Positions 1 through 64,000 of a stretch of DNA of 64,000 bases are shown here, piece by piece (positions within the stretch are counted from its first letter, which is position 1; the number at the start of each line of letters is the position of its first letter). The stretch is from an uncultured Anaeroplasma sp. (GTDB taxonomy: Bacteria > Bacillota_I > Bacilli_A > Acholeplasmatales > Anaeroplasmataceae). The DNA lies in the NCBI GenBank assembly GCA_947592005.1, contig CANQDJ010000001.1, positions 11,035-75,034 on the forward strand, read 5' to 3'. Made by a program: the position numbers and the translations under genes. The notes below the pieces were generated by a model. The model saw nothing but the letters and a program-made list of their open reading frames with translations. It did not search any database and had not been told where the DNA came from.

Positions 1-1402
1 ATTGGCAAAGGCTTGATAGGCGTTTGCTAAATGGAGTAAAGAATACCCATTGGTCGCCCCGCCTATGGCGTCTGCTTCATAGATTTCTTTGGAAGTAATT
101 CCGATATTGGAAGCGAAGGAGAATGCTTTCTCATAGCCGACTAAATTAAATAATTTAACTGCGGGGACATTTCTTGAATCGCTTAAGGCTTTTCTTAAAG
201 GAATTGCTCCTAAATATTGATGGTCGTAGTTATGAAATGATTTCTCCGGTATGATAGGTATATTCTTCGTCCATTAAAATAGTAGAAGGACCATAGGATA
301 GATATTCAATAGCGGGAGCGTAATCCAATATGGGTTTGATAGTAGAACCGGGTTGTAGTAAAACATCATAGGCGTAGTTTAATACTTTTCGGTCGGTAAT
401 TCGATTTCCTGCCAATGCTTTTACGCCATAAGTGGCATTATCCAATACGACGATAGCACAATTTAATTCTGGATCGTTGAATAGATTGTATTCGTTTTGC
501 ATAATTCGAAATAATTCTTTTTGAATATCGCTATCCAAATAAGTATGTATTTCATGTATGGCTTGGTTGTTTTCTTCTATACTGTCATAGATATAATCTA
601 AATAAGAAGATAAGTAGTTGGGAGATGTTTTTACCGATTGGTTTGCCAAAAGTGTTTGTATGGAAATATCTTTTTCTTTTTCGTATGTGGTGGAATCGAT
701 ATATCCTTCTTCCAACATACATTTTAAGACGACATTTTTTCTTTTGTTTGCTGCTTCGGGGTTTTTATAGGCATTGTATCGATTGGGGGCTTGTATCATA
801 CCTGCTAAATAACAGGCTTCGGATACCGAAATATCTTTCGGTTCTTTATTGAAATAATACAGGCAAGCCATTTTGATTCCATAGATATTTCCACCGAACA
901 GAATGGAATTTAAATAGGCTTCCATAATTTGATCTTTGGTATATCTTTTTTCTAATTCGAAAGCGATAGCGATTTCGTTTATTTTACGAGTGATTGTTTT
1001 TTCGTTAGTTAAAAATACGTTTTTTACATATTGTTGAGTTATTGTGGAAGCCCCTTGAGAAATATTTCTTTTGGAAATATTGTTTCCGATGGCTTTGATA
1101 ATTCTTTTGGTGGAAAAACCGTTATGTTTATAGAAATCTCTATCCTCGATGGAAACGAATGCTTGAATGATTGTATCCGCTACATCTTGTATGGAAACAT
1201 AAGAGTAATAACAACTGTCGGTAGATATTAAATTTTGTTGAGAATCGTATATTTTAATAGGAGTATATCCTTGTTTTAAGACTAAATTTGCTTTTTTGGT
1301 TTTATAAAGAACCGTTCCTCCTACGATAGTAAAAAGAATCGTAAGGATAAATAAAAATACAGTGAATGTTTTAAATAATATTTTAAAGAAAGTTTTCATC
1401 AA
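1..1402 (-). pseudogene. ponA: Class A penicillin-binding protein (PBP1A) with a 1-bp frameshift near 235-237; continues past the window start
   Basis: ORF 230-1402 has transglycosylase motifs (EDRDFYKH, GASTITQQ, RKINE) and QPGSTIKP (SxxK) but stops at GEIIS*. The +1 frame continues HNYDHQYLGAIPLRKALSDSRNVPAVK...LANAYQAFAN (SxN motif) to position 1. Located downstream of recU. Confidence 0.85.
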
Positions 1403-1955
1403 TTACCTTCAGATAAGGAAGTCTAGGTAAATAGCCTTCTTTAATAAGGTAGCCGTTTTCTTTAAATTCTTTGTAAGGTATGGATTTTCTTCCGTCTTTT
1501 TTGGCATTTTCCCAATATTTTTCGATAATGGGAAAGGGCATAATATAGTATTCATTGTAGGCCGTCCAATAAAAAATCATAAAACCGATACCACCATGTT
1601 CGATAATTTTTTTCAAATGCTCTATTTGATGTGGGTGAATATTGGCTAAAGGGAATGCCGTCGGATTATGGTTTTCTTTTGCCTCGAAATCGATGTATTT
1701 CCCTTTATAGATTCCATTATAGTCGGTAGTGGAAGGTGTTTTGTAGTAGGCTTCCGTAATGACCGCTTTACTCCGCATTGGATAATCTACTTTTACAATT
1801 TGGACAGGAGTCGGTTTTTTATGTATAACCGCAATATTATTGTTTAAATAATATTCGTTGGATTCATTGATTAATTCTTCAAAATCCATTCCCAAATTGG
1901 CTTTGTTTATGATTTTTTGTCTTTCTTTTCTTTTGATTGGAAAATTTAAACCCAT
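1383..1955 (-). CDS. recU: Holliday junction resolvase RecU
   Basis: GMDFEELIN, HKKPTPVQIV, DYNGIYKGKYIDFEAK motifs; recU-ponA overlap as in Bacilli. Confidence 0.95.
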   Translation of the reverse strand: MGLNFPIKRKERQKIINKANLGMDFEELINESNEYYLNNNIAVIHKKPTPVQIVKVDYPMRSKAVITEAYYKTPSTTDYNGIYKGKYIDFEAKENHNPTAFPLANIHPHQIEHLKKIIEHGGIGFMIFYWTAYNEYYIMPFPIIEKYWENAKKDGRKSIPYKEFKENGYLIKEGYLPRLPYLKVIDENFL

Positions 1956-2125
1956 ACTGTATCACCATATTTATATTATCATAAATTCTTTATAATGCAG
2001 TTATATTTTTTGTAAAAATTTAAAAAAATATGCATTAAAAAGGGAAGAAACGATTTGGGAAACGTTTTATGTTTTATTCTTGGCTGGTTTTATATTATAC
2101 TATATCCTATAAAGGAGGAAATAAC

Positions 2126-2440
2126 ATGGCTAACACAAAAGTAGAAATAAAAGTGGCAGTAAACACACCGTGTGAAGAAGTATATGTTGTCGGTTCTGTA
2201 CCCGCATTGGGAGAATGGAATCCGAAGAAGGCTGTTAAGTTGGAAAAGTGTGAGGCTTGCGGGAAATACACTGTAGCAAAACTTTTACCGGCAGGAGAGC
2301 CTGTGGAGTTTAAAGTTCTTTGTGCAAAGACTTGGGATTCTGTGGAAAAGGGATACAATGGTGAAGAATTGCCAAATCACACTATGGTTCCGAATAAGGG
2401 ATTATGTGTTGAAGTAGAAGTAGAATGCTTCGCTAAGTAA
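2126..2440 (+). CDS. Stand-alone CBM20 starch-binding domain protein
   Basis: VYVVGSVPALGEWNPKKAVKL and EFK motifs typical of CBM20; AGGAGG RBS before ATG 2126. Confidence 0.8.
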   Translation: MANTKVEIKVAVNTPCEEVYVVGSVPALGEWNPKKAVKLEKCEACGKYTVAKLLPAGEPVEFKVLCAKTWDSVEKGYNGEELPNHTMVPNKGLCVEVEVECFAK

Positions 2441-2446
2441 AAACGG

Positions 2447-2476
2447 AGAAGATGCGGTGGCATCTTTTCTTTTTTT
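2447..2476 (+). terminator. Intrinsic terminator after the CBM20 gene
   Basis: AGAAGATGC-ggtg-GCATCTTTTCT hairpin followed by a T run. Confidence 0.75.
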
Positions 2477-2501
2477 ATCATATTTTATATATGGTGGTAA
2501 A

Positions 2502-3245
2502 TTGTTAGGAATAATAAAAGGTGATGTGCGATACGCCTATTTATCGCAAATGATTCCCGATTCTGTTTTATCGGGAGATTTGAAGGATTTGTATGGAATT
2601 GATTCTTTGTTGTTACCTTTTGGAGGAATAGCGAAAGATTATAAAATTCGGCAGAGCAATTTGAATCTTTTGGATATTTTGAGAATAAATCGCATAAAGA
2701 CAATTTATGTCGGAAATGCTAATGATGAGTTAAGAAAAATATGCGATGAGGAAAAAATAAAGTTATATGAGATTTTGAAAGATAGGAAATTTGTTCAAGA
2801 GAATGCGTTTTTAACGGCTATTGGATTACTGCATTTGCTACAAAGATCCGATAAGAGTATTCAAGAAGAAAAAGTATGGATATTGGGATATGGGAATATC
2901 GGATTTTATTTGGCAAAGATGCTTCGTATGTTACATGTTTCTTTTTCTGTTTATACGGAAGAAGAAATAGAAAAGAAATACGCTACGTTGGAAGGGTATG
3001 CTTTAGAGGATTTTCCTAAGGATCATACGTTGATTATAAATACGATTCCCAAGAATTTGGATATAGATTATCGGTTGTTGAAAAACAAAAGAATTGTCGA
3101 TGTTTCTTCTTCTCCGTATGGGTTTGATTTGAATCGAATCGAAGAAGAGGGAATAGAGTATGAGATTTTATCCGCTATTCCTTCGAAATATGCCGCTGGG
3201 ACAGCAGGGAAATTAATAAAAAATTTTATTGATTTTCACCAATAA
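2502..3245 (+). CDS. spoVFA: Dipicolinate synthase subunit A-like protein (SpoVFA/DpaA)
   Basis: LLLPFGGI, ILGYGNIG, INTIP, DVSSSPYGFD and IPSKYAAGTAG align with DpaA motifs; upstream of rnjB-spoIIIE as in Bacillus; start re-placed at TTG 2502 (uncertain). Confidence 0.7.
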   Translation: MLGIIKGDVRYAYLSQMIPDSVLSGDLKDLYGIDSLLLPFGGIAKDYKIRQSNLNLLDILRINRIKTIYVGNANDELRKICDEEKIKLYEILKDRKFVQENAFLTAIGLLHLLQRSDKSIQEEKVWILGYGNIGFYLAKMLRMLHVSFSVYTEEEIEKKYATLEGYALEDFPKDHTLIINTIPKNLDIDYRLLKNKRIVDVSSSPYGFDLNRIEEEGIEYEILSAIPSKYAAGTAGKLIKNFIDFHQ

Positions 3246-3356
3246 CCTTGTTATTTTTGAAAAAATATTATATAATGAAAAAAATTCCGATATTCGATTC
3301 GAATTAAATATGAAGAAAGGAGATAAAGTAAAACACAAGGTTTTATTTTATAAAAT

Positions 3357-5054
3357 ATGAGCAGAATCAATTTTTTCGCTTTAGGTGGCGTCCAAGAAAA
3401 TGGTAAGAATTTATATGTTTTAGAAGTAGAAAAATCACTTTTTATTCTTGATTGCGGATTGAAATACCCGACTTCCGAACTATATGGTGTTGATATTATT
3501 GTCAATGATTTATCGTATTTGATAGAGAATAAAGAACGTATAGAAGGGGTGTTTTTATCTCATGCCCATGATGATCATATCGGTGGTGTTTCGCATTTGT
3601 TGAAAGAAATTCCGACTAAGATCTACGGTTCTCGATTTACTTTGGCGGTATTGAAAGAGCGGTTAAAAGAAGACGGGGTTTCTGTTTCAGCGGATCAACT
3701 TGTGGAAGTAACGGTTAAGACGGCATTGAAATTTAAAAACACAACGATACGATTTTTTGAGGTGTCGCATAATATTCCCGAATGTTTTGGAATTGCCGTT
3801 AAAACGGAAGATGGGTATATTATATATACCAGTAATTATAATTTCGATCAAAATTCCAAAATCAATTATGCATATATGTTTCGTTCGTTGGCTGTTTTTG
3901 CCAAAGAGGGTGTTTTGGCTTTGTTGACAGAGTCTTTGGGTGCGAATACGGAACAAAGCAGAGGAAGTATTTTGGAGTTTAAATTGCGGATTACCAATTT
4001 GATGTCCCAAACTCAAAATCGTATGATTTTTTCGCTGTTTTCTTCGGATATTTTACGTATTCAACAGATTGTGAATATAGCGATAGAACATAATAAACGG
4101 ATTGCGATAATAGGAAGAAAGACGCAAAAGATTGTCAATCAGGCAATGGCTTTGGGATATTTGAGTATTCCGGAAAAGAATTTGGCGAATTTGCGGTATA
4201 TCGATGATAAATGTGATAATAACGATAAGGATTTGGTCGTTTTGGTTACGGGAGAACGGCACGAACCGTATTTTATGTTACAAAGAATGTCAAAACAGAT
4301 CGATCGGTTGATTCATTTGGAGCCGACGGATACGGTGGTTATTTTGACTACGCCGTATTTGGGAACGGAAAAAATGGCGGCAAGGACTTTGGATATTATC
4401 TATCATGTTACAAGTAAGGTAAAAGAGTTGAATGCGAATTTGTTGCCGGCATCTTCGGCAAATCGAGAAGAAATTAAAGAGATGATTAATATTTTACAAC
4501 CGAAGTATGTGATTCCGATTATCGGAGAGTATCGGCATCAATACGCTTTACGGATTGTGGCGAATTGTATAGGATATGAAGATAAGCGAATTTTAATTGC
4601 GGATAACGGAGATATATTAAGTTTTGAAAATGGAAAATATATCGGAATTACGGGAGATGTTCCTTGTTCGGAGATTTTGATTGACGGAAAGGCATTTAAA
4701 GATGTCGGTGATGTGGTTATGCGAGATCGAGAACTTTTGGCAGAAGACGGTGTGGTTTTGATTTCGGCGAATATCAATCCTCGAACCAAAACGATTTTGG
4801 TCGGACCGGAGATTGTAACAAAGGGATTTATTTATACAAAAGAGAATGACGATATTTTGGAACGTATCCGAGAGATATTTTTTATGGTATCGAATAAGTT
4901 TTTGACTTCTAAGTTCATTAATTGGAGTGATTATAAGACGAGTCTTAAGAATGAAATATCGCATTATATTTATAAAGATACGAAGAGAAATCCGATTATT
5001 ATTCCCGTTTTGATTTCAACGGATATGGAAATTATGAAGAAAAGCACTTCTTAG
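3357..5054 (+). CDS. rnjB: Ribonuclease J, J2-type paralog
   Basis: FFALGGVQENGKN and HAHDDHIGG; several RNase J1 catalytic residues altered; synteny with spoIIIE. Confidence 0.85.
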   Translation: MSRINFFALGGVQENGKNLYVLEVEKSLFILDCGLKYPTSELYGVDIIVNDLSYLIENKERIEGVFLSHAHDDHIGGVSHLLKEIPTKIYGSRFTLAVLKERLKEDGVSVSADQLVEVTVKTALKFKNTTIRFFEVSHNIPECFGIAVKTEDGYIIYTSNYNFDQNSKINYAYMFRSLAVFAKEGVLALLTESLGANTEQSRGSILEFKLRITNLMSQTQNRMIFSLFSSDILRIQQIVNIAIEHNKRIAIIGRKTQKIVNQAMALGYLSIPEKNLANLRYIDDKCDNNDKDLVVLVTGERHEPYFMLQRMSKQIDRLIHLEPTDTVVILTTPYLGTEKMAARTLDIIYHVTSKVKELNANLLPASSANREEIKEMINILQPKYVIPIIGEYRHQYALRIVANCIGYEDKRILIADNGDILSFENGKYIGITGDVPCSEILIDGKAFKDVGDVVMRDRELLAEDGVVLISANINPRTKTILVGPEIVTKGFIYTKENDDILERIREIFFMVSNKFLTSKFINWSDYKTSLKNEISHYIYKDTKRNPIIIPVLISTDMEIMKKSTS

Positions 5055-5112
5055 TGCATTTTCTTCTTTTTTTTTATTTTGTTTTTGGTATTGTATCTTG
5101 GAGGGTGATAAG

Positions 5113-6789
5113 ATGCCGAAGGCAAAGGTTAAATTAAAAGAAGAAAAGAAGAATTATTTTAGTATTGCGGTAGGGATCTTTTTGACTATATTTTGTGTGC
5201 TTATGATTGGAAGAGTGGGGAATTTTAAATTTGTTTATTTGCTTCTTCGAATCGTATTCGGTGATTTTTCTATATTTGTGTTGTTGTTTACTGTTTTTTA
5301 TTCTATTAAAGATTTGGTTTTGAATAAAAAAGTAGATCTGCATCATATTTTCTTTTTTGGGGTGATTTTGATTTATTTCGGATTATCTGTCTTTGCCCAT
5401 TTGGGTTTATATGATGCTTTGATGATGACCAATCGAACTGTTATGAGTAAGACGGTTGCCTTGTATGGTAGGTATTTTCGCCATTTCGAACAGGATTTCA
5501 GTTGTGGAGGAGGAATTGTTGTCGCTTTGGTTCTACAGGTTATTATGTTTATCGGTGGAAAGATCGGAGCGATTCTTTTGGCGATTGGGTGTATCGGTGT
5601 CGGGATATGTTATATTATTGATTTTAAATTGTTTTCTTTTATTAAGGGTGGTAGATTGAAACAAATTCCTATTCAATTTTATCACTCTGTTCGAGATTAT
5701 TTTAAGAATATGCATTATCCGAAAACACAAAGTAAGAGTCCTAAGATTCCGTTGTCGATTTTGATGGATAATGAAGAAGTGGTGAATTTTACTTTACAAC
5801 AGGAGATCAATAAAGAGCGATTTGAAGCGTTAAAGACGTATATCAGCAAGAATCATATTTATTGTGTTTGTGATTCGTTTCAAACTTCTTATACGTCTTC
5901 AAGATTTGTTTTAAAGTTGGCACATAAGAGTGAAAGTATTATTTCGGAGATTAGTGGTTTTTTTAATAAGTGTTGTTTTTTTATTAAGAATGATTTGGTG
6001 GTTTATGTGGAAATTTCTAATCAATTTAAAAAACTTTTGACTTTGAAAAGTATTTTATTGGCTCATGATAATCCCGGTGGGATTGTGTTGGGTATGGATA
6101 TAGATAATCATGGGATAGAATTGGAGATTCAACAAGGAAAAACACTTTGTGTATTGGGAGATTTGACAAGTGGAGTGAAAACGTTTATTCGTTCTTTTGT
6201 CGCTTCACTTTTGTTTAAGGGGTATCTTCCGGAAGATATTTATTTTTATGATTTATTTCACGAATTTGGAATTTTAAACGGCAGTCGTCTACATTATATT
6301 AATAATGATCGTTCGGCTTCTATTGCGTTTGATGAAGCGTTTAGTGAGTATGAGAGAAGAAGTGAAGTGATGAAGTATTTGGAAGTAGATACGATTGGAG
6401 AAGCGAATAAGAAGATTAGGACGATGGGGAGTGAATATGAGGAAATGAAGCCGATTTTTCATATTATCTTTTTTAATGTTTCGATGTTTGATACGAATAT
6501 TTTACAGAAGTTATCGTATATTCTTCAATTCGGAATTAAAGTGGGAATGATTATTTGTGTGATTATAAGAGATAGAATAGGACTACATAAAATCAATATG
6601 GGAAATTGTGATATTGTTTCTTTTTATTTGGCAGATGTGGCTACTTCGGTAAAAGTGTTTGGGTGTGATATTGCTTGTAGATTACAAAAAAAAGGAGATT
6701 TCCTTTACCAAACCAAAAATAGGTTGTATCATGGACAAACTCCTTATATTTCTTTAGATGATTTTGAAAAAATCATTCATCGTCTTTAA
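5113..6789 (+). CDS. FtsK/SpoIIIE-like membrane protein with degenerate ATPase motifs and no gamma domain
   Basis: N-terminal TM segments, GGGIVV motif, EYERR and RLQKKGDFLY...GQTPYIS align with the SpoIIIE motor; Walker A reads GDLTSGVKT and Walker B reads IIFFN. Confidence 0.75.
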   Translation: MPKAKVKLKEEKKNYFSIAVGIFLTIFCVLMIGRVGNFKFVYLLLRIVFGDFSIFVLLFTVFYSIKDLVLNKKVDLHHIFFFGVILIYFGLSVFAHLGLYDALMMTNRTVMSKTVALYGRYFRHFEQDFSCGGGIVVALVLQVIMFIGGKIGAILLAIGCIGVGICYIIDFKLFSFIKGGRLKQIPIQFYHSVRDYFKNMHYPKTQSKSPKIPLSILMDNEEVVNFTLQQEINKERFEALKTYISKNHIYCVCDSFQTSYTSSRFVLKLAHKSESIISEISGFFNKCCFFIKNDLVVYVEISNQFKKLLTLKSILLAHDNPGGIVLGMDIDNHGIELEIQQGKTLCVLGDLTSGVKTFIRSFVASLLFKGYLPEDIYFYDLFHEFGILNGSRLHYINNDRSASIAFDEAFSEYERRSEVMKYLEVDTIGEANKKIRTMGSEYEEMKPIFHIIFFNVSMFDTNILQKLSYILQFGIKVGMIICVIIRDRIGLHKINMGNCDIVSFYLADVATSVKVFGCDIACRLQKKGDFLYQTKNRLYHGQTPYISLDDFEKIIHRL

Positions 6790-7987
6790 GTTTTTTTAAA
6801 TATTCTTGAATGGCTCTTTCATAAGAGCCTGTATTTTTGGGCTTATAATATACTTTTCCCAATAACGCATTCGGCATATATTGTTGTTTGACATAGTCGT
6901 TTTCATAATCGTGGGGATATTTGTATTCTACTTTTCCGCTTTTTAATTCTTTATTCAGAATATGCGGTGGGATTTCCATAGAAGTCAATGTAGATAAATC
7001 GGCAATTGCGGCATCGATTGCCAAATAAGCAGAATTGGATTTCGGCGAAGTGGCTAAATCGATTACGGCATAACTTAAAGGTAATCTTGCCTCGGGAAGA
7101 CCTAAAGACAAAGCGGCTTGTGTAGCGGCGTAGACACGAGGACCGATGTTGGGATTGCCCAAACCGATATCTTCGTATGCCAAACAAAGAAGGCGTCGAC
7201 TTATAAATTCTAGATCTTCCGTTTGGAGAAGTCTTGCCAAATAGTGAAGGGCGGCATCGGGATCGCTTCCTCGAATGGATTTGATAAAAGCGGAAGCCAC
7301 ATCGTAGTAGTTTTCTCCTTTTTCGTCTATAAGAAATGCCTTTTTGCCGATAAGGGCTTTTACGTTTTCCAAAGTCAATTCTTCTTTATCCATCATTGTG
7401 ATAATTTCAAGCATATTGAGTGCGGTTCTCACTTCACAAGAAGAAACGATGGAAATGTAGTTTAAGATATCGAGCGGAATCGGAAAGAATTTTTCCTTTT
7501 CTATCGTTCGCTGCAATAAAAGAATAATATCGCTTTGTTTAATTTCGTTCATTCGATAGATATGACATCGAGATCGAACGGCAGGATTAATGGATCGATA
7601 TGGGTTTTCCGTTGTTAATCCGATAATGGTAAGACTGCCGGATTCTAAAAACGGCAGAAGAAAATCCTGTACATCTTTTTTCATTCGATGGATTTCATCG
7701 ATGATACATAATGTATTGGGATAGTATTTCGCACTATCGGCGATTTCTTTCAGTTTCGCTTTTGTATCGCAAGAAGCGTTAAAAGAGAAAGAAGATAACG
7801 GATACGCAGCGGTAACGATTTCGGCAATGCTTGTTTTTCCGCAACCCGCAGGGCCGTATAGGATAAAAGAAAATATTTTGTTTTGTTCCAACATTTTTCG
7901 AATGACGCCTTTTTTACCAACCAAATGGTCTTGCCCGACGATGTCGTCTAAGGAAGTGGGACGTATTCTATACGCAAGTGGTTTCAT
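6773..7987 (-). CDS. rarA: Replication-associated recombination protein A (RarA/MgsA)
   Basis: PLAYRIRP, GPAGCGKT, IDEIHR, SAFIKSIRGSDPDAA, YKYPHDY. Confidence 0.95.
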   Translation of the reverse strand: MKPLAYRIRPTSLDDIVGQDHLVGKKGVIRKMLEQNKIFSFILYGPAGCGKTSIAEIVTAAYPLSSFSFNASCDTKAKLKEIADSAKYYPNTLCIIDEIHRMKKDVQDFLLPFLESGSLTIIGLTTENPYRSINPAVRSRCHIYRMNEIKQSDIILLLQRTIEKEKFFPIPLDILNYISIVSSCEVRTALNMLEIITMMDKEELTLENVKALIGKKAFLIDEKGENYYDVASAFIKSIRGSDPDAALHYLARLLQTEDLEFISRRLLCLAYEDIGLGNPNIGPRVYAATQAALSLGLPEARLPLSYAVIDLATSPKSNSAYLAIDAAIADLSTLTSMEIPPHILNKELKSGKVEYKYPHDYENDYVKQQYMPNALLGKVYYKPKNTGSYERAIQEYLKKLKDDE

Positions 7988-8014
7988 TGTATCACCTGCT
8001 GATATTGTATCACA

Positions 8015-8374
8015 TTATACAATTTTTTTAAAGGTTATTCCCAAAACTCCTCCAAGGGAGGAAGAAAGAATGTAGATTATAATCGGAAAAATTTGAAGTT
8101 GGAAGTTTCCCGTCGATAAAAAATAGATAAAATAAATGAGAAAAATATGAATGATTCCGGCACCCAAACCGACAAATAAGCCTCTTTTATGAATCATATT
8201 GGCATATAGAAGTCCTAAAAGAAGGAATGTGGTAATTCCGAGAATGAGTTCGAATACTCGATTGGAATCGTGGTTGGTTTTCATTAAATAAAAGGAATAT
8301 AGGAACGCCGACAACATTACGTATAGGATACAACAAGCGTAAATTTTGATACCGCTTAGGATTTTTTGTTTCAT
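8015..8374 (-). CDS. TIGR04086/YrzE-like membrane protein
   Basis: Four hydrophobic segments, KRGLFVGLGAG motif, Bacillus-like yrzE-yrbG-spoVB order and orientation. Confidence 0.65.
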   Translation of the reverse strand: MKQKILSGIKIYACCILYVMLSAFLYSFYLMKTNHDSNRVFELILGITTFLLLGLLYANMIHKRGLFVGLGAGIIHIFLIYFIYFLSTGNFQLQIFPIIIYILSSSLGGVLGITFKKIV

Positions 8375-8390
8375 AGTTATCACCTAATTA

Positions 8391-8419
8391 AAGGTATGAA
8401 GACAGAAGAAATTTTATAC
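8391..8419 (-). promoter_or_regulatory. Sigma-E-like promoter of the yrzE-like gene
   Basis: Minus strand GTATA-N16-CATACCTT matches the ATA-N16-18-cATAcanT consensus. Confidence 0.4.
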
Positions 8420-8470
8420 ATAGTTCGGTATAAGTTTTGTAAGAATTTGAAAGAATAAAAATGGTGAAGA

Positions 8471-9169
8471 ATGATGAATTATTTTTGGATTTTATCTAAA
8501 ATCGGGATTATCTATTTTGTTTTAATTCTCCTATTACGGATTTTGGGGAAAAGAGAAGTGGGACAGTTATCTATTTTTGATTTGGTTATTCTTTTGATTA
8601 TTGCCGATATTGCCTCTTTGGGTATTGATAATGATGGATTTTTTTTGGCTTCTGTGTTATGTTTGATTTTATTGGCGGTATTACAAAAGACTTTATCGTT
8701 TGTTTTATTGAAAATAGCCAAATTAAGAAATATTTGTGATGGATCACCGACGATTATTGTTTATAATGGTATTTTGAAGATTAAAAATATGCGGAAAGAA
8801 CTATATACGATGGACGATTTAGTCGGTCAGATGCGGCAAGCTGATATTATGGATATTAATGAGATTAAGTTTGCGGTATTGGAAACGAATGGATCTTTAT
8901 CGATTATGAAGAAGAATGAAAATAAGAATTTTATTATGCCGATTATTTTAAGTGGGGAATATGTTTTGGATAATATGGAATGTATCGGAGTTTTAAAAGA
9001 GGATATTGAATATATTTTGATGAAAAACAGTCTTTTATTAAAGAAAATTATGTATGCTTCTGTGGAGAAAGATTGGTTTCTTTACTATTATAAAGAAAGT
9101 AAAAAGAGCAAAGATATATCCCAATGTAAAATACCGTTGCGGTTAGATAAAAAGAAAGATGTTTGTTGA
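8471..9169 (+). CDS. DUF421 (YrbG/YetF) membrane protein
   Basis: RILGKREVGQLSIFDLV and FAVLETNGSLS motifs. Confidence 0.9.
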   Translation: MMNYFWILSKIGIIYFVLILLLRILGKREVGQLSIFDLVILLIIADIASLGIDNDGFFLASVLCLILLAVLQKTLSFVLLKIAKLRNICDGSPTIIVYNGILKIKNMRKELYTMDDLVGQMRQADIMDINEIKFAVLETNGSLSIMKKNENKNFIMPIILSGEYVLDNMECIGVLKEDIEYILMKNSLLLKKIMYASVEKDWFLYYYKESKKSKDISQCKIPLRLDKKKDVC

Positions 9170-10517
9170 AGTGAATCAGTAGGATATAAAGGAAGGATAT
9201 AGTTAGGAAAAAAAGGTATTTTTTGGTGTTTGGGTGATAGGAAACGGAGCGAAGGGCAATAAAGAAGAATAGTATGCATTTGCATAAGGCTCCAATAGAA
9301 AAGCCGACGATATATCCTGCGGTATTAAAGAATGGGTGCATGGATAAAAGAAAGATACTCAGTATGGTTACTATTTGTGAGAATATGGTGATACATAATA
9401 GAGATTTTTCTTTTTTATAGGCTTGAAGGATAACGACACATATCGGATCGAAATAGACGAATAGATAGACGGGAGCCAGAAAACGAACGATCGCCGCACT
9501 CGTGGTGTCGTCATACATCAGACGTAACATATTTTCGGCTTGGTAGTAACAAATACTGAAACTTACGATAGCGATACCGATACTTAGTAGAAATGCTTTA
9601 TCCAAAAGGGAATTTAATTGTTTGTCGTTACCGATGTTTTTGGTTATATTCGGAAATATGAATTTGGCGATAGATAGAATGCCGTATTGTCCGCTGATTA
9701 AGAAGGGGATAGCGTATGAGGTGACGAGGGCGAAGTAAGTGGTGGATTCTTTGAAGTCAATATGGATTTTACTGCAGGCGTAATAATATACGAAGGGAGT
9801 AATGTAGCCGGATATGGTAGCGGATAGGGAAGTCAAAGTTAAGGGAATGGCTTGTTTTAGTATTTTTCTTTCGTAGTTTTGAGTTTTTATGATTTGAATT
9901 TTATGATGTTTTTTTATTTTGTAGGCTAAAATGATACAAGAAGAGAGTTCGGATAGGGTAAGGCAAGCAAAGACGATAATGATTTTGAAGGATAGGGATT
10001 GGTTTTTAAATAGAATAAGTAGAAGAATAGTAGCGAATAGTTTTGTAAGAGATTCAACCAAATTGGATAAGTAGGTTAAAAAGAATTGATTGTTTGCCTC
10101 TAAGTATCCTTTCATTACTCCTGATGTATTGGATAAGTATAATAGGGGTATGCAGAGTAAAAGGGGATAGTAGATAAAAGATTCTTGAAATATGATTTTA
10201 TAGAGCGGAAAGGATAATAACATGGCGATGGAAACGACGGAGGAAGAGATTAGGGTTACTCGTAGACAAGATAACATAATAATACTGATTCTCGTCGTTT
10301 TTATATGGAGATTGCTGGCAATGTTTTGATTACATACCGTTTGAATGGATAAGGAGGATAGACATAGACAGAGGGATAAGGTTGGCATAATCATGGAAAT
10401 CAACCGCATTCCATCTAAGCCCAACATACGAGTTGTTAGAATTTTGTATAACATACCAAGAATTTTTATGGCAATCATACTGAATAAAATGGTTTTTACT
10501 TTTTTATGTTTTTTTAT
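9048..10517 (-). CDS. spoVB: SpoVB/MurJ-like polysaccharide flippase; probable non-ATG start at 10517
   Basis: Multi-TM MOP-type protein (TRMLGLDGM, GVMKGYLEA, KQAIPLTL); yrbG-spoVB-apt-relA synteny; frame stays open upstream of ATG 10478 to an AGGAGG RBS. Confidence 0.7.
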   Translation of the reverse strand: MKKHKKVKTILFSMIAIKILGMLYKILTTRMLGLDGMRLISMIMPTLSLCLCLSSLSIQTVCNQNIASNLHIKTTRISIIMLSCLRVTLISSSVVSIAMLLSFPLYKIIFQESFIYYPLLLCIPLLYLSNTSGVMKGYLEANNQFFLTYLSNLVESLTKLFATILLLILFKNQSLSFKIIIVFACLTLSELSSCIILAYKIKKHHKIQIIKTQNYERKILKQAIPLTLTSLSATISGYITPFVYYYACSKIHIDFKESTTYFALVTSYAIPFLISGQYGILSIAKFIFPNITKNIGNDKQLNSLLDKAFLLSIGIAIVSFSICYYQAENMLRLMYDDTTSAAIVRFLAPVYLFVYFDPICVVILQAYKKEKSLLCITIFSQIVTILSIFLLSMHPFFNTAGYIVGFSIGALCKCILFFFIALRSVSYHPNTKKYLFFLTISFLYILLIHFNKHLSFYLTATVFYIGIYLCSFYFLYNSKETNLSPQKHT

Positions 10518-10607
10518 AATAAAACCTCCTAAAATTTTAATTTAATGCCTTTATCAGCATTAAAGAATATGATATAATTTTATATATAATTACAAGGAGG
10601 CAGTATT

Positions 10608-11129
10608 ATGGAATTAAAAAATTTTATTGCGAGTATAGAAGATTTTCCCAAAAAGGGAATTATCTTTCGAGATATTACTCCGTTGATGCAGAATGCCGAA
10701 GCGTTCTCTTATGCTTGTGATAAATTGGCAGAATATGCGAAAGAAAAAAGGGCTACGATGATTGTGGGTCCGGAAGCGAGAGGGTTTATGTTCGGGTGTC
10801 CGGTTGCCACAAAATTGAATTTGGGATTTGTTCCCATTCGTAAGCCGGGAAAGTTACCTCGAGAAGCGATTACGGAACAATATAGTTTGGAATATGGAAC
10901 AAATAGTCTTTCGATGCATAAAGATGCGTTAAAAAAGGGAGATCGTGTTGTAATTATCGATGATTTATTGGCGACGGGTGGAACGGCTTTGGCAGCGGCT
11001 CATTTATGTGAGAAGTTGGGTGCGGAAGTGGTTGGATTCGCTTTTATTATAGATTTGGTAGATTTAAAAGGTAGAGATGTTTTAAAAAAGTATGATGTGT
11101 ATTCTTTGATGGAATTTGAAGGAGAATAA
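10608..11129 (+). CDS. apt: Adenine phosphoribosyltransferase
   Basis: DFPKKGIIFRDITP, GPEARGF, IIDDLLATGGT. Confidence 0.98.
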   Translation: MELKNFIASIEDFPKKGIIFRDITPLMQNAEAFSYACDKLAEYAKEKRATMIVGPEARGFMFGCPVATKLNLGFVPIRKPGKLPREAITEQYSLEYGTNSLSMHKDALKKGDRVVIIDDLLATGGTALAAAHLCEKLGAEVVGFAFIIDLVDLKGRDVLKKYDVYSLMEFEGE

Positions 11130-11147
11130 AAACAAGAGGTGTATGGT

Positions 11148-13328
11148 ATGAGCTATACGGAGTATGACGATTTGTATAAGTTGACAAGTACATATATTCA
11201 TAAAGAAAGCGATCAGAATGCGATTCGTAAAGCGTATGATTTGGCTGTGAAATTTCATAACGGTCAACTTCGTAAAAGCGGGGAACCATATATCATTCAC
11301 CCATTGAATGTGGCTTGTATTCTTACGGAATTGCATGTTGGACCAGCAACGATTATTGCCGCTCTTTTACATGATGTGGTAGAAGATACCGATTGTACGA
11401 ATGAGGATATTCAAAGGGAATTCGGTGCGGATATCGCTTCTTTGGTTGATGGGGTTACAAAGGTTGGGCAATTAAAGTTTGTTTCTTTGGAACAAAAACA
11501 AGTGGAAAATCATCAACATATTTTATTGGCGATGGCGAAAGATATTCGGGTTATTGTCGTGAAACTTGCCGATCGTTTACATAATATTCGAACATTGGGG
11601 GCGTTAAATTCCGAACAACAGGTTCGTATTGCCAGAGAAACATTGGAGATATATGCACCTTTGGCTCATAAACTCGGTATGTTTAAAATCAAAGCGGAAT
11701 TGGAAGATACGGCATTAAAGTATGTCGATAATGTGATGTATAATAAGATTTTGACTCAAATAAAATCCGATCAATCGGCAAGAATTCAGAATGTCGATCA
11801 TACGATTGAAGAAATTAAGAAATTTTTGGAACCGTATTCTTTTAAGAAGATGCAGATTAAAGGAAGAATTAAAAATATATATAGTATTTATAAGAAAATG
11901 AAAACGCAGAATAAAGCGTTTGAAGATATTTATGATGTTTTGGCAATTCGGGTAATTGTGGAAACAGTAGGAGAGTGTTATCAGGTTTTGGGGTTGATTC
12001 ATGCTCATTATACTCCCGTACCAAAACGATTTAAGGATTATATAGCTGTACCGAAACCGAATATGTATCAATCCCTGCATACGACGGTTATATCCAATGA
12101 CGGATTTACTTTTGAGGTTCAAATCCGAACGGAAGAGATGGATCGTGTTGCCGAGTATGGTATCGCTGCACATTGGGCGTATAAGGAGAATGTAGAGTAT
12201 TCTAAGGAAAAGGAACAATTCGAGATTGCTCAAAAGTTGAAGTGGTATGGAGAACTTTTACGGTTTTCCGAAGAGGAAGAAAAGCCTTCTGAAGCGAAAG
12301 ATTATGTAGAAACCATTAAGGAAGAAATATTAAGTACGAATGTGTATGTCTATACTCCGACAGGAGAAGTAATCGATCTTCCGAGAGGGGCTACTCCGTT
12401 GGATTTTGCATATAAAATTCATACGAATATCGGAAATAAGACGGTAGGAGCGATTGTGAATAATCATATTGTTCCTTTGGATTATGAATTACAAACGGGA
12501 GATATTATTTCGATTAAGACGAATAAAAATTCTTTCGGTCCTTCTGAAAACTGGTTGAAAATTGCTAAAACCACTCATGCGAAGCATAAGATAAAGAGTT
12601 TTTTGAATAAACAGAATAGAGATATTTTGATTCAACAAGGTAAGGATAGTTTGGATAATGAATTCCATTTGAATAAAGTGATATCTTATGATATTTCCGA
12701 TGAATTATTAAAATCGTTTAATAAAAATAATATCAATTCATTAGAAGATTTATATTTGGAGATTGCGAAAGGGAATATTTCCACTAAAACGATTGTTTCT
12801 AAATATTTAGGTAGTGAAGAAAATACGGCAGAAATCGCTTTAAATCGACAAATAGAGCGAAATCAAAGGATTTTAACGACAAATAGTGAAACGGGTGTTG
12901 TGGTAGAAGGTTTATTGAATCCGCAGTTAAAATTGGGAAGTTGTTGTAATCCGATACCGGGAGATAAGATTTTCGGCTATGTTACAAAAGGAAATGGAAT
13001 TGTCGTTCATAATGTAAATTGTAGGAATGTAAAAAATTTTCAAAAAGAAAGACTGATTCCATTGTCTTGGGCAACCAATCCGGGAAGAAAATATCCTGCC
13101 AGTATCAAGATTCATGCGACTAGCAGTATGAATTTATTATTGGAAATTATGAATACTGTATCGGCAAGTGGAATGTCTATTTTGGCGATTTCGGCGAATA
13201 GCAATGATAATTTGGAAACAACGGTAAAATTAAAGGTAATGACTTCGTCTTTGGTGGAGTTGGAAAAGATGATTGTCAATATGAATAAGATAAAATTTGT
13301 ATTTAATATAGAAAGAGATAATGTATGA
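11148..13328 (+). CDS. relA: Bifunctional (p)ppGpp synthase/hydrolase Rel
   Basis: RKSGEPYIIHP, HDVVED, KGRIKNIYSIYKK, YQSLHT, EVQIRT, TGS and ACT domains. Confidence 0.98.
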   Translation: MSYTEYDDLYKLTSTYIHKESDQNAIRKAYDLAVKFHNGQLRKSGEPYIIHPLNVACILTELHVGPATIIAALLHDVVEDTDCTNEDIQREFGADIASLVDGVTKVGQLKFVSLEQKQVENHQHILLAMAKDIRVIVVKLADRLHNIRTLGALNSEQQVRIARETLEIYAPLAHKLGMFKIKAELEDTALKYVDNVMYNKILTQIKSDQSARIQNVDHTIEEIKKFLEPYSFKKMQIKGRIKNIYSIYKKMKTQNKAFEDIYDVLAIRVIVETVGECYQVLGLIHAHYTPVPKRFKDYIAVPKPNMYQSLHTTVISNDGFTFEVQIRTEEMDRVAEYGIAAHWAYKENVEYSKEKEQFEIAQKLKWYGELLRFSEEEEKPSEAKDYVETIKEEILSTNVYVYTPTGEVIDLPRGATPLDFAYKIHTNIGNKTVGAIVNNHIVPLDYELQTGDIISIKTNKNSFGPSENWLKIAKTTHAKHKIKSFLNKQNRDILIQQGKDSLDNEFHLNKVISYDISDELLKSFNKNNINSLEDLYLEIAKGNISTKTIVSKYLGSEENTAEIALNRQIERNQRILTTNSETGVVVEGLLNPQLKLGSCCNPIPGDKIFGYVTKGNGIVVHNVNCRNVKNFQKERLIPLSWATNPGRKYPASIKIHATSSMNLLLEIMNTVSASGMSILAISANSNDNLETTVKLKVMTSSLVELEKMIVNMNKIKFVFNIERDNV

Positions 13329-13771
13329 GAGTTTTGATTCAACGTTGTGCGTATGCGTCTTGTAAAGTCAATGGAGAAGTAACCGGTCAGATTCAAAACG
13401 GAATGGTATGTTTGGTTGGGTTTGATAAAAAAGATAGTCTGAAAGAAGTGGAAATGTTGGCGAAAAAGACAATAGGGTTGCGGATATTCGAAGATGAAAA
13501 TCATAAAATGAATTTAAGTGTTCATGAGGTAAATGGATCTATATTGGCGATTTCGCAATTTACGTTGTATGCGGATTGTAAGCATGGAAATCGACCATCT
13601 TTTACCGAAGCGATGGATTTTGAATCCGCAAAAGAATTATATGATGCATATTGTAAGGTATTAGAAGCAAATACTATATCTGTTCAAAGAGGAATATTCG
13701 GGGCAGATATGAAGATAGAACTTTTGAATGATGGTCCGGTAACTATCTTTTTGGATAGCGATTGTCTGTAG
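13325..13771 (+). CDS. dtd: D-aminoacyl-tRNA deacylase
   Basis: MRVLIQR, SQFTL, FGADMKIELLNDGPVT. Confidence 0.98.
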   Translation: MRVLIQRCAYASCKVNGEVTGQIQNGMVCLVGFDKKDSLKEVEMLAKKTIGLRIFEDENHKMNLSVHEVNGSILAISQFTLYADCKHGNRPSFTEAMDFESAKELYDAYCKVLEANTISVQRGIFGADMKIELLNDGPVTIFLDSDCL

Positions 13772-13784
13772 GAGGAGGAAGCGT

Positions 13785-15494
13785 ATGGGTAAAAAGAATT
13801 ATGTTTTTTTGGATACGGAATGTCATACTCTAGATGAATTGGGTATCGCTTTATCCGAAAATTTTGGTTATGCATTACAGGATATATATGACAGAACCAA
13901 AGAACTGATTGGGTTTATTCGTAAACAAAATAAGAAAATTGTTTCTAAGATTGTATCTTATTTTACGGAATGTAAATATAAAAATTCGGTTTTAACGTTT
14001 CTTATATTTCATTTATGTTCGGATAAAAGAGTAGTAATCAATGGAGAAGTTTATGATTTTAAAGCGTTTGTCAAAGCATTAAAGAAATACGGGAAGGATC
14101 ATAAAGCGATTTTTACGTTTATTGAGGATTCCGGTATCAGTCAAACGTACGCTACTTTGAATATCGAACCTACGTTGGAACAAGATGCGTATTTTATAGA
14201 AAAGAATATAAATGATCCTTTCGTTATGGAGTATTTGACTACGTTCTATGATTATGATTATGTGGAGTCGTTGCGTAGTCATATCGCCAATGTTTTTATC
14301 TATGATGAAGAAGGATTTCGGGAAACGTTGGAAATCGTGAAAAAGGATAAATTCGGTTTATTGTTGGCACATAAGGTAGGATTTCGGCCGGTATTTGATA
14401 TGCGAAATACGGAAATGCCTGTTTTTAAAGCGGTGTTGTTGTTAAGACAGGAATTTGATGAAAAGGATTTAAAGAGAGTATTGGACGGAACGTTCTTTTG
14501 GTGGTTATTGGAAAATTATGAGAATTATACTTATAAAAAAGAATCCAAAGAGATTCGAAATAAATTAAAAGAGATTCAAAAGAAGAAAGAAAAAGTGGAA
14601 AAGAATGCCGGATTTGAAGAATACGTGCATTTGTCTTCCGAATTATATGATATATATATTGAATTTATTCGGTATGTGAGAAAAGGACAAATCGGAATTA
14701 AAAAGAATGTTGACGAAGAACAGTTTGTGTTGGATAAAGCCTATTGTAATACATTTATCTGTTATGATTATATGAAGGATCATACGGTGAAATTATCGAC
14801 GGAAAATATAGATACAGAATCCGATAAGGAAACGGCATCGCAACAAGAAGATACTTCTTTGAATATGGTATTGAAACAGGAAAAAACGATTCAAAAATGG
14901 AAACGATATATGGGAATGTCTTTATTTATCGGAATATTGTCTATTTTGAGTTTGGCGTTGTATATCGTTTTGGGTTTTGTGATGGGGAAGAATTTATTCG
15001 ATGTTTATTCGATGGTTCCGGTTTTCTTAACTTTGGGTTTTTCGGTTGTTTACGGAATCAGTCTTTTGGTATATTTATTGAAAGTGAATAAGACCGATCG
15101 AGCAGTAGGAGATTGTATCTTATGGATTCATCTTTCGGATTTGAATTTGAAGCGTTCTCTTCAACAAGAACATGAATATGAAAGAATTTCTCAAAATATA
15201 GATGTGATACGAAAGCGAGCGATGGTGCAACATCGGATTTTATCTTGTTTGAATTGTATTTTATTCTGCGGTATTCCGGCTGGTTCTGCCTTTTATGGAT
15301 TTGGGTTTATCCGTTTGTTGATTTTCGAAGAGAGTTTTGAAAGTGGAAATTTAGCCAAAATATATTGGGCGATCGGAGTTGGATTCGGTCTGTTATATGG
15401 ATTAATACGGAAAAGAAAGGGAGCATTTACGGCAATTTTATTATCTTTGGTTTCTGTTGCGGGAGTAATAGGGTTGGCATTTATAATGCGGTAA
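13785..15494 (+). CDS. Hypothetical membrane protein with large soluble N-terminal region and C-terminal TM segments
   Basis: 569-aa ORF with GGAGG RBS and hydrophobic helices in the last third; no motif recognised. Confidence 0.75.
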   Translation: MGKKNYVFLDTECHTLDELGIALSENFGYALQDIYDRTKELIGFIRKQNKKIVSKIVSYFTECKYKNSVLTFLIFHLCSDKRVVINGEVYDFKAFVKALKKYGKDHKAIFTFIEDSGISQTYATLNIEPTLEQDAYFIEKNINDPFVMEYLTTFYDYDYVESLRSHIANVFIYDEEGFRETLEIVKKDKFGLLLAHKVGFRPVFDMRNTEMPVFKAVLLLRQEFDEKDLKRVLDGTFFWWLLENYENYTYKKESKEIRNKLKEIQKKKEKVEKNAGFEEYVHLSSELYDIYIEFIRYVRKGQIGIKKNVDEEQFVLDKAYCNTFICYDYMKDHTVKLSTENIDTESDKETASQQEDTSLNMVLKQEKTIQKWKRYMGMSLFIGILSILSLALYIVLGFVMGKNLFDVYSMVPVFLTLGFSVVYGISLLVYLLKVNKTDRAVGDCILWIHLSDLNLKRSLQQEHEYERISQNIDVIRKRAMVQHRILSCLNCILFCGIPAGSAFYGFGFIRLLIFEESFESGNLAKIYWAIGVGFGLLYGLIRKRKGAFTAILLSLVSVAGVIGLAFIMR

Positions 15495-15500
15495 TGTAGT

Positions 15501-16799
15501 ATGAAGTTGTATATGATAAGTCTTGGTTGTGCGAAAAATCAAGTGGATTCGGAAATGATTTTGGGTATTTTTAAGAAGAAAGTGGAAATCACTTCACAAG
15601 TGGAAGAAGCGGATTTGATTATCATAAACACTTGTGCTTTTATTGAATCGGCGAAGAAAGAATCTATCGATACGATATTATCCGTTGCGGATCAAAAGAA
15701 AGAAACTGCTAAGTTGGTTGTTTGTGGGTGTTTATCTCAAAGATATAAAAAAGAATTGGTTTCTTTGATGCCGGAAGTGGATCGATTTATTGGAATCGAT
15801 GAATATGGGAATATAAAAAAGATATTGAAGAATGTTATGGATTCTTCCTTTCCTATTTCCGATTTATCTTTTTTGAATAGAGTGTATTCCACTCCCGATT
15901 ATATGCGGTATGTCAAAATATCCGAAGGGTGTATGAATCGATGTGCTTTTTGTGCAATACCGCTTATTCGAGGAGAATTGAAGAGTCGACCGATAGAAGA
16001 TATCGAGCAAGAAGTCAGAATGCATGTTTCTGATGGGGTGTATGAAATTAATTTGATTTCTCAAGATACCACAAAATATGGATATGATATTTATCATAAA
16101 TTAAGTTTGGTGGATTTATTGAGTAAATTGGTTCAAATTGAAGGGGATTTTAAGATACGGCTTTTATATCTTTATCCTGATATCGTAACCGATGAATTGA
16201 TTGATTTTATTAAAAATAATCCGAAAGTAATGCCATATTTTGATATTCCGATTCAGCATAGTGAAGATAAGATATTAAATAAAATGTTTAGAAGAGGGAA
16301 TAAGGAATTTATGCTGAGTTTGTTTTCCAAAATAAAAAAAGAGATTCCGCAAGCCATTCTTCGAACGACATTTATTGTGGGTTTTCCTTATGAGGAAGAA
16401 ACGGATATGGACGCATTGATTGAATTTATTCGAATGGTTCAGTTTGATCGATTGGGGGCATTTACTTTTTCTCTTGAGGAAGGAACTAAGGCGTGTACGT
16501 ATCCGAATGATATTCCCGAAAGCGTGAAACAACAACGATATGATCGTTTGATGCAAGTCCAACAAGAAATTATGTTGGAAAAGAATGCCAAAAAAGTCGG
16601 AAGCATTTTGGAAGATGTTTTTGTCGTAGGATATGATGAAGAAAGTTATATGTATGTGGCAAGATCGAATGATTACGCACCGGACGAAATCGATGGTTGT
16701 ATCTATGTTGCTTCTACGGAAGAATTGAAATTGGGTCAAAGGATAAAAGTTAAGGTTTTGGATTATGATGCATATTCTTTAATTGGTCAAAATGTATAA
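15501..16799 (+). CDS. rimO: Ribosomal protein S12 methylthiotransferase RimO
   Basis: SLGCAKNQVDSE, INTCAFIESAKKESI, radical SAM CxxxCxxC (CMNRCAFC), C-terminal TRAM domain. Confidence 0.93.
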   Translation: MKLYMISLGCAKNQVDSEMILGIFKKKVEITSQVEEADLIIINTCAFIESAKKESIDTILSVADQKKETAKLVVCGCLSQRYKKELVSLMPEVDRFIGIDEYGNIKKILKNVMDSSFPISDLSFLNRVYSTPDYMRYVKISEGCMNRCAFCAIPLIRGELKSRPIEDIEQEVRMHVSDGVYEINLISQDTTKYGYDIYHKLSLVDLLSKLVQIEGDFKIRLLYLYPDIVTDELIDFIKNNPKVMPYFDIPIQHSEDKILNKMFRRGNKEFMLSLFSKIKKEIPQAILRTTFIVGFPYEEETDMDALIEFIRMVQFDRLGAFTFSLEEGTKACTYPNDIPESVKQQRYDRLMQVQQEIMLEKNAKKVGSILEDVFVVGYDEESYMYVARSNDYAPDEIDGCIYVASTEELKLGQRIKVKVLDYDAYSLIGQNV

Positions 16800-16817
16800 G
16801 AATAAGTAGAGGTTTTT

Positions 16818-17387
16818 ATGAAAATTAATGTTGTGTTATATCACCCGGAGATACCGCAGAATACGGGAAATATTATGAGGAGTTGTGTCGGATTTCATGC
16901 GAAACTTCATTTGATTAAGCCTTTGGGTTTTCGTTTGGACGAAACGAGATTGAAGCGGAGTTGTGTGGATTATTATGAATATATTGACTACGAGGTATAT
17001 GAAGATTTTACCGATTTTAAAAATAAGAATAAAGGAAAATATTATTATTTTACCCGTTACGGAAAAAAATCTCCTTCTTCTATTCGGTTTGAGAAAGATG
17101 AAGAACCGATTTATTTGATTTTCGGTTCGGAATCTATCGGGATTGCCTATGATATTTTAAAACAGGATTTAGAGCACTGTTATCGCATTCCGACGACGGA
17201 TAAAATTCGAAGTCTGAATTTATCGAATTGTGTGGCTATTGCGTTATTTTTGGCTTCGGAACAGTTAAATAGCGAAGAAATTGCGATACCATATGAACCG
17301 GAAACGTTAAAGGGAAAAGATTTTTTGGAGAAGGTGGATTTATCGGTTTTATCCAAGAAATACAGTGAATATAAAGGAGATGAATGA
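16818..17387 (+). CDS. trmL: tRNA (cytidine/uridine-2'-O)-methyltransferase TrmL
   Basis: PEIPQNTGNI, FGSES, RSLNLSN SPOUT motifs. Confidence 0.95.
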   Translation: MKINVVLYHPEIPQNTGNIMRSCVGFHAKLHLIKPLGFRLDETRLKRSCVDYYEYIDYEVYEDFTDFKNKNKGKYYYFTRYGKKSPSSIRFEKDEEPIYLIFGSESIGIAYDILKQDLEHCYRIPTTDKIRSLNLSNCVAIALFLASEQLNSEEIAIPYEPETLKGKDFLEKVDLSVLSKKYSEYKGDE

Positions 17388-17388
17388 A

Positions 17389-17694
17389 ATGAAAGAATTA
17401 AGAAAAGAAGAATGGGAGAAATTTATCAATCAAAAAGGATTTGTTTTGATTGATTTTTGGGCTACTTGGTGTGGACCTTGTCGAATGCTGACTCCTGTTT
17501 TGGAAGAACTTCAAGATACTATGGATATTTCTATCGGTAAAGTAGATGTAGATGAGGAAGAGGAATTGAGCGAAATGTATCAAATTTCTTCTATTCCGAC
17601 GGTTTTGTTGTTTAAAGATGGAAAATTGGTCGATACGAAAATAGGGTATATGCCATTAGAAAATATGAAGGAATGGATTGCCTTATATGAATAA
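17389..17694 (+). CDS. trxA: Thioredoxin
   Basis: DFWATWCGPC active site. Confidence 0.95.
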   Translation: MKELRKEEWEKFINQKGFVLIDFWATWCGPCRMLTPVLEELQDTMDISIGKVDVDEEEELSEMYQISSIPTVLLFKDGKLVDTKIGYMPLENMKEWIALYE

Positions 17695-18535
17695 ACCGGA
17701 TTGTCTTATTATCGGATTCGGTCCTTGCGGAATAGAAGCCGCAATTTATTTGAAAAGATATGGATTTAATCCTATTGTCGTAGGAAAAGACGGTGGTGCG
17801 TTAGAAAAGGCACATCAAATTGAAAATTATTATGGTATTGAATCGATTACAGGAAAAGAATTGTTGGAAAAGGGAATCGAACAAGCCAAGCATTTGGGAA
17901 TAGAAGTAGTAAATGACGAAGTATTAGCCATAGAAACAGATGAAGGATTTAAGGTTATCGGCGTCCATCATATTTGGCAACCTAAAACAATTTTATTGGC
18001 TGTTGGAGCAAGTCGAGCCTCTTTGTCGTCGGCAAGTGCGTATGAAGGAAAAGGTGTTTCTTATTGTGCGATATGTGATGGATTTTTTTACCGTAAGAAG
18101 AAAGTGGCCATCATCGGTAATGGAGCATATATGCTTCATGAATTGGAGATTTTAAAACAAATGATTTCCGATTTGGTTATTTTTACCGATGGAAAACCTT
18201 TAATGGTTGATGTTGGTGATACAAAAGTAATAAAAGATAAAATACTGAGATTCGAAGGCGAAGGCAAATTGCAAAATATTGTTACCGAAAAAGAATCTTA
18301 TCCGGTAGAAGGGTGTTTTATCGCTATCGGCAGTGCTTCCGGATTTACGTTGGCAAAGCATTTGGGTATCGCAATGAAAGAGAATAGTATTATGGTAAAT
18401 GAACAGTATATGACTAATATTACAGGAATCTTTGCGGGAGGAGATTGTATTGGGGGCTTACTTCAAGTATCTAAGGCAATAGCCGACGGAGCGTTGGCGG
18501 CTACCGAAATTTCGAAATATTTAAAAAAGTCATAA
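17687..18535 (+). CDS. trxB: Thioredoxin reductase-family FAD oxidoreductase
   Basis: IIGFGPCG, GKGVSYCAICDG, IGNG, GIFAGGD; adjacent to trxA. Confidence 0.8.
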   Translation: MNKPDCLIIGFGPCGIEAAIYLKRYGFNPIVVGKDGGALEKAHQIENYYGIESITGKELLEKGIEQAKHLGIEVVNDEVLAIETDEGFKVIGVHHIWQPKTILLAVGASRASLSSASAYEGKGVSYCAICDGFFYRKKKVAIIGNGAYMLHELEILKQMISDLVIFTDGKPLMVDVGDTKVIKDKILRFEGEGKLQNIVTEKESYPVEGCFIAIGSASGFTLAKHLGIAMKENSIMVNEQYMTNITGIFAGGDCIGGLLQVSKAIADGALAATEISKYLKKS

Positions 18536-18557
18536 TTTGGATTTTATTTCATATAGT
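18530..18557 (+). promoter_or_regulatory. Sigma-E-like promoter of the cotO-like gene
   Basis: TCATAAT-N13-CATATAGT resembles the sigma-E consensus. Confidence 0.4.
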
Positions 18558-18576
18558 ATAGTAAAGGTGATAATGT

Positions 18577-18876
18577 ATGAATGATCCATTACTATTTATA
18601 GATTCGGTAAAAGATAAAAGCGAGGCAACTTCCAATCAAGAATATTATGATTCGAGAGTGAAGTCGAGAAAAAAAGTGGCGAAACATCGGTTGGAAGATA
18701 TCGAAGCGATGTTGTATTATCGAATTCATGTGCTTGCCGAAATTTATACGAAATCCGCTACATTTGAAGGAGTAGTAAAAGAAGTCAGTGAACAAGGACT
18801 GCGACTACAAATGGAAAATAAGGAAATTCTTATTCCTATTGTAGATATAGAAGATATCAATATTTTAAAACTTTAA
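18577..18876 (+). CDS. CotO-like spore coat morphogenetic protein (short form)
   Basis: N-terminal PLLFI motif and C-terminal Sm-like FEGVVKEVSEQGLRL...IPIVDIEDINIL, resembling CotO. Confidence 0.5.
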   Translation: MNDPLLFIDSVKDKSEATSNQEYYDSRVKSRKKVAKHRLEDIEAMLYYRIHVLAEIYTKSATFEGVVKEVSEQGLRLQMENKEILIPIVDIEDINILKL

Positions 18877-18881
18877 AGAAG

Positions 18882-18918
18882 AGGATTAAAATTCTTTTGG
18901 GATTTTAGTCCTTTTTTT
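18882..18918 (+). terminator. Intrinsic terminator
   Basis: AGGATTAAAATT/GATTTTAGTCCT stem followed by a T run. Confidence 0.7.
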
Positions 18919-18967
18919 CTTTTTATAATTAATCGAATGTCACTAAAATTATACGAAAAAATCAGTA

Positions 18968-18998
18968 TTGACAAAAATATGCGTGGGGGGGGTATAAT
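18968..18998 (+). promoter_or_regulatory. Sigma-A promoter with a G8 tract in a 19-nt spacer
   Basis: TTGACA 18968-18973, G8 18985-18992, TATAAT 18993-18998. Confidence 0.8.
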
Positions 18999-19033
18999 AT
19001 AGACATTAAGAAAGGGAGAAATAAGGTGAGTTT

Positions 19034-19585
19034 ATGAAAAAATTGTTTTTAGGAATATTTATTGTATTATTTTCCGTATTAATTTTGACGGGGTGTGATT
19101 TTGAATCGACTGCGACCACAAGTGCGGAAGAGGATAAAACTAGTTCAGATAAAGAAGATAGTGGAACTAGTTCAAATGTTAAAGAAATACCTAATTATAA
19201 AATAAATGATAATATCTATGTAACGAATAGTAGTGGCAAATATAGATTTAAGATTACAGGTGTAAAAGAAACCGAAGAAAGAAATCAATTTTCTGACACA
19301 CAAGCCAAAAAAGTTATTGTTATTTCTTATGAATACGAAAATCAAACTCTACAAAATAATTTATATATAAGCAGTATGGATTTTAAGGCATATGATAAAG
19401 ATGATTATATTTTGGAAACGTATGAAGTAATCAATTATAAGTATCCTAGTAGTGTATCAACCGGTCATAAGGAAACAGCCGAAATGGTATTTGCATTAAA
19501 CAATGATATTAATTATATTGAACTTGAATATTATGACAATTTTTTTAATTCTAAACCGGATTGTAAAATTATACTTGAATGGTAA
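19034..19585 (+). CDS. Lipoprotein with probable Ig-like (DUF4352-like) domain
   Basis: Signal peptide with lipobox LTGC, S/T/D/E-rich linker, beta-rich C-terminus. Confidence 0.75.
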   Translation: MKKLFLGIFIVLFSVLILTGCDFESTATTSAEEDKTSSDKEDSGTSSNVKEIPNYKINDNIYVTNSSGKYRFKITGVKETEERNQFSDTQAKKVIVISYEYENQTLQNNLYISSMDFKAYDKDDYILETYEVINYKYPSSVSTGHKETAEMVFALNNDINYIELEYYDNFFNSKPDCKIILEW

Positions 19586-19847
19586 AAATAGAATTGTTAT
19601 ATTGTTGTTTGACGATTAAAGACTTTAAATCACTTCAATAAAAAAGGAAAAGGACTGTGCGGATAGTCCTTTTTGAATTTTAAATATTAGTATAATATCA
19701 TATCAAATTGAAGTATTTTATTTATTTTTTAATAAAATGAATAGTTAAAGTGAAGGATTACTTTTTATTCTTTTTGAAGACGCATCAAAAGTTATTGATA
19801 TAGTGCTTGTAAAAATAATAATTTTGTGGTATATTTATATCGCACTT

Positions 19848-19921
19848 GCTCTCTTAGTTCATCGGTAGAACGTAGCCATGGTAAGGCTAAAAGGTAAGTT
19901 CGATTCTTACAGTGAGCACCA
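19848..19921 (+). tRNA. tRNA-Thr(GGU)
   Basis: Cloverleaf: D-arm GTTC/GAAC, anticodon arm TAGCC-ATGGTAA-GGCTA, T-arm GTAAG-TTCGATT-CTTAC, encoded ACCA; upstream TTGTAA-N17-TATATT promoter and downstream terminator. Confidence 0.9.
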
Positions 19922-19929
19922 GTGGATAT

Positions 19930-19960
19930 AAAACTCGGATTTTATGGTCTGAGTTTTTTT
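19930..19960 (+). terminator. Terminator after tRNA-Thr
   Basis: AAAACTCGGA/TCTGAGTTTT stem plus T run. Confidence 0.7.
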
Positions 19961-20085
19961 ATTTTATAAAATAGAAAAAATTTTCTATAAAATTGTCATA
20001 AATTGTTGTACGAAAAAAAGGACTTGTTTTGTCGAAGGTATTTTTTTTAATATTAGATTCCTTTATAATTTCAAATGGTGATGCT

Positions 20086-20439
20086 ATGGGATTGAATGTG
20101 GGAGTATATGTGAAAAAGAATACCCTTATATTGCGGTTAAAGGGTGAATTGGACGATGTTACGGTTACAGATTTACGAACAAGGATCAGTCGATATATTG
20201 ATGATTACAAGATTAAGCATTTGGTGATCAATGTGGAGAAATTGGAGTTTATGGATTCTTCGGGAATTGGGTTTATTATCGGTCGTTATCACCAATTAAA
20301 GCGAGTTGGTGGAGATGTGGTTTTATGTAATATTCATCAAAAGATTGAAAGAATTGTCCAATTATCCGGATTAAATAAAATATGTTTGATTCAGGAGAAT
20401 GAAGAATCTATTTTAATGGGAATAGGGGGAAGAAATTAA
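20086..20439 (+). CDS. spoIIAA: Anti-sigma-F factor antagonist SpoIIAA (STAS)
   Basis: LRLKGELD and EFMDSSGIG phosphoacceptor motif; start re-placed at ATG 20086. Confidence 0.9.
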   Translation: MGLNVGVYVKKNTLILRLKGELDDVTVTDLRTRISRYIDDYKIKHLVINVEKLEFMDSSGIGFIIGRYHQLKRVGGDVVLCNIHQKIERIVQLSGLNKICLIQENEESILMGIGGRN

Positions 20440-20855
20440 TGGAAAATGAAGTACGATTAACGTTTTTATCAAAGCGATGTAATATTGCGGTGATCCGAAA
20501 TATGTTGGGAGCGATGTTGGTGGATAATAATCCTACCATTACGTTTATCAATGAATTAAAAACAGTTGTCAGTGAAGCAATAACGAATGCGATTGTTCAT
20601 GGGTATGATAATAAAGAAGATAAGTATATCGAAATGAATGTTTTCTTGTATGCGGATTGTGTTAAAATCGATATTATCGATAAAGGTTGTGGAATTGAAG
20701 ATGTGGCTCTAGCCAGAGAGGCTTTATATTCTACGAAAGCCGATGAAGAACGAAGTGGATTGGGATTTACGATTATGGAAATGTTCAGCGACAGTTTGAT
20801 TGTTGAGAGTAAAAAAGGAGAAGGAACGTACTTACATTTAGAGAAGAATTGGTAG
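20439..20855 (+). CDS. spoIIAB: Anti-sigma-F factor/kinase SpoIIAB
   Basis: ELKTVVSEAITNAIVHGY, DKGCGI, ERSGLGFTIME, GEGT GHKL motifs. Confidence 0.92.
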   Translation: MENEVRLTFLSKRCNIAVIRNMLGAMLVDNNPTITFINELKTVVSEAITNAIVHGYDNKEDKYIEMNVFLYADCVKIDIIDKGCGIEDVALAREALYSTKADEERSGLGFTIMEMFSDSLIVESKKGEGTYLHLEKNW

Positions 20856-20884
20856 TATAAAATTTTCTATAAATAGGCATAATA
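20855..20884 (+). promoter_or_regulatory. Sigma-G-type promoter of spoVA
   Basis: GTATA-N18-CATAATA matches GHATA-N18-CATAHTA. Confidence 0.6.
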
Positions 20885-20899
20885 GAATTAGGTGATATT

Positions 20900-21343
20900 A
20901 TGCAAAATACAACGAAATATTATGAAAGTCTTGTAAAAACACAACGAAATTATAAACAGATGACGATAAGTTTTTTACAAGCCTTTTTCTTTGGTGGTTT
21001 ATTATGTCTTTTCGGACAAGTTATTTTAACTATATTGAATTTGTTTTTTTCGCCGAATGAATCGAATTTTTATCTTTTGATAATCATTATTTCTCTTGCC
21101 GCAATTTTATCTGCAGTGGGTATATATGACGATATGGGACAAATTGCCAAATGTGGGCTTGCCATACCAATTTCCGGTTTTTCCAATGCATGTGTCAGTG
21201 CGGCAATGGAATATAAAAAAGAAGGGCTTGTTTTGGGAATAGGGAGTAATTGTTTGAAACTTGCGGGTAGTGTTATTGTATTGGGGACTTGTAGTGCGAT
21301 TATTGTTTCTTCCATAAGATATATTATAGAGGTTTTAATATGA
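20900..21343 (+). CDS. spoVAC: Stage V sporulation protein AC
   Basis: AFFFGGLLCLFGQ, GLAIPISGFSNA, KLAGSVIV. Confidence 0.9.
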   Translation: MQNTTKYYESLVKTQRNYKQMTISFLQAFFFGGLLCLFGQVILTILNLFFSPNESNFYLLIIIISLAAILSAVGIYDDMGQIAKCGLAIPISGFSNACVSAAMEYKKEGLVLGIGSNCLKLAGSVIVLGTCSAIIVSSIRYIIEVLI

Positions 21344-22317
21344 ATTTTATGTTTGAGAATAGATTTCTTTTGGATAGTATTGTTTTAAGTGGTGAATTGG
21401 AAAAAGAAGGACCGATAGGAGATTATATTGATTACAGTTCAACGTTTATAAATACTTCGTTTGAAAATAGCGAGATAGCCATGTTATATCAAAGTATGGA
21501 TATGTTATTGGAAAAATTAAATCTAACGCAGGAAGAAATAGATTTGGCAATCGGGGGAGAATTATCCAATCAACTGACGACAACCAGTTATACGATGAGA
21601 AAATTATGGATTAGTTTAATCGGTATTTATTCGGCATGTTCTACGATAGCGTTGGGAATCGGATTGGCAAGTTTACTTTTGGATAATCCGAAGATTCAAA
21701 ATATTTTGGTTTTTACTTCCAGCAATAATCAAAGTGCGGAGCGACAATTTCGAAATCCCAATGAGTATGGAGGAGAAAAAGAAAATACGCAAACTTTTAC
21801 GTCTACAATAGCCGCCAGTTGCATTATAACAAAGAAAAAATCGCCGATTCGCATATCTTCATTTACGATTGGTAAAGTGGTAGATATAGGATTTTCTGAT
21901 GCTTTGGATTTTGGACGAGCAATGGCACCAGCCGCTATTGAAACGATTTTGGAGCATTTTAAGGAAAGAAGGACAAAGCCTTCGGATTATGATTTGATAT
22001 TAACGGGGGATTTATCGAGTTTTGGATATGAACTTGTTTTAAAGGCATTGGAAGAGCGGTTTGGAGAAATTCGTAATTATAGAGATTGCGGACTTTTGTT
22101 ATATGATATCGATCGACAACCTGTTTTTGCAGGAGGAAGCGGTCCGGGAACTAGTGCGGCAGTTTTGTTATCCTATATAAAAAAAGAAATGCTTATTCGG
22201 AAATATCGGCGAGTTCTTTTATGTGCGACAGGAGCACTTATGAATCCGACAATGATCAATCAAAAGAATTCGTTACCTTGTATCGCTCATGCTATAGAGT
22301 TGGAGGTGGCAGAATGA
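21340..22317 (+). CDS. spoVAD: Stage V sporulation protein AD
   Basis: EKEGPIGDYID, ACST, SAERQFRNPNEYG, GRAMAPAA, AGGSG, ATGALM. Confidence 0.93.
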   Translation: MNFMFENRFLLDSIVLSGELEKEGPIGDYIDYSSTFINTSFENSEIAMLYQSMDMLLEKLNLTQEEIDLAIGGELSNQLTTTSYTMRKLWISLIGIYSACSTIALGIGLASLLLDNPKIQNILVFTSSNNQSAERQFRNPNEYGGEKENTQTFTSTIAASCIITKKKSPIRISSFTIGKVVDIGFSDALDFGRAMAPAAIETILEHFKERRTKPSDYDLILTGDLSSFGYELVLKALEERFGEIRNYRDCGLLLYDIDRQPVFAGGSGPGTSAAVLLSYIKKEMLIRKYRRVLLCATGALMNPTMINQKNSLPCIAHAIELEVAE

Positions 22318-22664
22318 TTTTTCTTTGTGCTTTTATGATTGGTGGCGGAATATGTGCACTCGGTGAACTCATAAAGTGTCTGCTTAAATGGACTACAGGA
22401 CATATAACGGTTTTGTTCGTATCACTAGGAACATTGTTGGATTTTAATCATTTTTATGAAAAATTGATTGATATCGGCGGGGCAGGAGCACTTTTGCCGA
22501 TCACCAGTTTTGGTCATTCTTTGGCTCATGCAAGTTTTGAGAAGGCTCAACAAGTGGGATTTATAGGTATTTTTACGGGTATGTTTGATAAGACGTCCGG
22601 TGGAATCGCCTTTACTATATTTATAGCGGTTATAATTGCTTTGTTATTTAAACCGAAATCTTAA
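22314..22664 (+). CDS. spoVAE: Stage V sporulation protein AE (SpoVAEb)
   Basis: AFMIGGGIC, GGAGALLPITSFGHSL, LLFKPKS; ATGA overlap with spoVAD. Confidence 0.9.
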   Translation: MIFLCAFMIGGGICALGELIKCLLKWTTGHITVLFVSLGTLLDFNHFYEKLIDIGGAGALLPITSFGHSLAHASFEKAQQVGFIGIFTGMFDKTSGGIAFTIFIAVIIALLFKPKS

Positions 22665-22670
22665 ATGGAA

Positions 22671-22696
22671 AATCTCCGCTTTGTCGGAGTTTTTTT
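22671..22696 (+). terminator. Terminator of the spoVA operon
   Basis: CTCCG/CGGAG stem followed by T7. Confidence 0.7.
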
Positions 22697-22715
22697 ATTT
22701 TATAAAAATTATAGT

Positions 22716-22735
22716 AAAAAAGAAGACAATTATAA
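22716..22735 (+). repeat. Left 20-bp direct repeat of the island
   Basis: AAAAAAGAAGACAATTATAA, identical to 34964-34983. Confidence 0.8.
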
Positions 22736-22771
22736 TTCCTTAATTTTTTTAGAACGTTAAATCTAGATACG

Positions 22772-22793
22772 GGATTGTGGAGTTCCACAGTCC
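22772..22793. repeat. Short hairpin of the GG(A)CTGTG/CACAG(T)CC family
   Basis: GGATTGTGG-agtt-CCACAGTCC. Confidence 0.45.
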
Positions 22794-23361
22794 ATATTTT
22801 ACATAAAAATGGGTATTTATTACAAGATACTACAATTTTCTTGACAAATATCTTTAATTTCACTTAAAATCAAAATGAATTATGAAAAAAATGACGATTG
22901 AAAAAATAATTCCTTTGACAAAACTAGGAAACAGGAATGTACAAATATGCTTAGGTAAAAATGCATAGATGTAACATCTAATGAGAAGCAAAGTATGGTT
23001 TAGAACAAGTAGCAAACCAAAGGAATCAAGATGCAAAATGAATTTCTTTCATTTCTATTTTATAAAAATATGAAAGAGTTTATATTTTTACTTATCAAGT
23101 GTATTTAACTTAAATAAATCAAATTTGATAGTAATAAAAAATATTGATATTTCAAAAAAGGATTCATTTATGAATTATTAAAACAATTTCAGTAAATTCA
23201 AGGGAATTAAAAGAAATTTGTTCAAAGTTTGAAGCCTTTTTAGAAAATTAGTAAATAGAAAAAGTAATTGAACTATTACCTAGCGTATAAAAAACTTATC
23301 AAAGATGATTTTCAAATCATTTATAAAAAAACTTAATTCTTGTGTAGAGGGAGGTATAAAT

Positions 23362-24549
23362 ATGGCAGTTGCAGAAGTTATTAAGTTTGAGGGCCCGCAA
23401 GATGCCCTAGTGTGGAAAAATGGTGGTAGAGAATATATGATTAGTGGGAATGAGAAATTTAATGCTCTTTCTCAATTAATTGTTGAAGAATTCCATGAAG
23501 CGATTTTATTTTCTAATGGTATGGCATTGGATTTATTTAAGGCAGGACGCTATACATTATCTACCCAGAATATTCCTATGCTATCTAAAATGTATGAGAA
23601 CATAGTAGATGGATCACCATTTCCTTGTAAAGTTTACTTTATCAATAAAGTTCATCAATTAGAATTGAAATGGGGTACACAAGGAGGAATCACTTTAAAT
23701 GATCCGATTTATGACATTTTTCTTCATGTTGGTTGTTGTGGGACTATGGCAGTTAGAATCTCTGACTCAAGGAAATTTTTATTAAAATTTGTAGGAAATA
23801 AAGATGTTTTTGAAAATAAGGATCTTTTAATGAATTTAAGAGGTATTATTTCTTCCAATGTAAAAAATTTCATATCAAAAATAATGATTCAAGGTAAAGT
23901 AAGCTTTTTTGATATGAATGCTCATATCTTTGATATTGGGCAACTTGTTGCTAAAGTTTTAGGAACAATTTTTGATGGATATGGATTATCTATCGAACAA
24001 TTTAATATTGAAACCATTGACGTACCAAAAGAAGATTATGAAGAAATTAATAAGGCAAAGAGTTTAAATACATCTCGTAAGATCCAAGGATTTACATGGC
24101 AAGAAGAGCAAATGAATAAGATTTTAGATGATGCTGCTAAAAATGAAGGTGCCGGTAATATGATGGGAACTGGTATGGGTATTGGAATGGGATTTGGTAT
24201 GGGTGCCCCTATGGGACAAGCCTTTGGAAATATGGGCAATTCCATTTTTGGAGAAACAAAAATTAACTCAGGGAAAGATTCTAATCAAACTTCCAAGCCA
24301 ACTCAAATCAATAATAATGGTGGAGAAAATTTAAATATTAATAACTTCTTTAATGCCGGTGCTAAAGATCAATCTAATGATCAATCGACTACTATTTGTC
24401 CTTCATGTGGAGCAAAATTAGCAAATGGTGTTGCATTCTGTTCATTCTGTGGAGCGAAGCAACAGTTAACTGCTGTTTGTCCAACATGCCATGCTCAAGT
24501 AGAAGGTTCAGCTATGTTCTGTTCATTTTGTGGTACTAAATTAAAATAA
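23362..24549 (+). CDS. SPFH/Band-7 domain protein with C-terminal double zinc ribbon (YdjI-like)
   Basis: SQLIVEEFHEAILF, FPCKVYFINK and KWGT motifs; GMGIGMGFGMG; four CxxC pairs (CPSC, CSFC, CPTC, CSFC); GGAGG RBS before ATG 23362. Confidence 0.85.
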   Translation: MAVAEVIKFEGPQDALVWKNGGREYMISGNEKFNALSQLIVEEFHEAILFSNGMALDLFKAGRYTLSTQNIPMLSKMYENIVDGSPFPCKVYFINKVHQLELKWGTQGGITLNDPIYDIFLHVGCCGTMAVRISDSRKFLLKFVGNKDVFENKDLLMNLRGIISSNVKNFISKIMIQGKVSFFDMNAHIFDIGQLVAKVLGTIFDGYGLSIEQFNIETIDVPKEDYEEINKAKSLNTSRKIQGFTWQEEQMNKILDDAAKNEGAGNMMGTGMGIGMGFGMGAPMGQAFGNMGNSIFGETKINSGKDSNQTSKPTQINNNGGENLNINNFFNAGAKDQSNDQSTTICPSCGAKLANGVAFCSFCGAKQQLTAVCPTCHAQVEGSAMFCSFCGTKLK

Positions 24550-24564
24550 GGTGGGAATGAAAAT

Positions 24565-25296
24565 ATGAAAATGAGTACAAGAAAGTATAATTATATTGGG
24601 TTAATTATCGCCTATAGCATTTTATTTGTGTTATTTAACGTTTTAATATTTGTAATTTTTAAGCCTTGGAATTTTGAAAAAACTGCTTGTATAGCAGCAT
24701 TTTGGTGGTCATATGCATTTTTTACTATAGCATTTTTAGCTCAATTAAGTTCTCTATTTGTAATTGATAGAAAAAAAGAAATTACGGCTGTTTTCATGGG
24801 AATTCCATTATTTTATATTTCTATTGGATATTTCCTAGCTGCAACATTTGTATCGGCTTTATTTATGGTATTGGCTTCATTTAAAGTGGAAACACCGCTA
24901 GAACTTGTTATCGTATTGCAAATTGTCTTATTGGGGCTTTACTTAGTAGCATTTATTTTAGCTTTGTTAACTAAGCGAACAATTAGTGATATAGGCGAAC
25001 ATCAAAAAGAAAATGTTGCTCATATTCGTATAATGGTTGATAAAGTTGAGTTGTGTGCTGAAATGATAGAGGATCAAAGTACTAAAAAGAGCATAATGGA
25101 ATTTGCAGAAAATATAAGATACTCTGATCCAATGAGTACAAAAGTAGTAGAAAATTTAGATAAAAAATTGAATTTGCTTATTGATGAATTAAAGTCTGCT
25201 ACATTACTAAAAGACTTAGATAAGATACAACTTTTATTAAGAGAAGGGAACCTTACTTTATTAGAAAGAAATAAGATGATTGTAAGTAATAAATAA
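24565..25296 (+). CDS. Hypothetical multi-TM protein with cytoplasmic helical tail
   Basis: About five hydrophobic helices, then a helical domain containing IRYSDPMS. Confidence 0.8.
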   Translation: MKMSTRKYNYIGLIIAYSILFVLFNVLIFVIFKPWNFEKTACIAAFWWSYAFFTIAFLAQLSSLFVIDRKKEITAVFMGIPLFYISIGYFLAATFVSALFMVLASFKVETPLELVIVLQIVLLGLYLVAFILALLTKRTISDIGEHQKENVAHIRIMVDKVELCAEMIEDQSTKKSIMEFAENIRYSDPMSTKVVENLDKKLNLLIDELKSATLLKDLDKIQLLLREGNLTLLERNKMIVSNK

Positions 25297-25308
25297 GGGG
25301 GGACTTTT

Positions 25309-27303
25309 ATGGCAATTAAACTATCAACCCATAGATGTGTGGATTGCTTTGGCAAGTTAGAGTTTAATAAAATACAAAAAGTATTTGAATGCCCATATTG
25401 TGGAAGAGTTTATGAAAAAGATATGCAATTTGAAAAAATTCAAATTGATGGATTGGCTGGAATAAATGATACTGCTCGTGCAGTTTTATTAGATATTGCC
25501 AATCAAAATTTTGATAGTGCATGCAAAAATTTAGATGAATGTGAAAAACTAAATCACAATTATATCGGGACATGGATTGCAAATATTTGCTACTACCTCT
25601 TTATGGCCAGTGCTAATAAATCCGATGCAAAGGTATATGTTGCCAAATCAAAATATTATTTAGATCAGATCAAAGAAGAGCGTTCGAATGTTGAAGAAGA
25701 TGAAAAAAATTTTTATGATGTTTTGACACAGCCTGAAATCTATGCAGTAGTTTATGCAACCTTTCTAAATGTAGGATTATTAGAAAGAGCATCTTATATT
25801 GCAAATTTCTTAGAATTTGATAAAATTTTAAATTCTAATTTAAATAAAATATTACTGAACATCTGCTTAAAAGCAAATGCATTTTCAGAAGTTGATCAAA
25901 TTGTGTCTAATATAGATTTTATTGATAAGCGATATACTTTGTATGAAGTACTCAAACATTATCCGGATACAGAGCAAAAAATAAGTAATATTAAACATTT
26001 ATTTGAAGCAAATGCATTTACCTACAAAGATACATCGCTTGTTAAAAAATATATAGAAGAAACAAATGATTCGTCTATAACAAAATTAGAAGTAATGGTA
26101 CAAGCATTTCAATTAAAAATGGATATAGATATATCTGAAATTATTGACAATATTCTTGATGAAAAATGTGATGATAAATTAGTGGAAAGAACATTCTCAG
26201 CTATTAAAAATGTTAAACTATCGGAAACAGATGCATATAAACTACTAGACTATTGTATGAGTGATCAATGTACAAGTTGTAAAGTTGCAAAGGCAGGTAT
26301 CGACACTTTAAAGGCAAACGGGAGTATATACGAGATACGTGCACAAAGTATAATAAACCTATTCAACTATTCAAAGTTAAATATTGAAGAAAAGAATGAA
26401 CTTGTAAGCCAAATATTTCAGAATTTTAGAGTCAGTCAAAAAGGCATGGATCTATTGAGTAACTTTTTGCTTCTTGCATATGAAGATGATGAGGAAAATA
26501 GATATAAAGTTATATGTCCTATTTTGGAAAAAAGTACTTCTATAACTCTAAATACAATGACAGATTATTTAATAGGAAAAAATAAAGATGGTAATTTTAA
26601 AATAGACATTTCTAAATTGATTTTTAGTTTGAAAATAAATGAGGTATATTTTAAAGGATTACTATCAAATTATCTTTTGAATACAACAGACTCTATTCAT
26701 GTGGTTTTTGAGATTATAAAGGAATTAGCCGCCAAGAAATGTGATATAAATCAAGAAGCATTAAAAGTTTTAATTGTAAAATATGATCTTAGTTCGGATA
26801 TGCTCACATTTGTGTTTAATATGAATATTCAAGTATCAAATGATCTTTTAGAAATTTATTTAAAAAAAGCAATTTCTAATGGAACACTTAATGCTAATGT
26901 AATCGCAAAGTTACTAAATTACAAAACTAACATATCAAATAAAACGATTTCTGATTTTATATTAAAAGTAAAAGATAATCAGATTAAAACTAATTTCATA
27001 GGAAAACTTATTCAGAATTGTTCTGACCTGCGATTTGCATCTTCCTATACATGCTCTTATTTAGGCCATAGTATTGTTTGCAATTTTATACAAAATTATT
27101 TTTTTACTTCAGTTGACGAGCCAAGTACCCGTTTCATCATTTGTAAAGAACTTATGAATTATAAAATTAAGCTCTCAGATGATATTTTAGTAGATAAAAA
27201 GAAAAAATCATTTAAAAAATACATTTTAGAAAATAAATCTAACTTATCAACTGAGGTGGTTGATTTATGTGATTCTTTAGGTGTATTTAAAATGTTTTTT
27301 TAA
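25309..27303 (+). CDS. Zn-ribbon plus alpha-helical repeat protein
   Basis: N-terminal CVDC...CPYC ribbon; recurring L..YL....D....K..I..L units. Confidence 0.75.
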   Translation: MAIKLSTHRCVDCFGKLEFNKIQKVFECPYCGRVYEKDMQFEKIQIDGLAGINDTARAVLLDIANQNFDSACKNLDECEKLNHNYIGTWIANICYYLFMASANKSDAKVYVAKSKYYLDQIKEERSNVEEDEKNFYDVLTQPEIYAVVYATFLNVGLLERASYIANFLEFDKILNSNLNKILLNICLKANAFSEVDQIVSNIDFIDKRYTLYEVLKHYPDTEQKISNIKHLFEANAFTYKDTSLVKKYIEETNDSSITKLEVMVQAFQLKMDIDISEIIDNILDEKCDDKLVERTFSAIKNVKLSETDAYKLLDYCMSDQCTSCKVAKAGIDTLKANGSIYEIRAQSIINLFNYSKLNIEEKNELVSQIFQNFRVSQKGMDLLSNFLLLAYEDDEENRYKVICPILEKSTSITLNTMTDYLIGKNKDGNFKIDISKLIFSLKINEVYFKGLLSNYLLNTTDSIHVVFEIIKELAAKKCDINQEALKVLIVKYDLSSDMLTFVFNMNIQVSNDLLEIYLKKAISNGTLNANVIAKLLNYKTNISNKTISDFILKVKDNQIKTNFIGKLIQNCSDLRFASSYTCSYLGHSIVCNFIQNYFFTSVDEPSTRFIICKELMNYKIKLSDDILVDKKKKSFKKYILENKSNLSTEVVDLCDSLGVFKMFF

Positions 27304-27322
27304 GAAAGAGAGATGATAAGGA

Positions 27323-29119
27323 ATGACAGAAGAAGAATATAGAAGAGAACAAGAAGAACGAGAACAGTTAATTAATCAGTATAATTCTTTAGTAGAAAAA
27401 TATAATCAACTTGTTGTTTATGCAGAACAGATTGAAGCAGAATTAAATACTGCTCAAGCAAATACAATAACTATTATTAGTAACGCAAAAGCAATGGCAA
27501 CACATGTGCTTCCTCGCTTGGATAATTCTATTACAATGGCAGATGAAGTACAAAATTTAACTTATGATGTTATGAAGGCTATAGAGGATTTGAAGAATAG
27601 ATATTTTAAAATTAAAAATGTCAGCACCTCTTCTAAAAAATTAACAGAATTAGATGATCTTTATAACCGTTTGTATCGTTTTTATAATAAACTTCGCAAA
27701 ATTTCATTAGCATATGTTATTGGAGTTGATTCAAATATTATAAGCAATGAAACACTTAGAGTTGAAGTTGAAAAACAGCAATTAATGAATAGTGATTATT
27801 GGTTATCATATGCCTTGTCTGCTGTAATGCTGTGGATAAATGATGAAAAAAAGGCATCTACACGAGCAGTTGAGAAAGCATTAGAAATGGACGAATATAA
27901 AACGTCTTTATATTTCATGCTAATCAACTTACGTTTTGGTCGAACAACTGCTGCCCAAAAATGGTATGAAGTATTTTCTAAAGGGGTAGATATTTTCAAT
28001 ATTCGTCCCGAATGGGAATTTATTTTACAAGCATATTTACATCATGGTTTTGGTTATGACAAAGAATTTGAGCGAAGGGTTAAAAAGCAATTTACAGATC
28101 TTTTGGAGGAAATGCGAAAATCTTTTGCTAGATATGAAAGTAAGGTTATAGAAAAAGTAACAGAATATGGCTTTGCCTTCCCGTATTCAACAGCCAAGAC
28201 ATATTCATATCTACAACTATATTGTAAAGATTATGGTTTATTACTAGAATTGCTAACTTGTGCTGAAAAAAATGGAGAATTAGCAAAATGGTATGCTAGT
28301 ATTTATGAACAAGATGATACCTCTGCAGATACCTTAAAAGAAAACATTGAGAATGTTTTATATGATCTTGTATCAGAATATGATTCAAAAGAATATGAAA
28401 TAATTAAGCAAATTAAATATCACGAATATGTTATAAAATCAAAAGGTGATATTGCTATGGCAAATCGTATGGTTAATATGCAAAATGCTGAATCCGAAGA
28501 GAAAATCACATTAGATGAATTAATGTTTAATTTTGCTTTTGCAGATCCAAATGATAAAGTAGATAATAGATTACAAAAATTTGCTTTATCGTTTATGATT
28601 GATTTAATTAAAAAGGGGTTTGCAGAATATCAAATAAAATATCGAGATAAGGAAAAAGAAAAATATACATTTTATATAGATGGGTGTACTTTTACAGGAA
28701 ATGATTTAACTATAGATGAATCTCGTAAAGCAATTGCAGATTATTATAAAGCTAACAAAAGAAAACTTCTTTTTGCAGATAAAAAATATACAGGCTTATT
28801 ATGGGCTTCTATCGGTTTTACTGCTTTAACCATTTTGATGACGGTGATTATTATTTTGATGAAGAGATTTGTTACTGCTACAACAATTATATTTGCTATA
28901 TCAGTAGTTTTAACAATATTATTTTGGATTTTATGGGCATTACGCCGACAATCACGTACAAAAAACATTCAAAAGAGAATGCTTGAATCGCTTGAAAAAT
29001 TAAATAAAGTAAATGAGGATTTTATTCAATGGAAAAAAGATTATCAAAATTCAGATGTAGAACAAAACGGCTTGCAAGAAACACTAAACAATTATAAATG
29101 GGAGGAAGAACATGAGTAA
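27323..29119 (+). CDS. Coiled-coil/TPR-like/2TM protein, paralog 1
   Basis: DYWLSYAL..W...KTSLYFMLINLRFGR motif; two C-terminal TM helices. Confidence 0.8.
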   Translation: MTEEEYRREQEEREQLINQYNSLVEKYNQLVVYAEQIEAELNTAQANTITIISNAKAMATHVLPRLDNSITMADEVQNLTYDVMKAIEDLKNRYFKIKNVSTSSKKLTELDDLYNRLYRFYNKLRKISLAYVIGVDSNIISNETLRVEVEKQQLMNSDYWLSYALSAVMLWINDEKKASTRAVEKALEMDEYKTSLYFMLINLRFGRTTAAQKWYEVFSKGVDIFNIRPEWEFILQAYLHHGFGYDKEFERRVKKQFTDLLEEMRKSFARYESKVIEKVTEYGFAFPYSTAKTYSYLQLYCKDYGLLLELLTCAEKNGELAKWYASIYEQDDTSADTLKENIENVLYDLVSEYDSKEYEIIKQIKYHEYVIKSKGDIAMANRMVNMQNAESEEKITLDELMFNFAFADPNDKVDNRLQKFALSFMIDLIKKGFAEYQIKYRDKEKEKYTFYIDGCTFTGNDLTIDESRKAIADYYKANKRKLLFADKKYTGLLWASIGFTALTILMTVIIILMKRFVTATTIIFAISVVLTILFWILWALRRQSRTKNIQKRMLESLEKLNKVNEDFIQWKKDYQNSDVEQNGLQETLNNYKWEEEHE

Positions 29120-30746
29120 TACAAATCAAATCTTAAATGAATTGAATGCTACAGTTGGTGGTTTTACTGCTTCAGTAGATGTTAAAGTTTCAAAAGTAAA
29201 TGAGATAACTGATCAAATAAGAAAAAATGCTGATACAACATTTCAAGAAATTAATAATTTTAAGCAAAGTATGATTGAAAATGAGCAGATGCAAAGTGCT
29301 CAAGAAAACATATTGAGATTAAACCAAATTATTAGAGAAAGATTTTCTGATTATGATAGTATTAGAAAAACAGTAATGGGTGTAGTAAAAGATTTTGATA
29401 TCGATCTTGTTAGAAATAAGACCATTACCGAATTATCTGAAGAATTATGGATGACAAGTTCTAGATATTGGTTATCTTATACCTTAATAGCCATCAGTGC
29501 TTGGGCAAGTGATAATAAAGGGGTTGCTAAAAATGCAGTGTCCGAATCGTATAGAGCAGATAAAATAAAAACATCATTATTCTTTTGCTTAATGAATTTA
29601 CGATTTAATCGTGTTGATGTTGCAAGAGAGTGGCTATGTGAATATTTCAACTCTATTATTCCAGAAGATATCAAAGATGAAACGGCCATTTTGCTTCAAT
29701 CTTATATTAATGGATTGTTTGGAATAGATAAAGAAATCGAATATGTCGTTAAGGACGTGGTTGATAGTTGGATTGAAGCCATAAATATCGTTGATGAAAA
29801 TAATGAAAAGTTATCTGCAATGTTTTTAGAATACATTCAAAACATTCCACCTAAAATTGATTTTAAGTCCGAGTACTTAAAACAATATTGTAAAGCTTAT
29901 CCAAATATGGGTTTTCCATATGGTGAGGCAAAGAAGTATGATGTTTTAATAAAAAAAATAAAATCATTAGATGTAGAAAATATTATTCAAAATGCTGCTG
30001 ATTATAAAGCAAGAGTAGATGCTGTTTTAAGAGATTTAATTACAAATTATGATGCTGAAGAATTGGAGTTGAAGCAACAACAGGAATATTATAATTTAGT
30101 CATTGAAAACAAAGGAAAAGAAGAAATAGCCGAACAACAATTTAATGCAATATTAGAAAAAAGATCTTCCAAACAAAACATTGGAGAAAAATGTGTTGAA
30201 TGGGCACTTTATTCAAAAAGTGATTCTATTAATATACATGTTCAAAAATTTGGTTTTCAAAATACAAAAAATTGGTTTTTATCAGCTATAAATACGTGGT
30301 CAAATGAGTTCGAAAAAGAATTTCCAGATGAATATCCAATTCAAGTGGAAGAATGGGAATGTGTATCTAATGGAGATGATTTAGAGGAACAAGAAATTAG
30401 TTTAAGAGCATATTTAGAGAAAAATAAATTTAAGATAAAATATGTTAATAAACCAAATATTATCTCTCTCATATTATTTGTAATTCTACTTACAGTTAGT
30501 ATTTTTGTAAAAGTGAAATTTGATGCACCAACTCCTGTATTTTTAGGAATTCTTGGAGGCTCTCTATTATTCCTTTTGATATTAGCTATTAGAATATTTA
30601 CAGCTTCCTCTAGATTTAATAAGAAAGTTAAATATTTGCTTTCTTTGTTAACAGGTACGATGAGTGAGTTAACTGAATATCGTAAAACGTATGCAGAAAA
30701 TAAAGATAAAAAAGCTGAACTTTTTGCTTTAATAGAACAATTATAA
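29112..30746 (+). CDS. Coiled-coil/TPR-like/2TM protein, paralog 2
   Basis: RYWLSYTL..W...KTSLFFCLMNLRFNR motif; two C-terminal TM helices. Confidence 0.8.
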   Translation: MSNTNQILNELNATVGGFTASVDVKVSKVNEITDQIRKNADTTFQEINNFKQSMIENEQMQSAQENILRLNQIIRERFSDYDSIRKTVMGVVKDFDIDLVRNKTITELSEELWMTSSRYWLSYTLIAISAWASDNKGVAKNAVSESYRADKIKTSLFFCLMNLRFNRVDVAREWLCEYFNSIIPEDIKDETAILLQSYINGLFGIDKEIEYVVKDVVDSWIEAINIVDENNEKLSAMFLEYIQNIPPKIDFKSEYLKQYCKAYPNMGFPYGEAKKYDVLIKKIKSLDVENIIQNAADYKARVDAVLRDLITNYDAEELELKQQQEYYNLVIENKGKEEIAEQQFNAILEKRSSKQNIGEKCVEWALYSKSDSINIHVQKFGFQNTKNWFLSAINTWSNEFEKEFPDEYPIQVEEWECVSNGDDLEEQEISLRAYLEKNKFKIKYVNKPNIISLILFVILLTVSIFVKVKFDAPTPVFLGILGGSLLFLLILAIRIFTASSRFNKKVKYLLSLLTGTMSELTEYRKTYAENKDKKAELFALIEQL

Positions 30747-30790
30747 TATAGAATTCAGGGAAAAATTTTAGTAAGAATAAGGAGAAAAAT

Positions 30791-30997
30791 ATGGAAAAGA
30801 ATGAAAAAAGCGTAAATGCTACAGAAAATGCTACAGAAAATGTTACAGAAAATGCTACAGAAACTGAAAACTTTTTAGATAGTTTTAATAGTGATGAGGA
30901 AGAAATTATGGATTTATCTACTGAAAAACTAGATGAATTAAATAAGAAACTTCCAAATTGGAGTATTGAACCACCTCATAAATTTCTTAATAAATAA
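30791..30997 (+). CDS. Small acidic protein with NATE tandem repeats
   Basis: AAGGAG RBS; stop/start overlap (TAATG) with the next ORF. Confidence 0.7.
   Translation: MEKNEKSVNATENATENVTENATETENFLDSFNSDEEEIMDLSTEKLDELNKKLPNWSIEPPHKFLNK
30815..30862 (+). repeat. 12-bp tandem repeat, four copies
   Basis: AATGCTACAGAA x2, AATGTTACAGAA, AATGCTACAGAA. Confidence 0.9.
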
Positions 30998-31491
30998 TGA
31001 GAAAAAAGGAAGGTCAAATCAATTATTATAGTGATTGGCTTAAGATATTTAATAAAATAAAATCTACTGGTAATTTCTCTGATTTCTATTTAGACATGGT
31101 GGTTGGGAATCTAAGAGATGTTCAATTCAGTTATAATAATTTTTGTAAAGAATTAGTTAATTTTATTAATTTTATTTTAAATTACTATATTAAAAAGATG
31201 AATGAAAGAATTAATTTTTATATATCTCAAACAAATTTAAACTCTATTGTATATTCCATCGATTATTTTTTCTTGCAAATAAAGAAAATCAAATTTTATG
31301 AGTGTTTACAATTTTTAAAAAAAGAGTTTAAGGTAGAATTGACTTTAGAGATAGATAAAACTATTGATAACTATCTAAAGCAATTAGAGAATTATATTTA
31401 TTCTTCATCTATGAACAATTCTTTTTTTACAGAATTACTTTATATTATTAAAAAAAATAAAGGGATGGTTTTTAATGGCGTGTTATCTTGA
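30997..31491 (+). CDS. Hypothetical protein (164 aa)
   Basis: Overlaps both neighbouring genes (translational coupling); no motif recognised. Confidence 0.65.
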   Translation: MRKKEGQINYYSDWLKIFNKIKSTGNFSDFYLDMVVGNLRDVQFSYNNFCKELVNFINFILNYYIKKMNERINFYISQTNLNSIVYSIDYFFLQIKKIKFYECLQFLKKEFKVELTLEIDKTIDNYLKQLENYIYSSSMNNSFFTELLYIIKKNKGMVFNGVLS

Positions 31492-32974
31492 GGTTTTAAA
31501 AGAAATAGAAATTTACCTTTATGCACGAACACCTTTGATTATTTTAAAAAGTGGAGAAAGAGATCGTGTAGAAAGATTATTAGGTGAAGTGAGTAGGAAT
31601 ATAAAACATGATATATATGGATACAGTTCCATTAGACAATTATATAAAATGAATTCTTTATCAACAATTTGTTCTACAGAAGAGCCTTTACAATATATTT
31701 CTCATGCATTTAAGAAAAAAAGAGGTGAAATATATTCTTTGATAGATTTTGGTTATTTAGAAAATGATAATCTTTATAGTAGAGATATTTTAAATTTAAT
31801 TTATACGGCAAGAGAAAATGAAGGAACTCTCATTCTTGTTTCAGATGATTTGATATGGAATAGAATTAGTAATTTAGGCTTGATATGTAATTTAAATTAT
31901 CCTTCTCAAAAAGAACGTATTGAGCAAATCGAAGCCTTCGTTGAAAAATACAAGAAACTTTATAAAAGTTGTTGGACTAAAGAAGAAATAATATTAGCTT
32001 CTACTGTATTAAAAGGATTTTCTGAAATTCAAATAGAGAATATACTTTCTGCCAATTTAATTAAAAAAAATGGATTTTATAAAGAAGATATTTTACTTTT
32101 GGCCAATCAAAAACAATTAATTTATGGAAATATATCTAATTTGAAACAAATTATTATAGATAAAAATATTGAATTGTATGGATTAGAAAACTTTAAAAAA
32201 AGAATGGATGAAAAAAAGAAAGTTTTCTTTGCAGATGAAAAATTGCTAGAAAAATATAACATTACATATCCTAAAGGAGTATTATTAACAGGTATTCCTG
32301 GCTGTGGGAAATCTTTATCAGCAAAATATATTGCTGCCAAATGGAATTTACAGTTGTTTAAATTCGACATTGATACAATTTTTAATAAATATGTGGGCGA
32401 GAGTGAACGAAAAATGCAGGAGGCACTCGCTTATGCAGATCGTATGGCACCATGTATTCTTTGGATAGATGAAATAGAAAAGGCATTATCAATTTCTTCT
32501 GATGGAAATGACACAGGGAAAAGGATTATGGGGCAATTCTTGTTTTGGCTTCAAGAATCTAAAAGTAGGGTATTCTTAATTGCAACGGCAAACGATATTT
32601 CAAAATTACCTCCGGAACTCTTTAGAAAAGGAAGATTTTCAGAAATATTTTTTATTGATTTGCCTAATGAGGTTGAAAGAAAAGAATCTTTAAAATATTA
32701 TATTCAAAAATCTCTGCATATGGATTTGAATGAAAATGAAATGACACAACTTTTAGACATTACAAATGGATTTAGTTATGCGGATTTAGAAAGTTCCATA
32801 AAAGAAATAGCCCAATCATTTATTATTAATGAGGAATTCAATTTGGATTTCAATTTAATTAAAAACAAACTACTAGAAGTTATTCCATATGAAAGAACTA
32901 ATCCTGACACTGTAAAAAAAAGTAGACAATGGGGAAAAGAAAGAGCAACATTAGCCTCTTTAGAAAGGAATTAA
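31475..32974 (+). CDS. Ycf46-like classical-clade AAA ATPase
   Basis: Walker A GIPGCGKS, pore loop KYVGESE, Walker B ILWIDEIEK, SRH TANDISKLPPELFRKGRF; degenerate N-terminal module. Confidence 0.92.
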   Translation: MACYLEVLKEIEIYLYARTPLIILKSGERDRVERLLGEVSRNIKHDIYGYSSIRQLYKMNSLSTICSTEEPLQYISHAFKKKRGEIYSLIDFGYLENDNLYSRDILNLIYTARENEGTLILVSDDLIWNRISNLGLICNLNYPSQKERIEQIEAFVEKYKKLYKSCWTKEEIILASTVLKGFSEIQIENILSANLIKKNGFYKEDILLLANQKQLIYGNISNLKQIIIDKNIELYGLENFKKRMDEKKKVFFADEKLLEKYNITYPKGVLLTGIPGCGKSLSAKYIAAKWNLQLFKFDIDTIFNKYVGESERKMQEALAYADRMAPCILWIDEIEKALSISSDGNDTGKRIMGQFLFWLQESKSRVFLIATANDISKLPPELFRKGRFSEIFFIDLPNEVERKESLKYYIQKSLHMDLNENEMTQLLDITNGFSYADLESSIKEIAQSFIINEEFNLDFNLIKNKLLEVIPYERTNPDTVKKSRQWGKERATLASLERN

Positions 32975-32975
32975 A

Positions 32976-34769
32976 ATGGCAAATGAAGATATAAAAAGTA
33001 AGATAAATGAAATGAATCATGCAATCAGTCGTATTCAAAGTGAAATTGCTATAATTGAAGATGAACTGAATGCTATTTCTCAAAGTGCGTATGCAAATAA
33101 GAATTTGTTGATTGCATCTAGTGCTCTAGTTAATAACTCTATGGAAAACAACAGCAATGTCTTAGTATATTCTAATAATATGATAAGACAAACTTATGAT
33201 GCTCAATTACAAATTAAAGAGTTATTCTTTATTTTTAAAGATATAGAAACTGCAAATAAGAAAATTAGGGCTTTAAATAATAAATTATTCTATGAGTTTA
33301 AAAATCAATCTAAGGTTAGAAAAATAGTTACTGGTTTTTTAGATAATTTAAACCTTGATTTGGTTGATAATGAAAGAATTTATAAGGCCATAGAAAAGGA
33401 ACATCTTCAAACTCCTGATTTTTGGCTAACTTATGTTCTTTTAGCAATTATGGCTTGGAAGCAAGAGGATAGAAAACAGGTTGAAAAATGTATGAATGGA
33501 GCCTTAACTTTAAATAAGAAATCGACTACCGTTTTCATGATGTATTTTAATTTGATAATAGGAAGAGTTGAACCTGCATTAAAGTGGTTTAGTCTTTATA
33601 AGGAAATGGAAAAAGTTGGAAAAGATGATAAAACATTATTAATGTTAGTTTGTTCAATTTCTAATAAAATTAATCAAATAGAAGAAACTACAGATGTTAT
33701 GACAAAAGAAATTTTGAATTATATTCAATCTGAAGTTTCTAAAGGTATGGAGGAAGTAAATCAAGCTGAAGTAGTAAGCAATATTGAAAAATATTTAGAA
33801 TCTTTTGATTTAAAAGAAACAATGGCTTATGATAATTATCGTAAATATGTTAAAGATTATCAAGATATGGCAGATGCTTTATCTTTAGCTAAAAATAATG
33901 CTGAAATTTTAGATTATTTTGACGAACTATCACATGTTCTTTTAAATGAAAGAAATACATATTTAGATGAATATATTCAAGAGGTAATAAATGAACCTTG
34001 TGAAGGCGAAAAAGACATTGTCGAAGAGATTGCTTATAATGAGGAAATTATAAAAACAGTTAACATTATAAAAGAAAGAAATGGTTTAGTAACTACTAAC
34101 TCTTTTAAAGAGTTAGCTAAAGAAAAATTCGAAAAGAAAAAGATACATGATGAGGTTACCTTAAATTCATTTTTAGAAATTTATAATTGGACTTATGGAG
34201 GAAAAAATTTAAAGATAACTACTCTTGCTAAATGGAATTTATTTGTTTTAAATAAACCTTTTACAGTTGCTGCATATGAGCAATATTGTCAAAAGTATCA
34301 ATCATTAAATCATAAGACCCATCAAATTTCGATTGGAGATTTTTCATGCAAAACAGAATTTAAGAATCAAGAAAAGGATATTGAAAATGTAAATACATAT
34401 ATTAATGATAGAAAGCAATATCTTTTAAAGAAGGCAATAAAGCCTATGTTCTATGTTGGTATAGGACTTGCAATATTATGTTTGGTATTAATGATAATGT
34501 GTCTTACAATGATAAAATCAGTTCAGACTAAAAATATTCTCTCAATTTTAAGTGGTGTTGGCATAGGTGTATTTGCTTTAGTGGCTGTTTGGGCCTATGT
34601 AAAAAATATATTTAAAAAGAAAAATATCGTAAATAAAATGTCAAATGAACAAGCAAAAATTAAAGATATTGTTATTCATCTTTATGAAGAAAAGGCTGAT
34701 TATGATAGGGAATTCCTCCAAGCTGATGATATATCAAATCAAATAAAAGCATTTTTTGAAACATTTTGA
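32976..34769 (+). CDS. Coiled-coil/TPR-like/2TM protein, paralog 3
   Basis: DFWLTYVL..W...STTVFMMYFNLIIGR motif; two C-terminal TM helices. Confidence 0.8.
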   Translation: MANEDIKSKINEMNHAISRIQSEIAIIEDELNAISQSAYANKNLLIASSALVNNSMENNSNVLVYSNNMIRQTYDAQLQIKELFFIFKDIETANKKIRALNNKLFYEFKNQSKVRKIVTGFLDNLNLDLVDNERIYKAIEKEHLQTPDFWLTYVLLAIMAWKQEDRKQVEKCMNGALTLNKKSTTVFMMYFNLIIGRVEPALKWFSLYKEMEKVGKDDKTLLMLVCSISNKINQIEETTDVMTKEILNYIQSEVSKGMEEVNQAEVVSNIEKYLESFDLKETMAYDNYRKYVKDYQDMADALSLAKNNAEILDYFDELSHVLLNERNTYLDEYIQEVINEPCEGEKDIVEEIAYNEEIIKTVNIIKERNGLVTTNSFKELAKEKFEKKKIHDEVTLNSFLEIYNWTYGGKNLKITTLAKWNLFVLNKPFTVAAYEQYCQKYQSLNHKTHQISIGDFSCKTEFKNQEKDIENVNTYINDRKQYLLKKAIKPMFYVGIGLAILCLVLMIMCLTMIKSVQTKNILSILSGVGIGVFALVAVWAYVKNIFKKKNIVNKMSNEQAKIKDIVIHLYEEKADYDREFLQADDISNQIKAFFETF

Positions 34770-34916
34770 TAGTGCTATTTAATAGAAATATCCCTAATTA
34801 TTTTTTGACTTTAGAAATTATAAAAGGATAATTGTTAAGGATATTTTTCCAATCTGTAGGAATTCATAAAAAATGGAGAAATCAATCTTCTTCCATTAAA
34901 TACTATAACTTACTTA

Positions 34917-34943
34917 CAATCTCGCATAAAGCGGGATTGTTTT
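34917..34943 (+). terminator. Terminator at the island right end
   Basis: CAATCTCGC-ataaa-GCGGGATTG followed by TTTT. Confidence 0.65.
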
Positions 34944-34963
34944 GACGCTTTAAAATATAGGAA

Positions 34964-34983
34964 AAAAAAGAAGACAATTATAA
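34964..34983 (+). repeat. Right 20-bp direct repeat of the island
   Basis: Identical to 22716-22735; contains the probable -35 (AAGACA) of the downstream promoter, 17 nt from TG-n-TAAAAT. Confidence 0.8.
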
Positions 34984-35038
34984 AAAAATATGTTAAAATT
35001 AAATAAATAAGGAAAAAGTATAAAAATTGGAGGTATAT

Positions 35039-35767
35039 ATGAATAATATAAAAGACGATGAATTGGATAAATTTCTTGAATCAATCAATAAAACTACAGT
35101 TACTGCTAGTATTGATGAAGAAACGTTATATAAGGTGGCTTGTTCATGTGTGGAATCCGATATGGTTTCTATAAATAGTATTCAAAAAGAATTTCTTTTT
35201 GGATTTAGTCGAGCTAATGCAATTGTAGATGAATTGGAGAGAAGAGGAATTATTTCTAAGAAAAATTCACAAACTGGTAAAAGAAAAGTTTTAGTAAATC
35301 AAGAAGAATTAGACAAAATGTTTTTAGAAAAAAAGGAAGATTTCTTTTTTGATAATGATGAATGTTTTTTGAAAAATATAAGTTCGGAGAACAGAGAAAT
35401 ATTAAAAAAATATAACTTAATGAAGCCACTTCGTGAAATGTTGAAAAATCAAAGTACCTTTTCTCTTGATGAGGTAGATTATGAGGAGGAGTTAGAATTC
35501 GGAACAATCTTTGGGTATATATATGGTACGTTTACTTTTAATGAACCTCTTACACTCGAAAGATTGGAATTGGCAAAAGGAAATATCAATTGTATTATGA
35601 GTGTGAATGCTTGTTCAACTTTTCCGGCTTCCGAAGTAAACAATTTAATAAGTAAAGTAAGGAATTTGGCAGAGCTAGATGACCTTATATGTGGTATTGA
35701 AATAGATGATAGTTTGAAAGATGGAGAATTTAAAATTTTGGCATTATTTGTATATTTTCCGTTTTAG
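35039..35767 (+). CDS. FtsK gamma domain fused to an FtsZ C-terminal-like domain
   Basis: VSINSIQKEFLFGFSRANAIVDELERRGIIS matches the FtsK gamma winged helix; SLDEVDY and IMSVNA...EV...ICGIEIDDSLKDGEFKI match the FtsZ T7 loop and C-domain. Confidence 0.7.
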   Translation: MNNIKDDELDKFLESINKTTVTASIDEETLYKVACSCVESDMVSINSIQKEFLFGFSRANAIVDELERRGIISKKNSQTGKRKVLVNQEELDKMFLEKKEDFFFDNDECFLKNISSENREILKKYNLMKPLREMLKNQSTFSLDEVDYEEELEFGTIFGYIYGTFTFNEPLTLERLELAKGNINCIMSVNACSTFPASEVNNLISKVRNLAELDDLICGIEIDDSLKDGEFKILALFVYFPF

Positions 35768-35885
35768 TTTAAATAGTTAAAAAATGAAGGTTTTCTTCAT
35801 TTTTTATATTTTTTATTCGATATTTTTATTGTTTTCTATGTATTTGATAAGAATAATGATATAATAAAATATAAGGTGATGAAAG

Positions 35886-36686
35886 ATGGAAGAAGCAAAG
35901 AAAAAGACAATTTTTTCTCCGAATAAAATAGTGGCGATTATTTTTTATATTCTCAGTATGTTTGTGTTGGGAAGTATAATCACTATTATAATCGGTATCT
36001 TGTTGGCGATGTTTCACGATGATAATGTAGGATTGGTCATTGAAAGTTTTACGACATTGGATTTATCGGAATACAGCGATTCTATACGAAAAATTAATGC
36101 GATGGCTCAAGGTTGGGGTAATTTCATTGTTTATTTATTGTGTTTTGTAGTGGTTGTATTTTATATGCGAGATGAAGTGATAAAGGATTTTAAGGATTTG
36201 GTTGGTAGAAAAGAAAAACATATGGTATGGATTCCTCTTTTTACTTTGTTGTTTATGATTGTTACTTATGCGGTTGAAATATTGATTGGATATTTTGTTC
36301 GGTCTTCCGCCAATCAGGAAACCATTGAAACGATTATTCAAGACGGTGGTATGATTCCTATGATTATTGCGACAGTATTGTTCGCACCGGTAGTAGAAGA
36401 GTTGATTTATCGAAAGGCTATATTTTCTTATTTTAAGAAATATAGTATAGGGGCTTGTTATTTGATTTCGACTGTGTTTTTTATGTTACCGCATATGATT
36501 TCCAGTGATTTTGGCGATATCCGCATTTGGGTATTACAAGCGATTCCTTATTTGGTTAGTGGCCTATTATTGTGTGTGGTTTATCATAAGTCGCAAGAAA
36601 ATGTGTTTGCGTCTATTATTGTTCATTTTGTTAATAATTTTATAGCGTCTTTATTGATAATTACGGAAATGAATATGGGGGTATAA
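35886..36686 (+). CDS. CPBP (CAAX/Abi) intramembrane metalloprotease
   Basis: APVVEELIYR, FMLPH, SIIVHFVNN. Confidence 0.9.
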   Translation: MEEAKKKTIFSPNKIVAIIFYILSMFVLGSIITIIIGILLAMFHDDNVGLVIESFTTLDLSEYSDSIRKINAMAQGWGNFIVYLLCFVVVVFYMRDEVIKDFKDLVGRKEKHMVWIPLFTLLFMIVTYAVEILIGYFVRSSANQETIETIIQDGGMIPMIIATVLFAPVVEELIYRKAIFSYFKKYSIGACYLISTVFFMLPHMISSDFGDIRIWVLQAIPYLVSGLLLCVVYHKSQENVFASIIVHFVNNFIASLLIITEMNMGV

Positions 36687-36688
36687 GA

Positions 36689-37198
36689 ATGTTAAAAAAG
36701 ATGACTAAGGATTTTCAATATCCGATTTTTAAAGAATTTGATGATGTTTGGCCGATATTGACGGCAGGGGATCGGCAACATGGATTTAATGCGATGACGA
36801 TATCTTGGGGTGGTTTGGGAACATTGTGGAACAAGCCAGTGGCGTTTATTTTTGTACGGAAACAGCGATATACCTATTCTTTTATGGAAAAATGTGACAG
36901 TGTAACTCTTTCTTTTTTATCGAATGACTATAAAGAAGCGAAGGCACTTTTCGGTTCGAAATCCGGAAGAAATATCGATAAATTTAAAGAAACGGGGCTT
37001 CATGCGACTTTGGATTTGGATTTTAATGGGTATTATGTTGCGGAAGCGGAGTATGTTTTGAAATTGAAGAAATTGTATAGTTTGGATTTAAAAGAGGAAG
37101 GTATGCCTGAGAATATAGTGAACAATCAATATCCGCAAAAAGATTTTCATAGAATGTATGTTTGTGAAGTTGTTCAATATTTGGAAAATGAGGAATAG
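36689..37198 (+). CDS. Flavin reductase-like protein
   Basis: NAMTISWGGLG, FVRKQRYT, GSKSGRNIDK. Confidence 0.85.
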   Translation: MLKKMTKDFQYPIFKEFDDVWPILTAGDRQHGFNAMTISWGGLGTLWNKPVAFIFVRKQRYTYSFMEKCDSVTLSFLSNDYKEAKALFGSKSGRNIDKFKETGLHATLDLDFNGYYVAEAEYVLKLKKLYSLDLKEEGMPENIVNNQYPQKDFHRMYVCEVVQYLENEE

Positions 37199-37201
37199 GG
37201 T

Positions 37202-37903
37202 ATGGAAAAGATCATATTGTTTGATTTGGATTCTACTCTTTTACAAATGAATCAAGATTTGTTTTTGAAAAAGTATTCTTTCTTGGTGGGAGAAAAAGCC
37301 AAGGAATTGGGTTATAATAAGGAAGATTTTATGAAAGTTTTTATAAAATCCGCATATAGTATTATAGATAATGACGGAAGTCAAACCAATGAAGAGTTGT
37401 TTTGGTCAAATATAAAAAAAGAGTATCCGGAGATTTCTTATTTGAAAGAACAATTTATGAAATTTTATATGGAAGAATTTAATTCGATTTCTGAGATTGT
37501 GTATAAGTCATCTTTGCCGAATGATATTATTCATTTGTTCAAAGAAAAAGGATATCGTATTATTTTGGCGACCAATCCGTTGTTTCCCGTTATCGCAACA
37601 TATCAAAGAATGAAATGGGCGGGATTGAATCCGAAAGATTTCGATTATATCACGACGTATGAAGAATGTAGGTATTGTAAGCCGAATCGAAAGTATTATT
37701 TGGAGATATTTGAAAAAATGAATATTTCTATGGAAGGAAGTATTATGGTTGGCAATGATACGACCGATGATTTTTTGGATTTGCCGGAAGGAATTAAAAA
37801 AATATTGATTACGGATTATTTGATTTGCAAACCGAATGAACCGATAACGATTCCTGCGTTTTCATTGGCGGAATTTTATCAATATGCTAAGGAGAATTTA
37901 TGA
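37202..37903 (+). CDS. HAD-family hydrolase
   Basis: LFDLDSTLL, LATNP, CKPN, MVGND. Confidence 0.9.
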   Translation: MEKIILFDLDSTLLQMNQDLFLKKYSFLVGEKAKELGYNKEDFMKVFIKSAYSIIDNDGSQTNEELFWSNIKKEYPEISYLKEQFMKFYMEEFNSISEIVYKSSLPNDIIHLFKEKGYRIILATNPLFPVIATYQRMKWAGLNPKDFDYITTYEECRYCKPNRKYYLEIFEKMNISMEGSIMVGNDTTDDFLDLPEGIKKILITDYLICKPNEPITIPAFSLAEFYQYAKENL

Positions 37904-38865
37904 AAATATTGGATTTACATTGTGATACAATTTCCGTTATTCATAACAATAAGGGCTTTTCTTTGAATAATCCTTGTTTACAAGTATCTGTCGATAAATT
38001 AAAAAAAGGAAACTATATTTTGCAGTGCTTCGCTATGTTTATTCCTTATACTTTGGAAAATCCACTGGAAGAATGTATTCAAATGACGGATACGTTTTAC
38101 AAACAATTAGAATTGTATCCCGATATAGAGATAGTGCGATCTTATTCCGATATTGTCAAGAATGATAAAAATAATAAAATATCCGCTCTTTTGACGATAG
38201 AAGAAGGTGGTGTTACCAAAGGAAATCTTTCGTATTTGCGGACGTTTTATCGATTGGGAGTACGTATGATATGTTTGAATTGGAATTTTGTCAATGGTGT
38301 CGGGTATCCGAATATCGTCAAAGGAATGAATTCTGATCCGATTGAACCTAACACGACGCAAGGACTGACGGATTATGGTAAGTCTATGGTTGTCGAGATG
38401 CAGAAATTGGGTATGATTGTCGATATTTCGCATCTTTCCGATAAGGGATTTTGGGACGTTTTGGCTTTGGCGAAAAAGCCGATTGTCGCTTCCCATTCGA
38501 ATTGTCGGGCGGTTTGTAAGCATGTAAGAAATTTAACCGATGAAATGATTATCGCTTTAAAAGAAAATGGTGGTGTCATGGGTATGAATTTTTGTGCGGA
38601 TTTTTTATCCGATTCGATAGAGATTGGGAAGAATACCATAGATTGTGTGCTTCGTCATATTTGGCATATTAAGAAACTGGTTGGGGTAGATGTAATCGCC
38701 TTAGGTAGTGATTTTGATGGAATTGATCCAGATATTGAATTAAAGGGTGCGGATCTAATGCCTATGCTGGTTCATGCTATGAAAGATTCTGGGTTGACGG
38801 AAGAAGAAATAGAAAAAATAACGTATAAGAATGCTTTAAGGGTTATTCAAGCCAATTTAAGTTAA
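37900..38865 (+). CDS. Membrane dipeptidase family (M19) peptidase
   Basis: DLHCDT, LTIEEG, DISHLS, SHSN, GSDFDG. Confidence 0.92.
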   Translation: MKILDLHCDTISVIHNNKGFSLNNPCLQVSVDKLKKGNYILQCFAMFIPYTLENPLEECIQMTDTFYKQLELYPDIEIVRSYSDIVKNDKNNKISALLTIEEGGVTKGNLSYLRTFYRLGVRMICLNWNFVNGVGYPNIVKGMNSDPIEPNTTQGLTDYGKSMVVEMQKLGMIVDISHLSDKGFWDVLALAKKPIVASHSNCRAVCKHVRNLTDEMIIALKENGGVMGMNFCADFLSDSIEIGKNTIDCVLRHIWHIKKLVGVDVIALGSDFDGIDPDIELKGADLMPMLVHAMKDSGLTEEEIEKITYKNALRVIQANLS

Positions 38866-38902
38866 AAAAAGGGGCTATTAAGTTTTGCTTAATAGCCCTT
38901 TA
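38866..38902. terminator. Bidirectional terminator between convergent genes
   Basis: GGGCTATTAAG/CTTAATAGCCC stem with A and T flanks. Confidence 0.75.
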
Positions 38903-39406
38903 ATTTGCGTATTCCAATTCGTCGATAATATAATCCAATATGGATTTCGGATTGTTTTCCAAAACGTAATTCAATTCTTCATCAATCATTTTTTGTGCGT
39001 CTTTAAAATATTGTTCATCGCACGCATGAAGTTTTCGACCTCGTTCTTTTAGTTCGATTTGGTGGTCATATATACTACGAATAATGCGAATAATTTCACA
39101 TCTTTCTCCGCTTCGGAGAATAGAAGAAAATTGTTTTTTCCTTTCATTCTCGTTTTCAATCCAATAGGATTTCAATGTCGGGATTGTTCCAATCAAAGAG
39201 TAAATTTCATCTTTGGTAAGAAGAACTTTTATTTTCTCATTTGTAAGAGGATTGTCGACTTGTACCTGTAGAGAGGCTTTGGGATCATGAATGGGTCTTA
39301 AAATATAGTAATTTTTTAATTGCCCGTTAAATTCCCGTTGAATTTGATCGACGATTTTGCATATACCATAAGTTGTATAAATAATCGTATCGCCAACACT
39401 ATACAT
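38900..39406 (-). CDS. CarD family transcriptional regulator
   Basis: YSVGDTIIYTTYGICKI N-terminal CarD motif. Confidence 0.85.
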   Translation of the reverse strand: MYSVGDTIIYTTYGICKIVDQIQREFNGQLKNYYILRPIHDPKASLQVQVDNPLTNEKIKVLLTKDEIYSLIGTIPTLKSYWIENENERKKQFSSILRSGERCEIIRIIRSIYDHQIELKERGRKLHACDEQYFKDAQKMIDEELNYVLENNPKSILDYIIDELEYAN

Positions 39407-39563
39407 TTTAACCCTCCTTTGTTTCATTCTTACCATCGATATCTACTTATATTATATCATTTTTTTGATTTTTTTCAAAAAGATTTTAATTTTTGTTTTT
39501 ATTTTTTCTATACACTTTCCTTTTCTTATTATATAATATAATTTGTAGAAATGGGGGGATAAA

Positions 39564-40205
39564 ATGATGGACAATTATACGGAATTTAAGAAATTTCTTC
39601 AATCTTTATCCGGACGGCCTACTCTTTTGTTGCATTGTTGTTGTGCGCCATGCAGTTCCCACACCATTTTATTGTTAAAACAATATTTTGATATAACATT
39701 GTTTTATTCGAATGATAATATCGCACCGGAAGAAGAATTCAACAAACGATTGGTGGAATTGATTCACTTTCGAGATCAAATTGATTCCTCTATTCCGATT
39801 GTATCTTCCCCATATAATCCGCATCGATTTGAACAGGCCATTCAGGGATATGAAAGGGAAAAAGAAGGATCTTATCGGTGTTATTTGTGTTATCAAATGC
39901 GGTTAAAAGAAACGTGTTTGAAGGCTAAGGAACTGGGTATGGATTATTTTACGACTACATTATCTATATCTCCTTATAAAAAAGAGAAGTGGATCAATGA
40001 AATTGGTTATGCATTAGAAGAAGAATATCAAGTGAATTATTTGTATTCTAATTTTAAGAAAGAAAACGGATATCAACATTCTATCGTTTTATCGAAAGAA
40101 TATCATTTATATCGTCAAGATTATTGTGGGTGTATTTATTCCCAAAAAGAACGGAGGGAATCTCATGATCGAATTAGAGAAGAAAACCAAAATAAAGCGA
40201 ATTGA
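39564..40205 (+). CDS. queH: Epoxyqueuosine reductase QueH
   Basis: LLLHCCCAPCS, RCYLCY, TTTLSISPYK, YRQDYCGC. Confidence 0.93.
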   Translation: MMDNYTEFKKFLQSLSGRPTLLLHCCCAPCSSHTILLLKQYFDITLFYSNDNIAPEEEFNKRLVELIHFRDQIDSSIPIVSSPYNPHRFEQAIQGYEREKEGSYRCYLCYQMRLKETCLKAKELGMDYFTTTLSISPYKKEKWINEIGYALEEEYQVNYLYSNFKKENGYQHSIVLSKEYHLYRQDYCGCIYSQKERRESHDRIREENQNKAN

Positions 40206-41295
40206 AATTCCAATGGATAAGCGATGTGTGTTTATAAGCGATATACATGGTGATGTAGATTCGTTAAAAAAGGGATTGGAAATGATTCATTATACCGATG
40301 AAGATTATTTATTTATGATTGGAGATATGTATGAAAAAGGAGATTTTAAAAAGAATCTCGAAACGATTCGGTATATTATGGATTTGAAAAATAAGTATAA
40401 AAATTTATATTGTATGGCAGGGAATTGTGACGAGGTTTTACGATTTATTTTGCCGAAAGATGCGAAAGAAAAATTTTTATATTATGCCAATGTACGTATG
40501 CATTCTGTAATCAATGATATGGCGGAAGAAATGAAATATCCTTTATCTATGGATATGAATGTTGAAGATTTTGTATGTAAAGTTCAACAGAAATATCCCG
40601 AAATTTATGAATTTATGGAGTCTTTGGACGATGTTATTTTTATAAATGATCGAATTGTTTTGGTTCATGGTGGAATAGATGATATCGATCATATACCGGA
40701 ATATGCGTTGCCGATGTTGAAATATGATCGGTTTTATGAACTTTCCAAACCACAGAAAAAATTGATGGTTGTCGGACATTATCCGACGAGAAATTATCGA
40801 AGTGATATGGCTTGTTGTAATCCGATATTTGATTTTAAGAAGAAGATTATTTCGATTGATGGTGGGAATCATATCGTTAAAGGTGGTCAACTGAATTTTG
40901 TGATTTTGGAATCGTTGGATTCTATGAAATTCAGTTTTGTTTATGTCGATCACTATCCGAAGCATCGTATGAAGTATGCGGTAGATTATGAACAGCCTTT
41001 ACAAAATGTCAATATTGTTTTCGGTCAAAATGAAGTGGAGATATTGGATACCGATTTGGATTTTGTTTATATTCGTCAAATCAGTACGAATATGAATATG
41101 TGGGTTCATAATTCTTTTATTTATAAAGATGAAAGAACGGATAAGGTATATTGTTATGATGGGTGTAATCAATTTATTTCTACGAAAAAGAATGATGAAA
41201 TTTCGGTGATCAAGAAGGCGATGCCGTATAGTTTAATCAAAAGAAACGGGTATATAGGCTTAATAGAAACAAAGTATATTGATGATGAAATTTAA
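40165..41295 (+). CDS. Metallophosphoesterase (PPP-like) with C-terminal extension
   Basis: SDIHG, GDMYEKG, GNCDE, VHGG, VGHYP, IDGG. Confidence 0.85.
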   Translation: MIELEKKTKIKRIEIPMDKRCVFISDIHGDVDSLKKGLEMIHYTDEDYLFMIGDMYEKGDFKKNLETIRYIMDLKNKYKNLYCMAGNCDEVLRFILPKDAKEKFLYYANVRMHSVINDMAEEMKYPLSMDMNVEDFVCKVQQKYPEIYEFMESLDDVIFINDRIVLVHGGIDDIDHIPEYALPMLKYDRFYELSKPQKKLMVVGHYPTRNYRSDMACCNPIFDFKKKIISIDGGNHIVKGGQLNFVILESLDSMKFSFVYVDHYPKHRMKYAVDYEQPLQNVNIVFGQNEVEILDTDLDFVYIRQISTNMNMWVHNSFIYKDERTDKVYCYDGCNQFISTKKNDEISVIKKAMPYSLIKRNGYIGLIETKYIDDEI

Positions 41296-42172
41296 TTATT
41301 TTGTTCAAAAGTCAATGACAGCAGTAGAGTTTATACAAAGTTTTCATTTGGCGAAATCCAAAATTTATACTTTGTTTTTGGAGGAACGTTTAAGTTTGAA
41401 TGGAATACCTTGTAAAAGAGAAACTTTACTGAAACAAGGGGATTGTGTCGTTTTAGAACAAGTAGAGGATTATGGGTTTATAGCGGAAGAAGGGAATTTG
41501 AATATCGTTTATGAGGACGATTATCTTCTGGTGGTGGATAAGCCGGCTTTTATGTTGGTTCATACGGACGGGAATACCAATACGAAAACGTTATGTAATT
41601 ATGTGGCAGGATATTATCAAAAAAAAGGATATGATATTGCTGTTCGGTTTGCCCATCGCTTGGATTATGAAACGACGGGGTTGATTCTTTTTTGTAAAGA
41701 TTGGCTGACGATATCTTATATAGGAAATTTGATAGAAACGCATACGTTAAGAAGAATATATCGTTTTTTTGTTGGCGGAATTTTAAGTCAAAAGAAAGGA
41801 ACGTTGCGGTTTCCTATTGGAGAAGATAGACATCATAATTTAAGAAAGAGGGTTTCACAAACAGGGAAATCCGCTATTACGCATTATGAAGTTATAGAAG
41901 AATTTACGGATTTCAGTTTGATTTCTGCACAGTTGGGAACAGGCAGAACTCATCAAATTCGTGTTCATTTTTCTCATATTGGGCACCCTTTATGGGGAGA
42001 TGAGTTGTATTACGGAAATAGTAGTAAAATCCATAGAGTGGCATTACATAGTTATGAAATGGAATTTGTTCACCCTGTGTTGATGAAAAAAATGCATTTT
42101 GTATGCCCTTTGGCTGATGATATGCAACAAATTTTGGAGAGAGAATATGCTATTTGGAAAGCACGTAAATAA
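41279..42172 (+). CDS. RluA-family pseudouridine synthase
   Basis: VVDKPA, HRLDYETTG, GTGRTHQIRVH. Confidence 0.95.
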   Translation: MMMKFNYFVQKSMTAVEFIQSFHLAKSKIYTLFLEERLSLNGIPCKRETLLKQGDCVVLEQVEDYGFIAEEGNLNIVYEDDYLLVVDKPAFMLVHTDGNTNTKTLCNYVAGYYQKKGYDIAVRFAHRLDYETTGLILFCKDWLTISYIGNLIETHTLRRIYRFFVGGILSQKKGTLRFPIGEDRHHNLRKRVSQTGKSAITHYEVIEEFTDFSLISAQLGTGRTHQIRVHFSHIGHPLWGDELYYGNSSKIHRVALHSYEMEFVHPVLMKKMHFVCPLADDMQQILEREYAIWKARK

Positions 42173-43922
42173 ATTTTATTTAAAATATTTTTGGTTTTTT
42201 CTATTTGGGATTATCGCTTTGGTTCTTGTCGATTATTTTCAGTTGGAAATACCGGTTATATGTCGAAATATTATCAATGGTGTTCAGGACGGAACGTTAT
42301 TTGATCATACGGAGAAATTGGCTAAATATATGAAGTATTTGGCTTTTATCGCTTTTGTGATGTTTGCCGGAAGGTTTTCTTGGCGATATTGTGTGTTCGG
42401 AGTCGGTGCTCGTATAGAAGGGGATTTGCGGGAAGATATGTTTATTCATGCGGAACGGTTATCGAATCAGTATTATAAGGAGCATAAAACGGGAGCGTTA
42501 ATGGCTCTATTTACCAATGATTTACAGACGATTCGTCAATGTTTTGCCTCCGGAACGGTTATGTTGATCGATGCGGTATTTTTGGGTGGATTTGCGTTAT
42601 ATCGAATGTTTGTTTGTAATTGGATATTGGCTTGTTTATGTCTTATTCCTATGAGTTTGATAGCGGTTGTTGCGGTTATAGTGGGAAGAGTGATGGAACA
42701 AAAGTTTAAAGTCCGGCAAGAGGCGTATGATTCTTTATCGGATTTTGCTCAAGAAAATTTTAGTGGAATTTCCGTTATTAAGGCTTTTGTTAAAGAAATC
42801 AATGAGATTCGTCACTTTGATCGATTGAATCAAAACAATTATGATAAGAATATCGATTATGTTCGTTATGCGACGATTTTAACTGTGTTGTTGAATGCGA
42901 TTATTTCTTCGATTATAGCGATTTTATTTGGTGTAGGGGCTTATTTTGCCGTAAATGGATCAATGTTTAATGGACACCGTTTTGGTGGAGGAGAGTTGTT
43001 TGAGTTTGTCGAATATTTTAATGCGTTGGTTTGGCCTTTTATGGCGGTTGCTCAGTTGATCAATATGCGGGCTCAAGCGAAAGCGTCGTATAAGAGAATT
43101 GCGGAATTATTGGAAGAAAATGTAGATATTCAAGATGTGAATCCGATACAAGTGGACGAAATTTACGGGAAAATCGAATTTAAGAATTTGCATTTTAAAT
43201 ATCCGGACGGTTCGAATGATGTTTTAAATGATATATCGTTTGTTATTGAAGCGGGGGAAACGGTTGGAATTATCGGTCCGACAGGTTGTGGAAAAACGAC
43301 GGTAGTGGATTTATTGTTGCGGACGTATAATGTAGAGAATGGACAAATTTATATTGATGATATGGATATTATGAATTTGCCTTTTAAAAAGGTTAGAGAA
43401 AGTATCGGATATGTTCCACAAGATAATTTTTTGTTTTCTGATACGATTGCCAATAATATTGCCTTTGCGTATGAAGAGGCGGATAGTGAAAAGGTAGAGG
43501 AAGCAGCGAGAATTGCCGATGTACATAATAATATAATGGAGTTTAACGATAAATATGAAACGATTTTAGGAGAACGGGGTGTAACGTTATCCGGAGGGCA
43601 GAAACAAAGAGTAAGTATTGCCCGAGCGTTAATTAAGAATCCGCCGATATTGATTTTTGATGATTCGGTTTCTGCCGTAGATACAAAAACGGAGGAAACA
43701 ATTTTAACGAATTTAAGAAATCTTCGAAAAGGGAAAACGACGATTATGATTGCTCATCGAATATCGACAGTAGAAGATTTAGATAAGATCATCGTTATGA
43801 ATGCGGGAAGAATTGTGGGTATAGGTACTCATAATAGTCTTATGGAAAAGAACGAATTATATCGGGAAATGGTTCGCCTTCAATCTTTGGAAAAGGCTGT
43901 GGAAGGGGGCGAAGAAGAATGA
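42147..43922 (+). CDS. ABC exporter subunit (TMD-NBD)
   Basis: GPTGCGKT, LSGGQKQR, IFDD. Confidence 0.95.
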   Translation: MLFGKHVNKFYLKYFWFFLFGIIALVLVDYFQLEIPVICRNIINGVQDGTLFDHTEKLAKYMKYLAFIAFVMFAGRFSWRYCVFGVGARIEGDLREDMFIHAERLSNQYYKEHKTGALMALFTNDLQTIRQCFASGTVMLIDAVFLGGFALYRMFVCNWILACLCLIPMSLIAVVAVIVGRVMEQKFKVRQEAYDSLSDFAQENFSGISVIKAFVKEINEIRHFDRLNQNNYDKNIDYVRYATILTVLLNAIISSIIAILFGVGAYFAVNGSMFNGHRFGGGELFEFVEYFNALVWPFMAVAQLINMRAQAKASYKRIAELLEENVDIQDVNPIQVDEIYGKIEFKNLHFKYPDGSNDVLNDISFVIEAGETVGIIGPTGCGKTTVVDLLLRTYNVENGQIYIDDMDIMNLPFKKVRESIGYVPQDNFLFSDTIANNIAFAYEEADSEKVEEAARIADVHNNIMEFNDKYETILGERGVTLSGGQKQRVSIARALIKNPPILIFDDSVSAVDTKTEETILTNLRNLRKGKTTIMIAHRISTVEDLDKIIVMNAGRIVGIGTHNSLMEKNELYREMVRLQSLEKAVEGGEEE

Positions 43923-45706
43923 GAAATTTCGATGATACGAAGAATGTAAAGACGTATAAAGATAGTAAAATAGTGAAACGGTTATTTCAATATTTAAAAC
44001 CGGTTTTGCCTTCTTTTATTTTCGCTTTGGTACTGACGGCTTTTGTCGTTGTTGCCGACCTTGTGCCGGCATATATTACCGGACAGATAATAGGAGTATT
44101 GGGTGGTAGTATCGAAGTAGAAAATAAGTTACGATATTCGTTATGGTTGGTTGGAATTTTTGCGGTGCTGATTGTGATAACGGCGATAGTCAATTATTTT
44201 AATTCGATGCTTCTACAGAAGGCAGGTCAGAAAATAGTATGGAAGATGCGGAAAGATGTTTTTGTTCGAATTGAAAGTCTTTCTATTGCCCAAATCAATG
44301 AAACGCCTGTAGGAAAATTGGTAACTAGAGTAACTTCGGATATCAATATGATCAATGAATTATATACGAATGTGATTGTGAATTTATTGCGATATGCGTT
44401 GACGATTGTTTTTGTTTTAATCATTATGTTGCTTATTTCTCCGATTTTGACATTGTATATTTGTATCATTGCCCCTGTTTTGATTGGAATGTATGTGATA
44501 TTTAAGCGTGTTTCGAGAAAACAATATCGTAAGGTAAGGGGTTGTGTTTCGAATGTCAATGCGTTTTTATCCGAAAATCTTTCGGGTATGAAGATTACGC
44601 AGATTTTTAATCAAGAAGAAAAGAAATTGGAAGAATTTCGCCAAAAAAATGATGAATTGAGAAAAAATTCCATAAAGGAAGTTTTAATTTTCGGTGTATT
44701 TCGTCCTGCTATTTATGTTTTATATATCGTAAGTCAAATTATTGTGTTGTATAATGGATTTTATTTGGTTAAAAACAATCGTTTACGATTGGAATTATAT
44801 GTTTCATTTTATCGGTATATCGATAGTTTCTTTAATCCGATTCAACAACTTGCCGATCAATTTAATATGTTGCAGTCCGCTTTTGCATCTAGTGAGCGTA
44901 TTTTTGAAATTTTGGATATGGAACCGCAAATATTAGATGCGGCTGAGGCAGTGGAAATCGATCATTTTGAAGGTAAAATCGAGTTTGATCATGTATGGTT
45001 TGCGTATAAGGAAGAAAATTGGATTTTAAAAGATGTTACTTTTACGGTAAATCCAAAAGAAACGGTAGCGTTTGTAGGAGCTACGGGTGCCGGTAAGACG
45101 ACGATTTTGGCTTTGATTGTGCGAAATTATGAAATTCAAAAAGGACAGATTCGTATTGATGGAATTGATGTGAAAAAAATCAAAATCGAATCGTTGCGGA
45201 AGCATATCGGTCAAATGCTTCAAGATGTGTTTTTGTTTTCGGGAACGATTAAGTCAAATATAACTCTTAGAGAAGATTCTTTTAAAAACGAGGATATTGT
45301 TTCTTCTATAAGATATGTCAATGCGGATAAGTTTATCGATCGATTAGATGGAGGATTAGAGTATAGAGTTTTAGAGCGTGGAGCGAATTTTTCAAGTGGT
45401 CAACGCCAACTTTTGTCTTTCGCAAGGACAATTTTACATCAACCGAATATTATGATTTTAGACGAAGCGACAGCAAATATCGATACGGAAACGGAAGTAT
45501 TGATTCAAGATTCGTTGGAAAAGATGATGAATGTCGGAACGATGTTGATTGTTGCCCATCGGTTATCTACGGTTCAACATGCCGATAAAATTATTGTTTT
45601 GCATAAGGGAAAGATTCAAGAAATGGGGAATCACCAAAGTTTATTGGCAAAACATGGGTTGTATTATAATTTATATGAATTACAATATAAGCATATGGAA
45701 AAATAA
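43919..45706 (+). CDS. ABC exporter subunit (TMD-NBD), heterodimer partner
   Basis: GATGAGKT, FSSGQRQ, ILDEAT. Confidence 0.95.
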   Translation: MRNFDDTKNVKTYKDSKIVKRLFQYLKPVLPSFIFALVLTAFVVVADLVPAYITGQIIGVLGGSIEVENKLRYSLWLVGIFAVLIVITAIVNYFNSMLLQKAGQKIVWKMRKDVFVRIESLSIAQINETPVGKLVTRVTSDINMINELYTNVIVNLLRYALTIVFVLIIMLLISPILTLYICIIAPVLIGMYVIFKRVSRKQYRKVRGCVSNVNAFLSENLSGMKITQIFNQEEKKLEEFRQKNDELRKNSIKEVLIFGVFRPAIYVLYIVSQIIVLYNGFYLVKNNRLRLELYVSFYRYIDSFFNPIQQLADQFNMLQSAFASSERIFEILDMEPQILDAAEAVEIDHFEGKIEFDHVWFAYKEENWILKDVTFTVNPKETVAFVGATGAGKTTILALIVRNYEIQKGQIRIDGIDVKKIKIESLRKHIGQMLQDVFLFSGTIKSNITLREDSFKNEDIVSSIRYVNADKFIDRLDGGLEYRVLERGANFSSGQRQLLSFARTILHQPNIMILDEATANIDTETEVLIQDSLEKMMNVGTMLIVAHRLSTVQHADKIIVLHKGKIQEMGNHQSLLAKHGLYYNLYELQYKHMEK

Positions 45707-45722
45707 GAATGGAGGGAATGGA

Positions 45723-46382
45723 ATGAAGGGAAAGAAACGAAAGATTTGGATACCTATCGGTATAGGTGTATTTGGTTTGTGTTTGTTTTTGATTCTGTTT
45801 TTTAATATTCCGAGATTGTCTTATACTTATATAGAAGAATATGATGCATATTATGTGAAAAAGGCGTATGGAGATGCGAAAGAATATGTTGTTCCGCAAA
45901 GCCATAAGGAAAAAGAGGTTATAGGCATAGGACAGAGGGCATTCTATAATCATAATCATTTGGAAAAAATTACTTTGCCGGAAAGTGTTTTAACGATTGA
46001 TCGATTGGCTTTCAGTGAATGTGAGAAGTTAAAAGAGATTAATTTGGAAAATGTGGATACGATATATAGAAATGCATTTTCGTACTGTTTGAGATTGGAT
46101 AATATTCATCTCCGTGCTGAGAATATAGGGGCTTCCGCTTTTTTTAAATGTTTGAATTTAAAGGAAGTGGTATTGGAAGAAGGAGTGGCTCAACTTGGTT
46201 CTATGGCGTTTTCGGAAACGGCGATTGAAAGTATTATATTGCCGAGAAGTGTAGAAACAGTGGAAGTAGATTGTTTTGTGTATTGCGATTCGCTTCGAAA
46301 AATAAGAGCGTATAGGAATTTGTTTTATAAGTCCAATTATTTGAAAAGTTTGGATATTGTAGAATGGATAGATGATGTATAA
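45723..46382 (+). CDS. BspA-like leucine-rich repeat protein with N-terminal TM anchor
   Basis: Repeated I..AF..C..L..I.LP units. Confidence 0.85.
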   Translation: MKGKKRKIWIPIGIGVFGLCLFLILFFNIPRLSYTYIEEYDAYYVKKAYGDAKEYVVPQSHKEKEVIGIGQRAFYNHNHLEKITLPESVLTIDRLAFSECEKLKEINLENVDTIYRNAFSYCLRLDNIHLRAENIGASAFFKCLNLKEVVLEEGVAQLGSMAFSETAIESIILPRSVETVEVDCFVYCDSLRKIRAYRNLFYKSNYLKSLDIVEWIDDV

Positions 46383-46413
46383 TAAACGGAAGCAAAATTT
46401 GCTTCCGTTTATT
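46381..46413. terminator. Terminator hairpin preceding the intron remnant
   Basis: AATAAACGGAAGC-N7-GCTTCCGTTTATT perfect inverted repeat. Confidence 0.85.
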
Positions 46414-46415
46414 AT

Positions 46416-46796
46416 GTATGTCGGGCATGACATCAATCTAGTTGGAAATGAAACCAACCACGGGTATTTATCGCCAAGTGTAGCGAACCACAAGTCGTTA
46501 GCTGCTATGGGTGAAAGAAGTGAAACTGCGAAATCTTTAAGTCTACGAACAGAAACTGGATAAGGCTAAATGGTGGATAAGGTTGCATAACAAACCGAAG
46601 TCCAAAAGATAAACGTAAAACCAAGCGAGTAAATTAAGAGGCAGTGAAGATTTAGTGATTATTGTCTTACCCCGAGAGGCCCTAGTGGCAAACTCAAGGC
46701 TTGGTTGGTATAGGAAATGTGGAATGGATGTAGTTAACTATATCCTTTCACCTAAAGTTATAGCCATAAAAAAAGGAGATAGACTAGGTCTAGTCA
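46416..46796 (+). ncRNA. Group IIC intron remnant (domains I-II; no domain V/VI, no RT ORF)
   Basis: GTATGTCGGGCATG start, AAGGCT..TGGATAAGGTTGCATAACAAACCGAAGTCC, GAGTAAAT and CTTACCCCGAGAGG resemble IIC domain I; located 2 nt behind a terminator. Confidence 0.75.
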
Positions 46797-46854
46797 ATCC
46801 CCTTGAATACTACTTATCTAAGTAGTTTGTGTTTAATGTAGATTTTCCTCTACC

Positions 46855-48543
46855 CTATTGAGCGATATCCATAAATATTGGGATAACGATAGGTTTTCTA
46901 TCGGTTTTTGTATAGATGATACGACTAAGTTGTTCTGTTAAATTATGTTTTAATATATTCAAATTGATTAGTTTTACTTTTGCCAATTCGGCAGTTAAAT
47001 AGTTTTTGGTTTCTTCTACGAAATAATGAGTTAGTTCTTCACTATCTTTCATATAAATGAAACCTCTTGAAACAACTTGTGGTTCGATTGGTAAGATTTT
47101 GTTTTTCGAATCGATGGTAATAACTAACGCAAACATTCCATCTTCCGATAAAGATTTTCGTTCTTTAATGATAGAAGAAGAAATATCACCAATACCACTG
47201 CCATCTATATATACATCTCCTGCGGTAATATGACCGGCTATACGGGCATTGTGATCGTTTATTGCTACGACATCGCCATTTTCCAATATAAAGGTGTTTT
47301 CTTTTTTTACTCCCGTTTCTATTGCCAAATCGGCATGAACCCGTTGCATACGATATTCTCCGTGAACCGGAATAAAATATTTCGGTTTGAGAAGGGTTAA
47401 CATCAATTTCAATTCTCCTTGAGCGGCATGACCAGTGGTATGCGTATCGGTAATTGGGGAGTGGGTAATAACATTCGCTCCATGTTTAAATAGTTGATTG
47501 ATCGTTCGATTTATGCCTTCTTGATTTCCGGGAATCGGAGAAGAAGAAAAGACGATGGTATCGGACGGTATCAATTTAATGAATTTATGTGTTCCGTTGG
47601 CAACTCGGGATAGTGCTGCAAGGGGTTCACCTTGGGAGCCGGTGCATAAGAAACATAATTCATTCGGTTTATAATTATTGATTTCATTTGCCTCAATGAT
47701 TGTTCCTTTTGGAGCCTTTATATAACCGATTTGTTGACCGATTTCGATAGTTTTTTCCATAGATCTTCCGAATATGGCAATTTTACGATGGCAATCAATA
47801 CAGGCTTGAACAATTTGTTGAACACGGAACATATTCGAAGCGAAGGTTGCGACAATGATTCGATTTTCGATTTGAGAAAACAATTCTTTGATAGAAGCCC
47901 CGATTTTTCGTTCGGAATCGGAAAATCCTTCTCTTAACGCATTGGTAGAATCCGCCAATAGACAAAGGATTCCGTTTGCCCCCAAATCCGCCAATTTTTC
48001 ATATTCCGCTCCTGGCCCAACCGGAGTCAAATCGATTTTGAAATCACCCGTATGAACAATAACTCCCAAATCGGTTTTAAAGACGATAGCGAAAGAATCC
48101 GGAATAGAATGATTTAAGCGAATAAAAGATATTTCCACTCCTTTAAATTTGTAAGTAAAGTGGCTTTTGAATTCCACAATTTGAGTCCTTGATAATAAAT
48201 CGGGATATTCTTCCAATTTATTTTCTATTAAATCCACTGTGACACCTGCCGCATAAATCTTGGGAATTTTGACTTTTTTTAATAAGAACGGAATTCCTCC
48301 GATATGATCTTCATGTCCGTGAGTAATAAAAAGACCCACAATTTTATGTTGATTTTCTTCTAAATAGGTATAATCGGGAATTACATAATCGACTCCCAAT
48401 AAATGTTCGTCCGGAAATAATATTCCCGAGTCAATGATAAAAAGTTGTTCCAAATAGTCGATAACATACATATTTTTCCCGACTTCACCAAGACCGCCTA
48501 AGGCAAAAATACCGATTTCTGAACGGTTTTTAATTTTTTCCAT
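46855..48543 (-). CDS. rnjA: Ribonuclease J1
   Basis: ALGGLGEVGKN, THGHEDHIGG, HTGDFKID, HTTGHA, PVHGEYR. Confidence 0.96.
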   Translation of the reverse strand: MEKIKNRSEIGIFALGGLGEVGKNMYVIDYLEQLFIIDSGILFPDEHLLGVDYVIPDYTYLEENQHKIVGLFITHGHEDHIGGIPFLLKKVKIPKIYAAGVTVDLIENKLEEYPDLLSRTQIVEFKSHFTYKFKGVEISFIRLNHSIPDSFAIVFKTDLGVIVHTGDFKIDLTPVGPGAEYEKLADLGANGILCLLADSTNALREGFSDSERKIGASIKELFSQIENRIIVATFASNMFRVQQIVQACIDCHRKIAIFGRSMEKTIEIGQQIGYIKAPKGTIIEANEINNYKPNELCFLCTGSQGEPLAALSRVANGTHKFIKLIPSDTIVFSSSPIPGNQEGINRTINQLFKHGANVITHSPITDTHTTGHAAQGELKLMLTLLKPKYFIPVHGEYRMQRVHADLAIETGVKKENTFILENGDVVAINDHNARIAGHITAGDVYIDGSGIGDISSSIIKERKSLSEDGMFALVITIDSKNKILPIEPQVVSRGFIYMKDSEELTHYFVEETKNYLTAELAKVKLINLNILKHNLTEQLSRIIYTKTDRKPIVIPIFMDIAQ

Positions 48544-48712
48544 TTTGTCCTCCTTTTTTTATTTATGGCAAATATTAGTTATTTTATATTATAGTATATT
48601 TATAACCAAATTTCAAAGACATTATGAAAATAAATGAAAAAAAGAGGAAATTCATAGATTTATCTATAAGATTATGCTATAATTTAACCGATTTGAAGGG
48701 AAGTAATAGATT

Positions 48713-50428
48713 ATGAAAGTTAGTAAAATGCTGATTTCTACTTTGAAAGAAGCTCCTGCGGAGGCAAAAATCGATTCTCATATTCTTTTGTTGCGGGCAG
48801 GAATGATAAAAAACGAAGTGGCGGGAGTGTATAATTTTTTACCACTTGGATTAAGAGTTTTAAATAAAATTGAAGATATCATTCGCCAAGAAATGGATAA
48901 AGCGGGTGGTATAGAGATATTATGTTCCGCTATTCAACCGAAAGAATTGTGGGAAGAGTCCGGAAGGTGGAAAAAATACGGACCGGAATTGATGCGGTTT
49001 AAAGATCGGCATGAAAGAGAATTTTGTTTGGGTCCTACCCATGAAGAAGTATTTACTTCCTTAGCGAGAGATTTAATTAAAAGTTCAAAGAATTTACCTA
49101 TTAATTTATATCAAATTCAAACCAAATACAGAGATGAAGTTCGTCCGAGATTTGCCTTGATGCGTGGTAGAGAATTTATCATGAAAGACGCTTATAGTTT
49201 TGATAAAGACGAAGTTGGTTTGGAAAAATCTTATCAAAATATGTTTGATACGTATAATCGTATTTTTACTCGTTTGAAACTGCATTATCAACCTGTTTTG
49301 GCCGATACGGGAAATATCGGTGGAAACGGATCTCATCAATTTATGGCTTTGTCTGATATAGGAGAATCGGAAATCGTATATTGTGATGCTTGTGGGTATG
49401 CGGCAGATGTAGAGAAGGCAACGATTCGATTGGAGAATCGATTGGAGAAAGAAAAAAGGGAATTGGAAAAGGTTCATACTCCAAATCAAAGAACGATTGA
49501 AGAAATTTCTCGTTTTTTAAATGTTTCTTCCCAAGATACGGCTAAGACGATCATTTATCATGATTTTGTGAATGAGAAATTTGTTGCGGTAGTTGTTCGT
49601 GGTGATCGGGAAGTCAATGAAATTAAGTTGGTAAATGAATTGCATTCCAATGAAAATTATTTGGTTTTAGCAACCGAAGAAGAGATTTTATCTTTAAAAA
49701 CCATTCATGGGTTTTGTGGACCGATGGGTATATCTTGTGAAGTGTATGTTGATGAAGAGGTTGCTCAAATGACGGATATGGTGATTGGGGCAAATGAAAA
49801 AGATTATCATTATATTCATGCTTGTTACGGAAGAGATTTCGAAGGAAAAATTTGTGATATCAAGAAGGCTCGGGCTGGTGATTTATGTCCTGTATGCGGT
49901 CGCCCTATGAATCAGGAACGAGGGATTGAAGTTGGACAGATTTTTAAACTTCAAACGAAGTATTCCGAACCAATGAAATGTGTATATGTCAATGAAGAAG
50001 GAAAGAATATACCTATGGTTATGGGGTGTTACGGAATTGGTGTAACAAGAACTCTTCAAGCCATTGTGGAACAATATCATGATGAATTCGGTATAAAATG
50101 GCCATTGGTTGTTGCTCCATATCAAGTGGTTATTGTTCCGGTATCTTATGCCGATGATACGCAAAGAATACTTGCGGAAAAGATGTATCAGGAATTGTTG
50201 GATTTACATATCGAAGTTTTATTCGATGATCGAAATGCGAAAGCCGGTTTTAAATTTAAGGATTGGGAATTGATCGGTATTCCCTTTATAATCGTCTGTG
50301 GAAAACGTTCGAATGAAGGCATTGTTGAATTTAAAGAACGAATGACGATGGAAAAAGAAGAACTTCTTTCAGAAATAGCAGTATCTAAAGTAGTAGATAA
50401 AATAAAAAAAGAAGGAGAAAAAATATGA
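48713..50428 (+). CDS. proS: Proline--tRNA ligase
   Basis: LGPTHEE, QTKYRDEVRPRF, INS editing domain, MGCYGIGV. Confidence 0.98.
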   Translation: MKVSKMLISTLKEAPAEAKIDSHILLLRAGMIKNEVAGVYNFLPLGLRVLNKIEDIIRQEMDKAGGIEILCSAIQPKELWEESGRWKKYGPELMRFKDRHEREFCLGPTHEEVFTSLARDLIKSSKNLPINLYQIQTKYRDEVRPRFALMRGREFIMKDAYSFDKDEVGLEKSYQNMFDTYNRIFTRLKLHYQPVLADTGNIGGNGSHQFMALSDIGESEIVYCDACGYAADVEKATIRLENRLEKEKRELEKVHTPNQRTIEEISRFLNVSSQDTAKTIIYHDFVNEKFVAVVVRGDREVNEIKLVNELHSNENYLVLATEEEILSLKTIHGFCGPMGISCEVYVDEEVAQMTDMVIGANEKDYHYIHACYGRDFEGKICDIKKARAGDLCPVCGRPMNQERGIEVGQIFKLQTKYSEPMKCVYVNEEGKNIPMVMGCYGIGVTRTLQAIVEQYHDEFGIKWPLVVAPYQVVIVPVSYADDTQRILAEKMYQELLDLHIEVLFDDRNAKAGFKFKDWELIGIPFIIVCGKRSNEGIVEFKERMTMEKEELLSEIAVSKVVDKIKKEGEKI

Positions 50429-51156
50429 CAGAAATAGATGTTCTCGTTCAAATGATTCGTTCTAGTCAATCTATTGTTGTTTTTTCGGGAGCGGGACTTT
50501 CTACCAATTCTGGCATACCTGATTTTCGTTCGGCAGATGGAATTTATAATCAGAAGTTAAAAAGTAAAATTTTACCGGAAGAAATTATTTCTCATTCCTT
50601 TTTTATAAAATATCCGAAAGATTTTTATTCTTTTTATTTTTCCAAAATGGTTTATCCGGAGGCAAAACCCAATGAGGCACACCTCTTTTTTGCCGATTTG
50701 GAAAAAATGGGTAAAAAGGTTACGGTCGTTACACAGAATATCGATAATCTTCATCAAATGGCAGGTAGCACTAATGTGATTGAATTACATGGAAGTGTTA
50801 TGCGGAATTATTGTATGAAATGTGGAAAATATTATGATTTAAAAGATATTTCTACTTCAAATGTTCCATATTGTGATTGTGGAGGAATTATTAAACCCGA
50901 TGTCGTTTTATATGAAGAAGGATTAAAACAAAGGGATATCGAACGAGCGATTGAAAGTATAGAGAATTGTGATATGTTGATTGTGGTGGGAACTTCTTTG
51001 GTTGTTTATCCCGCTGCCTCTTTTATTCGGTTTTATCAAAAAAATAAATTGGTTTTACTAAATAAATCGGAAACGCCATACGATTCTATGGCGGATTTGG
51101 TGATTCATGACGATATTAAAAAGATTGTAGAAGAAATAAAAAGGAACAAACTGTAA
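50425..51156 (+). CDS. cobB: NAD-dependent deacylase (sirtuin)
   Basis: GAGLSTNSGIPDFR, TQNID, HGS, two Zn Cys pairs, GTSL. Confidence 0.93.
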   Translation: MTEIDVLVQMIRSSQSIVVFSGAGLSTNSGIPDFRSADGIYNQKLKSKILPEEIISHSFFIKYPKDFYSFYFSKMVYPEAKPNEAHLFFADLEKMGKKVTVVTQNIDNLHQMAGSTNVIELHGSVMRNYCMKCGKYYDLKDISTSNVPYCDCGGIIKPDVVLYEEGLKQRDIERAIESIENCDMLIVVGTSLVVYPAASFIRFYQKNKLVLLNKSETPYDSMADLVIHDDIKKIVEEIKRNKL

Positions 51157-51176
51157 ATGCGGTTTGTTCCTTTTTT
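51137..51176. terminator. Bidirectional terminator
   Basis: AAAAGGAACAAAC/GTTTGTTCCTTTT stem. Confidence 0.75.
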
Positions 51177-51186
51177 AAAATAATTA

Positions 51187-51543
51187 CTAATGAATGGTTG
51201 CCCCGAATGGTGCCAAAGATAAATGAGCAAGTTTAAATGCTTGTTTACCGAATGGAATACCAATGATGGTAATACACCAAAGTACACCCAAAATCAAGAA
51301 GCCTAATGCTAAGCCAAGACCGCCAAGTAACATCCAAATAACGTTAGCGATTGGATGAGCACCGAAGTTTTCGTCTACGGTTTTGCCGAACGGCCAGAAG
51401 ATTAAACCGGCAATTTTGAATGCTTGTTTACCAAATGGAATTCCGATAATGGTAATGCACCAAAGTGCTCCGACTAAAATCCAACCTATACCTTCGATTA
51501 AACCAGTTAGAAAAAACCAAAGAATATTCCCGATTGTTTTCAT
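51187..51543 (-). CDS. YccF domain membrane protein
   Basis: Duplicated CITIIGIPFGKQAFK motif. Confidence 0.93.
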   Translation of the reverse strand: MKTIGNILWFFLTGLIEGIGWILVGALWCITIIGIPFGKQAFKIAGLIFWPFGKTVDENFGAHPIANVIWMLLGGLGLALGFLILGVLWCITIIGIPFGKQAFKLAHLSLAPFGATIH

Positions 51544-51645
51544 ACTACACTCTCCTTTTCAATTTGAATTTTAGGATATATTATAGATATTTGTCAAGTG
51601 AATTGTAATATATTGTAAAAAACACCCATTTTTATGTAAAAATGT

Positions 51646-51667
51646 GGACTGTGAAAGTCCACAGTCC
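51646..51667. repeat. Short hairpin of the GGACTGTG/CACAGTCC family
   Basis: GGACTGTG-aaagtc-CACAGTCC. Confidence 0.6.
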
Positions 51668-51670
51668 TTT

Positions 51671-52627
51671 TTAATAGATATAATAGGCTAATTTATAAAA
51701 GTATGGATACAAATCGAAATAGTTTTCTAAATCGGTATTGGTTGAGGCGGGATCGTGAATTAAAAATTTATCTTCCGAAAGGGTATTTCCACCCTTATAT
51801 CCATAAATTACTACCCAATGCTGTCCTCCATAAATGGTTTTACTTCCAATCAAAAGTGGTTTTCCTTCTTGTAAAATTTGATAGGCTTTATTTAGATAAT
51901 CAAAATCGGTATAAAAATGATATCTATATGGCCAATACATACTACCGTCGGAAGTATATGAAGAAATGGATTCCATATAATCGGGAGTTATTATATATCC
52001 TCTGCGGTAGGATTCAACCATAGCCATAGAGGTAGTTAAACAGCCGATCTGTTGAATGGTTTTTCCCGATTCAGCGATATAGATATTTTTCCAACGACTG
52101 TCGTATTGTTTAAAATCGACTACATCATAAACTATTTTGTTATAAGTTGTAATCGGAGAAAGGTAGGTTAAACTTACATAACCAATCTTATTTCCTTCGA
52201 ATAAAACTTTAGCCCAACCATTTTGTTTGGATAATACCACAACATAATCGGCATCGGCAATTTTTTCTATAATACTATAAGAAGTAGAAGCCCCGCTCCG
52301 CACATTTAAGTTAGAACCGGAAGTGGATACTTGATATATATCGGAAGATACGATATGAACATAATCTTGATGGACATATCCATATGCATTTTCTTTATAT
52401 TCTGTATAATACCAATCTCCTTGTTTGTTTAAAATGGTAAGATATGATCCGTCTTTGGCTTTTCCTAAAATGGGAGAAGAGATAGAAGCGGATTGTCTGA
52501 CATTTAGATTATACCCATCGGCAGTTACTATTCCTGCCGATTCTATCTTTGTTTGGGCAGAAGTATTTATTTTAAAGATAAGAAACATACCGATAAAGAG
52601 TATAAAAGCAAATATTCTTTTTTTCAT
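51671..52627 (-). CDS. Secreted SH3b-SH3b plus C39-like peptidase (probable cell wall hydrolase)
   Basis: Signal peptide, two LNVR SH3b repeats, KQYDSRW...GCLTTSMAM, QHWVVI, IHDP. Confidence 0.85.
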   Translation of the reverse strand: MKKRIFAFILFIGMFLIFKINTSAQTKIESAGIVTADGYNLNVRQSASISSPILGKAKDGSYLTILNKQGDWYYTEYKENAYGYVHQDYVHIVSSDIYQVSTSGSNLNVRSGASTSYSIIEKIADADYVVVLSKQNGWAKVLFEGNKIGYVSLTYLSPITTYNKIVYDVVDFKQYDSRWKNIYIAESGKTIQQIGCLTTSMAMVESYRRGYIITPDYMESISSYTSDGSMYWPYRYHFYTDFDYLNKAYQILQEGKPLLIGSKTIYGGQHWVVIYGYKGGNTLSEDKFLIHDPASTNTDLENYFDLYPYFYKLAYYIY

Positions 52628-52679
52628 AATTTCACCCAACTATACTATACCATAGGGGTTAGGCATTTTTATTTACAAT

Positions 52680-53405
52680 TTATGGAAGAATGAAATCGAA
52701 GAAATCCAATATATTGGTTTGCCAAGAAGAATAATTGTTTTGTTGTTCATTTTCATAATTTAATTTAATATTGTTGGAATTAAAAGAAGATATTTTAGAA
52801 TAAAGTTGATATACCAAATCGTTTTCTTCATTTTCTTTTCCACCTTGAAAAATATAAACTTGTTTTTTTTCTTGTAAGTGTTTTTCCAAATCTTGCCAAA
52901 CATTTTCACAACAAGATAATCGCAATGAAAATAATCCTGCAGAGGAAAACATAGGATAATGATATAATGCATATAAGGCGAATACCGCTCCTTCTTGAAA
53001 ACCCAAAACAGAGGCGGTATCTTCGATGCGGTAGCGTTGTTTTAAAATAGGGTGAAGAGAATCGACCAAGTAATCGGCAAATATCTTGGATAAGGCCGGG
53101 TCGACATCGGTATTATCTTTTTTATAGTAAGGACATAGTTCGCTTATTCTCCAATCTGGATTTTTTGGCGAATGTAGTCCAATCAATATACAATTTTTGG
53201 GGTAATTTTCCAAAATGGTCGGTAAATCAAAAACTTTATATGCGTCATCTAAGGAATGAAACATTAATTGAGCATCGAATATATAACATACCGGATAGAT
53301 TTTTGTGGTTATGTTATATTCTTTGGGAAGAAATACCGATATTTTCAGTTGTCTTTTTAATTCTCTTGCGATAATTTTAAAATTTTCTACCATAGATATC
53401 ACCAA
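52680..53405 (-). CDS. Alpha/beta-hydrolase (putative esterase family), nucleophile apparently lost
   Basis: YPVCYIFDAQ, RISELCPY, LHPILKQRYR; GFQEGA in place of GxSxG. Confidence 0.7.
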   Translation of the reverse strand: MVISMVENFKIIARELKRQLKISVFLPKEYNITTKIYPVCYIFDAQLMFHSLDDAYKVFDLPTILENYPKNCILIGLHSPKNPDWRISELCPYYKKDNTDVDPALSKIFADYLVDSLHPILKQRYRIEDTASVLGFQEGAVFALYALYHYPMFSSAGLFSLRLSCCENVWQDLEKHLQEKKQVYIFQGGKENEENDLVYQLYSKISSFNSNNIKLNYENEQQNNYSSWQTNILDFFDFILP

Positions 53406-53451
53406 TTCTATTATACTGAATTATTTTAAAAATTCACTAAAATAATATTTT

Positions 53452-53494
53452 TTGGCACTTATTTATTGACAGTGCCAAAAAATAGGTATATAAT
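53452..53494 (+). promoter_or_regulatory. CIRCE-like operator overlapping the sigma-A promoter of htpG
   Basis: TTGGCACTT-N9-CAGTGCCAA (53452-53478); TTGACA-N17-TATAAT. Confidence 0.75.
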
Positions 53495-53523
53495 TACTTA
53501 TGTAAATGAATGGAGGATATGAA

Positions 53524-55425
53524 ATGAAAGAAAAAAAGAAGTTTAAAACAGAAACAAAACGATTGTTGGATATGATGATTAATTCTATTTATACCCATAA
53601 AGAAATATTTTTGAGAGAGTTGATTTCCAACGCCAGCGATGCGATAGATAAAAGACATTATTTATCATTGACTGATTCGGAGTTATCCGCTCCGGAATAT
53701 AAGATTTTAATCGAAGCGAATAAGGAAGATCATATTTTAACAATTACGGATAATGGTGTCGGTATGACCAAAGAGGAGTTAGAACAACATTTGGGAACGA
53801 TTGCCAAATCCGGAAGTAAAGAATTTATGGAAGCGGTAGCGAAAGAAAACACACCGGAAGTGGATATTATCGGTCAATTCGGTGTTGGATTTTATTCCGC
53901 ATTTATGGTTGCCAAAAAGGTAGATGTGCTTACGAAATCTGTTAAGGAAGGAAAAGCCTATTTGTTTTCTTCTGAAGGTTTGGAATCTTATACGATTGAA
54001 GAAGCGGAAAAAGAAGATTTCGGTACGATAATTACACTTTATTTGCGGGAAGATACGGAAGATGAATCTTATTCTAAGTATTTGGAAGAATATGAAATTA
54101 GAGAATTGGTTAAAAAATATTCTGATTATGTCCGTTATCCGATTCAGACTTGGATTACCAAGTATGATGATGTAAAAGAAGAGGAAGATAAGGACAAGGA
54201 GGATAAGGAACCGAAGACTCATGTTGAATTGGAAACAATCAATTCTATGTTGCCGATTTGGAAGAAGAATAAGAGCGAAGTAAGCGAAGAAGAATTGAAT
54301 ACGTTCTATAAAAGTAAATTTATGGATTATCAAGATCCGATTACTTCTATCCATATCAATGTAGAAGGTATGCTTACCTATAATGCGTTATTGTTTATTC
54401 CGAAAAAACCTCTTTATGATTTTTATACCGATCGAAATGAAAGAGGATTACAGTTATATACGAAAGGTGTATTTATTTTAGATAAATGTAAGGAATTGAT
54501 TCCGGAGTATTTACGATTTGTTAAAGGATTGGTCGATAGTGCGGATTTGTCTTTGAATATTTCTCGGGAAATGTTACAAGAGGATCGGGCAATTAAGAAG
54601 ATTGCAGGCAATGTCGAAAAGAAGATTTTGTCAGAATTGGGAAGAATGTTGAAAAATGATCGGGAAAAATATGAAACATTCTTTAAGGACTACGGAATTA
54701 ATTTGAAATACGGATTGTATGAAGATTATGGTGCTAAGAAAGATCAATTAAAAGATTTGATTATTCTGCAAAGTTATAATCAAGATAAGAAGATTACGTT
54801 TGCCGAATATAAAGAGGCAATGCCGGAGGGTCAAAAGGCGATTTATTATGCTTCCGGAGAAAATAAAGATGCGGTTGGAAAATTACCACAGATGGATTTG
54901 ATAAAAGCCAAAGGATATGATGTGTTTATTTTGGCAGATGATGTCGATGAGTTTATGCTTCAAGTGTTGAAGGAGTATGATTCTGTTCCATTTAAGTCTT
55001 TGAATCAAGGAGATTTGGACTTGATTGATGAAGAGGATTCTAAGAAAATAGATGAATTGAAAGAAACGAAAAAACCGCTTTTGGAAAAGATTAAAGCAGC
55101 GTTGCCGAATGTAAAAGATGTTGTGTTATCTAAACGGTTGGTTGACGCACCATGTTGTTTATCCAATGACAGTGGATTGTCTTTTGAAATGGAGCGGGTT
55201 TTAAAGAATCAAAACCATACAGAGATTAAAGCGGATAGAATATTGGAATTAAATCCGAACCACCCTGTGTTTGCTAAGTTGGAAGAAACATATGATAATG
55301 ATGAAGAACTAGGGAATACTTACGCAAAGATTTTATACACGCAAGCCTTATTGATGGAAGGAATATTGCCGGATAATCCTCAGGAATTCGGAAAAGATGT
55401 TTGTGATTTGTTGTTGAAGAAGTAA
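53524..55425 (+). CDS. htpG: Hsp90 chaperone HtpG
   Basis: IFLRELISNASDA, DNGVGM, GTIAKSG, IGQFGVGFYS. Confidence 0.98.
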   Translation: MKEKKKFKTETKRLLDMMINSIYTHKEIFLRELISNASDAIDKRHYLSLTDSELSAPEYKILIEANKEDHILTITDNGVGMTKEELEQHLGTIAKSGSKEFMEAVAKENTPEVDIIGQFGVGFYSAFMVAKKVDVLTKSVKEGKAYLFSSEGLESYTIEEAEKEDFGTIITLYLREDTEDESYSKYLEEYEIRELVKKYSDYVRYPIQTWITKYDDVKEEEDKDKEDKEPKTHVELETINSMLPIWKKNKSEVSEEELNTFYKSKFMDYQDPITSIHINVEGMLTYNALLFIPKKPLYDFYTDRNERGLQLYTKGVFILDKCKELIPEYLRFVKGLVDSADLSLNISREMLQEDRAIKKIAGNVEKKILSELGRMLKNDREKYETFFKDYGINLKYGLYEDYGAKKDQLKDLIILQSYNQDKKITFAEYKEAMPEGQKAIYYASGENKDAVGKLPQMDLIKAKGYDVFILADDVDEFMLQVLKEYDSVPFKSLNQGDLDLIDEEDSKKIDELKETKKPLLEKIKAALPNVKDVVLSKRLVDAPCCLSNDSGLSFEMERVLKNQNHTEIKADRILELNPNHPVFAKLEETYDNDEELGNTYAKILYTQALLMEGILPDNPQEFGKDVCDLLLKK

Positions 55426-55432
55426 AAAAAGA

Positions 55433-55472
55433 GGCTGTGAACCTAACTTTTAAAAAGAAAGGTTTCACAGCC
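55433..55472. repeat. 40-bp palindromic repeat element, copy 1
   Basis: GGCTGTGAACC-TAACTTTTAAAAAGAAA-GGTTTCACAGCC; near-identical reverse complement at 63776-63815. Confidence 0.85.
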
Positions 55473-55482
55473 CTTTTTAATT

Positions 55483-56760
55483 TTATTGTTGAACGATTTC
55501 GCTTACATCGTTTGGTATTTCGTTTTTATAGGTTTGTTTTAGAAGAATCGGTGTTACAAAAGAAGTTATCAATATAAGTACCAAGATAAATGGCTGAATC
55601 GAAGCGTCTATGATGCCGGCATCGATTCCTTTTTGAGCGCAGATTAAACAAACTTCTGCTCGACACATCATACCGATTCCACAACGAAGGGAATCTTTAA
55701 AAGAAAATTTACAGATTTTCGCTCCTGCTCCGCAACCGATTAGTTTTCCCGAAATTCCGGCTAAGATAAATATAATACCGAATAGGATAAAGGAAGGTTG
55801 AATGGAAGAAAAACTACTTAAGGAAGTAAGACCTACTCTGGCAAAGAAGACGGGAGTGAATAACAAATAGGAAGTTATATCGGTTCTTCGTTCGATATAA
55901 TTGGTGTCTTTTTCACCGGATAGAACCAAACCGGCAAAAAACGCACCGGTAATATCGGCAATTCCAAACCATTTTTCTGCCGCATATGCATAGAAAAACG
56001 CCACAGCGATAGCGAATATCGGGATTCGTCGATGGTGATCATATCGACTGGCTAATTTTTTAAATAAAATATGAAGTAGTAAGCCGATTCCGATGGCGAA
56101 AACGAAGAACAGAATGGTCTTTCCCAAAACGATGGCAATATCCAATCCAACGTTTGTTCCTGTACCATCTACCAATGCTTTATCCAAAGATACGATTACG
56201 GAAAGAATAATGACTCCGATTATATCGTCTAAGATTGCCGCTGAAACGATTGCTGTGCCAATTTTGGAATTTAATTTACCCAATTCCTTTAAGGTCGCTA
56301 CCGTAACGGAAACGGAAGTTGCGGTAAGAATGACACCATAGAAACAATTTCTGAATATGGTTTTTGTCATATTGATATTGCCGTCGATGTCGACAACTTT
56401 CGGCAAGATAAGAGAAGAAAGCACACCTAATCCCATTGGAACAAGTACGCCCAATATGGTGATGACCGAAGCGGCAACACCTGTTTCTTTGATTTGTTTT
56501 AAATCGGTTTCCAATCCTGCGGAAAACATAATAAAGATAACTCCGATTTCGGCGATAAAGGCGATTCCGTCCATCGCTCCTTCGGTAAATATGGGTTGGT
56601 TGGGAATTAAAGTGATTAAACCCAATAAAACCCCCGTAAGCAATAACCCAATAACTTGGGGTAATCCGAGTTTTCTTGCCCCGATGCTTAATAATTTGGA
56701 GAATACCAATATTAAGGCAAGAGGAAGAAGAATCTCGAATGATTCGATTGCCATAAACAT
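55483..56760 (-). CDS. Cation:proton antiporter (CPA2, NapA/GerN-like)
   Basis: MFSAGLETD, ATSVSVTVATLKE, AAILDDIIG, PVFF, GIGMMCRAEV. Confidence 0.9.
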   Translation of the reverse strand: MFMAIESFEILLPLALILVFSKLLSIGARKLGLPQVIGLLLTGVLLGLITLIPNQPIFTEGAMDGIAFIAEIGVIFIMFSAGLETDLKQIKETGVAASVITILGVLVPMGLGVLSSLILPKVVDIDGNINMTKTIFRNCFYGVILTATSVSVTVATLKELGKLNSKIGTAIVSAAILDDIIGVIILSVIVSLDKALVDGTGTNVGLDIAIVLGKTILFFVFAIGIGLLLHILFKKLASRYDHHRRIPIFAIAVAFFYAYAAEKWFGIADITGAFFAGLVLSGEKDTNYIERRTDITSYLLFTPVFFARVGLTSLSSFSSIQPSFILFGIIFILAGISGKLIGCGAGAKICKFSFKDSLRCGIGMMCRAEVCLICAQKGIDAGIIDASIQPFILVLILITSFVTPILLKQTYKNEIPNDVSEIVQQ

Positions 56761-56938
56761 ATGTAACACTCCCTTTTCAAACAATTATAATTTTAGCACT
56801 TTATCGGTTTTTTGGTTTGTTAAAGCGTTTTCTTTTTTTGTTTTAAATGATATAGATTGTTTTATCTTCATAAAATTGTGTTAGTTTTTCCTTTTTTTCT
56901 TTTTTTACAAGCGTATAATGAATAAGGAAGTGATAAGA

Positions 56939-58390
56939 ATGGCAAAAATGGACGAAACAAGAAGGACAATGATATTAAAGGGAGATTTGATGAAAACCAT
57001 TCTCGTTATATGTCTTCCTCTTGCCTTATATCAATTTTTTAATAGTTGTTATACGTTATTGGATCAAATTATATGTGCTCAAATATCTACCGATGCACAA
57101 AATGCGGTATCTTCCATCAGCCAAATCAAAAATACGATATCTTCCTTCGGTGCCGGACTTGCCGCAGGTGGAGGCGTTCTTGTTTCGAGATATTATGGTG
57201 CCGGGAAGGTAAAAGAAGCCAGAAATGCCAGTTCGAATTTGTTTTTTATGTCGATATTGGTTAGTGCTTTATTGATGCTGATTTTAATTCCTTTGGCTGT
57301 TCCGATTATGAAACTTTGTCAAGTCGCCGATGCTTCAATTGCGTTAGGAAAAGGGTATTTCCGTCTTCAACTTTTGGAATTGGCTTTTGTCGCCTTAAAT
57401 AATGTGTTTATCGGATTGGAGAAGGCAAAGGGAAATTCCAAAATCATTTTAAAATTAAATGTTTTGGTGTTATTGGTAAAATTAGGTTTAACTTGTTTAT
57501 TTGTGTTTGGATTACAGTTAAAGGATATTGTTTTTGTTGAATTGGCGACGATTATCGCCCAATTATTATTGATGGGAATCGGTCTATTTTATTTATTCGG
57601 TAAAAATAATATTATTCGGTTATCCTTTAAGATGATTGTTCCGAAAAAGATTTATGTAGTGAAGATTTTACAGTTATCTATTCCTATCTTTTTGGGAAAA
57701 TTCGTTATGTCTTTGGGAAAAGTTGCGGTCAATGCGATATGCGGAGCGTATTGGAATACGGCAACCGATGGTTTGATTGTCGGAACGTTGGGTGTTTCAA
57801 ATAATATGTGTGGATTGATTACCAGTCCTACAAATTCTTTTGAAGAAGGAGAATCTTCGATTGTCAGTCAAAATATCGGTAACGGAAATATAAAAAGAGC
57901 GGTAAGGGCGTTTTATAAAACGTTGATTGTTGCTACTATCGTTTCGGTAGTTGGATATGTTTTAATGCGGTTTGTTTTTATCAATCAACTGGTGGAGTTG
58001 TTTAGCAGTAAAGATGTGAAATCTCCGCTTTATAAACAAATGGTAAAAGATATTTTTGTTTGGGATTCGTTGAGTATCATCGCTTTGGGAATCAATGCGG
58101 CAGTTTTAGGATTGTTATATGGTTTTGGGAAAACGGGATTATCGACTATATTGAATTTAAGTCGAATCGGAAGTCGAATTATCATTTTGATTATATTACA
58201 TACGGCAAATCCGAATTTAGAGGCCACCTTATGTGCCGGATTATCTATGGGTATCAGTAATACTGTCATTTTAATTTTATCTTTTGTTTTCTTGTTTATT
58301 TTCTTGTTCCAAGTCAAGATAAGAGGCTATAAAGGAATGTATTTAACGGATCCAGAGCCTGAAGTATCGACGCTACAAGAAGAGGAATAA
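56939..58390 (+). CDS. MATE-family efflux transporter
   Basis: Twelve-TM pattern, GGVLVSRYYGA, SQNIGNGN. Confidence 0.88.
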   Translation: MAKMDETRRTMILKGDLMKTILVICLPLALYQFFNSCYTLLDQIICAQISTDAQNAVSSISQIKNTISSFGAGLAAGGGVLVSRYYGAGKVKEARNASSNLFFMSILVSALLMLILIPLAVPIMKLCQVADASIALGKGYFRLQLLELAFVALNNVFIGLEKAKGNSKIILKLNVLVLLVKLGLTCLFVFGLQLKDIVFVELATIIAQLLLMGIGLFYLFGKNNIIRLSFKMIVPKKIYVVKILQLSIPIFLGKFVMSLGKVAVNAICGAYWNTATDGLIVGTLGVSNNMCGLITSPTNSFEEGESSIVSQNIGNGNIKRAVRAFYKTLIVATIVSVVGYVLMRFVFINQLVELFSSKDVKSPLYKQMVKDIFVWDSLSIIALGINAAVLGLLYGFGKTGLSTILNLSRIGSRIIILIILHTANPNLEATLCAGLSMGISNTVILILSFVFLFIFLFQVKIRGYKGMYLTDPEPEVSTLQEEE

Positions 58391-58444
58391 AGCATAGAAG
58401 ATTGATTCAAAAGGAATTAGGAGTGTTTGAATAAAAAAGGGGAT

Positions 58445-58981
58445 ATGGCTATGAAAGAGAAAAAGATAGAAGGAGAAACCATATACAATGGAAAAGTGGT
58501 TCGGTTAGAAAAAGATAAGGTGTTATGCCCGAATGGGAAGGAATCCTATCGAGAGATCGTTCGACATAACGGAGGGGCCGGTATTTTATGTTTTTCCGAC
58601 AAAGGCGAGGTACTGTTAATTCGACAATATCGGTATGCGTATGATGAAGTGATATATGAGATTCCTGCGGGGAAATTGGAAAAGAACGAGAATCCGTATG
58701 ATACGGCAATGCGGGAATTGGAAGAAGAAACGGGGCTTAAAGCGGGAAAGTTAGAATTTTTGGGTAAGATTTATCCGACTTGTGGATATTCTTCGGAAAT
58801 CATTTATTTATATTTGGCAAAAGATTGTACTTTAACTAAAACTTCATGGGACGAGGACGAATGGTTGGAAAGTGTTTATATTCCATTAGAGAAAACGGAA
58901 GAAATGATCCTAAATGGAGAAATTCGAGATGCGAAAACGATATGTGCGATAGCGTATTATCGAATGAAATATCATGAATAA
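58445..58981 (+). CDS. nudF: NUDIX hydrolase (ADP-ribose pyrophosphatase-like)
   Basis: EIPAGKLE...AMRELEEETG Nudix box; RQYRY. Confidence 0.85.
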   Translation: MAMKEKKIEGETIYNGKVVRLEKDKVLCPNGKESYREIVRHNGGAGILCFSDKGEVLLIRQYRYAYDEVIYEIPAGKLEKNENPYDTAMRELEEETGLKAGKLEFLGKIYPTCGYSSEIIYLYLAKDCTLTKTSWDEDEWLESVYIPLEKTEEMILNGEIRDAKTICAIAYYRMKYHE

Positions 58982-59086
58982 GGATAGAAATATCCTTTAT
59001 TTTTTTATATTTAAATTAATTTTATTTATATATATATTGATTTTTTTAATTAATATAGTAAAATAATTAATATAGAGGTGAATAAA

Positions 59087-59461
59087 ATGAAGAAAAATGT
59101 GATAGGAATATGTCCTATATGTAATCAATCGTTATATGTAAAGACTTTGCGATGTGATTCATGTGGAACGGAAGTAAGTGGAGAGTTTGAATTATCTCCT
59201 TTTGATTTATTGAAGAAAGAACAACTGCAATTCGCTTTGGTGTTTATAAGAAATCAAGGAAATATAAAAGCGATAGAAAAACAATTAAATATTTCTTATC
59301 CGACCGTAAAGAAAAATTTAGATGATTTATGCGATGCGTTGGGTTTTTTTGATGTCGAAGAGCGAGAAAATGTGAAACCAAGCAGAGAAAGTGTAAGAAT
59401 GAAATTGAAAAACGGAGAGATTACGTTTGAAGAAGCGGAACGTATTTTAGGAGGTTTGTAA
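59087..59461 (+). CDS. DUF2089 Zn-ribbon/HTH protein
   Basis: CPIC...CDSC, GNIKAIEKQLNISYPTVK, C-terminal GEITFEEA. Confidence 0.9.
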   Translation: MKKNVIGICPICNQSLYVKTLRCDSCGTEVSGEFELSPFDLLKKEQLQFALVFIRNQGNIKAIEKQLNISYPTVKKNLDDLCDALGFFDVEERENVKPSRESVRMKLKNGEITFEEAERILGGL

Positions 59462-59462
59462 G

Positions 59463-60287
59463 ATGAGAGAGAAGTTTTTTGAAGAATTGGAAAAGGAAAT
59501 GAACGAAAAGGAATTGGAAGAAGAAAGAAAAGAAAAAATACGTTCAACGTATATAAAGCGATATGATTTCGGTTTGGAAGCGGGATTGAGTGAAGAAAAG
59601 ATAGAACAAATGTTGGGAAATCCAAAAGAGATTGTAGAATCTTATCTTTTTCCTTTGGCGAAAATAGCGGAGCCAATCGATTTTGAAATTGATGTATCGT
59701 TGGTTGCCGATTCGATTGAGTTTATGGTTTCTGAAGATACGGATTTTCATATAAATAGGGAAAATATCAAAGAAGAGTATTATGAATTTGAACAGACGGA
59801 TAAGAAGTTAAAAATAAATTATTTGAAAAGAAAAGTATTTCATTTGGATAAAAAAAATAAAGGAAAAATTACGGTTTTTCTTCCGATGAATATGATTTTT
59901 TCCAAAGTTAAGATCTTTTCTGTTTCAGGAGATATAGATATTTCTAATATGAAGGCGACGGATTTGATGGTTAATACCATAAGTGGGAATTGTAGGTTTC
60001 ATACTATAGAAAGCGATATGGTTTATTGGAAAGTGATTTCCGGAGATATAAAAGGAGAAACGTTGAAAACGAAGAATGTTCGGATAGATTCTATATCGGG
60101 CGATACTGAAATTCGGTTTGTCGTTGCCGATTATGCTCAACTTGATACGATTTCCGGTGATGTGGATTTTGAATCCGCTACGCTAGGAAATGCATCTTCA
60201 ACGACGGTTTCGGGTAATATTAAGATCAATTCGGAAGAGAATGGAGTGAATGTTGTTCAATCATTGAAGGGTTTATTTAGAAAATAG
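59463..60287 (+). CDS. DUF1700-like N-terminus plus DUF4097 beta-repeat protein
   Basis: GLSEEKIEQMLGNPKEI; repeated T/SISGD units. Confidence 0.8.
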   Translation: MREKFFEELEKEMNEKELEEERKEKIRSTYIKRYDFGLEAGLSEEKIEQMLGNPKEIVESYLFPLAKIAEPIDFEIDVSLVADSIEFMVSEDTDFHINRENIKEEYYEFEQTDKKLKINYLKRKVFHLDKKNKGKITVFLPMNMIFSKVKIFSVSGDIDISNMKATDLMVNTISGNCRFHTIESDMVYWKVISGDIKGETLKTKNVRIDSISGDTEIRFVVADYAQLDTISGDVDFESATLGNASSTTVSGNIKINSEENGVNVVQSLKGLFRK

Positions 60288-60355
60288 GGGAGAAATCCTA
60301 TTCCTTTTCTTTGAATTATTTGATATAATGTAGAGAAATGAAGGGAGGATATGTT

Positions 60356-61471
60356 ATGAGAAATTTATTTTATTATTTGAAACAATATGGAAAACTATCC
60401 TTCCGAGAATATGCAATCAATGAAGTAGACAGTTTGATTTTATGTCAACTGATCTATTTGAATTTGGAAGAAGTTTTATCGAAAGATACCTATATGAATT
60501 TGGAATCGCTTTTGGCTGAAGAAAACGAGGCAATTTTGATAAAAAACACATTTTCTCCACAAAAGAATTTAAAATTGATTCGAGAATTACGAAATTCCAA
60601 TCGTTTTGTTGGAGTGGGAATATCTGATATTAGGAATACGTTATCGTATGATTATTGTGAACAATTTTGTGCAGTGGTATATCATATCGAAGATATAAAA
60701 TATGTTTCTTTTCGGGGAACGGATTTGACGATATTGGGTTGGAAAGAGAATTTTAATATGTCCTATCAAAAAGAAGTGCCTTCGCAAAGGGATTCCTTGA
60801 TTTATTTGACGGATATATATGAAAAATATCATCAAAAAATGATTGTGGGTGGTCATTCCAAAGGTGGTAATTTGGCAATGTATTCGGTGGTGTATTCGAA
60901 TACCGATATTCGTCAAGATGTTATTAAAATTTATAATTTTGACGGACCCGGTCTTTATTTGGATATTTTTTCCAATGAGGAATATGGAAGTATTTTAGAA
61001 AAAATGATTACGATGTCTACGCAGGAAGCGTTGATTGGTGTTTTATTGTATCATGTTTCGAATATTATTTATATTAAGGCAAGCGGTTTTGGAATTCTTC
61101 AACATGAACCTTATAATTGGCAAGTAGCTAAAAACGGATTATTGAAGAGAGTGAAGAGAAATTCGATTCCTTCTCGAATTTTTGCCTCTGCGGTACGGAA
61201 TTTTTTTCAAGATACGAACGAAGAAGAAAGAAAGCAGTTTGTCGATATATTGTTTACTATCGTTGAGGTTGCCCCAAATACTTCGGTAAATGATTTTCGA
61301 TATCACCCGCTTCGGTTTATTTCTGGGGTACGGAAAAGGTTTAAAAAGATACCGAAAGAGGAACAACATTATTTTAAAATAACGTTAAAGAAGTTTAGAA
61401 AAAGTTTCTATAAAACGTTGAAAATGAAATTGAAAAAACAAAAGAAAAAACAAGGGGCATCTATTTCATAG
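60356..61471 (+). CDS. DUF2974 (Mbeg1-like) alpha/beta hydrolase
   Basis: NEVDSLIL, FRGTD, GWKENF, GGHSKGGNLA, FDGPG. Confidence 0.9.
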   Translation: MRNLFYYLKQYGKLSFREYAINEVDSLILCQLIYLNLEEVLSKDTYMNLESLLAEENEAILIKNTFSPQKNLKLIRELRNSNRFVGVGISDIRNTLSYDYCEQFCAVVYHIEDIKYVSFRGTDLTILGWKENFNMSYQKEVPSQRDSLIYLTDIYEKYHQKMIVGGHSKGGNLAMYSVVYSNTDIRQDVIKIYNFDGPGLYLDIFSNEEYGSILEKMITMSTQEALIGVLLYHVSNIIYIKASGFGILQHEPYNWQVAKNGLLKRVKRNSIPSRIFASAVRNFFQDTNEEERKQFVDILFTIVEVAPNTSVNDFRYHPLRFISGVRKRFKKIPKEEQHYFKITLKKFRKSFYKTLKMKLKKQKKKQGASIS

Positions 61472-62569
61472 TTGAACAGGTGCTCCTTGTTCGCATTTTA
61501 AGGTGTCGGTATGATAAATCATATCCAAGATTTTCGTTACTTTCCATTCTATATCCAATATCGGAGATAATCCTTCTTTGATGTTGGTGTAAATGGGAAC
61601 ATCTTTTTTTAATTCGGATAGATAGGTTCTTCCTTTTTGGGAATATCCTAATATTCTTAAGAAAGAAATATCTTTCTTTGAAATAGAATTTATTTGTTGT
61701 TTATCGATATGGAATAAGATATACATCAACATTCTTTTTATGCGAGTAGAAGTATATCTTGATGTGGTTAAATGTTGGATAAATTCGGAAAGAGAAGAGA
61801 AAGAATATATATCTTTCAGTTTGTTTTCCAAGCCTTCGTCGACAAAGAAGATGGTTTTGAGTTCTTGAGGGGAATGAGATAGGATTTGATATTTTAAGTA
61901 AGGAAAGATGGCTTCTTCGTTCCTTATTTTGTCTTTTTGTTCGAAAACATAAGAAGGGGTATAGGTTTCTAAAAGATGGAGATTGTTTCGAATTGCCAAA
62001 GCGGAGGCGATATGGGTATCGGTAGGTGTACTATCACAATAGGCGGAATTTTTACGTAGAATGGTTTTCAGTTGAATGGGGTAGGCTGATTTTTGTATGG
62101 CTTTGTAGTAAGAATATCCCAATATATCGTTGTCTTTCAAAGGATATATAGAGTAGGTAACGGATTTATAGGAAAGGCCTTTATCGACTTGTTGTTGTAT
62201 GTATGTTTGATTATGTTCTAATGCTTGATAGGCTTTTTTATAAGTTTCTATTGAATTGGTTTCACTGCCAATCCATATTTCATTTACTTTGGCAAGATGA
62301 AGTAAATGGACGGCGTTTTCGGCAAATATGTCGGCTTTTTGCATAGATAGGATAAGGGGAAGTTCGATGACGATATCGATATGGTTTTGTAAGGCTTGTT
62401 TGGTTTTCGTGAATTTATCGTATAAGGATAGATCACCCCGCATTGTTAAATTGGAAGATAAAACCGCTATGATTAAATCCGGTTTGGCTTCTTTTTTTAT
62501 TTGTTCGATATGATAAATATGACCATTATGTAATGGGTTATATTCGATGATTACGCCGATAATTTTCAT
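61466..62569 (-). CDS. tmcAL: tRNA(Met) cytidine acetate ligase
   Basis: EYNPLHNGHIY, DIVIELP, NDILGYSY, SALAIR, YTSTRIKR. Confidence 0.88.
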   Translation of the reverse strand: MKIIGVIIEYNPLHNGHIYHIEQIKKEAKPDLIIAVLSSNLTMRGDLSLYDKFTKTKQALQNHIDIVIELPLILSMQKADIFAENAVHLLHLAKVNEIWIGSETNSIETYKKAYQALEHNQTYIQQQVDKGLSYKSVTYSIYPLKDNDILGYSYYKAIQKSAYPIQLKTILRKNSAYCDSTPTDTHIASALAIRNNLHLLETYTPSYVFEQKDKIRNEEAIFPYLKYQILSHSPQELKTIFFVDEGLENKLKDIYSFSSLSEFIQHLTTSRYTSTRIKRMLMYILFHIDKQQINSISKKDISFLRILGYSQKGRTYLSELKKDVPIYTNIKEGLSPILDIEWKVTKILDMIYHTDTLKCEQGAPVQL

Positions 62570-62710
62570 TGTATCCCTCCGTTTTTTATTATATAATCAG
62601 ATAAAGAAAAAATAAATATATTTTATCAAAAAGAAGTGTTTTCTATTTTTTGATAAGAAGGATTTTTTCTGAGAATAAAATGTGGTACAATACGAGAGAG
62701 GTGAAAAGAA

Positions 62711-63730
62711 ATGCTCGATAAATTTATGTTTACTTGCAATGCGGTTTTACCGATTATCCTTTTGATTGCTTTGGGATATGTTTTAAAAAGGCTTAAGATT
62801 TTTCCTGATTCTTTTTGGAAATTGGTAAATAAACTATGTTTTAGAGTATGTTTACCGGTATTGTTGTTTTATAATATCTATCAGGTAAATGATATAGAAG
62901 AAATAGGTAAGAATTGGCAGATTATCGTATATGCCGTTGTCGCAACACTAGTGGTGTTTTTGATAGGACTTATTTTGGCGATAACATTGATTAAAGATCC
63001 GAAACAAAAGGGTGTCATTTTACAATGTGTTTTTCGTTCGAATTATGCGATTATCGGTATTCCTTTGGCTCAGTCTTTGGCGAAAGGAGATCCTACGGTA
63101 GTGGGAATTGCTTCCGTTGTTTCGGCTGTTTCTATTCCATTGTTTAATATTTTGGCGATTATCGCTTTGAATTTATTTGTCAAAGAAGGACAAGAAAAAC
63201 CTTCGGTTCGTTCTATATGTTTGAAAATTTTAAAAAATCCGTTGATTATCGGCGTGTTTGCCGGAATAGTTGCTTTATTGATTCGCTTGGCGATTCCTTA
63301 TTCTATAGATACAGAAGGGATAAAAGTATATCGTTTTTCTATAGAGAAGAATATTCCGTTTTTATATAAAGCAATCGGCAATGTTGCTCAAATTGCATCA
63401 CCGCTTGCGTTAATCGCTTTAGGTGGTGATTTTGCTTTCTCGGCAATTTCCAGATTAAAATTTCAAATTACAATCGGTGTGGTTTTACGGGTTGTGGTTG
63501 TTCCTGTGGGTTGTTTGTTGGCAGCATACGCCATTGGATTTAGGGGAACGGAATTTCCCTCTTTGATTGCCTTATTCGGTACGCCGGTTGCGGTATCGAG
63601 TGTGCCGATGACGACAGAAATGAAAAGCGATGATGAACTTGCTGGTCAGTTAGTGGTTTGGACGTCTATATTATCGGCATTTACTTTGTTTTTCATTATT
63701 TTTCTTTGTACACAGGTTGGGATATTTTAA
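62711..63730 (+). CDS. AEC (auxin efflux carrier) family transporter
   Basis: FRSNYAIIGIP, KNPLIIG, PLALIALG, PVAVSS. Confidence 0.92.
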   Translation: MLDKFMFTCNAVLPIILLIALGYVLKRLKIFPDSFWKLVNKLCFRVCLPVLLFYNIYQVNDIEEIGKNWQIIVYAVVATLVVFLIGLILAITLIKDPKQKGVILQCVFRSNYAIIGIPLAQSLAKGDPTVVGIASVVSAVSIPLFNILAIIALNLFVKEGQEKPSVRSICLKILKNPLIIGVFAGIVALLIRLAIPYSIDTEGIKVYRFSIEKNIPFLYKAIGNVAQIASPLALIALGGDFAFSAISRLKFQITIGVVLRVVVVPVGCLLAAYAIGFRGTEFPSLIALFGTPVAVSSVPMTTEMKSDDELAGQLVVWTSILSAFTLFFIIFLCTQVGIF

Positions 63731-63775
63731 AAGTAGAATTTTATATATTTCTTTGTTATTTTTATAAAATAAAAA

Positions 63776-63815
63776 GGCTGTGAAACCTTTCTTTTTAAAA
63801 GTTAGGTTCACAGTC
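63776..63815. repeat. 40-bp palindromic repeat element, copy 2 (inverted)
   Basis: GGCTGTGAAACC-TTTCTTTTTAAAAGTTA-GGTTCACAGTC. Confidence 0.85.
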
Positions 63816-64000
63816 TTTTTTGTAATACTTTATCTTTGAATTTTGTTAATTGTTCGAACTCGTCGAATTTCGCCATAAAAAATTCATTGCCCATTGCGGA
63901 AGATAAAACATCGCTCATTCTTTGATGCATAACGATATTGGATTTGTATTCATTTAGAATTTCTTCGGAAGAATAGCGATAGGAATAGGAATCTCTTCGG
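63808..64000 (-). CDS. 3' end of a hypothetical protein truncated by the window edge
   Basis: Open frame ...SAMGNEFFMAKFDEFEQLTKFKDKVLQKRL* with its TGA inside repeat copy 2. Confidence 0.55.
   Translation of the reverse strand, partial: RRDSYSYRYSSEEILNEYKSNIVMHQRMSDVLSSAMGNEFFMAKFDEFEQLTKFKDKVLQKRL

Follow-up and report, generated by a model that had tools for sequence, protein, structure and literature searches.

The window, that is the whole stretch of 64,000 nucleotides analysed here, corresponds to positions 11035-75034 of contig C1 in a genome of 1.49 Mb, 33% GC and 76 contigs (G000). It belongs to an uncultured Bacillota of small genome size that carries sporulation genes; the contigs related to it are from gut metagenome assemblies. 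Downstream of a cotO-like gene, the window contains a lipoprotein gene, preceded by a promoter with a run of eight G residues in its spacer. The features of the locus, along with the layout of the poly-G promoters found in the same genome, are reported in Table 1.

Table 1. Features of the lipoprotein locus, in positions of the window, and layout of the three poly-G promoters of the genome
Feature	Position	Strand	Remarks
Terminator-like hairpin with T-run	18876-18918	+	3' of the cotO-like gene (18577-18876)
A-rich stretch gaaaaaatcagta	18955-18967	+	immediately 5' of the -35 box; 5' edge of the promoter cassette of about 45 nt
-35 box TTGACA	18968-18973	+	perfect consensus
Spacer of 19 nt, aaaatatgcgt+GGGGGGGG	18974-18992	+	aaaatatgcgt, then G8
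T splitting the G tract	18984	+	unbroken G10 or G12 in alleles of other strains
Poly-G tract, G8	18985-18992	+	abuts the -10 box; predicted slippage site
-10 box TATAAT	18993-18998	+	perfect consensus, without TG extension
Predicted 5' UTR	18999-19033	+	RBS AAGGTGA at 19023-19029; the transcription start is a prediction
Lipoprotein gene, 183 aa	19034-19585	+	ORF begins MKKLFLGIFIVLFSVLILTGC
Terminator-like hairpin AAAAGGACTGTGCGGATAGTCCTTTT	19648-19673	unassigned	T-runs flank both sides; end of the lipoprotein unit
C1 promoter (lipoprotein)			TTGACA-AAAATATGCGT-G8-TATAAT; spacer 19 nt
C64 promoter (LRR protein)			TTGACA-AAACTATAC-G9-TATAAT; spacer 18 nt
C52 promoter (polysaccharide operon)			TTGACA-AAAGTATGT-G8-TATAAT; spacer 17 nt

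The arrangement reported in the preliminary description, with TTGACA and TATAAT separated by a 19-nt spacer that includes G8, was found to be exact when the letters were read again; 35 nt lie between TATAAT and the ATG of the lipoprotein gene (19034). The gene is predicted to be read from a promoter of the housekeeping-sigma (sigma-A/sigma-70) type. A search with the complete promoter pattern, allowing up to two mismatches, returned one match in the window and none in 100 dinucleotide-preserving shuffles; a general promoter scan missed it, because that scan was limited to spacers of 16-18 nt. Two different readings of the same region were discarded: a promoter of the MerR type, with its 19-bp spacer, is ruled out by a spacer devoid of a dyad operator, and the alternative boxes that would give a 17-nt spacer in the window allele, GACAAA and GGTATA, are poor matches. 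A terminator scan reported three sites, against 0.4 expected. The two hairpins of Table 1 bracket the lipoprotein gene, which therefore appears to form a monocistronic unit with its own predicted promoter; the upstream hairpin is predicted to insulate this unit from read-through.

The encoded protein starts with a signal peptide, MKK-LFLGIFIVLFSVLI-LTGC (i.e. MKKLFLGIFIVLFSVLI-LTGC), ending in the lipobox L18-T19-G20-C21, where Cys21 is encoded at 19094-19096. The lipobox pattern [LVI][ASTVI][GAS]C is found where expected, at the end of an N-terminal signal peptide, and the 183-aa ORF is confirmed as the lipobox-bearing lipoprotein described earlier. In the aligned homologues G20 is nearly invariant, and the Cys that follows is kept in most. 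The signal peptide is followed by a linker rich in Ser, Thr, Asp and Glu, and then by a predicted beta-sandwich, possibly of DUF4352/DUF5067 type. The match of the window protein to PF11611 (DUF4352) scores 21 bits, under the cut-off of 25.9 bits; its homologues (44-67% identity, about 172 aa) carry both PF16729 (DUF5067) and PF11611. The AlphaFold model (pLDDT 81) features a beta-sandwich, preceded by a disordered linker. Its best fold matches are YjhA from B. subtilis (3cfu, E 3e-5) and MPT63 from M. tuberculosis (1lmi, TM 0.56/0.75), the latter a secreted antigen, while a sequence-profile search of the PDB with the lipoprotein returned no match.

Runs of eight or more G or C are rare in this genome, as the preliminary description had supposed for G8: five are found in the whole 1.49 Mb, the number expected under a Markov model of order 3 being about 2.2. 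Three of the five directly precede the TATAAT of a promoter with two perfect boxes, in the form TTGACA-N9-11-G8/9-TATAAT; the probability that three out of five runs would by chance abut the -10 box in any of the 43 perfect promoters of the genome is, as a rough estimate, 3e-14. The search for other TTGACA-(G)n-TATAAT promoters in the genome, proposed earlier, led therefore to two more, and both precede genes for surface structures. The C64 promoter is followed by the gene of a protein longer than 1400 aa, which has a membrane anchor at its N-terminus and contains leucine-rich repeats of the BspA type (LRR_5, E 1e-22). The C52 promoter precedes an operon of 8.7 kb, coding for two GT4 glycosyltransferases, a radical-SAM/SPASM protein, a multi-pass membrane protein, a TupA-like ATP-grasp enzyme, an aminotransferase and a flippase-like protein; from this gene content it is read as a surface-polysaccharide locus. 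The genes behind the three promoters are mutually unrelated.

Similarities between the promoters extend beyond the boxes. C1 and C64 have in common upstream and 5' UTR motifs, namely CGAAAAAA-TCA..TATTGACAAAA, TATAATA..ATTAAGAAAG and GGTGAGTTTATGAA; the 5' UTR motif found no match among the JGI metagenome contigs scanned. The sequence CGAAAAAAATCAAATA, similar to the A-rich stretch of the lipoprotein promoter, is located upstream of the C64 promoter and of a paralogous promoter on C57, where the spacer contains just GGG. The C52 promoter (minus strand, 8793-8821 of L005; 972-1001 of L174) is separated from the first glycosyltransferase by a leader of about 270 nt, which contains a long hairpin, AAGGAATTG...CAATTCCTT, and this may be an attenuator. 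When C52 of the window's genome is compared with L174, the upstream DNA diverges beyond a point about 45 nt 5' of the -35 box.

The two remaining long runs are located within reading frames. At C5:35563-35570 an in-frame G8 (coding for SGGGS) is contained in a lipoprotein of 983 aa with Flg_new (Listeria-Bacteroides) repeats, and is a candidate intragenic phase switch, which would currently be ON. At C2:39393-39401 a C9 on the + strand, corresponding to G9 on the gene strand, is found just after a start codon (ATGAATAAATCTT-G9-ATTACC): it shifts the ATG out of the frame of the ORF of 325 codons that follows, while G10 or G7 would join them, so that a translational phase switch, currently OFF, is a candidate reading here. 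A Pfam search of the C2 ORF returned no family match. Of the five long tracts, four or more are therefore found at genes for surface structures. Both mutS and mutL are intact in the genome, and a mutator background is thereby ruled out.

For the three promoters, the same loci were retrieved from other samples by exact-protein look-ups; with two glycosyltransferases of the C52 operon the exact look-ups returned no record, while the look-up with the aminotransferase succeeded. Three alleles of the lipoprotein promoter were obtained: GCG-T-G8 with a 19-nt spacer, in the window as well as in L152 and L154; an unbroken G10 (GC-G10), again with a 19-nt spacer, in L008 and L009; and G12 (GC-G12) with a 21-nt spacer in L010, which over 2.1 kb differs from the window by two substitutions in addition to the tract. 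A 19-nt spacer is found five times, one of 21 nt once, and one of 17 nt never. For the LRR promoter, G9 in the window's genome is replaced by G10 in L131, L172 and L173; for the polysaccharide promoter, G8 is replaced by G9 in L174, where the tract is the sole indel in 8810 nt aligned at 99.67% identity. Over the alleles of the three promoters, spacers range from 17 to 21 nt.

The strain comparison suggested in the preliminary description has thus a clear outcome: at all three promoters the tract differs in length between samples, with no other indel, or hardly any, in flanks 99.7-100% identical. In each of the three, the tract is thus the place where indels concentrate when near-identical strains are compared. 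In related species, where homologous lipoprotein genes lack a G tract, the corresponding upstream lengths are invariant, in 10 and 5 samples. The same description had named an invariant G8 across reads and strains, together with strong expression, as the finding that would speak against a switch. Lengths do vary across samples, uninterrupted alleles ranging from G9 to G12 (G10 and G12 at the lipoprotein promoter), while the interrupted G-T-G8 form of the window is identical in the three samples that carry it.

In L008, L009 and L148 the promoter is duplicated. The first copy is located 3' of the cotO-like gene, before three small genes missing from the window, and the second before the lipoprotein gene. 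The tract of the first copy is G9 in L008 and G10 in L009 and L148; between L008 and L009, which come from two samples, this G9/G10 change is the sole difference in 2356 nt. The homology of the two copies in L008 and L009 starts at GAAAAATCAGTA, and the repeat spans about 45 nt; in the same two contigs a near-copy of the hairpin that ends the lipoprotein unit is found upstream of the second promoter copy. The insert of 1.1 kb (330-1465 in L008 and L009; 1593-2700 in L148) codes for a soluble protein of 84 aa and for membrane proteins of 71 and 92 aa, none of which was matched in a Pfam search. The arrangement of the window's strain is the one expected after recombination between the two repeats of about 45 nt. 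Some Logan contigs (L010, L131, L150, L151) end at the tract. Their reading as signatures of mixed tract lengths was rejected, the promoter being duplicated there, and these ends were not counted as heterogeneity because the duplicated promoter repeat exceeds the k-mer size.

Two further arrangements were observed. At 533-563 of L154 (covered 2.6x) the G-T-G8 promoter is followed by ATTAAGAAAGG and then by a different sequence, AAATAAAATATGTT: the junction reflects either the fusion of a third gene to the cassette or a chimeric assembly. At 1501-1531 of L001, from another genome of the genus (G033), the identical core TTGACAAAAATATGC-G10-TATAAT precedes an unrelated protein of 294 aa, cytoplasmic in appearance; a short ORF just 5' of the core resembles by eye the C-terminal end of a transposase, and is reported as a candidate. 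The promoter core may be portable between genes.

These data point, quite probably, to an expression switch driven by slippage in the spacer of the lipoprotein promoter. Slipped-strand mispairing at replication would add G residues to the tract, or remove them from it; each step of one G would move the -35 and -10 boxes relative to each other, in distance as well as in rotation, and would hence alter the rate of transcription. Expression would be best with a 17-nt spacer, weaker with 18, and little would be expected at 19 or more. Together with the two intragenic tracts, the three promoter tracts would make up a contingency set of five loci, four or more of which concern surface structures. 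Frequent, reversible length changes within one population and transcription that depends on tract length, two of the features that define the class of porA, tp0126 and vlp, are predicted here. Three others are found: a homopolymer between the -35 and -10 boxes, in a promoter predicted from sequence; a tract polymorphic between close strains, within conserved flanks; and a surface or exposed product, as indicated by the LTGC lipobox, the LRR_5/BspA protein and the glycosyltransferase operon.

Similar promoters were found in other genomes. Within the genus, a pattern of G8 followed by TAnnAT gave 17 matches in 12 of 40 genomes, mostly before proteins with a lipobox, while the reversed control pattern gave none. 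Among GTDB representatives the strict pattern was found at at least 120 loci; those listed belong to gut Clostridia, Bacilli, Christensenellaceae, Oscillospiraceae, Selenomonadales, Treponema, Saccharibacteria, Streptobacillus and others. Among the listed loci, a signal or membrane-anchor N-terminus is present in 63 out of 90 first downstream ORFs (70%), compared with 134 out of 699 control ORFs (19%) taken from the same loci, an enrichment (odds ratio 9.8, p 5e-22) to be read in the light of the signal-peptide test used, a crude home-made heuristic. A lipobox is found in 17 of these 90 ORFs and in 24 of the 699 controls (p 3e-7). Poly-G promoters of this design thus tend to precede genes for exported proteins in many gut lineages. 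The survey suggests that the design is widespread among gut Clostridia, Bacilli, Treponema and Saccharibacteria, where it would serve mostly such proteins.

A genome of the same class (G242) features seven near-identical poly-G promoters, of the forms TTGACAAAACAATTTC-G10 and TTGACAAAATCATTCT-G9, on contigs C10, C51, C59, C62, C64 and C66, several of them at contig ends; this suggests a multigene family switched via poly-G promoters. At four other loci (L096, L098, L125, L090) such promoters precede proteins with N-termini of the form ...ATFAYFT..., which we take to resemble signal peptides of the SipW-dependent TasA/camelysin type. If that identity is true, the expression of matrix-fibre-like proteins would be variable.

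Which tract length corresponds to the ON state may be judged from spacer lengths. The ordinary perfect promoters of the window's genome have spacers of 16 nt (8 cases), 17 nt (19), 18 nt (8) and 19 nt (3): since they peak at 17 nt, the 19-nt spacer of the window is off the optimum. The canonical 17-nt optimum very probably holds in this organism, where 19 nt should be weak, and we infer a dim or OFF state for the window's allele. The preliminary description had calculated that G6 would give a 17-nt spacer in this allele, and the arithmetic (11 + 6 = 17) is right. The T at 18984 probably shortened the tract from G10 to G8, with a gain in stability; G-T-G8 may represent a dim variant that slips less readily.

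The poly-G promoters themselves are distributed differently. Of 126 listed promoters built as TTGACA-N-G(8 or more)-TATAAT in species representatives, 15 have a spacer of 15 nt, 17 of 16 nt, 8 of 17 nt, 29 of 18 nt, 38 of 19 nt, 15 of 20 nt and 4 of 21 nt. The listed ones (loci L011-L130) accordingly peak at 18-19 nt and dip at 17, and G9 and G10 outnumber G8 among them. In a separate sample of 401 genomes, mostly from the window's class, spacers are chiefly of 19-20 nt, and the reversed control pattern is absent. The skew towards 18-19 nt fits a population that is mostly OFF; it also fits a different optimum, or the lack of a regulatory role.

A different optimum would mean that the tract is a dial rather than a switch, with a working state at 18-19 nt: the window allele would be ON, or moderately so, and slippage would fine-tune expression. 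The distribution of the listed promoters, with which the 401-genome sample agrees, speaks for this view, and in the window's species two of the three promoters are most often found with 19 nt. It is nonetheless unlikely. The sharp peak of the ordinary perfect promoters at 17 nt, in the very genome of the window, argues against it. A shift of the optimum through an A-form-like geometry of the G tract was considered, and is weak on helical repeats: the helical repeat of G.C tracts is too close to that of mixed-sequence DNA to move the optimum by 2 bp. Tested precedents, moreover, go in the opposite direction: in T. pallidum, transcription of tp0126 is optimal at 17 nt, and tprL is ON with G8 and at background with G10, the tracts that prevail in vivo being G9-G10 (PMC7864442).

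Slippage between an OFF and an ON state remains the preferred reading for the window's promoter. A wider reading, in which all promoters with perfect boxes and a flush G tract are seen as a cross-phylum contingency system of gut commensals resting at 18-19 nt, is unlikely; such a system would be either mostly dim or OFF in natural populations, with rare 17-nt ON variants, or tuned to a non-canonical optimum, with 19 nt as the working state.

Alternatively, the tract might be mutable while its length has no selected regulatory effect, variation being a by-product of a G-rich spacer. Some observations go along with this: mutS and mutL are intact, the five long runs are only about twice the 2.2 of the Markov expectation, and a homopolymer other than G, the T-run of a terminator, also differs in length between samples (T7/T8). 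Yet three of the five runs occupy the identical position in perfect promoters, the reversed control pattern has no occurrence in either 40 or 401 genomes, and the association with exported proteins is strong; besides, G9-G10 outnumber G8 in such promoters, while run counts in the genome drop steeply with increasing length up to 7. A by-product of this kind is thus very unlikely. That the tract or its length differences are artefacts of sequencing or assembly is extremely unlikely, for although homopolymers are error-prone, L152, L154 and L132 are covered 2-3x and several contigs end at the tract, the latter is present in independent ENA and Logan assemblies at 29-36x (L008, L009, L148), identical lengths are found again in separate samples, the architecture is present at at least 120 loci from many projects, and the contig ends are explained by the 45-nt promoter repeat.

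The precedent invoked in the preliminary description, the switching of surface antigens by homopolymers in promoter spacers, is an established class, which comprises porA, tp0126/tpr and the poly-A tracts of vlp. In Mycoplasma hyorhinis, the variable lipoprotein genes vlp have a poly-A tract in the promoter spacer. The likeness includes the spacer homopolymer before a lipoprotein, a promoter/5' region common to several genes, and a small, low-GC genome from the same class-level lineage. The vlp genes, however, are paralogous, with repetitive coding regions, whereas here a poly-G cassette stands before unrelated genes, and no repetitive coding region is apparent when the lipoprotein sequence is read by eye. 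A vlp-type family of paralogous lipoproteins is ruled out: the gene is single-copy in the window's genome, and no homologue at E<=1e-5 was found in 39 other genomes of the genus.

In Campylobacter and Helicobacter, genera without mismatch repair, tracts are located mostly inside reading frames, where they act as translational switches. A small set of G8-G10 tracts concentrated in genes for surface structures is common to these genera and to the window's genome, where C2 and C5 are of the intragenic type; here, in contrast, promoter spacers contain three of the five tracts, and both mismatch-repair genes, mutS and mutL, are intact. In Neisseria mismatch repair is intact, as in the window's genome, and the meningococcal porA promoter is close in design, with a G homopolymer inside the promoter spacer of a surface-protein gene. 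Differences are also evident: porA belongs to a Gram-negative pathogen, where switching and its effect on expression have been demonstrated experimentally, while the present data are differences between strains of an uncultured gut Bacillota, and here both boxes are perfect consensus sequences, with the tract flush against the -10 box. In porA, slippage of the poly-G tract between the boxes alters the length of the spacer and, through it, how strongly the gene is transcribed (as summarised in PMC7864442).

Treponema pallidum offers a further parallel: poly-G tracts of 7-12 residues are found in or beside the promoters of tprE/G/J/L and tp0126, the last one, coding for an OmpW homologue, with its tract between the -35 and -10 boxes, and in tprL the G9 form predominates in vivo (PMC7864442). 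As in tprL, most alleles described here are longer than the presumed optimum. T. pallidum belongs to a different phylum and the products are outer-membrane proteins; variation within isolates was followed there by fragment analysis and its effect by GFP reporters, whereas the present comparison is one of sequences. Genomes of gut Treponema, on the other hand, are among the matches of the poly-G promoter survey.

To our knowledge, the switching of surface antigens by slippage has been worked out almost wholly in pathogens, such as Neisseria, Haemophilus, Campylobacter, Treponema pallidum and the mycoplasmas. In gut commensals the known mechanism of surface switching is mainly promoter inversion, and in the papers searched no description of such poly-G promoters was found for gut Bacillota. 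The class of mechanism, that of porA, TP0126 and vlp, is already known; what appears to be new is a candidate switch of the pathogen type in an uncultured, small-genome gut Bacillota. If confirmed, it would provide a simple sequence signature by which variable surface structures, likely targets of IgA and phages, may be recognised in metagenome-assembled genomes, and it would mean that consensus assemblies hide functionally different subpopulations.

Follow-up and report, generated by a model that had tools for sequence, protein, structure and literature searches.

A foreign nine-gene SPFH/AAA+ operon between spoVAE and an Rce1/CPBP gene in an uncultured Anaeroplasma sp., and the exact 20-bp direct repeat beside it

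The operon and its neighbouring genes

The stretch of DNA analysed here (the window) comprises 64,000 nt from an uncultured Anaeroplasma sp., and it contains a compact operon of nine genes, i1 to i9, preceded by a composite 5' region and followed by a gene encoding an FtsK-gamma protein. The main features are as follows.

22761-22879, plus strand: copy of a host terminator-promoter module, 84-86% identity (blastn 83.6% over 110 nt; alignment)
51558-51667, minus strand: host paralogue of this module, combining the terminator of a 322-aa gene with the promoter that serves a yccF-like 118-aa membrane protein gene
23149-23217, plus strand: operon-native upstream sequence (blastn 75% over 69 nt to the SPFH-gene upstream region of Bacilli MAG L055)
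23305-24549, plus strand: i1, SPFH protein (Band_7_1, YdjI-like), 414 aa (Pfam PF13421, 7.8e-37; PF13240, 3.6e-13; DZR)
24565-25296, plus strand: i2, 243-aa membrane protein (ORF and translation; position conserved in homologous operons)
25309-27303, plus strand: i3, 664 aa, N-terminal CxxC...CxxC zinc ribbon, no family match
27323-29119, plus strand: i4, 598 aa, paralogue 1 (i9 matches the i4 ORF in its own genome, E 1.4e-28; collinear in 73 of 83 loci)
29112-30746, plus strand: i5, 544 aa, paralogue 2
30791-30997, plus strand: i6, 68-aa acidic protein
30997-31491, plus strand: i7, 164 aa, no family match
31475-32974, plus strand: i8, 499-aa classic-clade AAA+ ATPase (Pfam AAA, 1.4e-30; PADLOC IetA, 3.8e-33; NCBIfam; PDB VAT/p97, 5.5e-49)
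32976-34769, plus strand: i9, 597 aa, paralogue 3 (96 homologues)
35039-35767, plus strand: 242-aa FtsK-gamma protein (Pfam FtsK_gamma, 7.7e-13; PDB 2j5p, 6e-5; GC3 0.214)

The i1 product carries, besides its SPFH domain, a Gly/Met-rich linker and, at the C-terminus, a double zinc ribbon, while i8 is a Cdc48/VAT/PAN/CdvC-like module, IetA-like in PADLOC, whose N-terminal domain has no P-loop. In i4, an N-terminal coiled coil and a helical core precede a C-terminal TM hairpin, and the AF2 model of i9 (pLDDT 85) is all-helical with a C-terminal TM hairpin as well; its best Foldseek match among solved structures was not significant (PDB, E-value 0.03), and no family or fold match was obtained for any of the three paralogous 540-600-aa proteins. 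The membrane protein i2 was without a match in Pfam, NCBIfam and PADLOC, and family assignment is missing for seven of the nine operon proteins. The N-terminal NATE repeats of i6 derive from a 12-nt tandem repeat, one unit of which is absent in another strain. PADLOC recognised no complete defence system: the AAA+ ATPase alone matched IetA models, with no IetS, and the other eight proteins had no match. The initial annotation had described the island as free of mobility genes, and this was confirmed, as none of the ten ORFs matched integrase, transposase or relaxase models in Pfam, NCBIfam or PADLOC.

The 5' region of the island is a patchwork that includes the copy of the host module. This copy holds a hairpin (22772-22793, fold -14.7 kcal/mol) and a strong sigma-70-like promoter, TTGACA-18-TAAAAT at 22841-22870 (11/12), from which the nine-gene operon is probably transcribed. 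The sequence that adjoins the left repeat copy on its inner side contains host promoter-module DNA and not element-specific DNA, which implies that the inserted segment was already mosaic or was later remodelled.

About 80 species, belonging to Bacillota and Bifidobacterium, have the operon in collinear form, and its gene order never varies: 83 loci have i8 and i9, 73-76 have i4 and i5, and i1-i3 were detectable in 37-47; a long variant carries three extra genes. The operon represents a widespread, uncharacterised and undescribed family, which spreads through these taxa as one block without a dedicated mobility gene. Within the family of the host, it occurs in one of 106 genomes, and it is single-copy in the host genome.

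The 242-aa protein encoded downstream joins an N-terminal FtsK-gamma winged helix to a C-terminal domain folded like the C-terminal subdomain of FtsZ (AF2 pLDDT 78; Foldseek FtsZ E 1.9e-5, prob 1.0). It is not a recombinase. In none of the 83 other loci does an FtsK-gamma gene stand alongside the operon.

The 20-bp repeat and its surroundings

The repeat copies lie within short intergenic regions that hold the following elements.

22668-22696, plus strand: spoVAE intrinsic terminator (terminator scan; core hairpin CTCCGCTTTGTCGGAG at 22674-22689 followed by T7, U7 in the transcript; fold -8.1 kcal/mol, z -2.9)
22716-22735, plus strand: left 20-bp copy, AAAAAAGAAGACAATTATAA, conserved in conspecific contigs L047 and L048
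22736-22747, plus strand: inner-edge 12-mer TTCCTTAATTTT, imperfect inverted repeat of 34952-34963
34916-34940, plus strand: stable hairpin then TTTT, a weak terminator downstream of i9 (fold -13.9 kcal/mol, z -4.7; without a call in the terminator scan)
34952-34963, plus strand: inner-edge 12-mer AAAATATAGGAA, inverted partner of 22736-22747
34964-34983, plus strand: right 20-bp copy, holding the -35 and the A-tract of promoter AAGACA-17-TGTTAAAAT (34971-34999), conserved in L043 and L049

The exact direct repeat reported by the initial annotation was recovered with both copies on the plus strand, and no third match with up to two mismatches occurs in the window. Its chance expectation there is 0.01, and two matches were seen in 0 of 100 shuffles; across the whole 1.49-Mb assembly, with up to one mismatch allowed, only the same two occurrences were counted, so that the 20-mer is not common genome-wide. 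No exact match longer than these 20 nt joins the two 1.5-kb flanks, where shuffled sequences reached 14 nt at most. Coincidence within AT-rich intergenic DNA could appeal to the A/T-rich sequence and to 33 unrelated exact occurrences in very large public collections; set against these shuffles, and against the equivalent post-hairpin positions of the two copies, it is exceedingly improbable and was rejected. Three further samples, with 99.7% overall identity, retain the exact, genome-unique 20-mer.

The right copy had been proposed to supply the -35 box of the promoter before position 35039, and this agrees with the sequence, where AAGACA-17-TGnTAAAAT at 34971-34999 is a consensus match only. 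This arrangement is intact at the right copy only; the left one keeps the -35-like AAGACA and has no matching -10 seventeen nt downstream. The similarity claimed upstream of both copies is real but weak (17/30 ungapped positions, empirical P ~0.005 against the genome's intergenic DNA), and of the terminator hairpins said to precede each copy both exist, but the right one fails the tail rule of the terminator scan (U4 only). Similarity ends abruptly at the inner edge of each 20-bp copy. At these edges, TTCCTTAATTTT matches TTCCTATATTTT, the reverse complement of its partner, at 10/12 positions, which random intergenic 12-mers of this genome reach or exceed at a fixed position with an empirical P of 5e-4; the match is short and AT-rich and is weakened by one extra G in other strains.

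These surroundings raise the question of whether the repeat has anything to do with the insertion, since it could be a duplicated promoter -35/UP element or operator, which the winged-helix FtsK-gamma protein might bind at both copies, coupling the two units. Each copy is found 20-25 nt past a terminator hairpin with a transcription unit downstream, this DNA-binding wHTH protein is encoded by a gene whose -35 overlaps the right copy, and another regulatory module, of 110 nt, has demonstrably been duplicated into the same 5' region. At both copies, strain differences are found immediately beside the 20-mer and never inside it, but the strain divergence of 0.3-1.1% is too low to show constraint. 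The left copy, moreover, lies 105 nt upstream of the operon's -35 without a -10 of its own, the genome has no third copy even when mismatches beyond chance are considered, no similar motif stands upstream of the protein's distant homologues, and the separation of the two units in the 83 other loci does not fit such a coupling. A regulatory origin of the repeat is therefore regarded as unlikely.

Boundaries of the insertion and origin of the repeat

The initial annotation placed the boundaries of a 12.3-kb island at the repeats, and these boundaries did not hold, as the empty sites of relatives also lack the FtsK-gamma gene outside the right repeat. Because spoVAE is directly followed by the Rce1/CPBP gene in related species, the true insertion is about 13.15 kb (~22,700-35,850) and takes in the FtsK-gamma gene that lies beyond the right repeat. 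It is seated between two sporulation-side housekeeping genes, in a gap of ~25 nt between the spoVAE terminator and the Rce1/CPBP promoter. On the left side, the last clearly native sequence is the spoVAE terminator, whose equivalent in relatives directly precedes the Rce1 promoter. The right side is closed by one further element.

35778-35806, plus strand: terminator of the FtsK-gamma gene (fold -10.5 kcal/mol, z -5.6)

The native Rce1 promoter, with the -10 box GATATAAT, follows this terminator by about 55 nt, and the AATGATATAAT motif is shared between this locus and those of G007 and L210.

The search for empty sites that had been proposed found five, all in other species, but with different boundaries and without a copy of the 20-mer. 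Four have spoVAE upstream (the G007, G023, G018 and L210-L213 species) and the L207 species has a different upstream gene; the nine-gene operon and the FtsK-gamma gene are both absent from all five. In the four with spoVAE, the spoVAE-Rce1 gap measures 115-185 bp and holds a terminator and then a -10 box GATATAAT; no 20-mer copy was found in them, a negative result that is weak in view of how far these closest sampled species stand from the host (SpoVAD 72-76%, Rce1 at most 56% identity). Every conspecific contig found has the island in place, and the island is most likely fixed in the species and not demonstrably mobile.

Composition leads to the same extent. The sharp change of codon style noted between the repeats is real, with island genes at GC3 0.12-0.22 (no higher than the 9th percentile among the genome's ORFs) against 0.25-0.35 in the flanking genes, which are typical for the genome; the shift nevertheless continues past the right repeat into the FtsK-gamma gene at 35039-35767 (8th percentile). 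The proposed foreign origin of the low-GC DNA between the repeats is thus supported by composition and by distribution, and the FtsK-gamma gene, missing from the empty sites, is likewise foreign by composition.

The island-like low GC3 of this gene and its absence from every empty site, together with the lack of any intermediate state among the genomes found, would also suit an arrival of the whole 13.15-kb block in one step from an unsampled donor, with the repeat already inside, whether through homologous recombination in flanking genes or through illegitimate insertion. What the repeat records would then be an event in the donor and not one at this site. The block, however, holds the 84-86% copy of this genome's own module, which would make the donor a fairly close relative, and the operon occurs in none of the other 105 family genomes and is nowhere else linked to the FtsK-gamma gene; a one-step arrival is judged distinctly improbable.

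The initial annotation had interpreted the pair as att-like or as a target duplication. The geometry fits and the repeat is non-random and unique, but the insertion boundaries differ from it. If the 20-mers were functional attL/attR cores, a recombinase encoded elsewhere in the genome or on a helper element would integrate and excise the island, as for ccr-less SCC-like elements. Exact genome-unique direct repeats around foreign DNA, with imperfect inverted repeats immediately inside, would be expected of such an element; five tyrosine recombinases are encoded on other contigs, and excision would leave an intact AAGACA-17-TAAAAT promoter. These enzymes, though, are all Xer-sized (314-332 aa), no serine recombinase was found in the genome (no PF00239 match), and neither the island nor its immediate surroundings encode an integrase, with no PF00589 match on contig C1. 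The repeat is not dif-like (at most 15/28 matches), and a good host dif candidate lies on C28. No related attB, attP or sister element was found, all 33 of 33 20-mer matches in JGI metagenomes and IMG/VR being unrelated chance hits; the conspecific contigs are all occupied, the empty sites of other species lack both the 20-mer and the gene to its right, and in 16 other species the same operon has no flanking repeat. Functional att sites are consequently held to be quite unlikely.

The explanation we favour, at about even chances, is that the repeat is a one-off scar, left when the operon was spliced into the promoter of the FtsK-gamma gene, within a two-cargo, now immobile insertion of ~13.15 kb. 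One cargo would be the self-contained nine-gene operon and the other the separate FtsK-gamma/FtsZ-C-domain gene. The latter, with its own promoter, would have been first at the site, an order that we infer because no genome was found with the FtsK-gamma gene and without the operon. The 12.2-kb segment 22736-34963 would then have been spliced between the -35 and -10 boxes of that promoter, duplicating 20 bp of the target, so that the right copy would still serve as the -35 of the FtsK-gamma gene and the left copy would be a promoter stump. The operon itself would be driven by the recruited module copy (22761-22879), and loss of the island would depend on a rare event, recombination or slippage between the 20-bp repeats across a distance of 12.2 kb. 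A target duplication of 20 bp exceeds that of most transposons, and no enzyme for it was identified; the 17/30 similarity upstream of the copies is not predicted by a simple target duplication either.

It is very doubtful, if conceivable, that the segment 22736-34963 is a non-autonomous cargo element, on which a trans-acting enzyme would recognise TTCCT(N2)ATTTT ends and generate the 20-bp target duplication. If true, this would give the widespread, integrase-less SPFH/AAA+ operon a mobilisation route unlike that of any transposon or integrase family described so far.

As a mobility feature, the locus is modest: a well-delimited foreign operon wedged in a terminator-promoter gap, with a short scar and a recruited host promoter. 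It illustrates how a promoter-less acquired operon may be wired into a genome as small as this one (1.5 Mb). Of greater value is the cargo, in which an SPFH scaffold and a Cdc48/Vps4-like unfoldase are kept together with three paralogous membrane-hairpin proteins across ~80 species, and the contrast between presence in a single genome of the family and the five empty sites offers a natural framework for probing the role of this system.

Comparison with known systems

Integrase-less islands mobilised in trans, such as ccr-less pseudo-SCC elements and att-site islands, carry short direct repeats at their edges. The present island resembles them in its foreign composition, its cargo operon, its exact edge repeats in the 15-20 bp range, its short imperfect inner inverted repeats and the lack of a recombinase inside. 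It differs from them in having no cognate recombinase family (no serine and just Xer-sized tyrosine recombinases) and in lacking both an attB conserved in relatives and sister elements with a shared core; furthermore, the foreign DNA here runs on past the right repeat, and the left inner arm is host-like.

Unusually long target-site duplications are known for IS4/IS1634-type elements. The order of duplication, inverted end, cargo, inverted end and duplication, placed at an intergenic promoter target, is that of a transposon or IS insertion, whereas the absence of a transposase model match, the single copy, inverted ends of 12 nt with 10 matches and an atypical 20-bp duplication depart from it, and the island ends are unlike the multi-copy repeat element of this genome.

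Elements integrated at dif through the host XerCD (IMEX, such as CTX-phi, TLC and the gonococcal island) also lack an integrase of their own, and one repeat is adjoined here by a protein with FtsK-gamma, the domain that activates XerD. Unlike IMEX targets, the repeat region matches dif models at best at 15/28 positions, the host dif candidate AGTTATCATAATATATATTATGTAAACC lies at C28:5352, and where E. coli has the XerD-contact stretch TEKRKA, the 242-aa FtsK-gamma protein aligns with VESDMV.

For the cargo, the closest parallels are the membrane-stress operon pspA-ydjGHI of Bacillus subtilis and the archaeal Vps4/SPFH 'adaptin-type' loci, which are ESCRT-like (Makarova et al., 2024, PMC10936438). 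As in both, an SPFH zinc-ribbon protein (Band_7_1/YdjI-type) is encoded with membrane proteins, and as in the archaeal loci, a Vps4/Cdc48-like AAA+ ATPase stands alongside SPFH (PMC10936438). Gene order and partners differ from both, the three paralogues have no family or fold counterpart, and no PspA/ESCRT-III member was detected in the island (no PspA_IM30 or Snf7 match at E <= 0.01). Membrane remodelling or repair, which the likeness to these loci suggests by analogy, and defence are the candidate functions of the operon.

Composition and extent of the foreign DNA

GC content falls from about 0.34 to 0.24–0.29 across 23–36 kb of the window, and the nine genes lying between the two exact 20-bp direct repeats (i1–i9) have GC3 values of 0.12–0.22, at or below the 9th percentile of the 914 ORFs of the genome, in comparison with 0.25–0.35 for the flanking genes. 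The sharp change of codon style that the initial annotation placed between the repeats is evident, but it does not end at the right copy: the adjacent FtsK-gamma gene (35039–35767, + strand) has a GC3 of 0.214 (8th percentile) and is island-like in composition.

The left flank consists of spoIIAA-spoIIAB-spoVAC-AD-AE; on the right stands a Rce1/CPBP protease gene, and after it come genes for a flavin reductase, a HAD protein and an M19 dipeptidase. Three congeneric species (G007, G023 and G018), and a fourth species as well (L210–L213; more than 24 metagenome contigs), have Rce1 directly after spoVAE. There the -10 box GATATAAT, which precedes Rce1 in the window also, follows the T-run of the spoVAE terminator at a distance of about 25 nt at most. 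These empty sites carry neither the nine-gene operon nor the FtsK-gamma gene; in a fifth species a different gene is found upstream of Rce1, and both inserts are again missing. Because the empty sites are without both inserts and the FtsK-gamma gene is island-like in composition, the foreign DNA measures about 13.15 kb (approximately 22,700–35,850), and the original proposal of a 12.3-kb island bounded at 22716 and 34983 is not borne out. The right copy of the repeat lies inside the foreign DNA, not at its edge. Of 106 genomes sampled in the host's family, a single one has the operon.

As for the left flank, at 20029–21343 spoIIAA and spoIIAB are directly followed by spoVAC, with sigF absent between them; the same order without sigF is present in the G007, G023 and L210 species and is therefore a lineage trait. 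Most genomes of the genus have no SpoVAD, the protein being present in 14 of 40.

The direct repeat and its junctions

The exact 20-mer AAAAAAGAAGACAATTATAA is present, as first annotated, at 22716–22735 and 34964–34983, and these are its only copies in the whole 1.49-Mb, 97%-complete assembly; the window holds no third match at up to two mismatches (0.01 expected). Since the longest exact flank-to-flank match in composition-matched shuffles was 14 nt, chance pairing is excluded for practical purposes, and coincidence is a scarcely credible origin of the pair. The similarity reported upstream of both copies also holds (17 of 30 nt identical, P ~0.005 against intergenic DNA of the host genome), and the likeness stops abruptly at their 3' edge. 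A terminator hairpin had been described before each copy; both hairpins exist (left, -8.1 kcal/mol with U7; right, -13.9 kcal/mol), and only the terminator call at the right copy fails, the scan having made none there because the tail is only U4. At the inner edges, 22736–22747 (TTCCTTAATTTT) shares 10 of 12 nt with the reverse complement of 34952–34963 (TTCCTATATTTT; empirical P 5e-4). Read as ends, these stretches would place the cargo between two inverted ends, with a copy of the duplication outside each.

Between i9 and the right repeat, the stretch 34805–34940 contains a promoter-like TTGACT-16-GATAAT (10/12) and, about 85 nt later, a stable hairpin (34916–34940), which may specify a short transcript. 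No Rfam match was obtained for this stretch, and an Rfam scan of 22400–36000 gave nothing credible.

The suggestion that the right copy supplies the probable -35 of the 35039 promoter holds as a consensus match: it forms the -35 and A-tract of AAGACA-17-TGTTAAAAT, located 40 nt before the FtsK-gamma start codon, and no suitably spaced -10 follows the left copy. With one copy placed in a promoter, the 20-mer could be a duplicated regulatory or operator element with no tie to insertion; the genome offers no third copy, no similar motif was found upstream of distant FtsK-gamma homologues, and we regard this explanation as rather unlikely.

Starting 25 nt inside the left copy, 22761–22879 (119 nt) is 84–86% identical to 51558–51667 (- strand), a terminator-promoter module of the host upstream of a yccF-like gene, and the homology ends just before the ribosome-binding site of that gene. 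The hairpin arms of the two module copies (~110 nt) differ while their pairing is kept (GGATTGTGGAG/TTCCACAGTCC vs GGACTGTGGAC/TTTCACAGTCC). The island copy holds the best promoter of the region, TTGACA-18-TAAAAT (11/12), which probably drives the nine-gene operon. Likeness to native operon-upstream DNA is limited to 23149–23217, which resembles the upstream region of a homologous operon; given the module copy and this small native stretch, the island 5' region is a patchwork of recruited regulatory pieces.

The nine-gene operon and its distribution

The interval between the repeats is filled by nine co-directional, tightly packed genes.

Products of the nine-gene operon
i1, 414 aa: SPFH/Band_7_1 protein with a double zinc ribbon
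i2, 243 aa: TM protein
i3, 664 aa: Zn-ribbon protein
i4, i5 and i9, 544–598 aa: paralogues, each beginning with a coiled coil and ending in a membrane hairpin
i6 and i7, 68 and 164 aa: small proteins
i8, 499 aa: classic-clade AAA+ ATPase

The i8 product matches VAT/p97/PAN/CdvC-like modules and, in PADLOC, IetA-like models. The i9 family model is all-helical and confident (pLDDT 85), with no significant match to a solved structure in the PDB; a ClyA-type alpha-pore-forming toxin was considered and rejected, the weak matches (E >= 0.05, TM < 0.3) being taken as helical-bundle noise. In i6, a 12-nt tandem repeat AAATGCTACAGA at 30814–30861 codes for the N-terminal NATE repeats of the 68-aa protein, and in another strain the protein is shorter by one unit (64 aa).

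The i9 protein has many homologues, and the gene order i1–i9 recurs in 83 loci from about 80 species of Clostridia, Bacilli and Bifidobacterium, including the cultured carriers Hungatella hathewayi, Pseudoflavonifractor phocaeensis and Bifidobacterium colobi. A longer variant (L083, L126, L063, L062, L090 and L068) has three extra genes, of about 900, 700 and 160 aa, between i3 and i4. The operon does not in general come with flanking repeats: in 16 other species with sufficient flanking sequence, direct matches between its two flanks reached no more than 9–16 nt, which is shuffle level. The repeats are therefore specific to the host species and, judging from these flanks, would be no part of the operon's general mode of movement. 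Linkage to a tyrosine recombinase was likewise rejected, one being located within a few kb in only 1 of the 24 genomes examined (G077). The operon is a conserved cargo unit, and it moves without any mobility gene.

Possible routes of insertion and comparison with known systems

The reported lack of a mobility gene in the island was confirmed, as recombinase, transposase and relaxase models match none of its ORFs. The 242-aa product of the FtsK-gamma gene, directly to the right of the right repeat, is not a recombinase; it pairs an FtsK-gamma winged helix with a C-terminal domain that folds like the FtsZ C-terminal subdomain (model pLDDT 78, Foldseek E 1.9e-5). It has no GTP-binding domain, the FtsZ C-terminal subdomain being GTPase-activating, and a distant homologue in another genome (G015) has the two domains in reverse order. 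No close homologue was found among 5.8 billion proteins, only a handful of distant full-length relatives, and the family is very small, with a few representatives among 1.8 billion.

An IMEX/dif arrangement, prompted by the FtsK-gamma domain beside the repeat, was discarded, since the repeat region reaches at most 15/28 against dif models; the probable host dif, AGTTATCATAATATATATTATGTAAACC, lies at C28:5352(-) on another contig, where the tyrosine recombinase gene that is most Xer-like (C28:1682-2197) is 3 kb away. The host genome has no serine recombinase and five tyrosine recombinases, all of 314–332 aa and all on other contigs. An active att pair served by a recombinase in trans is unlikely. 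The 20-mer is not the att core of an element family: its exact matches in JGI metagenomes (29) and IMG/VR (4) have unrelated flanks, and none of these 33 sites resembles the window by blastn. The conspecific metagenome contigs found in three other samples (99.7% identity) are all occupied by the island, and both 20-mers are intact in them. Exact-protein look-ups (SPFH, SpoVAD, Rce1-like, i9 and FtsK-gamma proteins) likewise gave occupied contigs only, with no same-species empty site. Among closer relatives sought, no Rce1 homologue outside the species exceeds 56% identity.

A multi-copy repeat element of the genome was rejected as the source of the island ends, which do not resemble it. Its end, GAATTTGGGATTAACCCCTAAAATGGGGTGTTAA, has at least 10 copies, often at contig ends (C2, C27, C38, C63, C67, C70 and C72; L043 end and L050 start in the strain in ERZ27249136), and the element is probably an IS or IS200/605-like element. 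In another strain both of its ends flank the 114-nt stretch 35761–35874 between the FtsK-gamma gene and Rce1, which suggests an insertion with a long duplication, or strain heterogeneity.

The best-supported reading, which we hold at about even chances, is that the island was acquired horizontally and is now fixed, and that its 20-bp repeat is the scar of a single event. The FtsK-gamma gene, itself foreign, would have been resident at the site first; a 12.2-kb operon-bearing segment would then have been spliced between the -35 and -10 of its promoter, duplicating 20 bp, and a copy of the host promoter module would have come to drive the operon. Both the order of these events and the enzyme are what we infer, whereas the data themselves establish that the DNA is foreign, where its corrected boundaries lie, that the cargo is conserved and that a host module was duplicated. 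Arrival of the whole block in one step, with the repeat already inside it, is quite improbable; the FtsK-gamma gene is never beside the operon in the 83 loci.

The layout of the island recalls islands with short direct repeats at their edges that move by means of enzymes supplied in trans, and also transposon insertions that duplicate their target; searches for the defining enzymes, for sister copies and for an unoccupied site holding one core found none of these. The uncharacterised nine-gene operon is more notable than the mobility feature. No PADLOC system matches this cargo. Although it differs from both in having no detectable ESCRT-III/PspA member, it resembles SPFH-containing membrane-stress loci (pspA-ydjGHI) and the archaeal Vps4/SPFH loci described by Makarova et al. 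(PMC10936438).

Follow-up and report, generated by a model that had tools for sequence, protein, structure and literature searches.

We find that a 64,000-nucleotide stretch of DNA from an uncultured Anaeroplasma sp. (the window) contains a complete, nine-gene copy of a conserved cassette that moves horizontally. We tentatively read its products as a membrane-docked unfoldase apparatus for biological conflict, an interpretation to which we give slightly less than an even chance. ORF calling in the window placed nine co-oriented and tightly packed genes on the + strand (g1 to g9), spanning 23362-34769, inside a low-GC island with a 20-bp direct repeat at both bounds:

22716..22735, unstranded: left copy of the exact 20-bp direct repeat AAAAAAGAAGACAATTATAA, island bound
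22841..22870, + strand: best sigma-70-like promoter candidate, TTGACA-18-TAAAAT (11/12), ~490 nt upstream of g1; a consensus match only, in a region where the match count equals the shuffle expectation
23362..24549, + strand: g1, cytoplasmic SPFH protein (Band_7_1) with a Gly/Met-rich linker and two C-terminal Zn ribbons; ORF open from 23305
24565..25296, + strand: g2, four-TM protein with a conserved YSDPM motif in its cytoplasmic, helical C-terminal part
25309..27303, + strand: g3, N-terminal Zn ribbon and a helical region of ~620 residues
27323..29119, + strand: g4, paralog 1, with helix 3-134, TPR-like helical domain 142-445, TM hairpin 487-545 and a C-terminal helix
29112..30746, + strand: g5, paralog 2, with the highest conservation among the three; its ortholog in the four- and five-gene cassettes is their single-copy protein
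30791..30997, + strand: g6, acidic protein of 68 residues, containing a 12-nt tandem repeat (ENAT repeats) and ending in the conserved C-terminal tail KKLPNWSIEPPHKFLNK
30997..31491, + strand: g7, 164-residue protein, 17-nt overlap with the g8 start
31475..32974, + strand: g8, tandem AAA+ ATPase, D1 (1-230) degenerate, D2 motifs intact
32976..34769, + strand: g9, paralog 3, which has diverged further than the other two
~34916..34942, + strand: terminator-like hairpin CAAUCUCGC-AUAAA-GCGGGAUUG with a 10-bp stem, then UUUU
34964..34983, unstranded: right copy of the 20-bp direct repeat, island bound

The junctions from g1 to g9 comprise gaps of 15, 12, 19, 44 and 1 nt and overlaps of 8, 1 and 17 nt, reproducing the figures of an earlier note on this DNA, which had described nine co-oriented ORFs with overlaps or gaps of at most 44 nt. 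As for the single terminator in that description, a 10-bp hairpin followed by UUUU lies 3′ of g9, at about 34916-34942; the consensus terminator scan did not list it. The left repeat is extendable to a 50-nt repeat of 74% identity that includes a terminator-like hairpin. Translation of g1 most likely starts at 23362, because GAAGGAGGA lies 7 nt upstream and the homologs share the N-terminus MA(I/V)xEVIKFEG. Within the cassette, Pfam matches were obtained for g1 and g8, the other seven proteins giving nothing above cut-off.

In 59 of 79 loci from other species the nine genes are all present and colinear, and contig ends truncate most of the remaining 20. This colinearity places the arrangement far beyond chance, and it answers positively the question of co-occurrence in other genomes that had been set as a check on the proposed system. 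The carriers include Lachnospiraceae, Oscillospiraceae, Ruminococcaceae, Christensenellaceae, Bacilli and Anaerolinea MAGs, and among cultured strains Hungatella hathewayi WAL-18680, Lachnospiraceae bacterium AC2029, Pseudoflavonifractor phocaeensis An569 and Ruminococcaceae bacterium P7. The genes flanking the cassette are not conserved between loci, and its distribution is patchy (0/24 same-genus genomes, 1/16 same-order genomes). One same-genus genome lacks the island and provides an empty site; together with the low GC content and the direct repeats, these observations bear out the mobile unit that had been proposed. Scans of IMG/VR with a cassette protein family detected no relative. The nearest neighbours (n=116 from 60-odd loci) are mostly of housekeeping families and only ~5 of the 116 match PADLOC models at 1e-10; there is therefore no defence-island signal, contrary to the context that the earlier note had suggested looking for.

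Pfam assigns g8 to the AAA family (PF00004, 1e-30). Its AF2 model (pLDDT 88.4) aligns over the full length to D1+D2 of Drg1/AFG2, p97, Cdc48 and Rix7 (Foldseek, TM 0.63-0.73, best E 6e-20), and its best PDB sequence matches are VAT and the D2 of p97. D2 contains Walker A (273-280), the pore loop (305-308), Walker B (328-336), sensor-1 N373 and Arg 384/387, and the Walker A/B, pore-loop, sensor-1 and Arg-finger positions are 100% conserved across 79 sequences. The pore loop reads K-Y-V-G, against a family consensus of K-W-V-G; both the classical-clade assignment and the intact YVG loop noted previously hold. In D1, the Walker A position is SGERDRVE, of which the family consensus retains E28, R29 and R31. 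The predicted structure thus shows g8 as a hexamer-type Cdc48/p97/AFG2-like tandem AAA+ with a dead first ring and intact catalytic motifs in the second. It shares the D1-D2 tandem and the D2 catalytic and pore-loop motifs with Cdc48/p97/VAT, AFG2/Drg1 and Rix7. Unlike Cdc48/p97, however, its ~500 residues start at D1 without the N-terminal double-psi-barrel substrate/cofactor domain, Walker A/B of D1 are lost, TIGR01243 (CDC48) reaches 102 bits against a cut-off of 803, and its co-encoded membrane partners have no counterpart among Cdc48 cofactors. A Vps4-type enzyme (MIT plus a single AAA module) was rejected on the basis of the D1-D2 tandem and of a CdvC score of 84 bits versus a cut-off of 650 (NCBIfam). 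The best PADLOC match of the AAA core is IetA (4e-33), with 87 bits to NCBIfam IteA_antiphage (NF042959), far short of the 510-bit cut-off. The alignment is confined to the AAA module, and IetAS differs further in its IetS subtilase (peptidase S8), which the cassette lacks.

In each of the membrane partners g4, g5 and g9, a 130-residue helix is combined with a TPR-like domain and a TM hairpin. They had been described as three paralogous 2TM proteins, in agreement with their pairwise identity of 20-24% and profile-profile E values of 1e-43 to 1e-64 (hhalign). In the tree each of the three is monophyletic with 100% support and their inner topologies are congruent: g4, g5 and g9 are anciently diverged, co-evolving paralogs. 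This membrane-anchored family counts ~900 clusters at 50% identity. The g4 model gave weak TPR-fold matches alone in Foldseek (none below E 0.07), and a profile search of PDB sequences returned generic coiled coils only. With the cassette families reaching hhalign probabilities of at most 2.5% against PspA, an ESCRT-III/Snf7 subunit was rejected. Between the paralogs, g6 ends in a tail motif, (L/F)PxW(D/S)xxP(P/A)xxF/I-basic, that is kept from Firmicutes to Proteobacteria, and g7 was detected in 80/80 loci after one profile iteration.

The core g5-g6-g7-g8 also recurs as a four- or five-gene cassette in Blautia, in Streptococcus and on proteobacterial plasmids (Komagataeibacter, Comamonas). 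Orthology to g5-g6-g7-g8 is indicated by HMM E values of 1e-70, 9e-13 and 6e-158 and by the common tail motif, and in the tree the single-copy membrane protein of these cassettes is sister to g5. In the window form this protein is present as three paralogs and the SPFH/4TM/Zn-ribbon module is added, whereas the fifth protein of the small cassettes (160-170 residues) is missing; none of the core cassettes has an SPFH protein. One core relative lies at the end of the Streptococcus satellite prophage record Javan368, and its membership of the satellite is uncertain because the record ends exactly at the cassette. The Blautia five-gene cassette has a fixed housekeeping context (ilvC/leuA) and one of its protein sequences occurs in >11,000 assembly blocks, so that it looks more like a stable physiological trait. 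The partner proteins of the five-gene cassette have no PADLOC match, and we found no description in print of the four- and five-gene forms.

We read g1-g3 as an exchangeable membrane module in which an SPFH protein with a double Zn ribbon is joined by a 4-TM protein and by a helical scaffold with a Zn ribbon. As the earlier note had it, g1 combines SPFH with Zn ribbons (Band_7_1, PF13421, 8e-37, plus Zn_Ribbon_1 and DZR). Neither g2 nor g3 matches a family in Pfam or NCBIfam; g3 has a single N-terminal ribbon (CxxC...CxxC), and no TM or hydrophobic segment was found in it. One of the closest known arrangements is the pspA-ydjGHI (pspA-samGHI) operon of B. subtilis, in which YdjI/SamI is a band-7 protein with a C-terminal Zn ribbon (PMC11237479; PMC13713150). 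Like YdjI/SamI, g1 joins Band_7_1 SPFH to C-terminal Zn ribbons, and it likewise has a membrane protein and a Zn-ribbon protein encoded alongside. In contrast to YdjH, g2 has no TPM domain; YdjG has two ribbons, an NTF2-like domain and a TM segment, but in g3 there is a single ribbon, and neither a TM segment nor an NTF2-like domain was detected. The cassette moreover lacks PspA and has six further genes without counterpart in that operon. No PF04012 (PspA/IM30) match occurs in the locus or anywhere in the genome, which is 97% complete, and of 30 cassette-bearing genomes only 6 have a PspA score above cut-off, in line with the Psp independence suggested earlier. Across PADLOC, NCBIfam, Pfam, PHROGs and the literature we found no named system matching the cassette, as the earlier note had also judged, and PADLOC-DB 2.0.0 gave no match for g1-g7 and g9.

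These likenesses raise the possibility of membrane repair or remodelling, in which the AAA+ protein would disassemble a membrane-bound coiled-coil/2TM polymer at a site organised by SPFH, as an analogue of PspA-SamGHI or ESCRT-III/Vps4 without PspA. Besides the YdjI/SamI architecture of g1, the architecture of g8 is that of an "inactive classical AAA + classical AAA" ATPase that adjoins PspA, divergent membrane Snf7 or coiled-coil proteins (Ravi et al., 2024, PMC11237479, Text S2.2) and likewise has membrane-proximal helical partners. That work, however, mentions no more than a gene neighbourhood and does not describe the nine-gene composition, and the cassette partners are not PspA/Snf7 homologs. 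Housekeeping neighbours and the stable fixation of the five-gene relative in Blautia also suit repair. It is opposed by the absence of PspA/ESCRT-III likeness in profile (≤2.5%) or fold, by the TPR-like central domain of the paralogs where a polymerising hairpin would be expected, by patchy distribution, horizontal transfer and insertion with direct repeats, and by TIR and toxin add-ons in relatives that it hardly explains. We consider repair rather unlikely, and the Vps4/ESCRT-like picture of the earlier note is not upheld, g8 being a Cdc48/AFG2-like tandem without an MIT domain.

SPFH proteins and classical AAA+ ATPases recur together, for example HflK/C with FtsH. By this analogy the cassette could act in quality control, the SPFH protein marking a site at which a receptor-recruited Cdc48-like ATPase would extract damaged or tail-tagged membrane proteins in the manner of HflK/C-FtsH or erlin-p97. 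The unfoldase pore loop of g8 and its TPR-like, membrane-anchored receptors would fit, and the tail motif, which g6 shares with the Zn-ribbon protein of Blautia, could serve as a tag for recognition. But g8 has neither an M41 protease domain nor a TM anchor (no Peptidase_M41 match in Pfam; FtsH_fam 73 bits versus a cut-off of 600 in NCBIfam), and Pfam detected no protease domain in any cassette protein. The cassette is an accessory, mobile element of patchy occurrence and not a core one, its small forms do without SPFH, and effector add-ons are left unexplained; quality control therefore appears improbable.

Evidence for conflict comes from the relatives. One g3 homolog (locus L013, 1/79 loci with such a fusion) has TIR_2 (E 2e-13) in place of the ribbon, and its locus lacks g1 and g2. 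An insert between g3 and g4 is present in 29/70 loci, and in ~25 of the 70 it consists of a HerA-like ATPase, a variable protein (C2) and C3, C4 or C5. The ATPase, of ~900 residues, matches mad8 (3e-16), PDB HerA (9e-6) and VirB4, not FtsK. The insert thereby resembles HerA-effector pairs (SIR2-HerA, DUF4297-HerA, MADS mad8). The C2 proteins, which we read as acid-tailed peptidase or deamidase toxins, lack signal peptides and have long, acidic, disordered N-terminal regions. Their C-termini are of three types, namely a Gln_amidase "papain fold toxin 1" domain (3e-11; six members), a papain fold like that of C39, and HExxH, and after each type comes a small-protein family of its own. A Tox-PL1-type, C39-like or HExxH protein followed by a co-varying small protein recalls polymorphic toxin-immunity pairs, although the N-termini contain no known trafficking domains and the window has no insert. 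We base the conflict reading on the TIR-g3 fusion and on these HerA/toxin/small-protein inserts, which suggest bacterial conflict rather than routine membrane repair. It rests on relatives, because no TIR, HerA-like or toxin gene is found in the window cassette or its genome, and the HerA-toxin genes could belong to an independent system inserted at a permissive position. The housekeeping neighbours, the negative IMG/VR scans, the fixed context of the Blautia cassette and the single occurrence of the TIR fusion likewise count against it.

The same inserts could point to export, the cassette delivering interbacterial toxins through a conduit of g2 and the g4/g5/g9 hairpins, with g8 (and the HerA-like ATPase) driving acid-tailed cargo. 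Here g6 would be a small exported substrate or pilot peptide, and the window copy an apparatus without in-locus toxins. In favour are the in-operon toxin-like proteins that lack signal peptides and co-vary with "immunity-like" small proteins (~25 loci), and the small proteins outlast toxin loss in decayed inserts (L024, L066, L082, L015), as orphan immunity genes do. The extended form further combines two ATPases with several membrane proteins, typical of secretion systems, and the acidic disordered regions of C2 and g6 suit threading. Yet 41/70 loci, the window included, have no ATPase-toxin insert and the window's genome has no homolog elsewhere; the HerA-like protein is closest to HerA proteins, some from defence complexes, rather than to EssC/FtsK or VirD4; an extracellular domain that could span the wall is missing from every component; and the TIR-g3 fusion, without an adjacent immunity gene, fits intracellular action. 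The window cassette also differs from type VII secretion (T7SSb/ESX), having neither an FtsK/SpoIIIE EssC/EccC nor WXG100/LXG proteins (Pfam). We regard export as unlikely. We attach a similarly small chance to a new class of bacterial membrane machine, a Cdc48-like unfoldase on a heteromeric TM-hairpin coiled-coil/TPR receptor that threads acid-tailed proteins through or into the membrane; it would serve as a toxin export or delivery route in Gram-positive bacteria, with the nine-gene form as an SPFH-scaffolded version.

A working model for the favoured conflict apparatus is a core that acts as a protein-unfolding machine docked at the membrane. The paralogs g4, g5 and g9 would lie on the cytoplasmic membrane face, each held by its TM hairpin, probably assembled into a heteromer via their 130-residue helices and probably forming the platform or receptor where g8 docks. 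Translationally coupled to g8, g7 may be its cofactor, and g6, an acidic disordered peptide, a docking peptide or model substrate. At the membrane, g8 would unfold, activate or hand over effector proteins, with the SPFH/4-TM module as the presumed output of the form found in the window. We modestly prefer effectors acting in the producing cell, as abortive-infection-type immunity, over export against competitors.

Six of the nine cassette proteins fall outside any described family, and a small relative ranks with the gene clusters most often assembled from human-gut Blautia. If our reading is true, the cassette would represent a new kind of coupling between unfolding and the membrane, in which a double-ring Cdc48-like ATPase is combined with dedicated receptors, a tail-motif peptide and swappable SPFH, TIR or toxin modules. 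As immunity, it would be a large multi-component system that defence-island methods miss; as export, a new secretion route in Firmicutes; and as repair, a PspA-independent counterpart of ESCRT-like systems.

The window comes from a low-GC Firmicute metagenome-assembled genome (MAG) of 1.49 Mb (97% complete). The stretch that runs from spoVAC-D-E (20900-22664) to a CAAX-protease gene (35886) has a GC content of about 0.27, compared with 0.34, and holds nine genes, g1 to g9, together with the following features.

Features of the cassette and its borders
23362-34769, + strand: nine cassette ORFs, joined by gaps of 1-44 nt or overlaps of 1-17 nt
about 150 nt 3' of g9: terminator-like 10-bp hairpin followed by a U-run
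22716-22735 and 34964-34983: exact 20-bp direct repeat AAAAAAGAAGACAATTATAA, bracketing the cassette
22686-22735 and 34934-34983: 50-nt imperfect direct repeat, 74% identity, ending in the exact 20-mer
35027-35767: g10, 246 residues, N-terminal FtsK-gamma winged helix (PF09397, 8e-13)

The earlier note had described nine tightly packed, co-oriented ORFs with an SPFH-DZR protein, an AAA ATPase, paralogs and a single terminator, and this was right in all details checked. Pfam recognizes only two of the nine products, g1 (SPFH Band_7_1 plus two Zn ribbons) and g8 (one PF00004 AAA module); for the remaining products PADLOC, NCBIfam and PHROGs gave nothing more. The non-coding stretch 5' of g1 (22736-23361) is unusually long, about 630 nt; its best promoter-like site is at 22841-22870, and a scan of 22600-23400 gave no credible Rfam match to a riboswitch or leader. 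Upstream, 20029-22664 encodes spoIIAA (STAS), spoIIAB (HATPase) and then directly spoVAC-spoVAD-spoVAE, with no sigF gene in between.

Our data demonstrate that the nine genes form a conserved and mobile unit. In a large protein collection g4 has 108 homologs, all annotated as hypothetical and none with a Pfam domain, and two of them, one from a Clostridia MAG and the other from a "Chloroflexi" MAG, sit within the same nine-gene order. When one genome was scanned for each GTDB species, 79 loci were found in Lachnospiraceae, Oscillospiraceae, Ruminococcaceae, Christensenellaceae, and Bacilli, Anaeroplasmatales and Anaerolinea MAGs; cultured carriers include Hungatella hathewayi WAL-18680, Lachnospiraceae bacterium AC2029, Pseudoflavonifractor phocaeensis An569 and Ruminococcaceae bacterium P7. 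By family HMMs, 59 of the 79 loci, from other species, hold all nine genes, colinear and on one strand, and contig ends cut nearly all of the others. No flanking ORF recurs at the loci, the largest flank cluster comprising four of them, and the cassette is therefore self-contained. A tenth gene or conserved neighbor was rejected, since the flanks do not cluster and nowhere else does the FtsK-gamma gene accompany the cassette. That gene, g10, lies just beyond the right repeat, is missing at the empty site of a relative, and is linked to the cassette in none of the 79 other loci.

The mobility proposed from the sequence is borne out by the direct repeat, by an empty site in a genome of the same genus, where spoVAE is followed directly by CAAX protease, flavin reductase and HAD genes with neither cassette nor g10, and by the sparse distribution of the g4 family, which was found in none of 24 same-genus genomes and in one of 16 same-order genomes. 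Each copy of the 50-nt repeat includes a terminator-like hairpin. No recombinase is encoded in the island.

Three of the genes, g4, g5 and g9, encode proteins with a coiled coil and a transmembrane (TM) hairpin (CC-2TM). Their paralogy, claimed in the earlier note, holds at 20-24% identity with profile-profile E values of 1e-43 to 1e-64. In a maximum-likelihood tree each is monophyletic (100%) and their internal topologies are congruent, so the triplication happened long ago and its products have evolved together. These co-evolving paralogs are membrane-anchored, and their co-evolution is what would be expected of an obligate g4/g5/g9 heteromer. The g4 model (pLDDT 86.8) consists of a continuous helix (3-134), a TPR-like helical domain, a small hairpin, the TM hairpin and a long C-terminal helix; the TM hairpin has a 4-residue outer loop, and the model places the rest of the protein in the cytoplasm. 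For g4 a known fold was rejected: in PDB and BFVD, Foldseek found only weak TPR matches, with nothing further among solved and viral structures, and a profile search against PDB sequences found generic coiled coils only. Among 1.84 billion representatives, the paralog family accounts for 905 clusters at 50% identity (E < 1e-3).

As modeled by AlphaFold (pLDDT 88.4), g8 has two alpha/beta-plus-lid modules, and Foldseek aligns the whole chain to D1 plus D2 of Drg1/AFG2, p97, Cdc48 and Rix7 (TM up to 0.73, E 6e-20). Across 79 sequences, D2 shows no variation in Walker A, Walker B, the pore loop K(W/Y)VG, the sensor-1 Asn or either Arg finger; D1 is without a P-loop. Hence g8 is a Cdc48-like double-ring unfoldase with a structural first ring, no N-domain and intact catalytic motifs, a D1-D2 tandem of Cdc48/AFG2 type and not of the Vps4 type, which the earlier note had named beside p97 and FtsH. 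A word-index search for broader relatives of its N-terminal half gave cassette orthologs only.

Smaller relatives point to the origin of this arrangement. In Javan368, a Streptococcus satellite prophage record, a full-length g8 relative follows a g7-family protein (9e-13) and a lone member of the g4/g5/g9 family (1e-70), whose own family has more than 3000 members. This four-gene core version forms the end of the record (MK448457.1, 9674-14257), whose boundary is the stop of the last gene. Because the record ends at the cassette, the element boundary is doubtful, and the true satellite element may stop just short of the cassette. Blautia genomes carry a five-gene relative (L095-L098, 10001-14886) between ilvC/LysR and VanZ/leuA, encoding a CC-2TM protein, a double-Zn-ribbon protein, a g7-like protein, an AAA protein and a 168-residue protein (..ICYLGKPYEVHTLD..) that matches no family and lacks a homolog in the nine-gene loci. 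One Blautia CC-2TM sequence is recorded in more than 11,000 assembly blocks, and this relative looks stably fixed.

Komagataeibacter and Comamonas plasmids encode a CC-2TM protein, a protein of 61-64 residues, a g7-like protein and an AAA protein. The C-termini of the plasmid small proteins (..FPEWDLLPATQFVRRR and ..LPAWDLLPATPFIRRVK), the Blautia ribbon protein (..GLPSWDVVPPQIMVRRKKKK) and g6 (..KKLPNWSIEPPHKFLNK) reveal a conserved tail-motif peptide of g6 type; the likeness between g6 and the Blautia protein was judged by eye and is backed by the two proteobacterial examples, the g6 HMM match to the Blautia protein being not significant. The acidic N-terminal part of g6 varies in length and sequence among homologs, and in the window it contains a 12-nt tandem repeat (30814-30861, AAATGCTACAGA, about four copies) encoding ENAT/ENVT repeats. 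The single-copy membrane protein of the small cassettes is sister to g5 in the tree. Because the small cassettes share these genes and the tail motif, g5-g6-g7-g8 is the ancestral core, to which g4 and g9 were added as duplicates and g1-g3 as a module.

The composition is not described in Pfam, NCBIfam, PHROGs, PADLOC 2.0.0, PDB sequence and fold comparisons or the literature searched, in agreement with the view that no named system has it. As a known defense system it was rejected, PADLOC and NCBIfam matching the AAA core only, below cut-off. The suggested defense-island context did not hold up: most of the 116 nearest neighbors are housekeeping genes, none is an integrase, and only about five match PADLOC models. 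A phage origin was likewise rejected, with no relative of the protein family in IMG/VR, and phage GenBank records hold AAA-domain relatives only, except for Javan368. Together with the fixed Blautia relative and the doubtful Javan368 boundary, these observations are evidence against a classical defense system.

The architecture of g1 is common to YdjI/SamI, which raises the possibility of PspA-independent membrane repair or remodeling. The Psp independence proposed earlier was upheld: a six-frame search for PF04012 was negative in this genome, ruling out a hidden PspA; of 30 genomes with the cassette, only 6 have a match to this family above its cut-off; and hhalign of all cassette families against PspA from cassette genomes gave probabilities of at most 2.5%, so a PspA/ESCRT-III protein hidden in the cassette was rejected. 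The nearest statement in print that we can point to is a neighborhood note in the supplement of PMC11237479, which records an "inactive classical AAA + classical AAA" protein beside PspA, divergent membrane Snf7 or other coiled-coil proteins. We consider the repair reading unlikely.

Variant loci among the relatives hint at a role in biological conflict. In L013, an Anaeroplasmatales MAG locus and the only same-order relative, g1 and g2 are missing and the g3 homolog (6961-9861, 966 residues), with g4 directly next, carries a TIR_2 domain (2e-13) in place of the Zn ribbon, demonstrating modular exchange of g1/g2 with TIR. This protein is extended at its N-terminus by about 365 residues, among them the TIR (177-296), and lies downstream of RNase J and dapA. 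SPFH-scaffolded quality control seems quite improbable as a role of the cassette.

The relatives also carry an optional HerA-toxin-small protein insert exactly at the g3|g4 junction, a 19-nt gap in the window. It occurs in 29 of 70 loci, about 25 of which encode three proteins:

L003, L009, L010, L012, L014, L019, L020, L026, L028, L029: three-gene insert
L034, L040, L041, L047, L049, L052, L062-L064, L067, L068, L077: three-gene insert

The first protein, C1, is a HerA-like ATPase some 900 residues long (mad8 3e-16; PDB HerA 9e-6), and the second, C2 (215-1133 residues), has a long acidic disordered N-terminal part. The third is a small protein that co-varies with the C-terminal domain of C2, of which there are three types, each invariably followed by its own small-protein family: C4 after Gln_amidase "papain fold toxin 1" (Tox-PL1), C3 after a C39-like papain fold and C5 after an HExxH domain. 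Among the insert proteins there are also HD_4 (two) and Endonuclea_NS_2 (one) domains. Decayed remnants persist in L015, L024, L066, L072 and L082, with the small protein kept in L024, L066, L082 and L015. Loci with and without the insert are mixed in the tree (e.g. L009 with L001, L020 with L016), a sign that the insert has been lost repeatedly. A dedicated T7SS-like secretion apparatus could be read from the HerA-like ATPase and toxin-like proteins; no homologs of C1-C5 were found in the window's genome, and we hold this reading to be rather improbable.

We propose a mechanism in which a heteromeric g4/g5/g9 platform would dock the g7-g8 unfoldase, g6 acting as a docking peptide or substrate. 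Based on the relatives and not on the window's own genes, we give a little under an even chance to the reading that this apparatus functions in biological conflict, its output being membrane (SPFH/4TM), TIR or peptidase. Within the conflict reading, intracellular action of the abortive-infection type is somewhat favored over export.

Follow-up and report, generated by a model that had tools for sequence, protein, structure and literature searches.

The protein regulators of FtsZ that have been studied well (SulA, MciZ, MinC, SlmA, EzrA, phage Kil and Gp0.4) are, to our knowledge, all unrelated to FtsZ itself. SulA binds the T7 (bottom) face of the FtsZ subunit, and many phage-encoded FtsZ inhibitors bind the FtsZ C-domain. 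Three DNA-binding factors, Noc (a ParB-like fold) and SlmA and RefZ (a TetR-family fold), are all core, site-specific factors. A DNA-binding protein also meets a tubulin-family filament in TubR-TubZ partition, in which TubR is a separate protein that binds the tail of TubZ and whose end-tracking is a possible analogue of the system described below. The gamma domain of FtsK, when isolated, is able to activate XerCD, and we know of no case of tight DNA binding by isolated gamma.

MciZ binds the T7 (bottom) face of FtsZ (PMC8936486). FtsZ filaments have been proposed to grow at the T7-exposed (bottom) end, which takes up the GTP face of incoming monomers (PMC8936486). In the filament, the longitudinal contacts of the T7-side (top) subunit are made by H10, S9, H8 and T7, all of which lie in the GTPase-activating domain, and the S9 backbone of M292 and F294 touches the lower subunit (PMC8936486). 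The catalytic water is held by D210 and D213, which together with N208 are also required for assembly and hydrolysis (PMC8936486). The two domains of FtsZ fold independently (PMC7327170).

Here we describe a gene from an uncultured Anaeroplasma species that combines a part of FtsK with a part of FtsZ. The gene lies in a 64,000-nucleotide window (the whole stretch of DNA that was analysed), and its product, P0001, is arranged from N to C terminus as an FtsK-gamma winged helix, a linker and a domain, termed ZC, that corresponds to the GTPase-activating domain of FtsZ. Judged from its sequence, P0001 is a candidate FtsZ-interacting regulator built by a new principle, and the gamma-ZC design appears to be undescribed: a full-text literature search found no description of a protein that combines gamma with FtsZ_C or of stand-alone FtsZ C-domain proteins.

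The gamma-ZC gene

The gene, its upstream signals and the parts of its product occupy the following window positions.

34971-34999, + strand: promoter-like site, AAGACA, a 17-nt spacer and TAAAAT, with an upstream TG (consensus scan and sequence)
35029-35033, + strand: ribosome-binding site GGAGG, 5 nt before the ATG of P0001 (direct sequence reading)
35039-35767, + strand: gamma-ZC gene encoding P0001, 242 amino acids plus stop, with its ATG at 35039
35117-35296, + strand: FtsK-gamma-type winged helix (PF09397), residues 27-86, with recognition helix FSRANAIVDELE
35297-35371, + strand: linker, residues 87-111, one helix followed by the acidic and aromatic DFFFDNDECF
35372-35764, + strand: ZC domain, residues 112-242 (start approximate), a stand-alone FtsZ GTPase-activating domain

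With its intact frame, ATG start and GGAGG upstream, the open reading frame of P0001 is real. The promoter-like site is sigma-70-like as a pattern match only, which does not imply function; its -35 element sits within the right-hand copy of a 20-bp direct repeat described below. The linker carries an FFxDxE..F motif common to P0008-P0010, three relatives of P0001, and residues 99-109 of the linker have a pLDDT below 50 in the AlphaFold2 (AF2) model of P0001.

The C-terminal half is homologous to FtsZ

ZC is homologous to the GTPase-activating domain of FtsZ in both sequence and fold. It contains the end of H7, T7, H8, S7, S8, H10, S9 and S10, with H9 absent, and two of its motifs correspond to known functional sites of Staphylococcus aureus FtsZ.

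35459-35482, + strand: T7-loop FSLDEVDY, residues 141-148, in which D144 and D147 correspond to D210 and D213 of S. aureus FtsZ and S142 replaces N208
35681-35695, + strand: S9 motif DLICG, residues 215-219, with G219 equivalent to S. aureus FtsZ G295 and C218 in place of F294

The sequence evidence comes from single-sequence and profile searches. ZC and FtsZ are about 17-19% identical, and a search of related genomes gave a weak direct match of the P0001-type C-terminal part to the FtsZ of a congener. BLASTP aligned residues 181-228 of P0001 with residues 258-306 of a same-genus FtsZ (37% identity over 49 residues, E 3e-6). A family profile built from an alignment of 16 ZC family members (A1) matched FtsZ chains almost exclusively among all PDB sequences, with a best E of 1.9e-11; this best match was to Spiroplasma FtsZ and placed profile positions 25-132 on FtsZ residues 194-311, from the end of H7 to S10. 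In nearly all genomes of the order, the same profile matched FtsZ over profile positions 26-132, at 1e-8 to 1e-12 for most.

Structure prediction gave the same answer. The AF2 model of P0001, built from 14 sequences, has a mean pLDDT of 79.5, rising to 85-92 over residues 150-240. Within ZC it predicts helices at residues 145-154 and 197-210 and strands at 156-166, 182-191, 215-222 and 230-240, that is, a four-stranded sheet with H8 and H10 following the T7 loop. In Foldseek, FtsZ accounted for every one of the top 50 PDB matches of this model (probability 1.00), with the best local superpositions covering 135-139 columns at 4-5 Å.

These results bear out most of the original prediction for this half of the protein. 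Its proposal that the C-terminal part corresponds to FtsZ from H7 onward is upheld by the profile, BLASTP and AF2/Foldseek comparisons; the three blocks that it had aligned fall in T7, S8 and S9, and the FtsZ fold, whose absence on structure prediction it had named as a ground for refutation, was recovered in the AF2 model. It had noted that both T7 aspartates are kept, and D144 and D147 are indeed present, although the preceding Asn has become Ser142. It had also noted the lack of a GTP-binding N-domain, in keeping with our finding that the N-terminal part is gamma and that Pfam detects no PF00091 nucleotide-binding domain (the domain with the GGGTG(S/T)G tubulin signature) in P0001. The search that it had suggested with the Pfam model FtsZ_C (PF12327) succeeded only on relatives: P0001 itself gave no match at E <= 10, whereas L052 (39.4 bits) and L017 (30.3 bits) scored above the 27-bit cut-off, and L050 and L039 scored below it. 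Residues 90-242 of P0001 had no match in Pfam, NCBIfam or PADLOC.

Conservation of the T7 face

Conservation was assessed on an alignment of 36 non-identical ZC domains together with three from FtsZ. The median pairwise identity among the 36 is only 19%, and the three columns of lowest entropy are D147 (D in 33 of 36), D144 (D in 32 of 36) and G219 (G in 30 of 36); the remaining well-conserved columns all belong to the hydrophobic core. Both T7 aspartates are kept in 31 of the 36 domains and one is lost in the other 5, and the column equivalent to N208 holds Asn in 16 of 36. Because T7, H8, H10 and S9 are all retained, the T7 face of an FtsZ subunit is complete in ZC, and nothing of the opposite face is present. 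The conservation pattern points to selection on precisely those residues that work in trans on the GTP of a neighbouring subunit.

A different reading of the same domain is that ZC is no longer related to FtsZ in function and now serves for oligomerisation or ligand binding in a winged-helix DNA-binding protein, such as a transcription factor or a nucleoid protein, with the DxxD motif put to another purpose, for example metal or nucleotide binding. The low identity to FtsZ and the loss of H9 would suit such a history, as would the stand-alone forms and those in which ZC follows unrelated N-termini, and the winged helix of P0001 has weak MarR/SarA-like matches in Pfam and NCBIfam that point the same way. 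We nevertheless consider this reading improbable: apart from the FtsZ T7 aspartates and the interface glycine, no polar residue is conserved, every element of the FtsZ T7 face is kept, and the partner domains come from FtsK and not from transcription-factor families.

The winged helix is of the FtsK-gamma type

Residues 27-86 of P0001 matched PF09397 (FtsK_gamma) with E 7.5e-13 and 48.4 bits, above the Pfam cut-off of 30.6, so the assignment of the N-terminal part to FtsK gamma in the original prediction stands in the HMMER search that it had named. Structures of the E. coli FtsK gamma domain in the PDB matched P0001 at 6e-5, the gamma domains of same-genus FtsK proteins are 40-50% identical to that of P0001, and the domain has a pLDDT of about 90 in the AF2 model. 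Pfam detected no FtsK/SpoIIIE motor in P0001. The same prediction had attached weight to a SpoIIIE-like gene in the window (5098-6789) that lacks gamma. That gene does lack the domain, but the suggested link to P0001 is not supported, because a normal, complete 759-aa FtsK with gamma is encoded on contig C15.

E. coli FtsK blind to KOPS has been made by mutation of R1300, E1303 and E1306 (PMC2680272). The corresponding positions of P0001 are Ala61, Asp64 and Glu67, so the R1300-equivalent Arg is absent. At the first of these positions, Arg or Lys is retained in same-genus FtsK gammas, and FtsK-like reading of polar motifs (KOPS/SRS) by P0001 is therefore unlikely. Its predicted DNA binding may, with this Arg missing, be weak or non-specific.

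Family, architectures and distribution

A word-indexed search of 5.8 billion proteins, a collection that includes a protein cluster identical to P0001, returned only P0001 itself. An exhaustive HMMER search with residues 88-242 found two stand-alone proteins of 132 aa, three gamma-containing proteins and one protein of 558 aa, P0008. The last of these is a soluble FtsK motor-gamma-ZC protein with Walker A and B intact. The gamma-ZC order of P0001 is shared by P0004, P0009, P0010 and an abundant group of 228-aa proteins (P0013-P0037); other members are arranged as ZC-gamma, ZC-gamma-gamma or ZC-ZC-gamma, and still others consist of ZC alone (119-150 aa) or of ZC behind unrelated N-termini. Gamma is by far the commonest partner of ZC, in both domain orders and also in double dose.

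The family is small and is mostly found in one family of gut metagenome-assembled genomes labelled Anaeroplasmataceae. A non-FtsZ ZC gene occurs in about 22 of the 201 genomes sampled from the order, mostly in the genus and family of the window, and some of these genomes have two copies. One congener comes from a human gut metagenome. No viral gamma-ZC or ZC-only relative was found by tblastn against INPHARED, scans of IMG/VR or a fold search of BFVD; PHROGs matched the gamma part only, with no match on ZC, and PADLOC gave only a weak match on the winged helix. Both parts of P0001 seem to have been recruited from the division genes of its own lineage, given the closeness of its gamma to the FtsK gammas of the genus.

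These architectures raise the possibility that P0001 is a recruitment adaptor, in which ZC would hold FtsZ, either at a filament end or as a monomer, and bring DNA bound by gamma, or functions of the FtsK type, to where the cell divides. Such a protein might link the terminus or other DNA to the Z ring, serve as a motor-less Xer activator at the septum or couple DNA to a shrinking filament end in the manner of TubR-TubZ. P0008 speaks for this reading, as the presence of motor, gamma and ZC in one chain would be sensible if ZC localises a DNA translocase to FtsZ, and so does the prevalence of gamma among the partners of ZC, in either order and doubled. Further points in its favour are that ZC genes of several species lie within chromosomal, housekeeping-type neighbourhoods and that gamma in isolation can activate XerCD. 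On the other hand, a mimic of the T7 face is limited to monomers or to one filament end and would be a poor decorator of the ring, mere tethering does not need the catalytic Asp pair, the gene is accessory, and the KOPS-reading Arg has been lost. We regard an adaptor role as unlikely, though it deserves serious consideration; the P0008 fusion fits recruitment to FtsZ as well as it fits inhibition.

One relative bears on whether the gene works at all. The 231-aa protein L052 resembles a reduced FtsZ whose N-domain lacks the motifs; it may represent an evolutionary intermediate. It shows that FtsZ paralogues erode in this genus, and some relatives have lost one T7 Asp, as would be expected if P0001 were a non-functional remnant of duplicated ftsZ and ftsK fragments. 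We give this very little credence, given that the frame is intact and is preceded by a ribosome-binding site and a promoter-like site, that the AF2 fold is confident, and that the family persists across genera with its key residues conserved and with repeated, independent fusion orders.

Genomic context

To the left of the gamma-ZC gene lies a nine-gene SPFH/AAA island, bounded by an exact direct repeat.

22716-22735, + strand: left copy of AAAAAAGAAGACAATTATAA, an exact 20-bp direct repeat that bounds the nine-gene island
34964-34983, + strand: right copy of the same repeat, 55 nt before the ATG of the gamma-ZC gene

In three congeners, homologues of the window genes at 22221-22664 and 35886-36686 are only about 120-175 nt apart. 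Since these flanking homologues nearly adjoin, the region from 22.7 to 35.9 kb represents 13 kb of extra DNA in this genome, made up of the island and, just beyond the right repeat, the gamma-ZC gene. The GC content is 27.6% in the island and 28.8% in the gamma-ZC gene, compared with 33.3% in the genome.

The island includes an IetA-like AAA ATPase, and we considered a functional tie between the gamma-ZC gene and the SPFH/AAA genes. This was rejected: no island gene recurs at other ZC loci, and for that reason we treat the island and the gamma-ZC gene as independent cargo of one variable spot. More broadly, an all-against-all comparison of neighbours revealed no conserved gene partner for ZC, only scattered XRE-HTH membrane proteins and locus-specific pairs. 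The neighbours vary from locus to locus and include housekeeping genes, XRE-HTH membrane proteins and one type IV coupling protein, whose gene is followed directly by that of the ZC protein L020. XRE-HTH and WYL neighbours were seen at several ZC loci.

We also considered a split FtsZ, with an N-terminal half encoded by a neighbouring gene. An FtsZ N-domain HMM, run with --max against the open reading frames of 26 ZC loci and against the whole genome, gave nothing better than E 0.3, and this candidate was likewise rejected for this family. With no N-domain partner near the ZC genes or in the genome, the obvious partner of ZC is the cell's own FtsZ.

Another reading is a role in conflict, either as a host-encoded FtsZ decoy or guard that would soak up or sense phage FtsZ inhibitors, or as cargo by which a mobile element stalls host division. 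Complexes between FtsZ and phage proteins are known immune triggers (PMC13423816). A conflict role would agree with the patchy distribution, the several paralogues per genome and the fast divergence of the family, with the low GC of a 13-kb segment that three congeners lack and that places the gene beside an island with an IetA-like AAA ATPase, with the position of L020 directly after a type IV coupling protein gene, and with the XRE-HTH and WYL neighbours at several loci. Yet the family has no relatives in INPHARED, IMG/VR or BFVD and no PHROG match on ZC, PADLOC offers nothing beyond its weak winged-helix match, and there is neither a conserved neighbour nor an attached effector domain. We consider it doubtful, to a degree that makes a conflict module an improbable account of P0001. 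The patchy occurrence of the gene and its place in an inserted low-GC segment are in themselves equally compatible with a division regulator and with a conflict or accessory role.

FtsZ in the host genome

No ftsZ was found in the host assembly (97% complete, 76 contigs) by Pfam, tblastn or a six-frame HMM search. All 40 of the 40 relatives tested have ftsZ, the host genome encodes the FtsZ anchor SepF, and the genes that flank ftsZ in congeners are scattered in the host over contigs C19, C70 and C54. The contig ends carry a dispersed repeat that is common to many of them. A host without FtsZ would void the proposal that P0001 acts on FtsZ; we judged this less likely than an assembly gap, in view of the relatives and of SepF. 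That the contigs break at a dispersed repeat adds to this, and the missing ftsZ is likely an assembly gap.

A possible mode of action

Because its ZC half still has the two catalytic aspartates, P0001 probably holds on to the FtsZ of its host cell by posing as the subunit that would come next in the filament. From the sequence and the model we infer, on good grounds, that ZC would act as a subunit mimic and dock on the face of FtsZ that bears GTP. The fuller proposal, in which P0001 is an accessory, lineage-specific subunit mimic that docks on this face, caps or sequesters FtsZ and has its activity placed on DNA by gamma, is tentative, and we put its chances slightly below even.

In this mechanism, ZC would dock on the GTP-bearing face of FtsZ, presented either by a free monomer or by a filament end with exposed nucleotide, and would complete the GTPase site with D144 and D147. 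As ZC has no nucleotide face of its own, it would offer none to the next subunit, so that a filament would be ended or a monomer sequestered. Since growth is thought to use the GTP face of monomers, ZC bound there should block elongation, and it could also promote futile GTP hydrolysis. Gamma would place this activity on DNA, probably without FtsK-type reading of KOPS/SRS. Overall, Z rings would be discouraged from assembling wherever DNA coated with P0001 lies. Three features of P0001, read from its sequence and model, count against a subunit mimic: the replacement of N208 by Ser, the replacement of F294 by Cys and the missing H9. Further points against the proposal are that Pfam does not recognise FtsZ_C in P0001, that 5 of 36 relatives have lost one T7 Asp, that the host assembly lacks ftsZ, that gamma lacks the R1300-equivalent Arg, and that the P0008 fusion speaks more for recruitment than for inhibition.

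The original prediction held that P0001 could cap and depolymerise FtsZ filaments near specific DNA sites, as a nucleoid-occlusion or RefZ-like function. This interpretation is supported in part: docking as a subunit mimic is well motivated, whereas inhibition and action at specific DNA sites are conjectural. A core role of this kind is unlikely for an accessory and patchy gene, which is present in about 22 of 201 genomes and here lies in a segment absent from three congeners.

A more elaborate variant treats ZC as a new class of cytoskeletal regulator, a natural half-subunit serving as a trans-acting GTPase-activating cap, with gamma coupling DNA to the nucleotide-exposed, shrinking end of treadmilling FtsZ, so that the filament would push DNA away from the closing septum or pull it along with it. 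We regard this as a long shot. If true, it would be a one-polypeptide analogue of TubR-TubZ end-tracking assembled from FtsZ and FtsK parts.

A natural family made up of only the T7-bearing half of FtsZ, catalytic aspartates included, would represent the first case of a bacterial tubulin regulated by a mimic of its own subunit. ZC as a subunit mimic would also be a ready-made capper of the top face, of use in asking at which end filaments grow and how treadmilling is linked to the hydrolysis of GTP. The recurrent fusion to gamma, in one case with an entire FtsK motor as well, points to a physical connection of an undescribed kind between the Z ring and the handling of chromosomes in gut Bacilli with small genomes. 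ZC proteins are small (130-240 aa) and their key mutants are obvious, which makes these ideas directly testable by standard FtsZ assays.

Comparison with known systems

By sequence and predicted fold, ZC is a member of the FtsZ_C (PF12327) homology family and not an FtsZ. It shares with FtsZ_C the homologous stretch from the end of H7 to S10, together with the T7 Asp pair and the S9 Gly. It differs in lacking a nucleotide-binding domain, H9 and any C-terminal linker or tail peptide, and in being fused to a DNA-binding domain in place of forming part of a polymerising GTPase. The N-terminal half compares in a similar way with the gamma domain of FtsK/SpoIIIE (PF09397): the winged helix of P0001 scores above the Pfam cut-off and is 40-50% identical to the gammas of its genus, but it comes without a translocase motor and with R1300 replaced by Ala and E1303 by Asp. 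Among division-site translocases, SftA and FtsK resemble P0008, which is a soluble FtsK motor with gamma; P0008, however, ends in ZC, and P0001 is motor-less.

In its proposed logic, P0001 would resemble MciZ and SulA, in that one longitudinal interface of FtsZ is occupied so that filaments cannot extend. There is no homology to either, and ZC, which presents a T7 face, would occupy the nucleotide face and could activate hydrolysis. With Noc, SlmA and RefZ it would share the general idea of influencing FtsZ assembly close to the chromosome from a DNA-bound protein, but P0001 is accessory and has neither a ParB-like nor a TetR fold; searches of Pfam and NCBIfam gave no ParB or TetR match in P0001. 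The TubR-TubZ type III partition system likewise couples a winged-helix DNA binder to a tubulin-family filament, an arrangement predicted for P0001 as well. In P0001, unlike in TubR-TubZ, the part that would bind the filament is a copy of the filament subunit's own domain, and both functions lie in one chain. By analogy, therefore, the nearest functional counterparts of P0001 would be MciZ and SulA, which work on the opposite face, and Noc, SlmA and RefZ, which have unrelated folds, with TubR-TubZ the closest parallel should P0001 prove to be an adaptor.

A variable segment in the window

Three congeners (G007, G023 and G018) lack the entire 13-kb stretch that ends with the gene joining an FtsK-gamma winged-helix domain (gamma) to a stand-alone FtsZ GTPase-activating domain (ZC), and the flanking genes in these genomes are separated by about 120-175 nt. 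GC content in this stretch is 27.6-28.8%, versus a genome value of 33.3%. Only the island lies between the two copies of an exact 20-bp direct repeat; the gamma-ZC gene falls outside. The AAA ATPase of the island matched the PADLOC IetA models (3.8e-33), with matches to the NCBIfam IteA and CdvC-like models under their cut-offs; the remaining island proteins had no family matches.

22716-35767, nine-gene SPFH / Zn-ribbon / 2TM-paralogue / AAA island and gamma-ZC gene
31475-32974 (+), island AAA ATPase

Architectures and neighbours of ZC relatives

ZC relatives included several unusual multi-domain forms and a 'mini FtsZ'.

L039:4910-6007, ZC-ZC-gamma, 365 aa
L042:5046-6068 and L047:5069-6088, ZC-gamma-gamma, about 340 aa
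L034:8001-9677, FtsK motor-gamma-ZC (P0008), 558 aa
L052:3260-3955 (G014:C54), 'mini FtsZ', 231 aa
L020:3141-6268 (G019:C58), TraG/VirD4-type type IV coupling protein gene and ZC-gamma gene

The P0008 gene lies on a 326-kb scaffold, with an overlapping 156-aa ORF upstream. In mini FtsZ, the N-terminal part has shrunk to about 110 aa without GTP-binding motifs, and the C-terminal part retains H9 and a Pfam-significant FtsZ_C domain (39.4 bits); this protein may be an intermediate linking FtsZ to ZC-only proteins. In addition, G012-G014 encode a second paralogue of FtsZ (about 337 aa).

At L020, ZC-gamma starts 6 nt downstream of the coupling protein gene; ClpP is encoded upstream and a GGDEF protein downstream. 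No other ZC locus has a conjugation gene. Separately, XRE-type HTH proteins that are related to one another and carry membrane segments at the C-terminus adjoin ZC genes at four or five otherwise unrelated loci (L021:5242-6024, L025:6620-7162, L037:4162-4704, L052:4181-5059 and L043:3344-4756), which may reflect chance or a recurring partner.

FtsK and FtsZ in the host genome

The window gene in the SpoIIIE/FtsK position has degenerate Walker motifs, no gamma domain and only a sub-cut-off Pfam FtsK_SpoIIIE match (17.8 bits). A normal FtsK of 759 aa, gamma domain included, is encoded elsewhere (C15:2902-3087).

5098-6789 (+), 563-aa membrane protein, 3' of an RNase J-like gene

ftsZ was present in 40 of 40 relatives, but no copy was found anywhere in the 97%-complete host assembly, which does encode SepF (C39:8884-9048). 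The neighbours of ftsZ in congeners are split over three contigs here (C19, C70 and C54); C38 is a further contig concerned. One dispersed repeat is common to many contig ends; for example, the start of C70 matches 9 other ends and the end of C19 matches 13. Beside the 1140-aa gene, the position of ftsZ in congeners is occupied at C54:5300-8808 by ORFs that carry the end of an RHS-type core (…YCYCYNNPVMYADPSGH…), followed by small ORFs, an arrangement resembling a polymorphic-toxin cassette.
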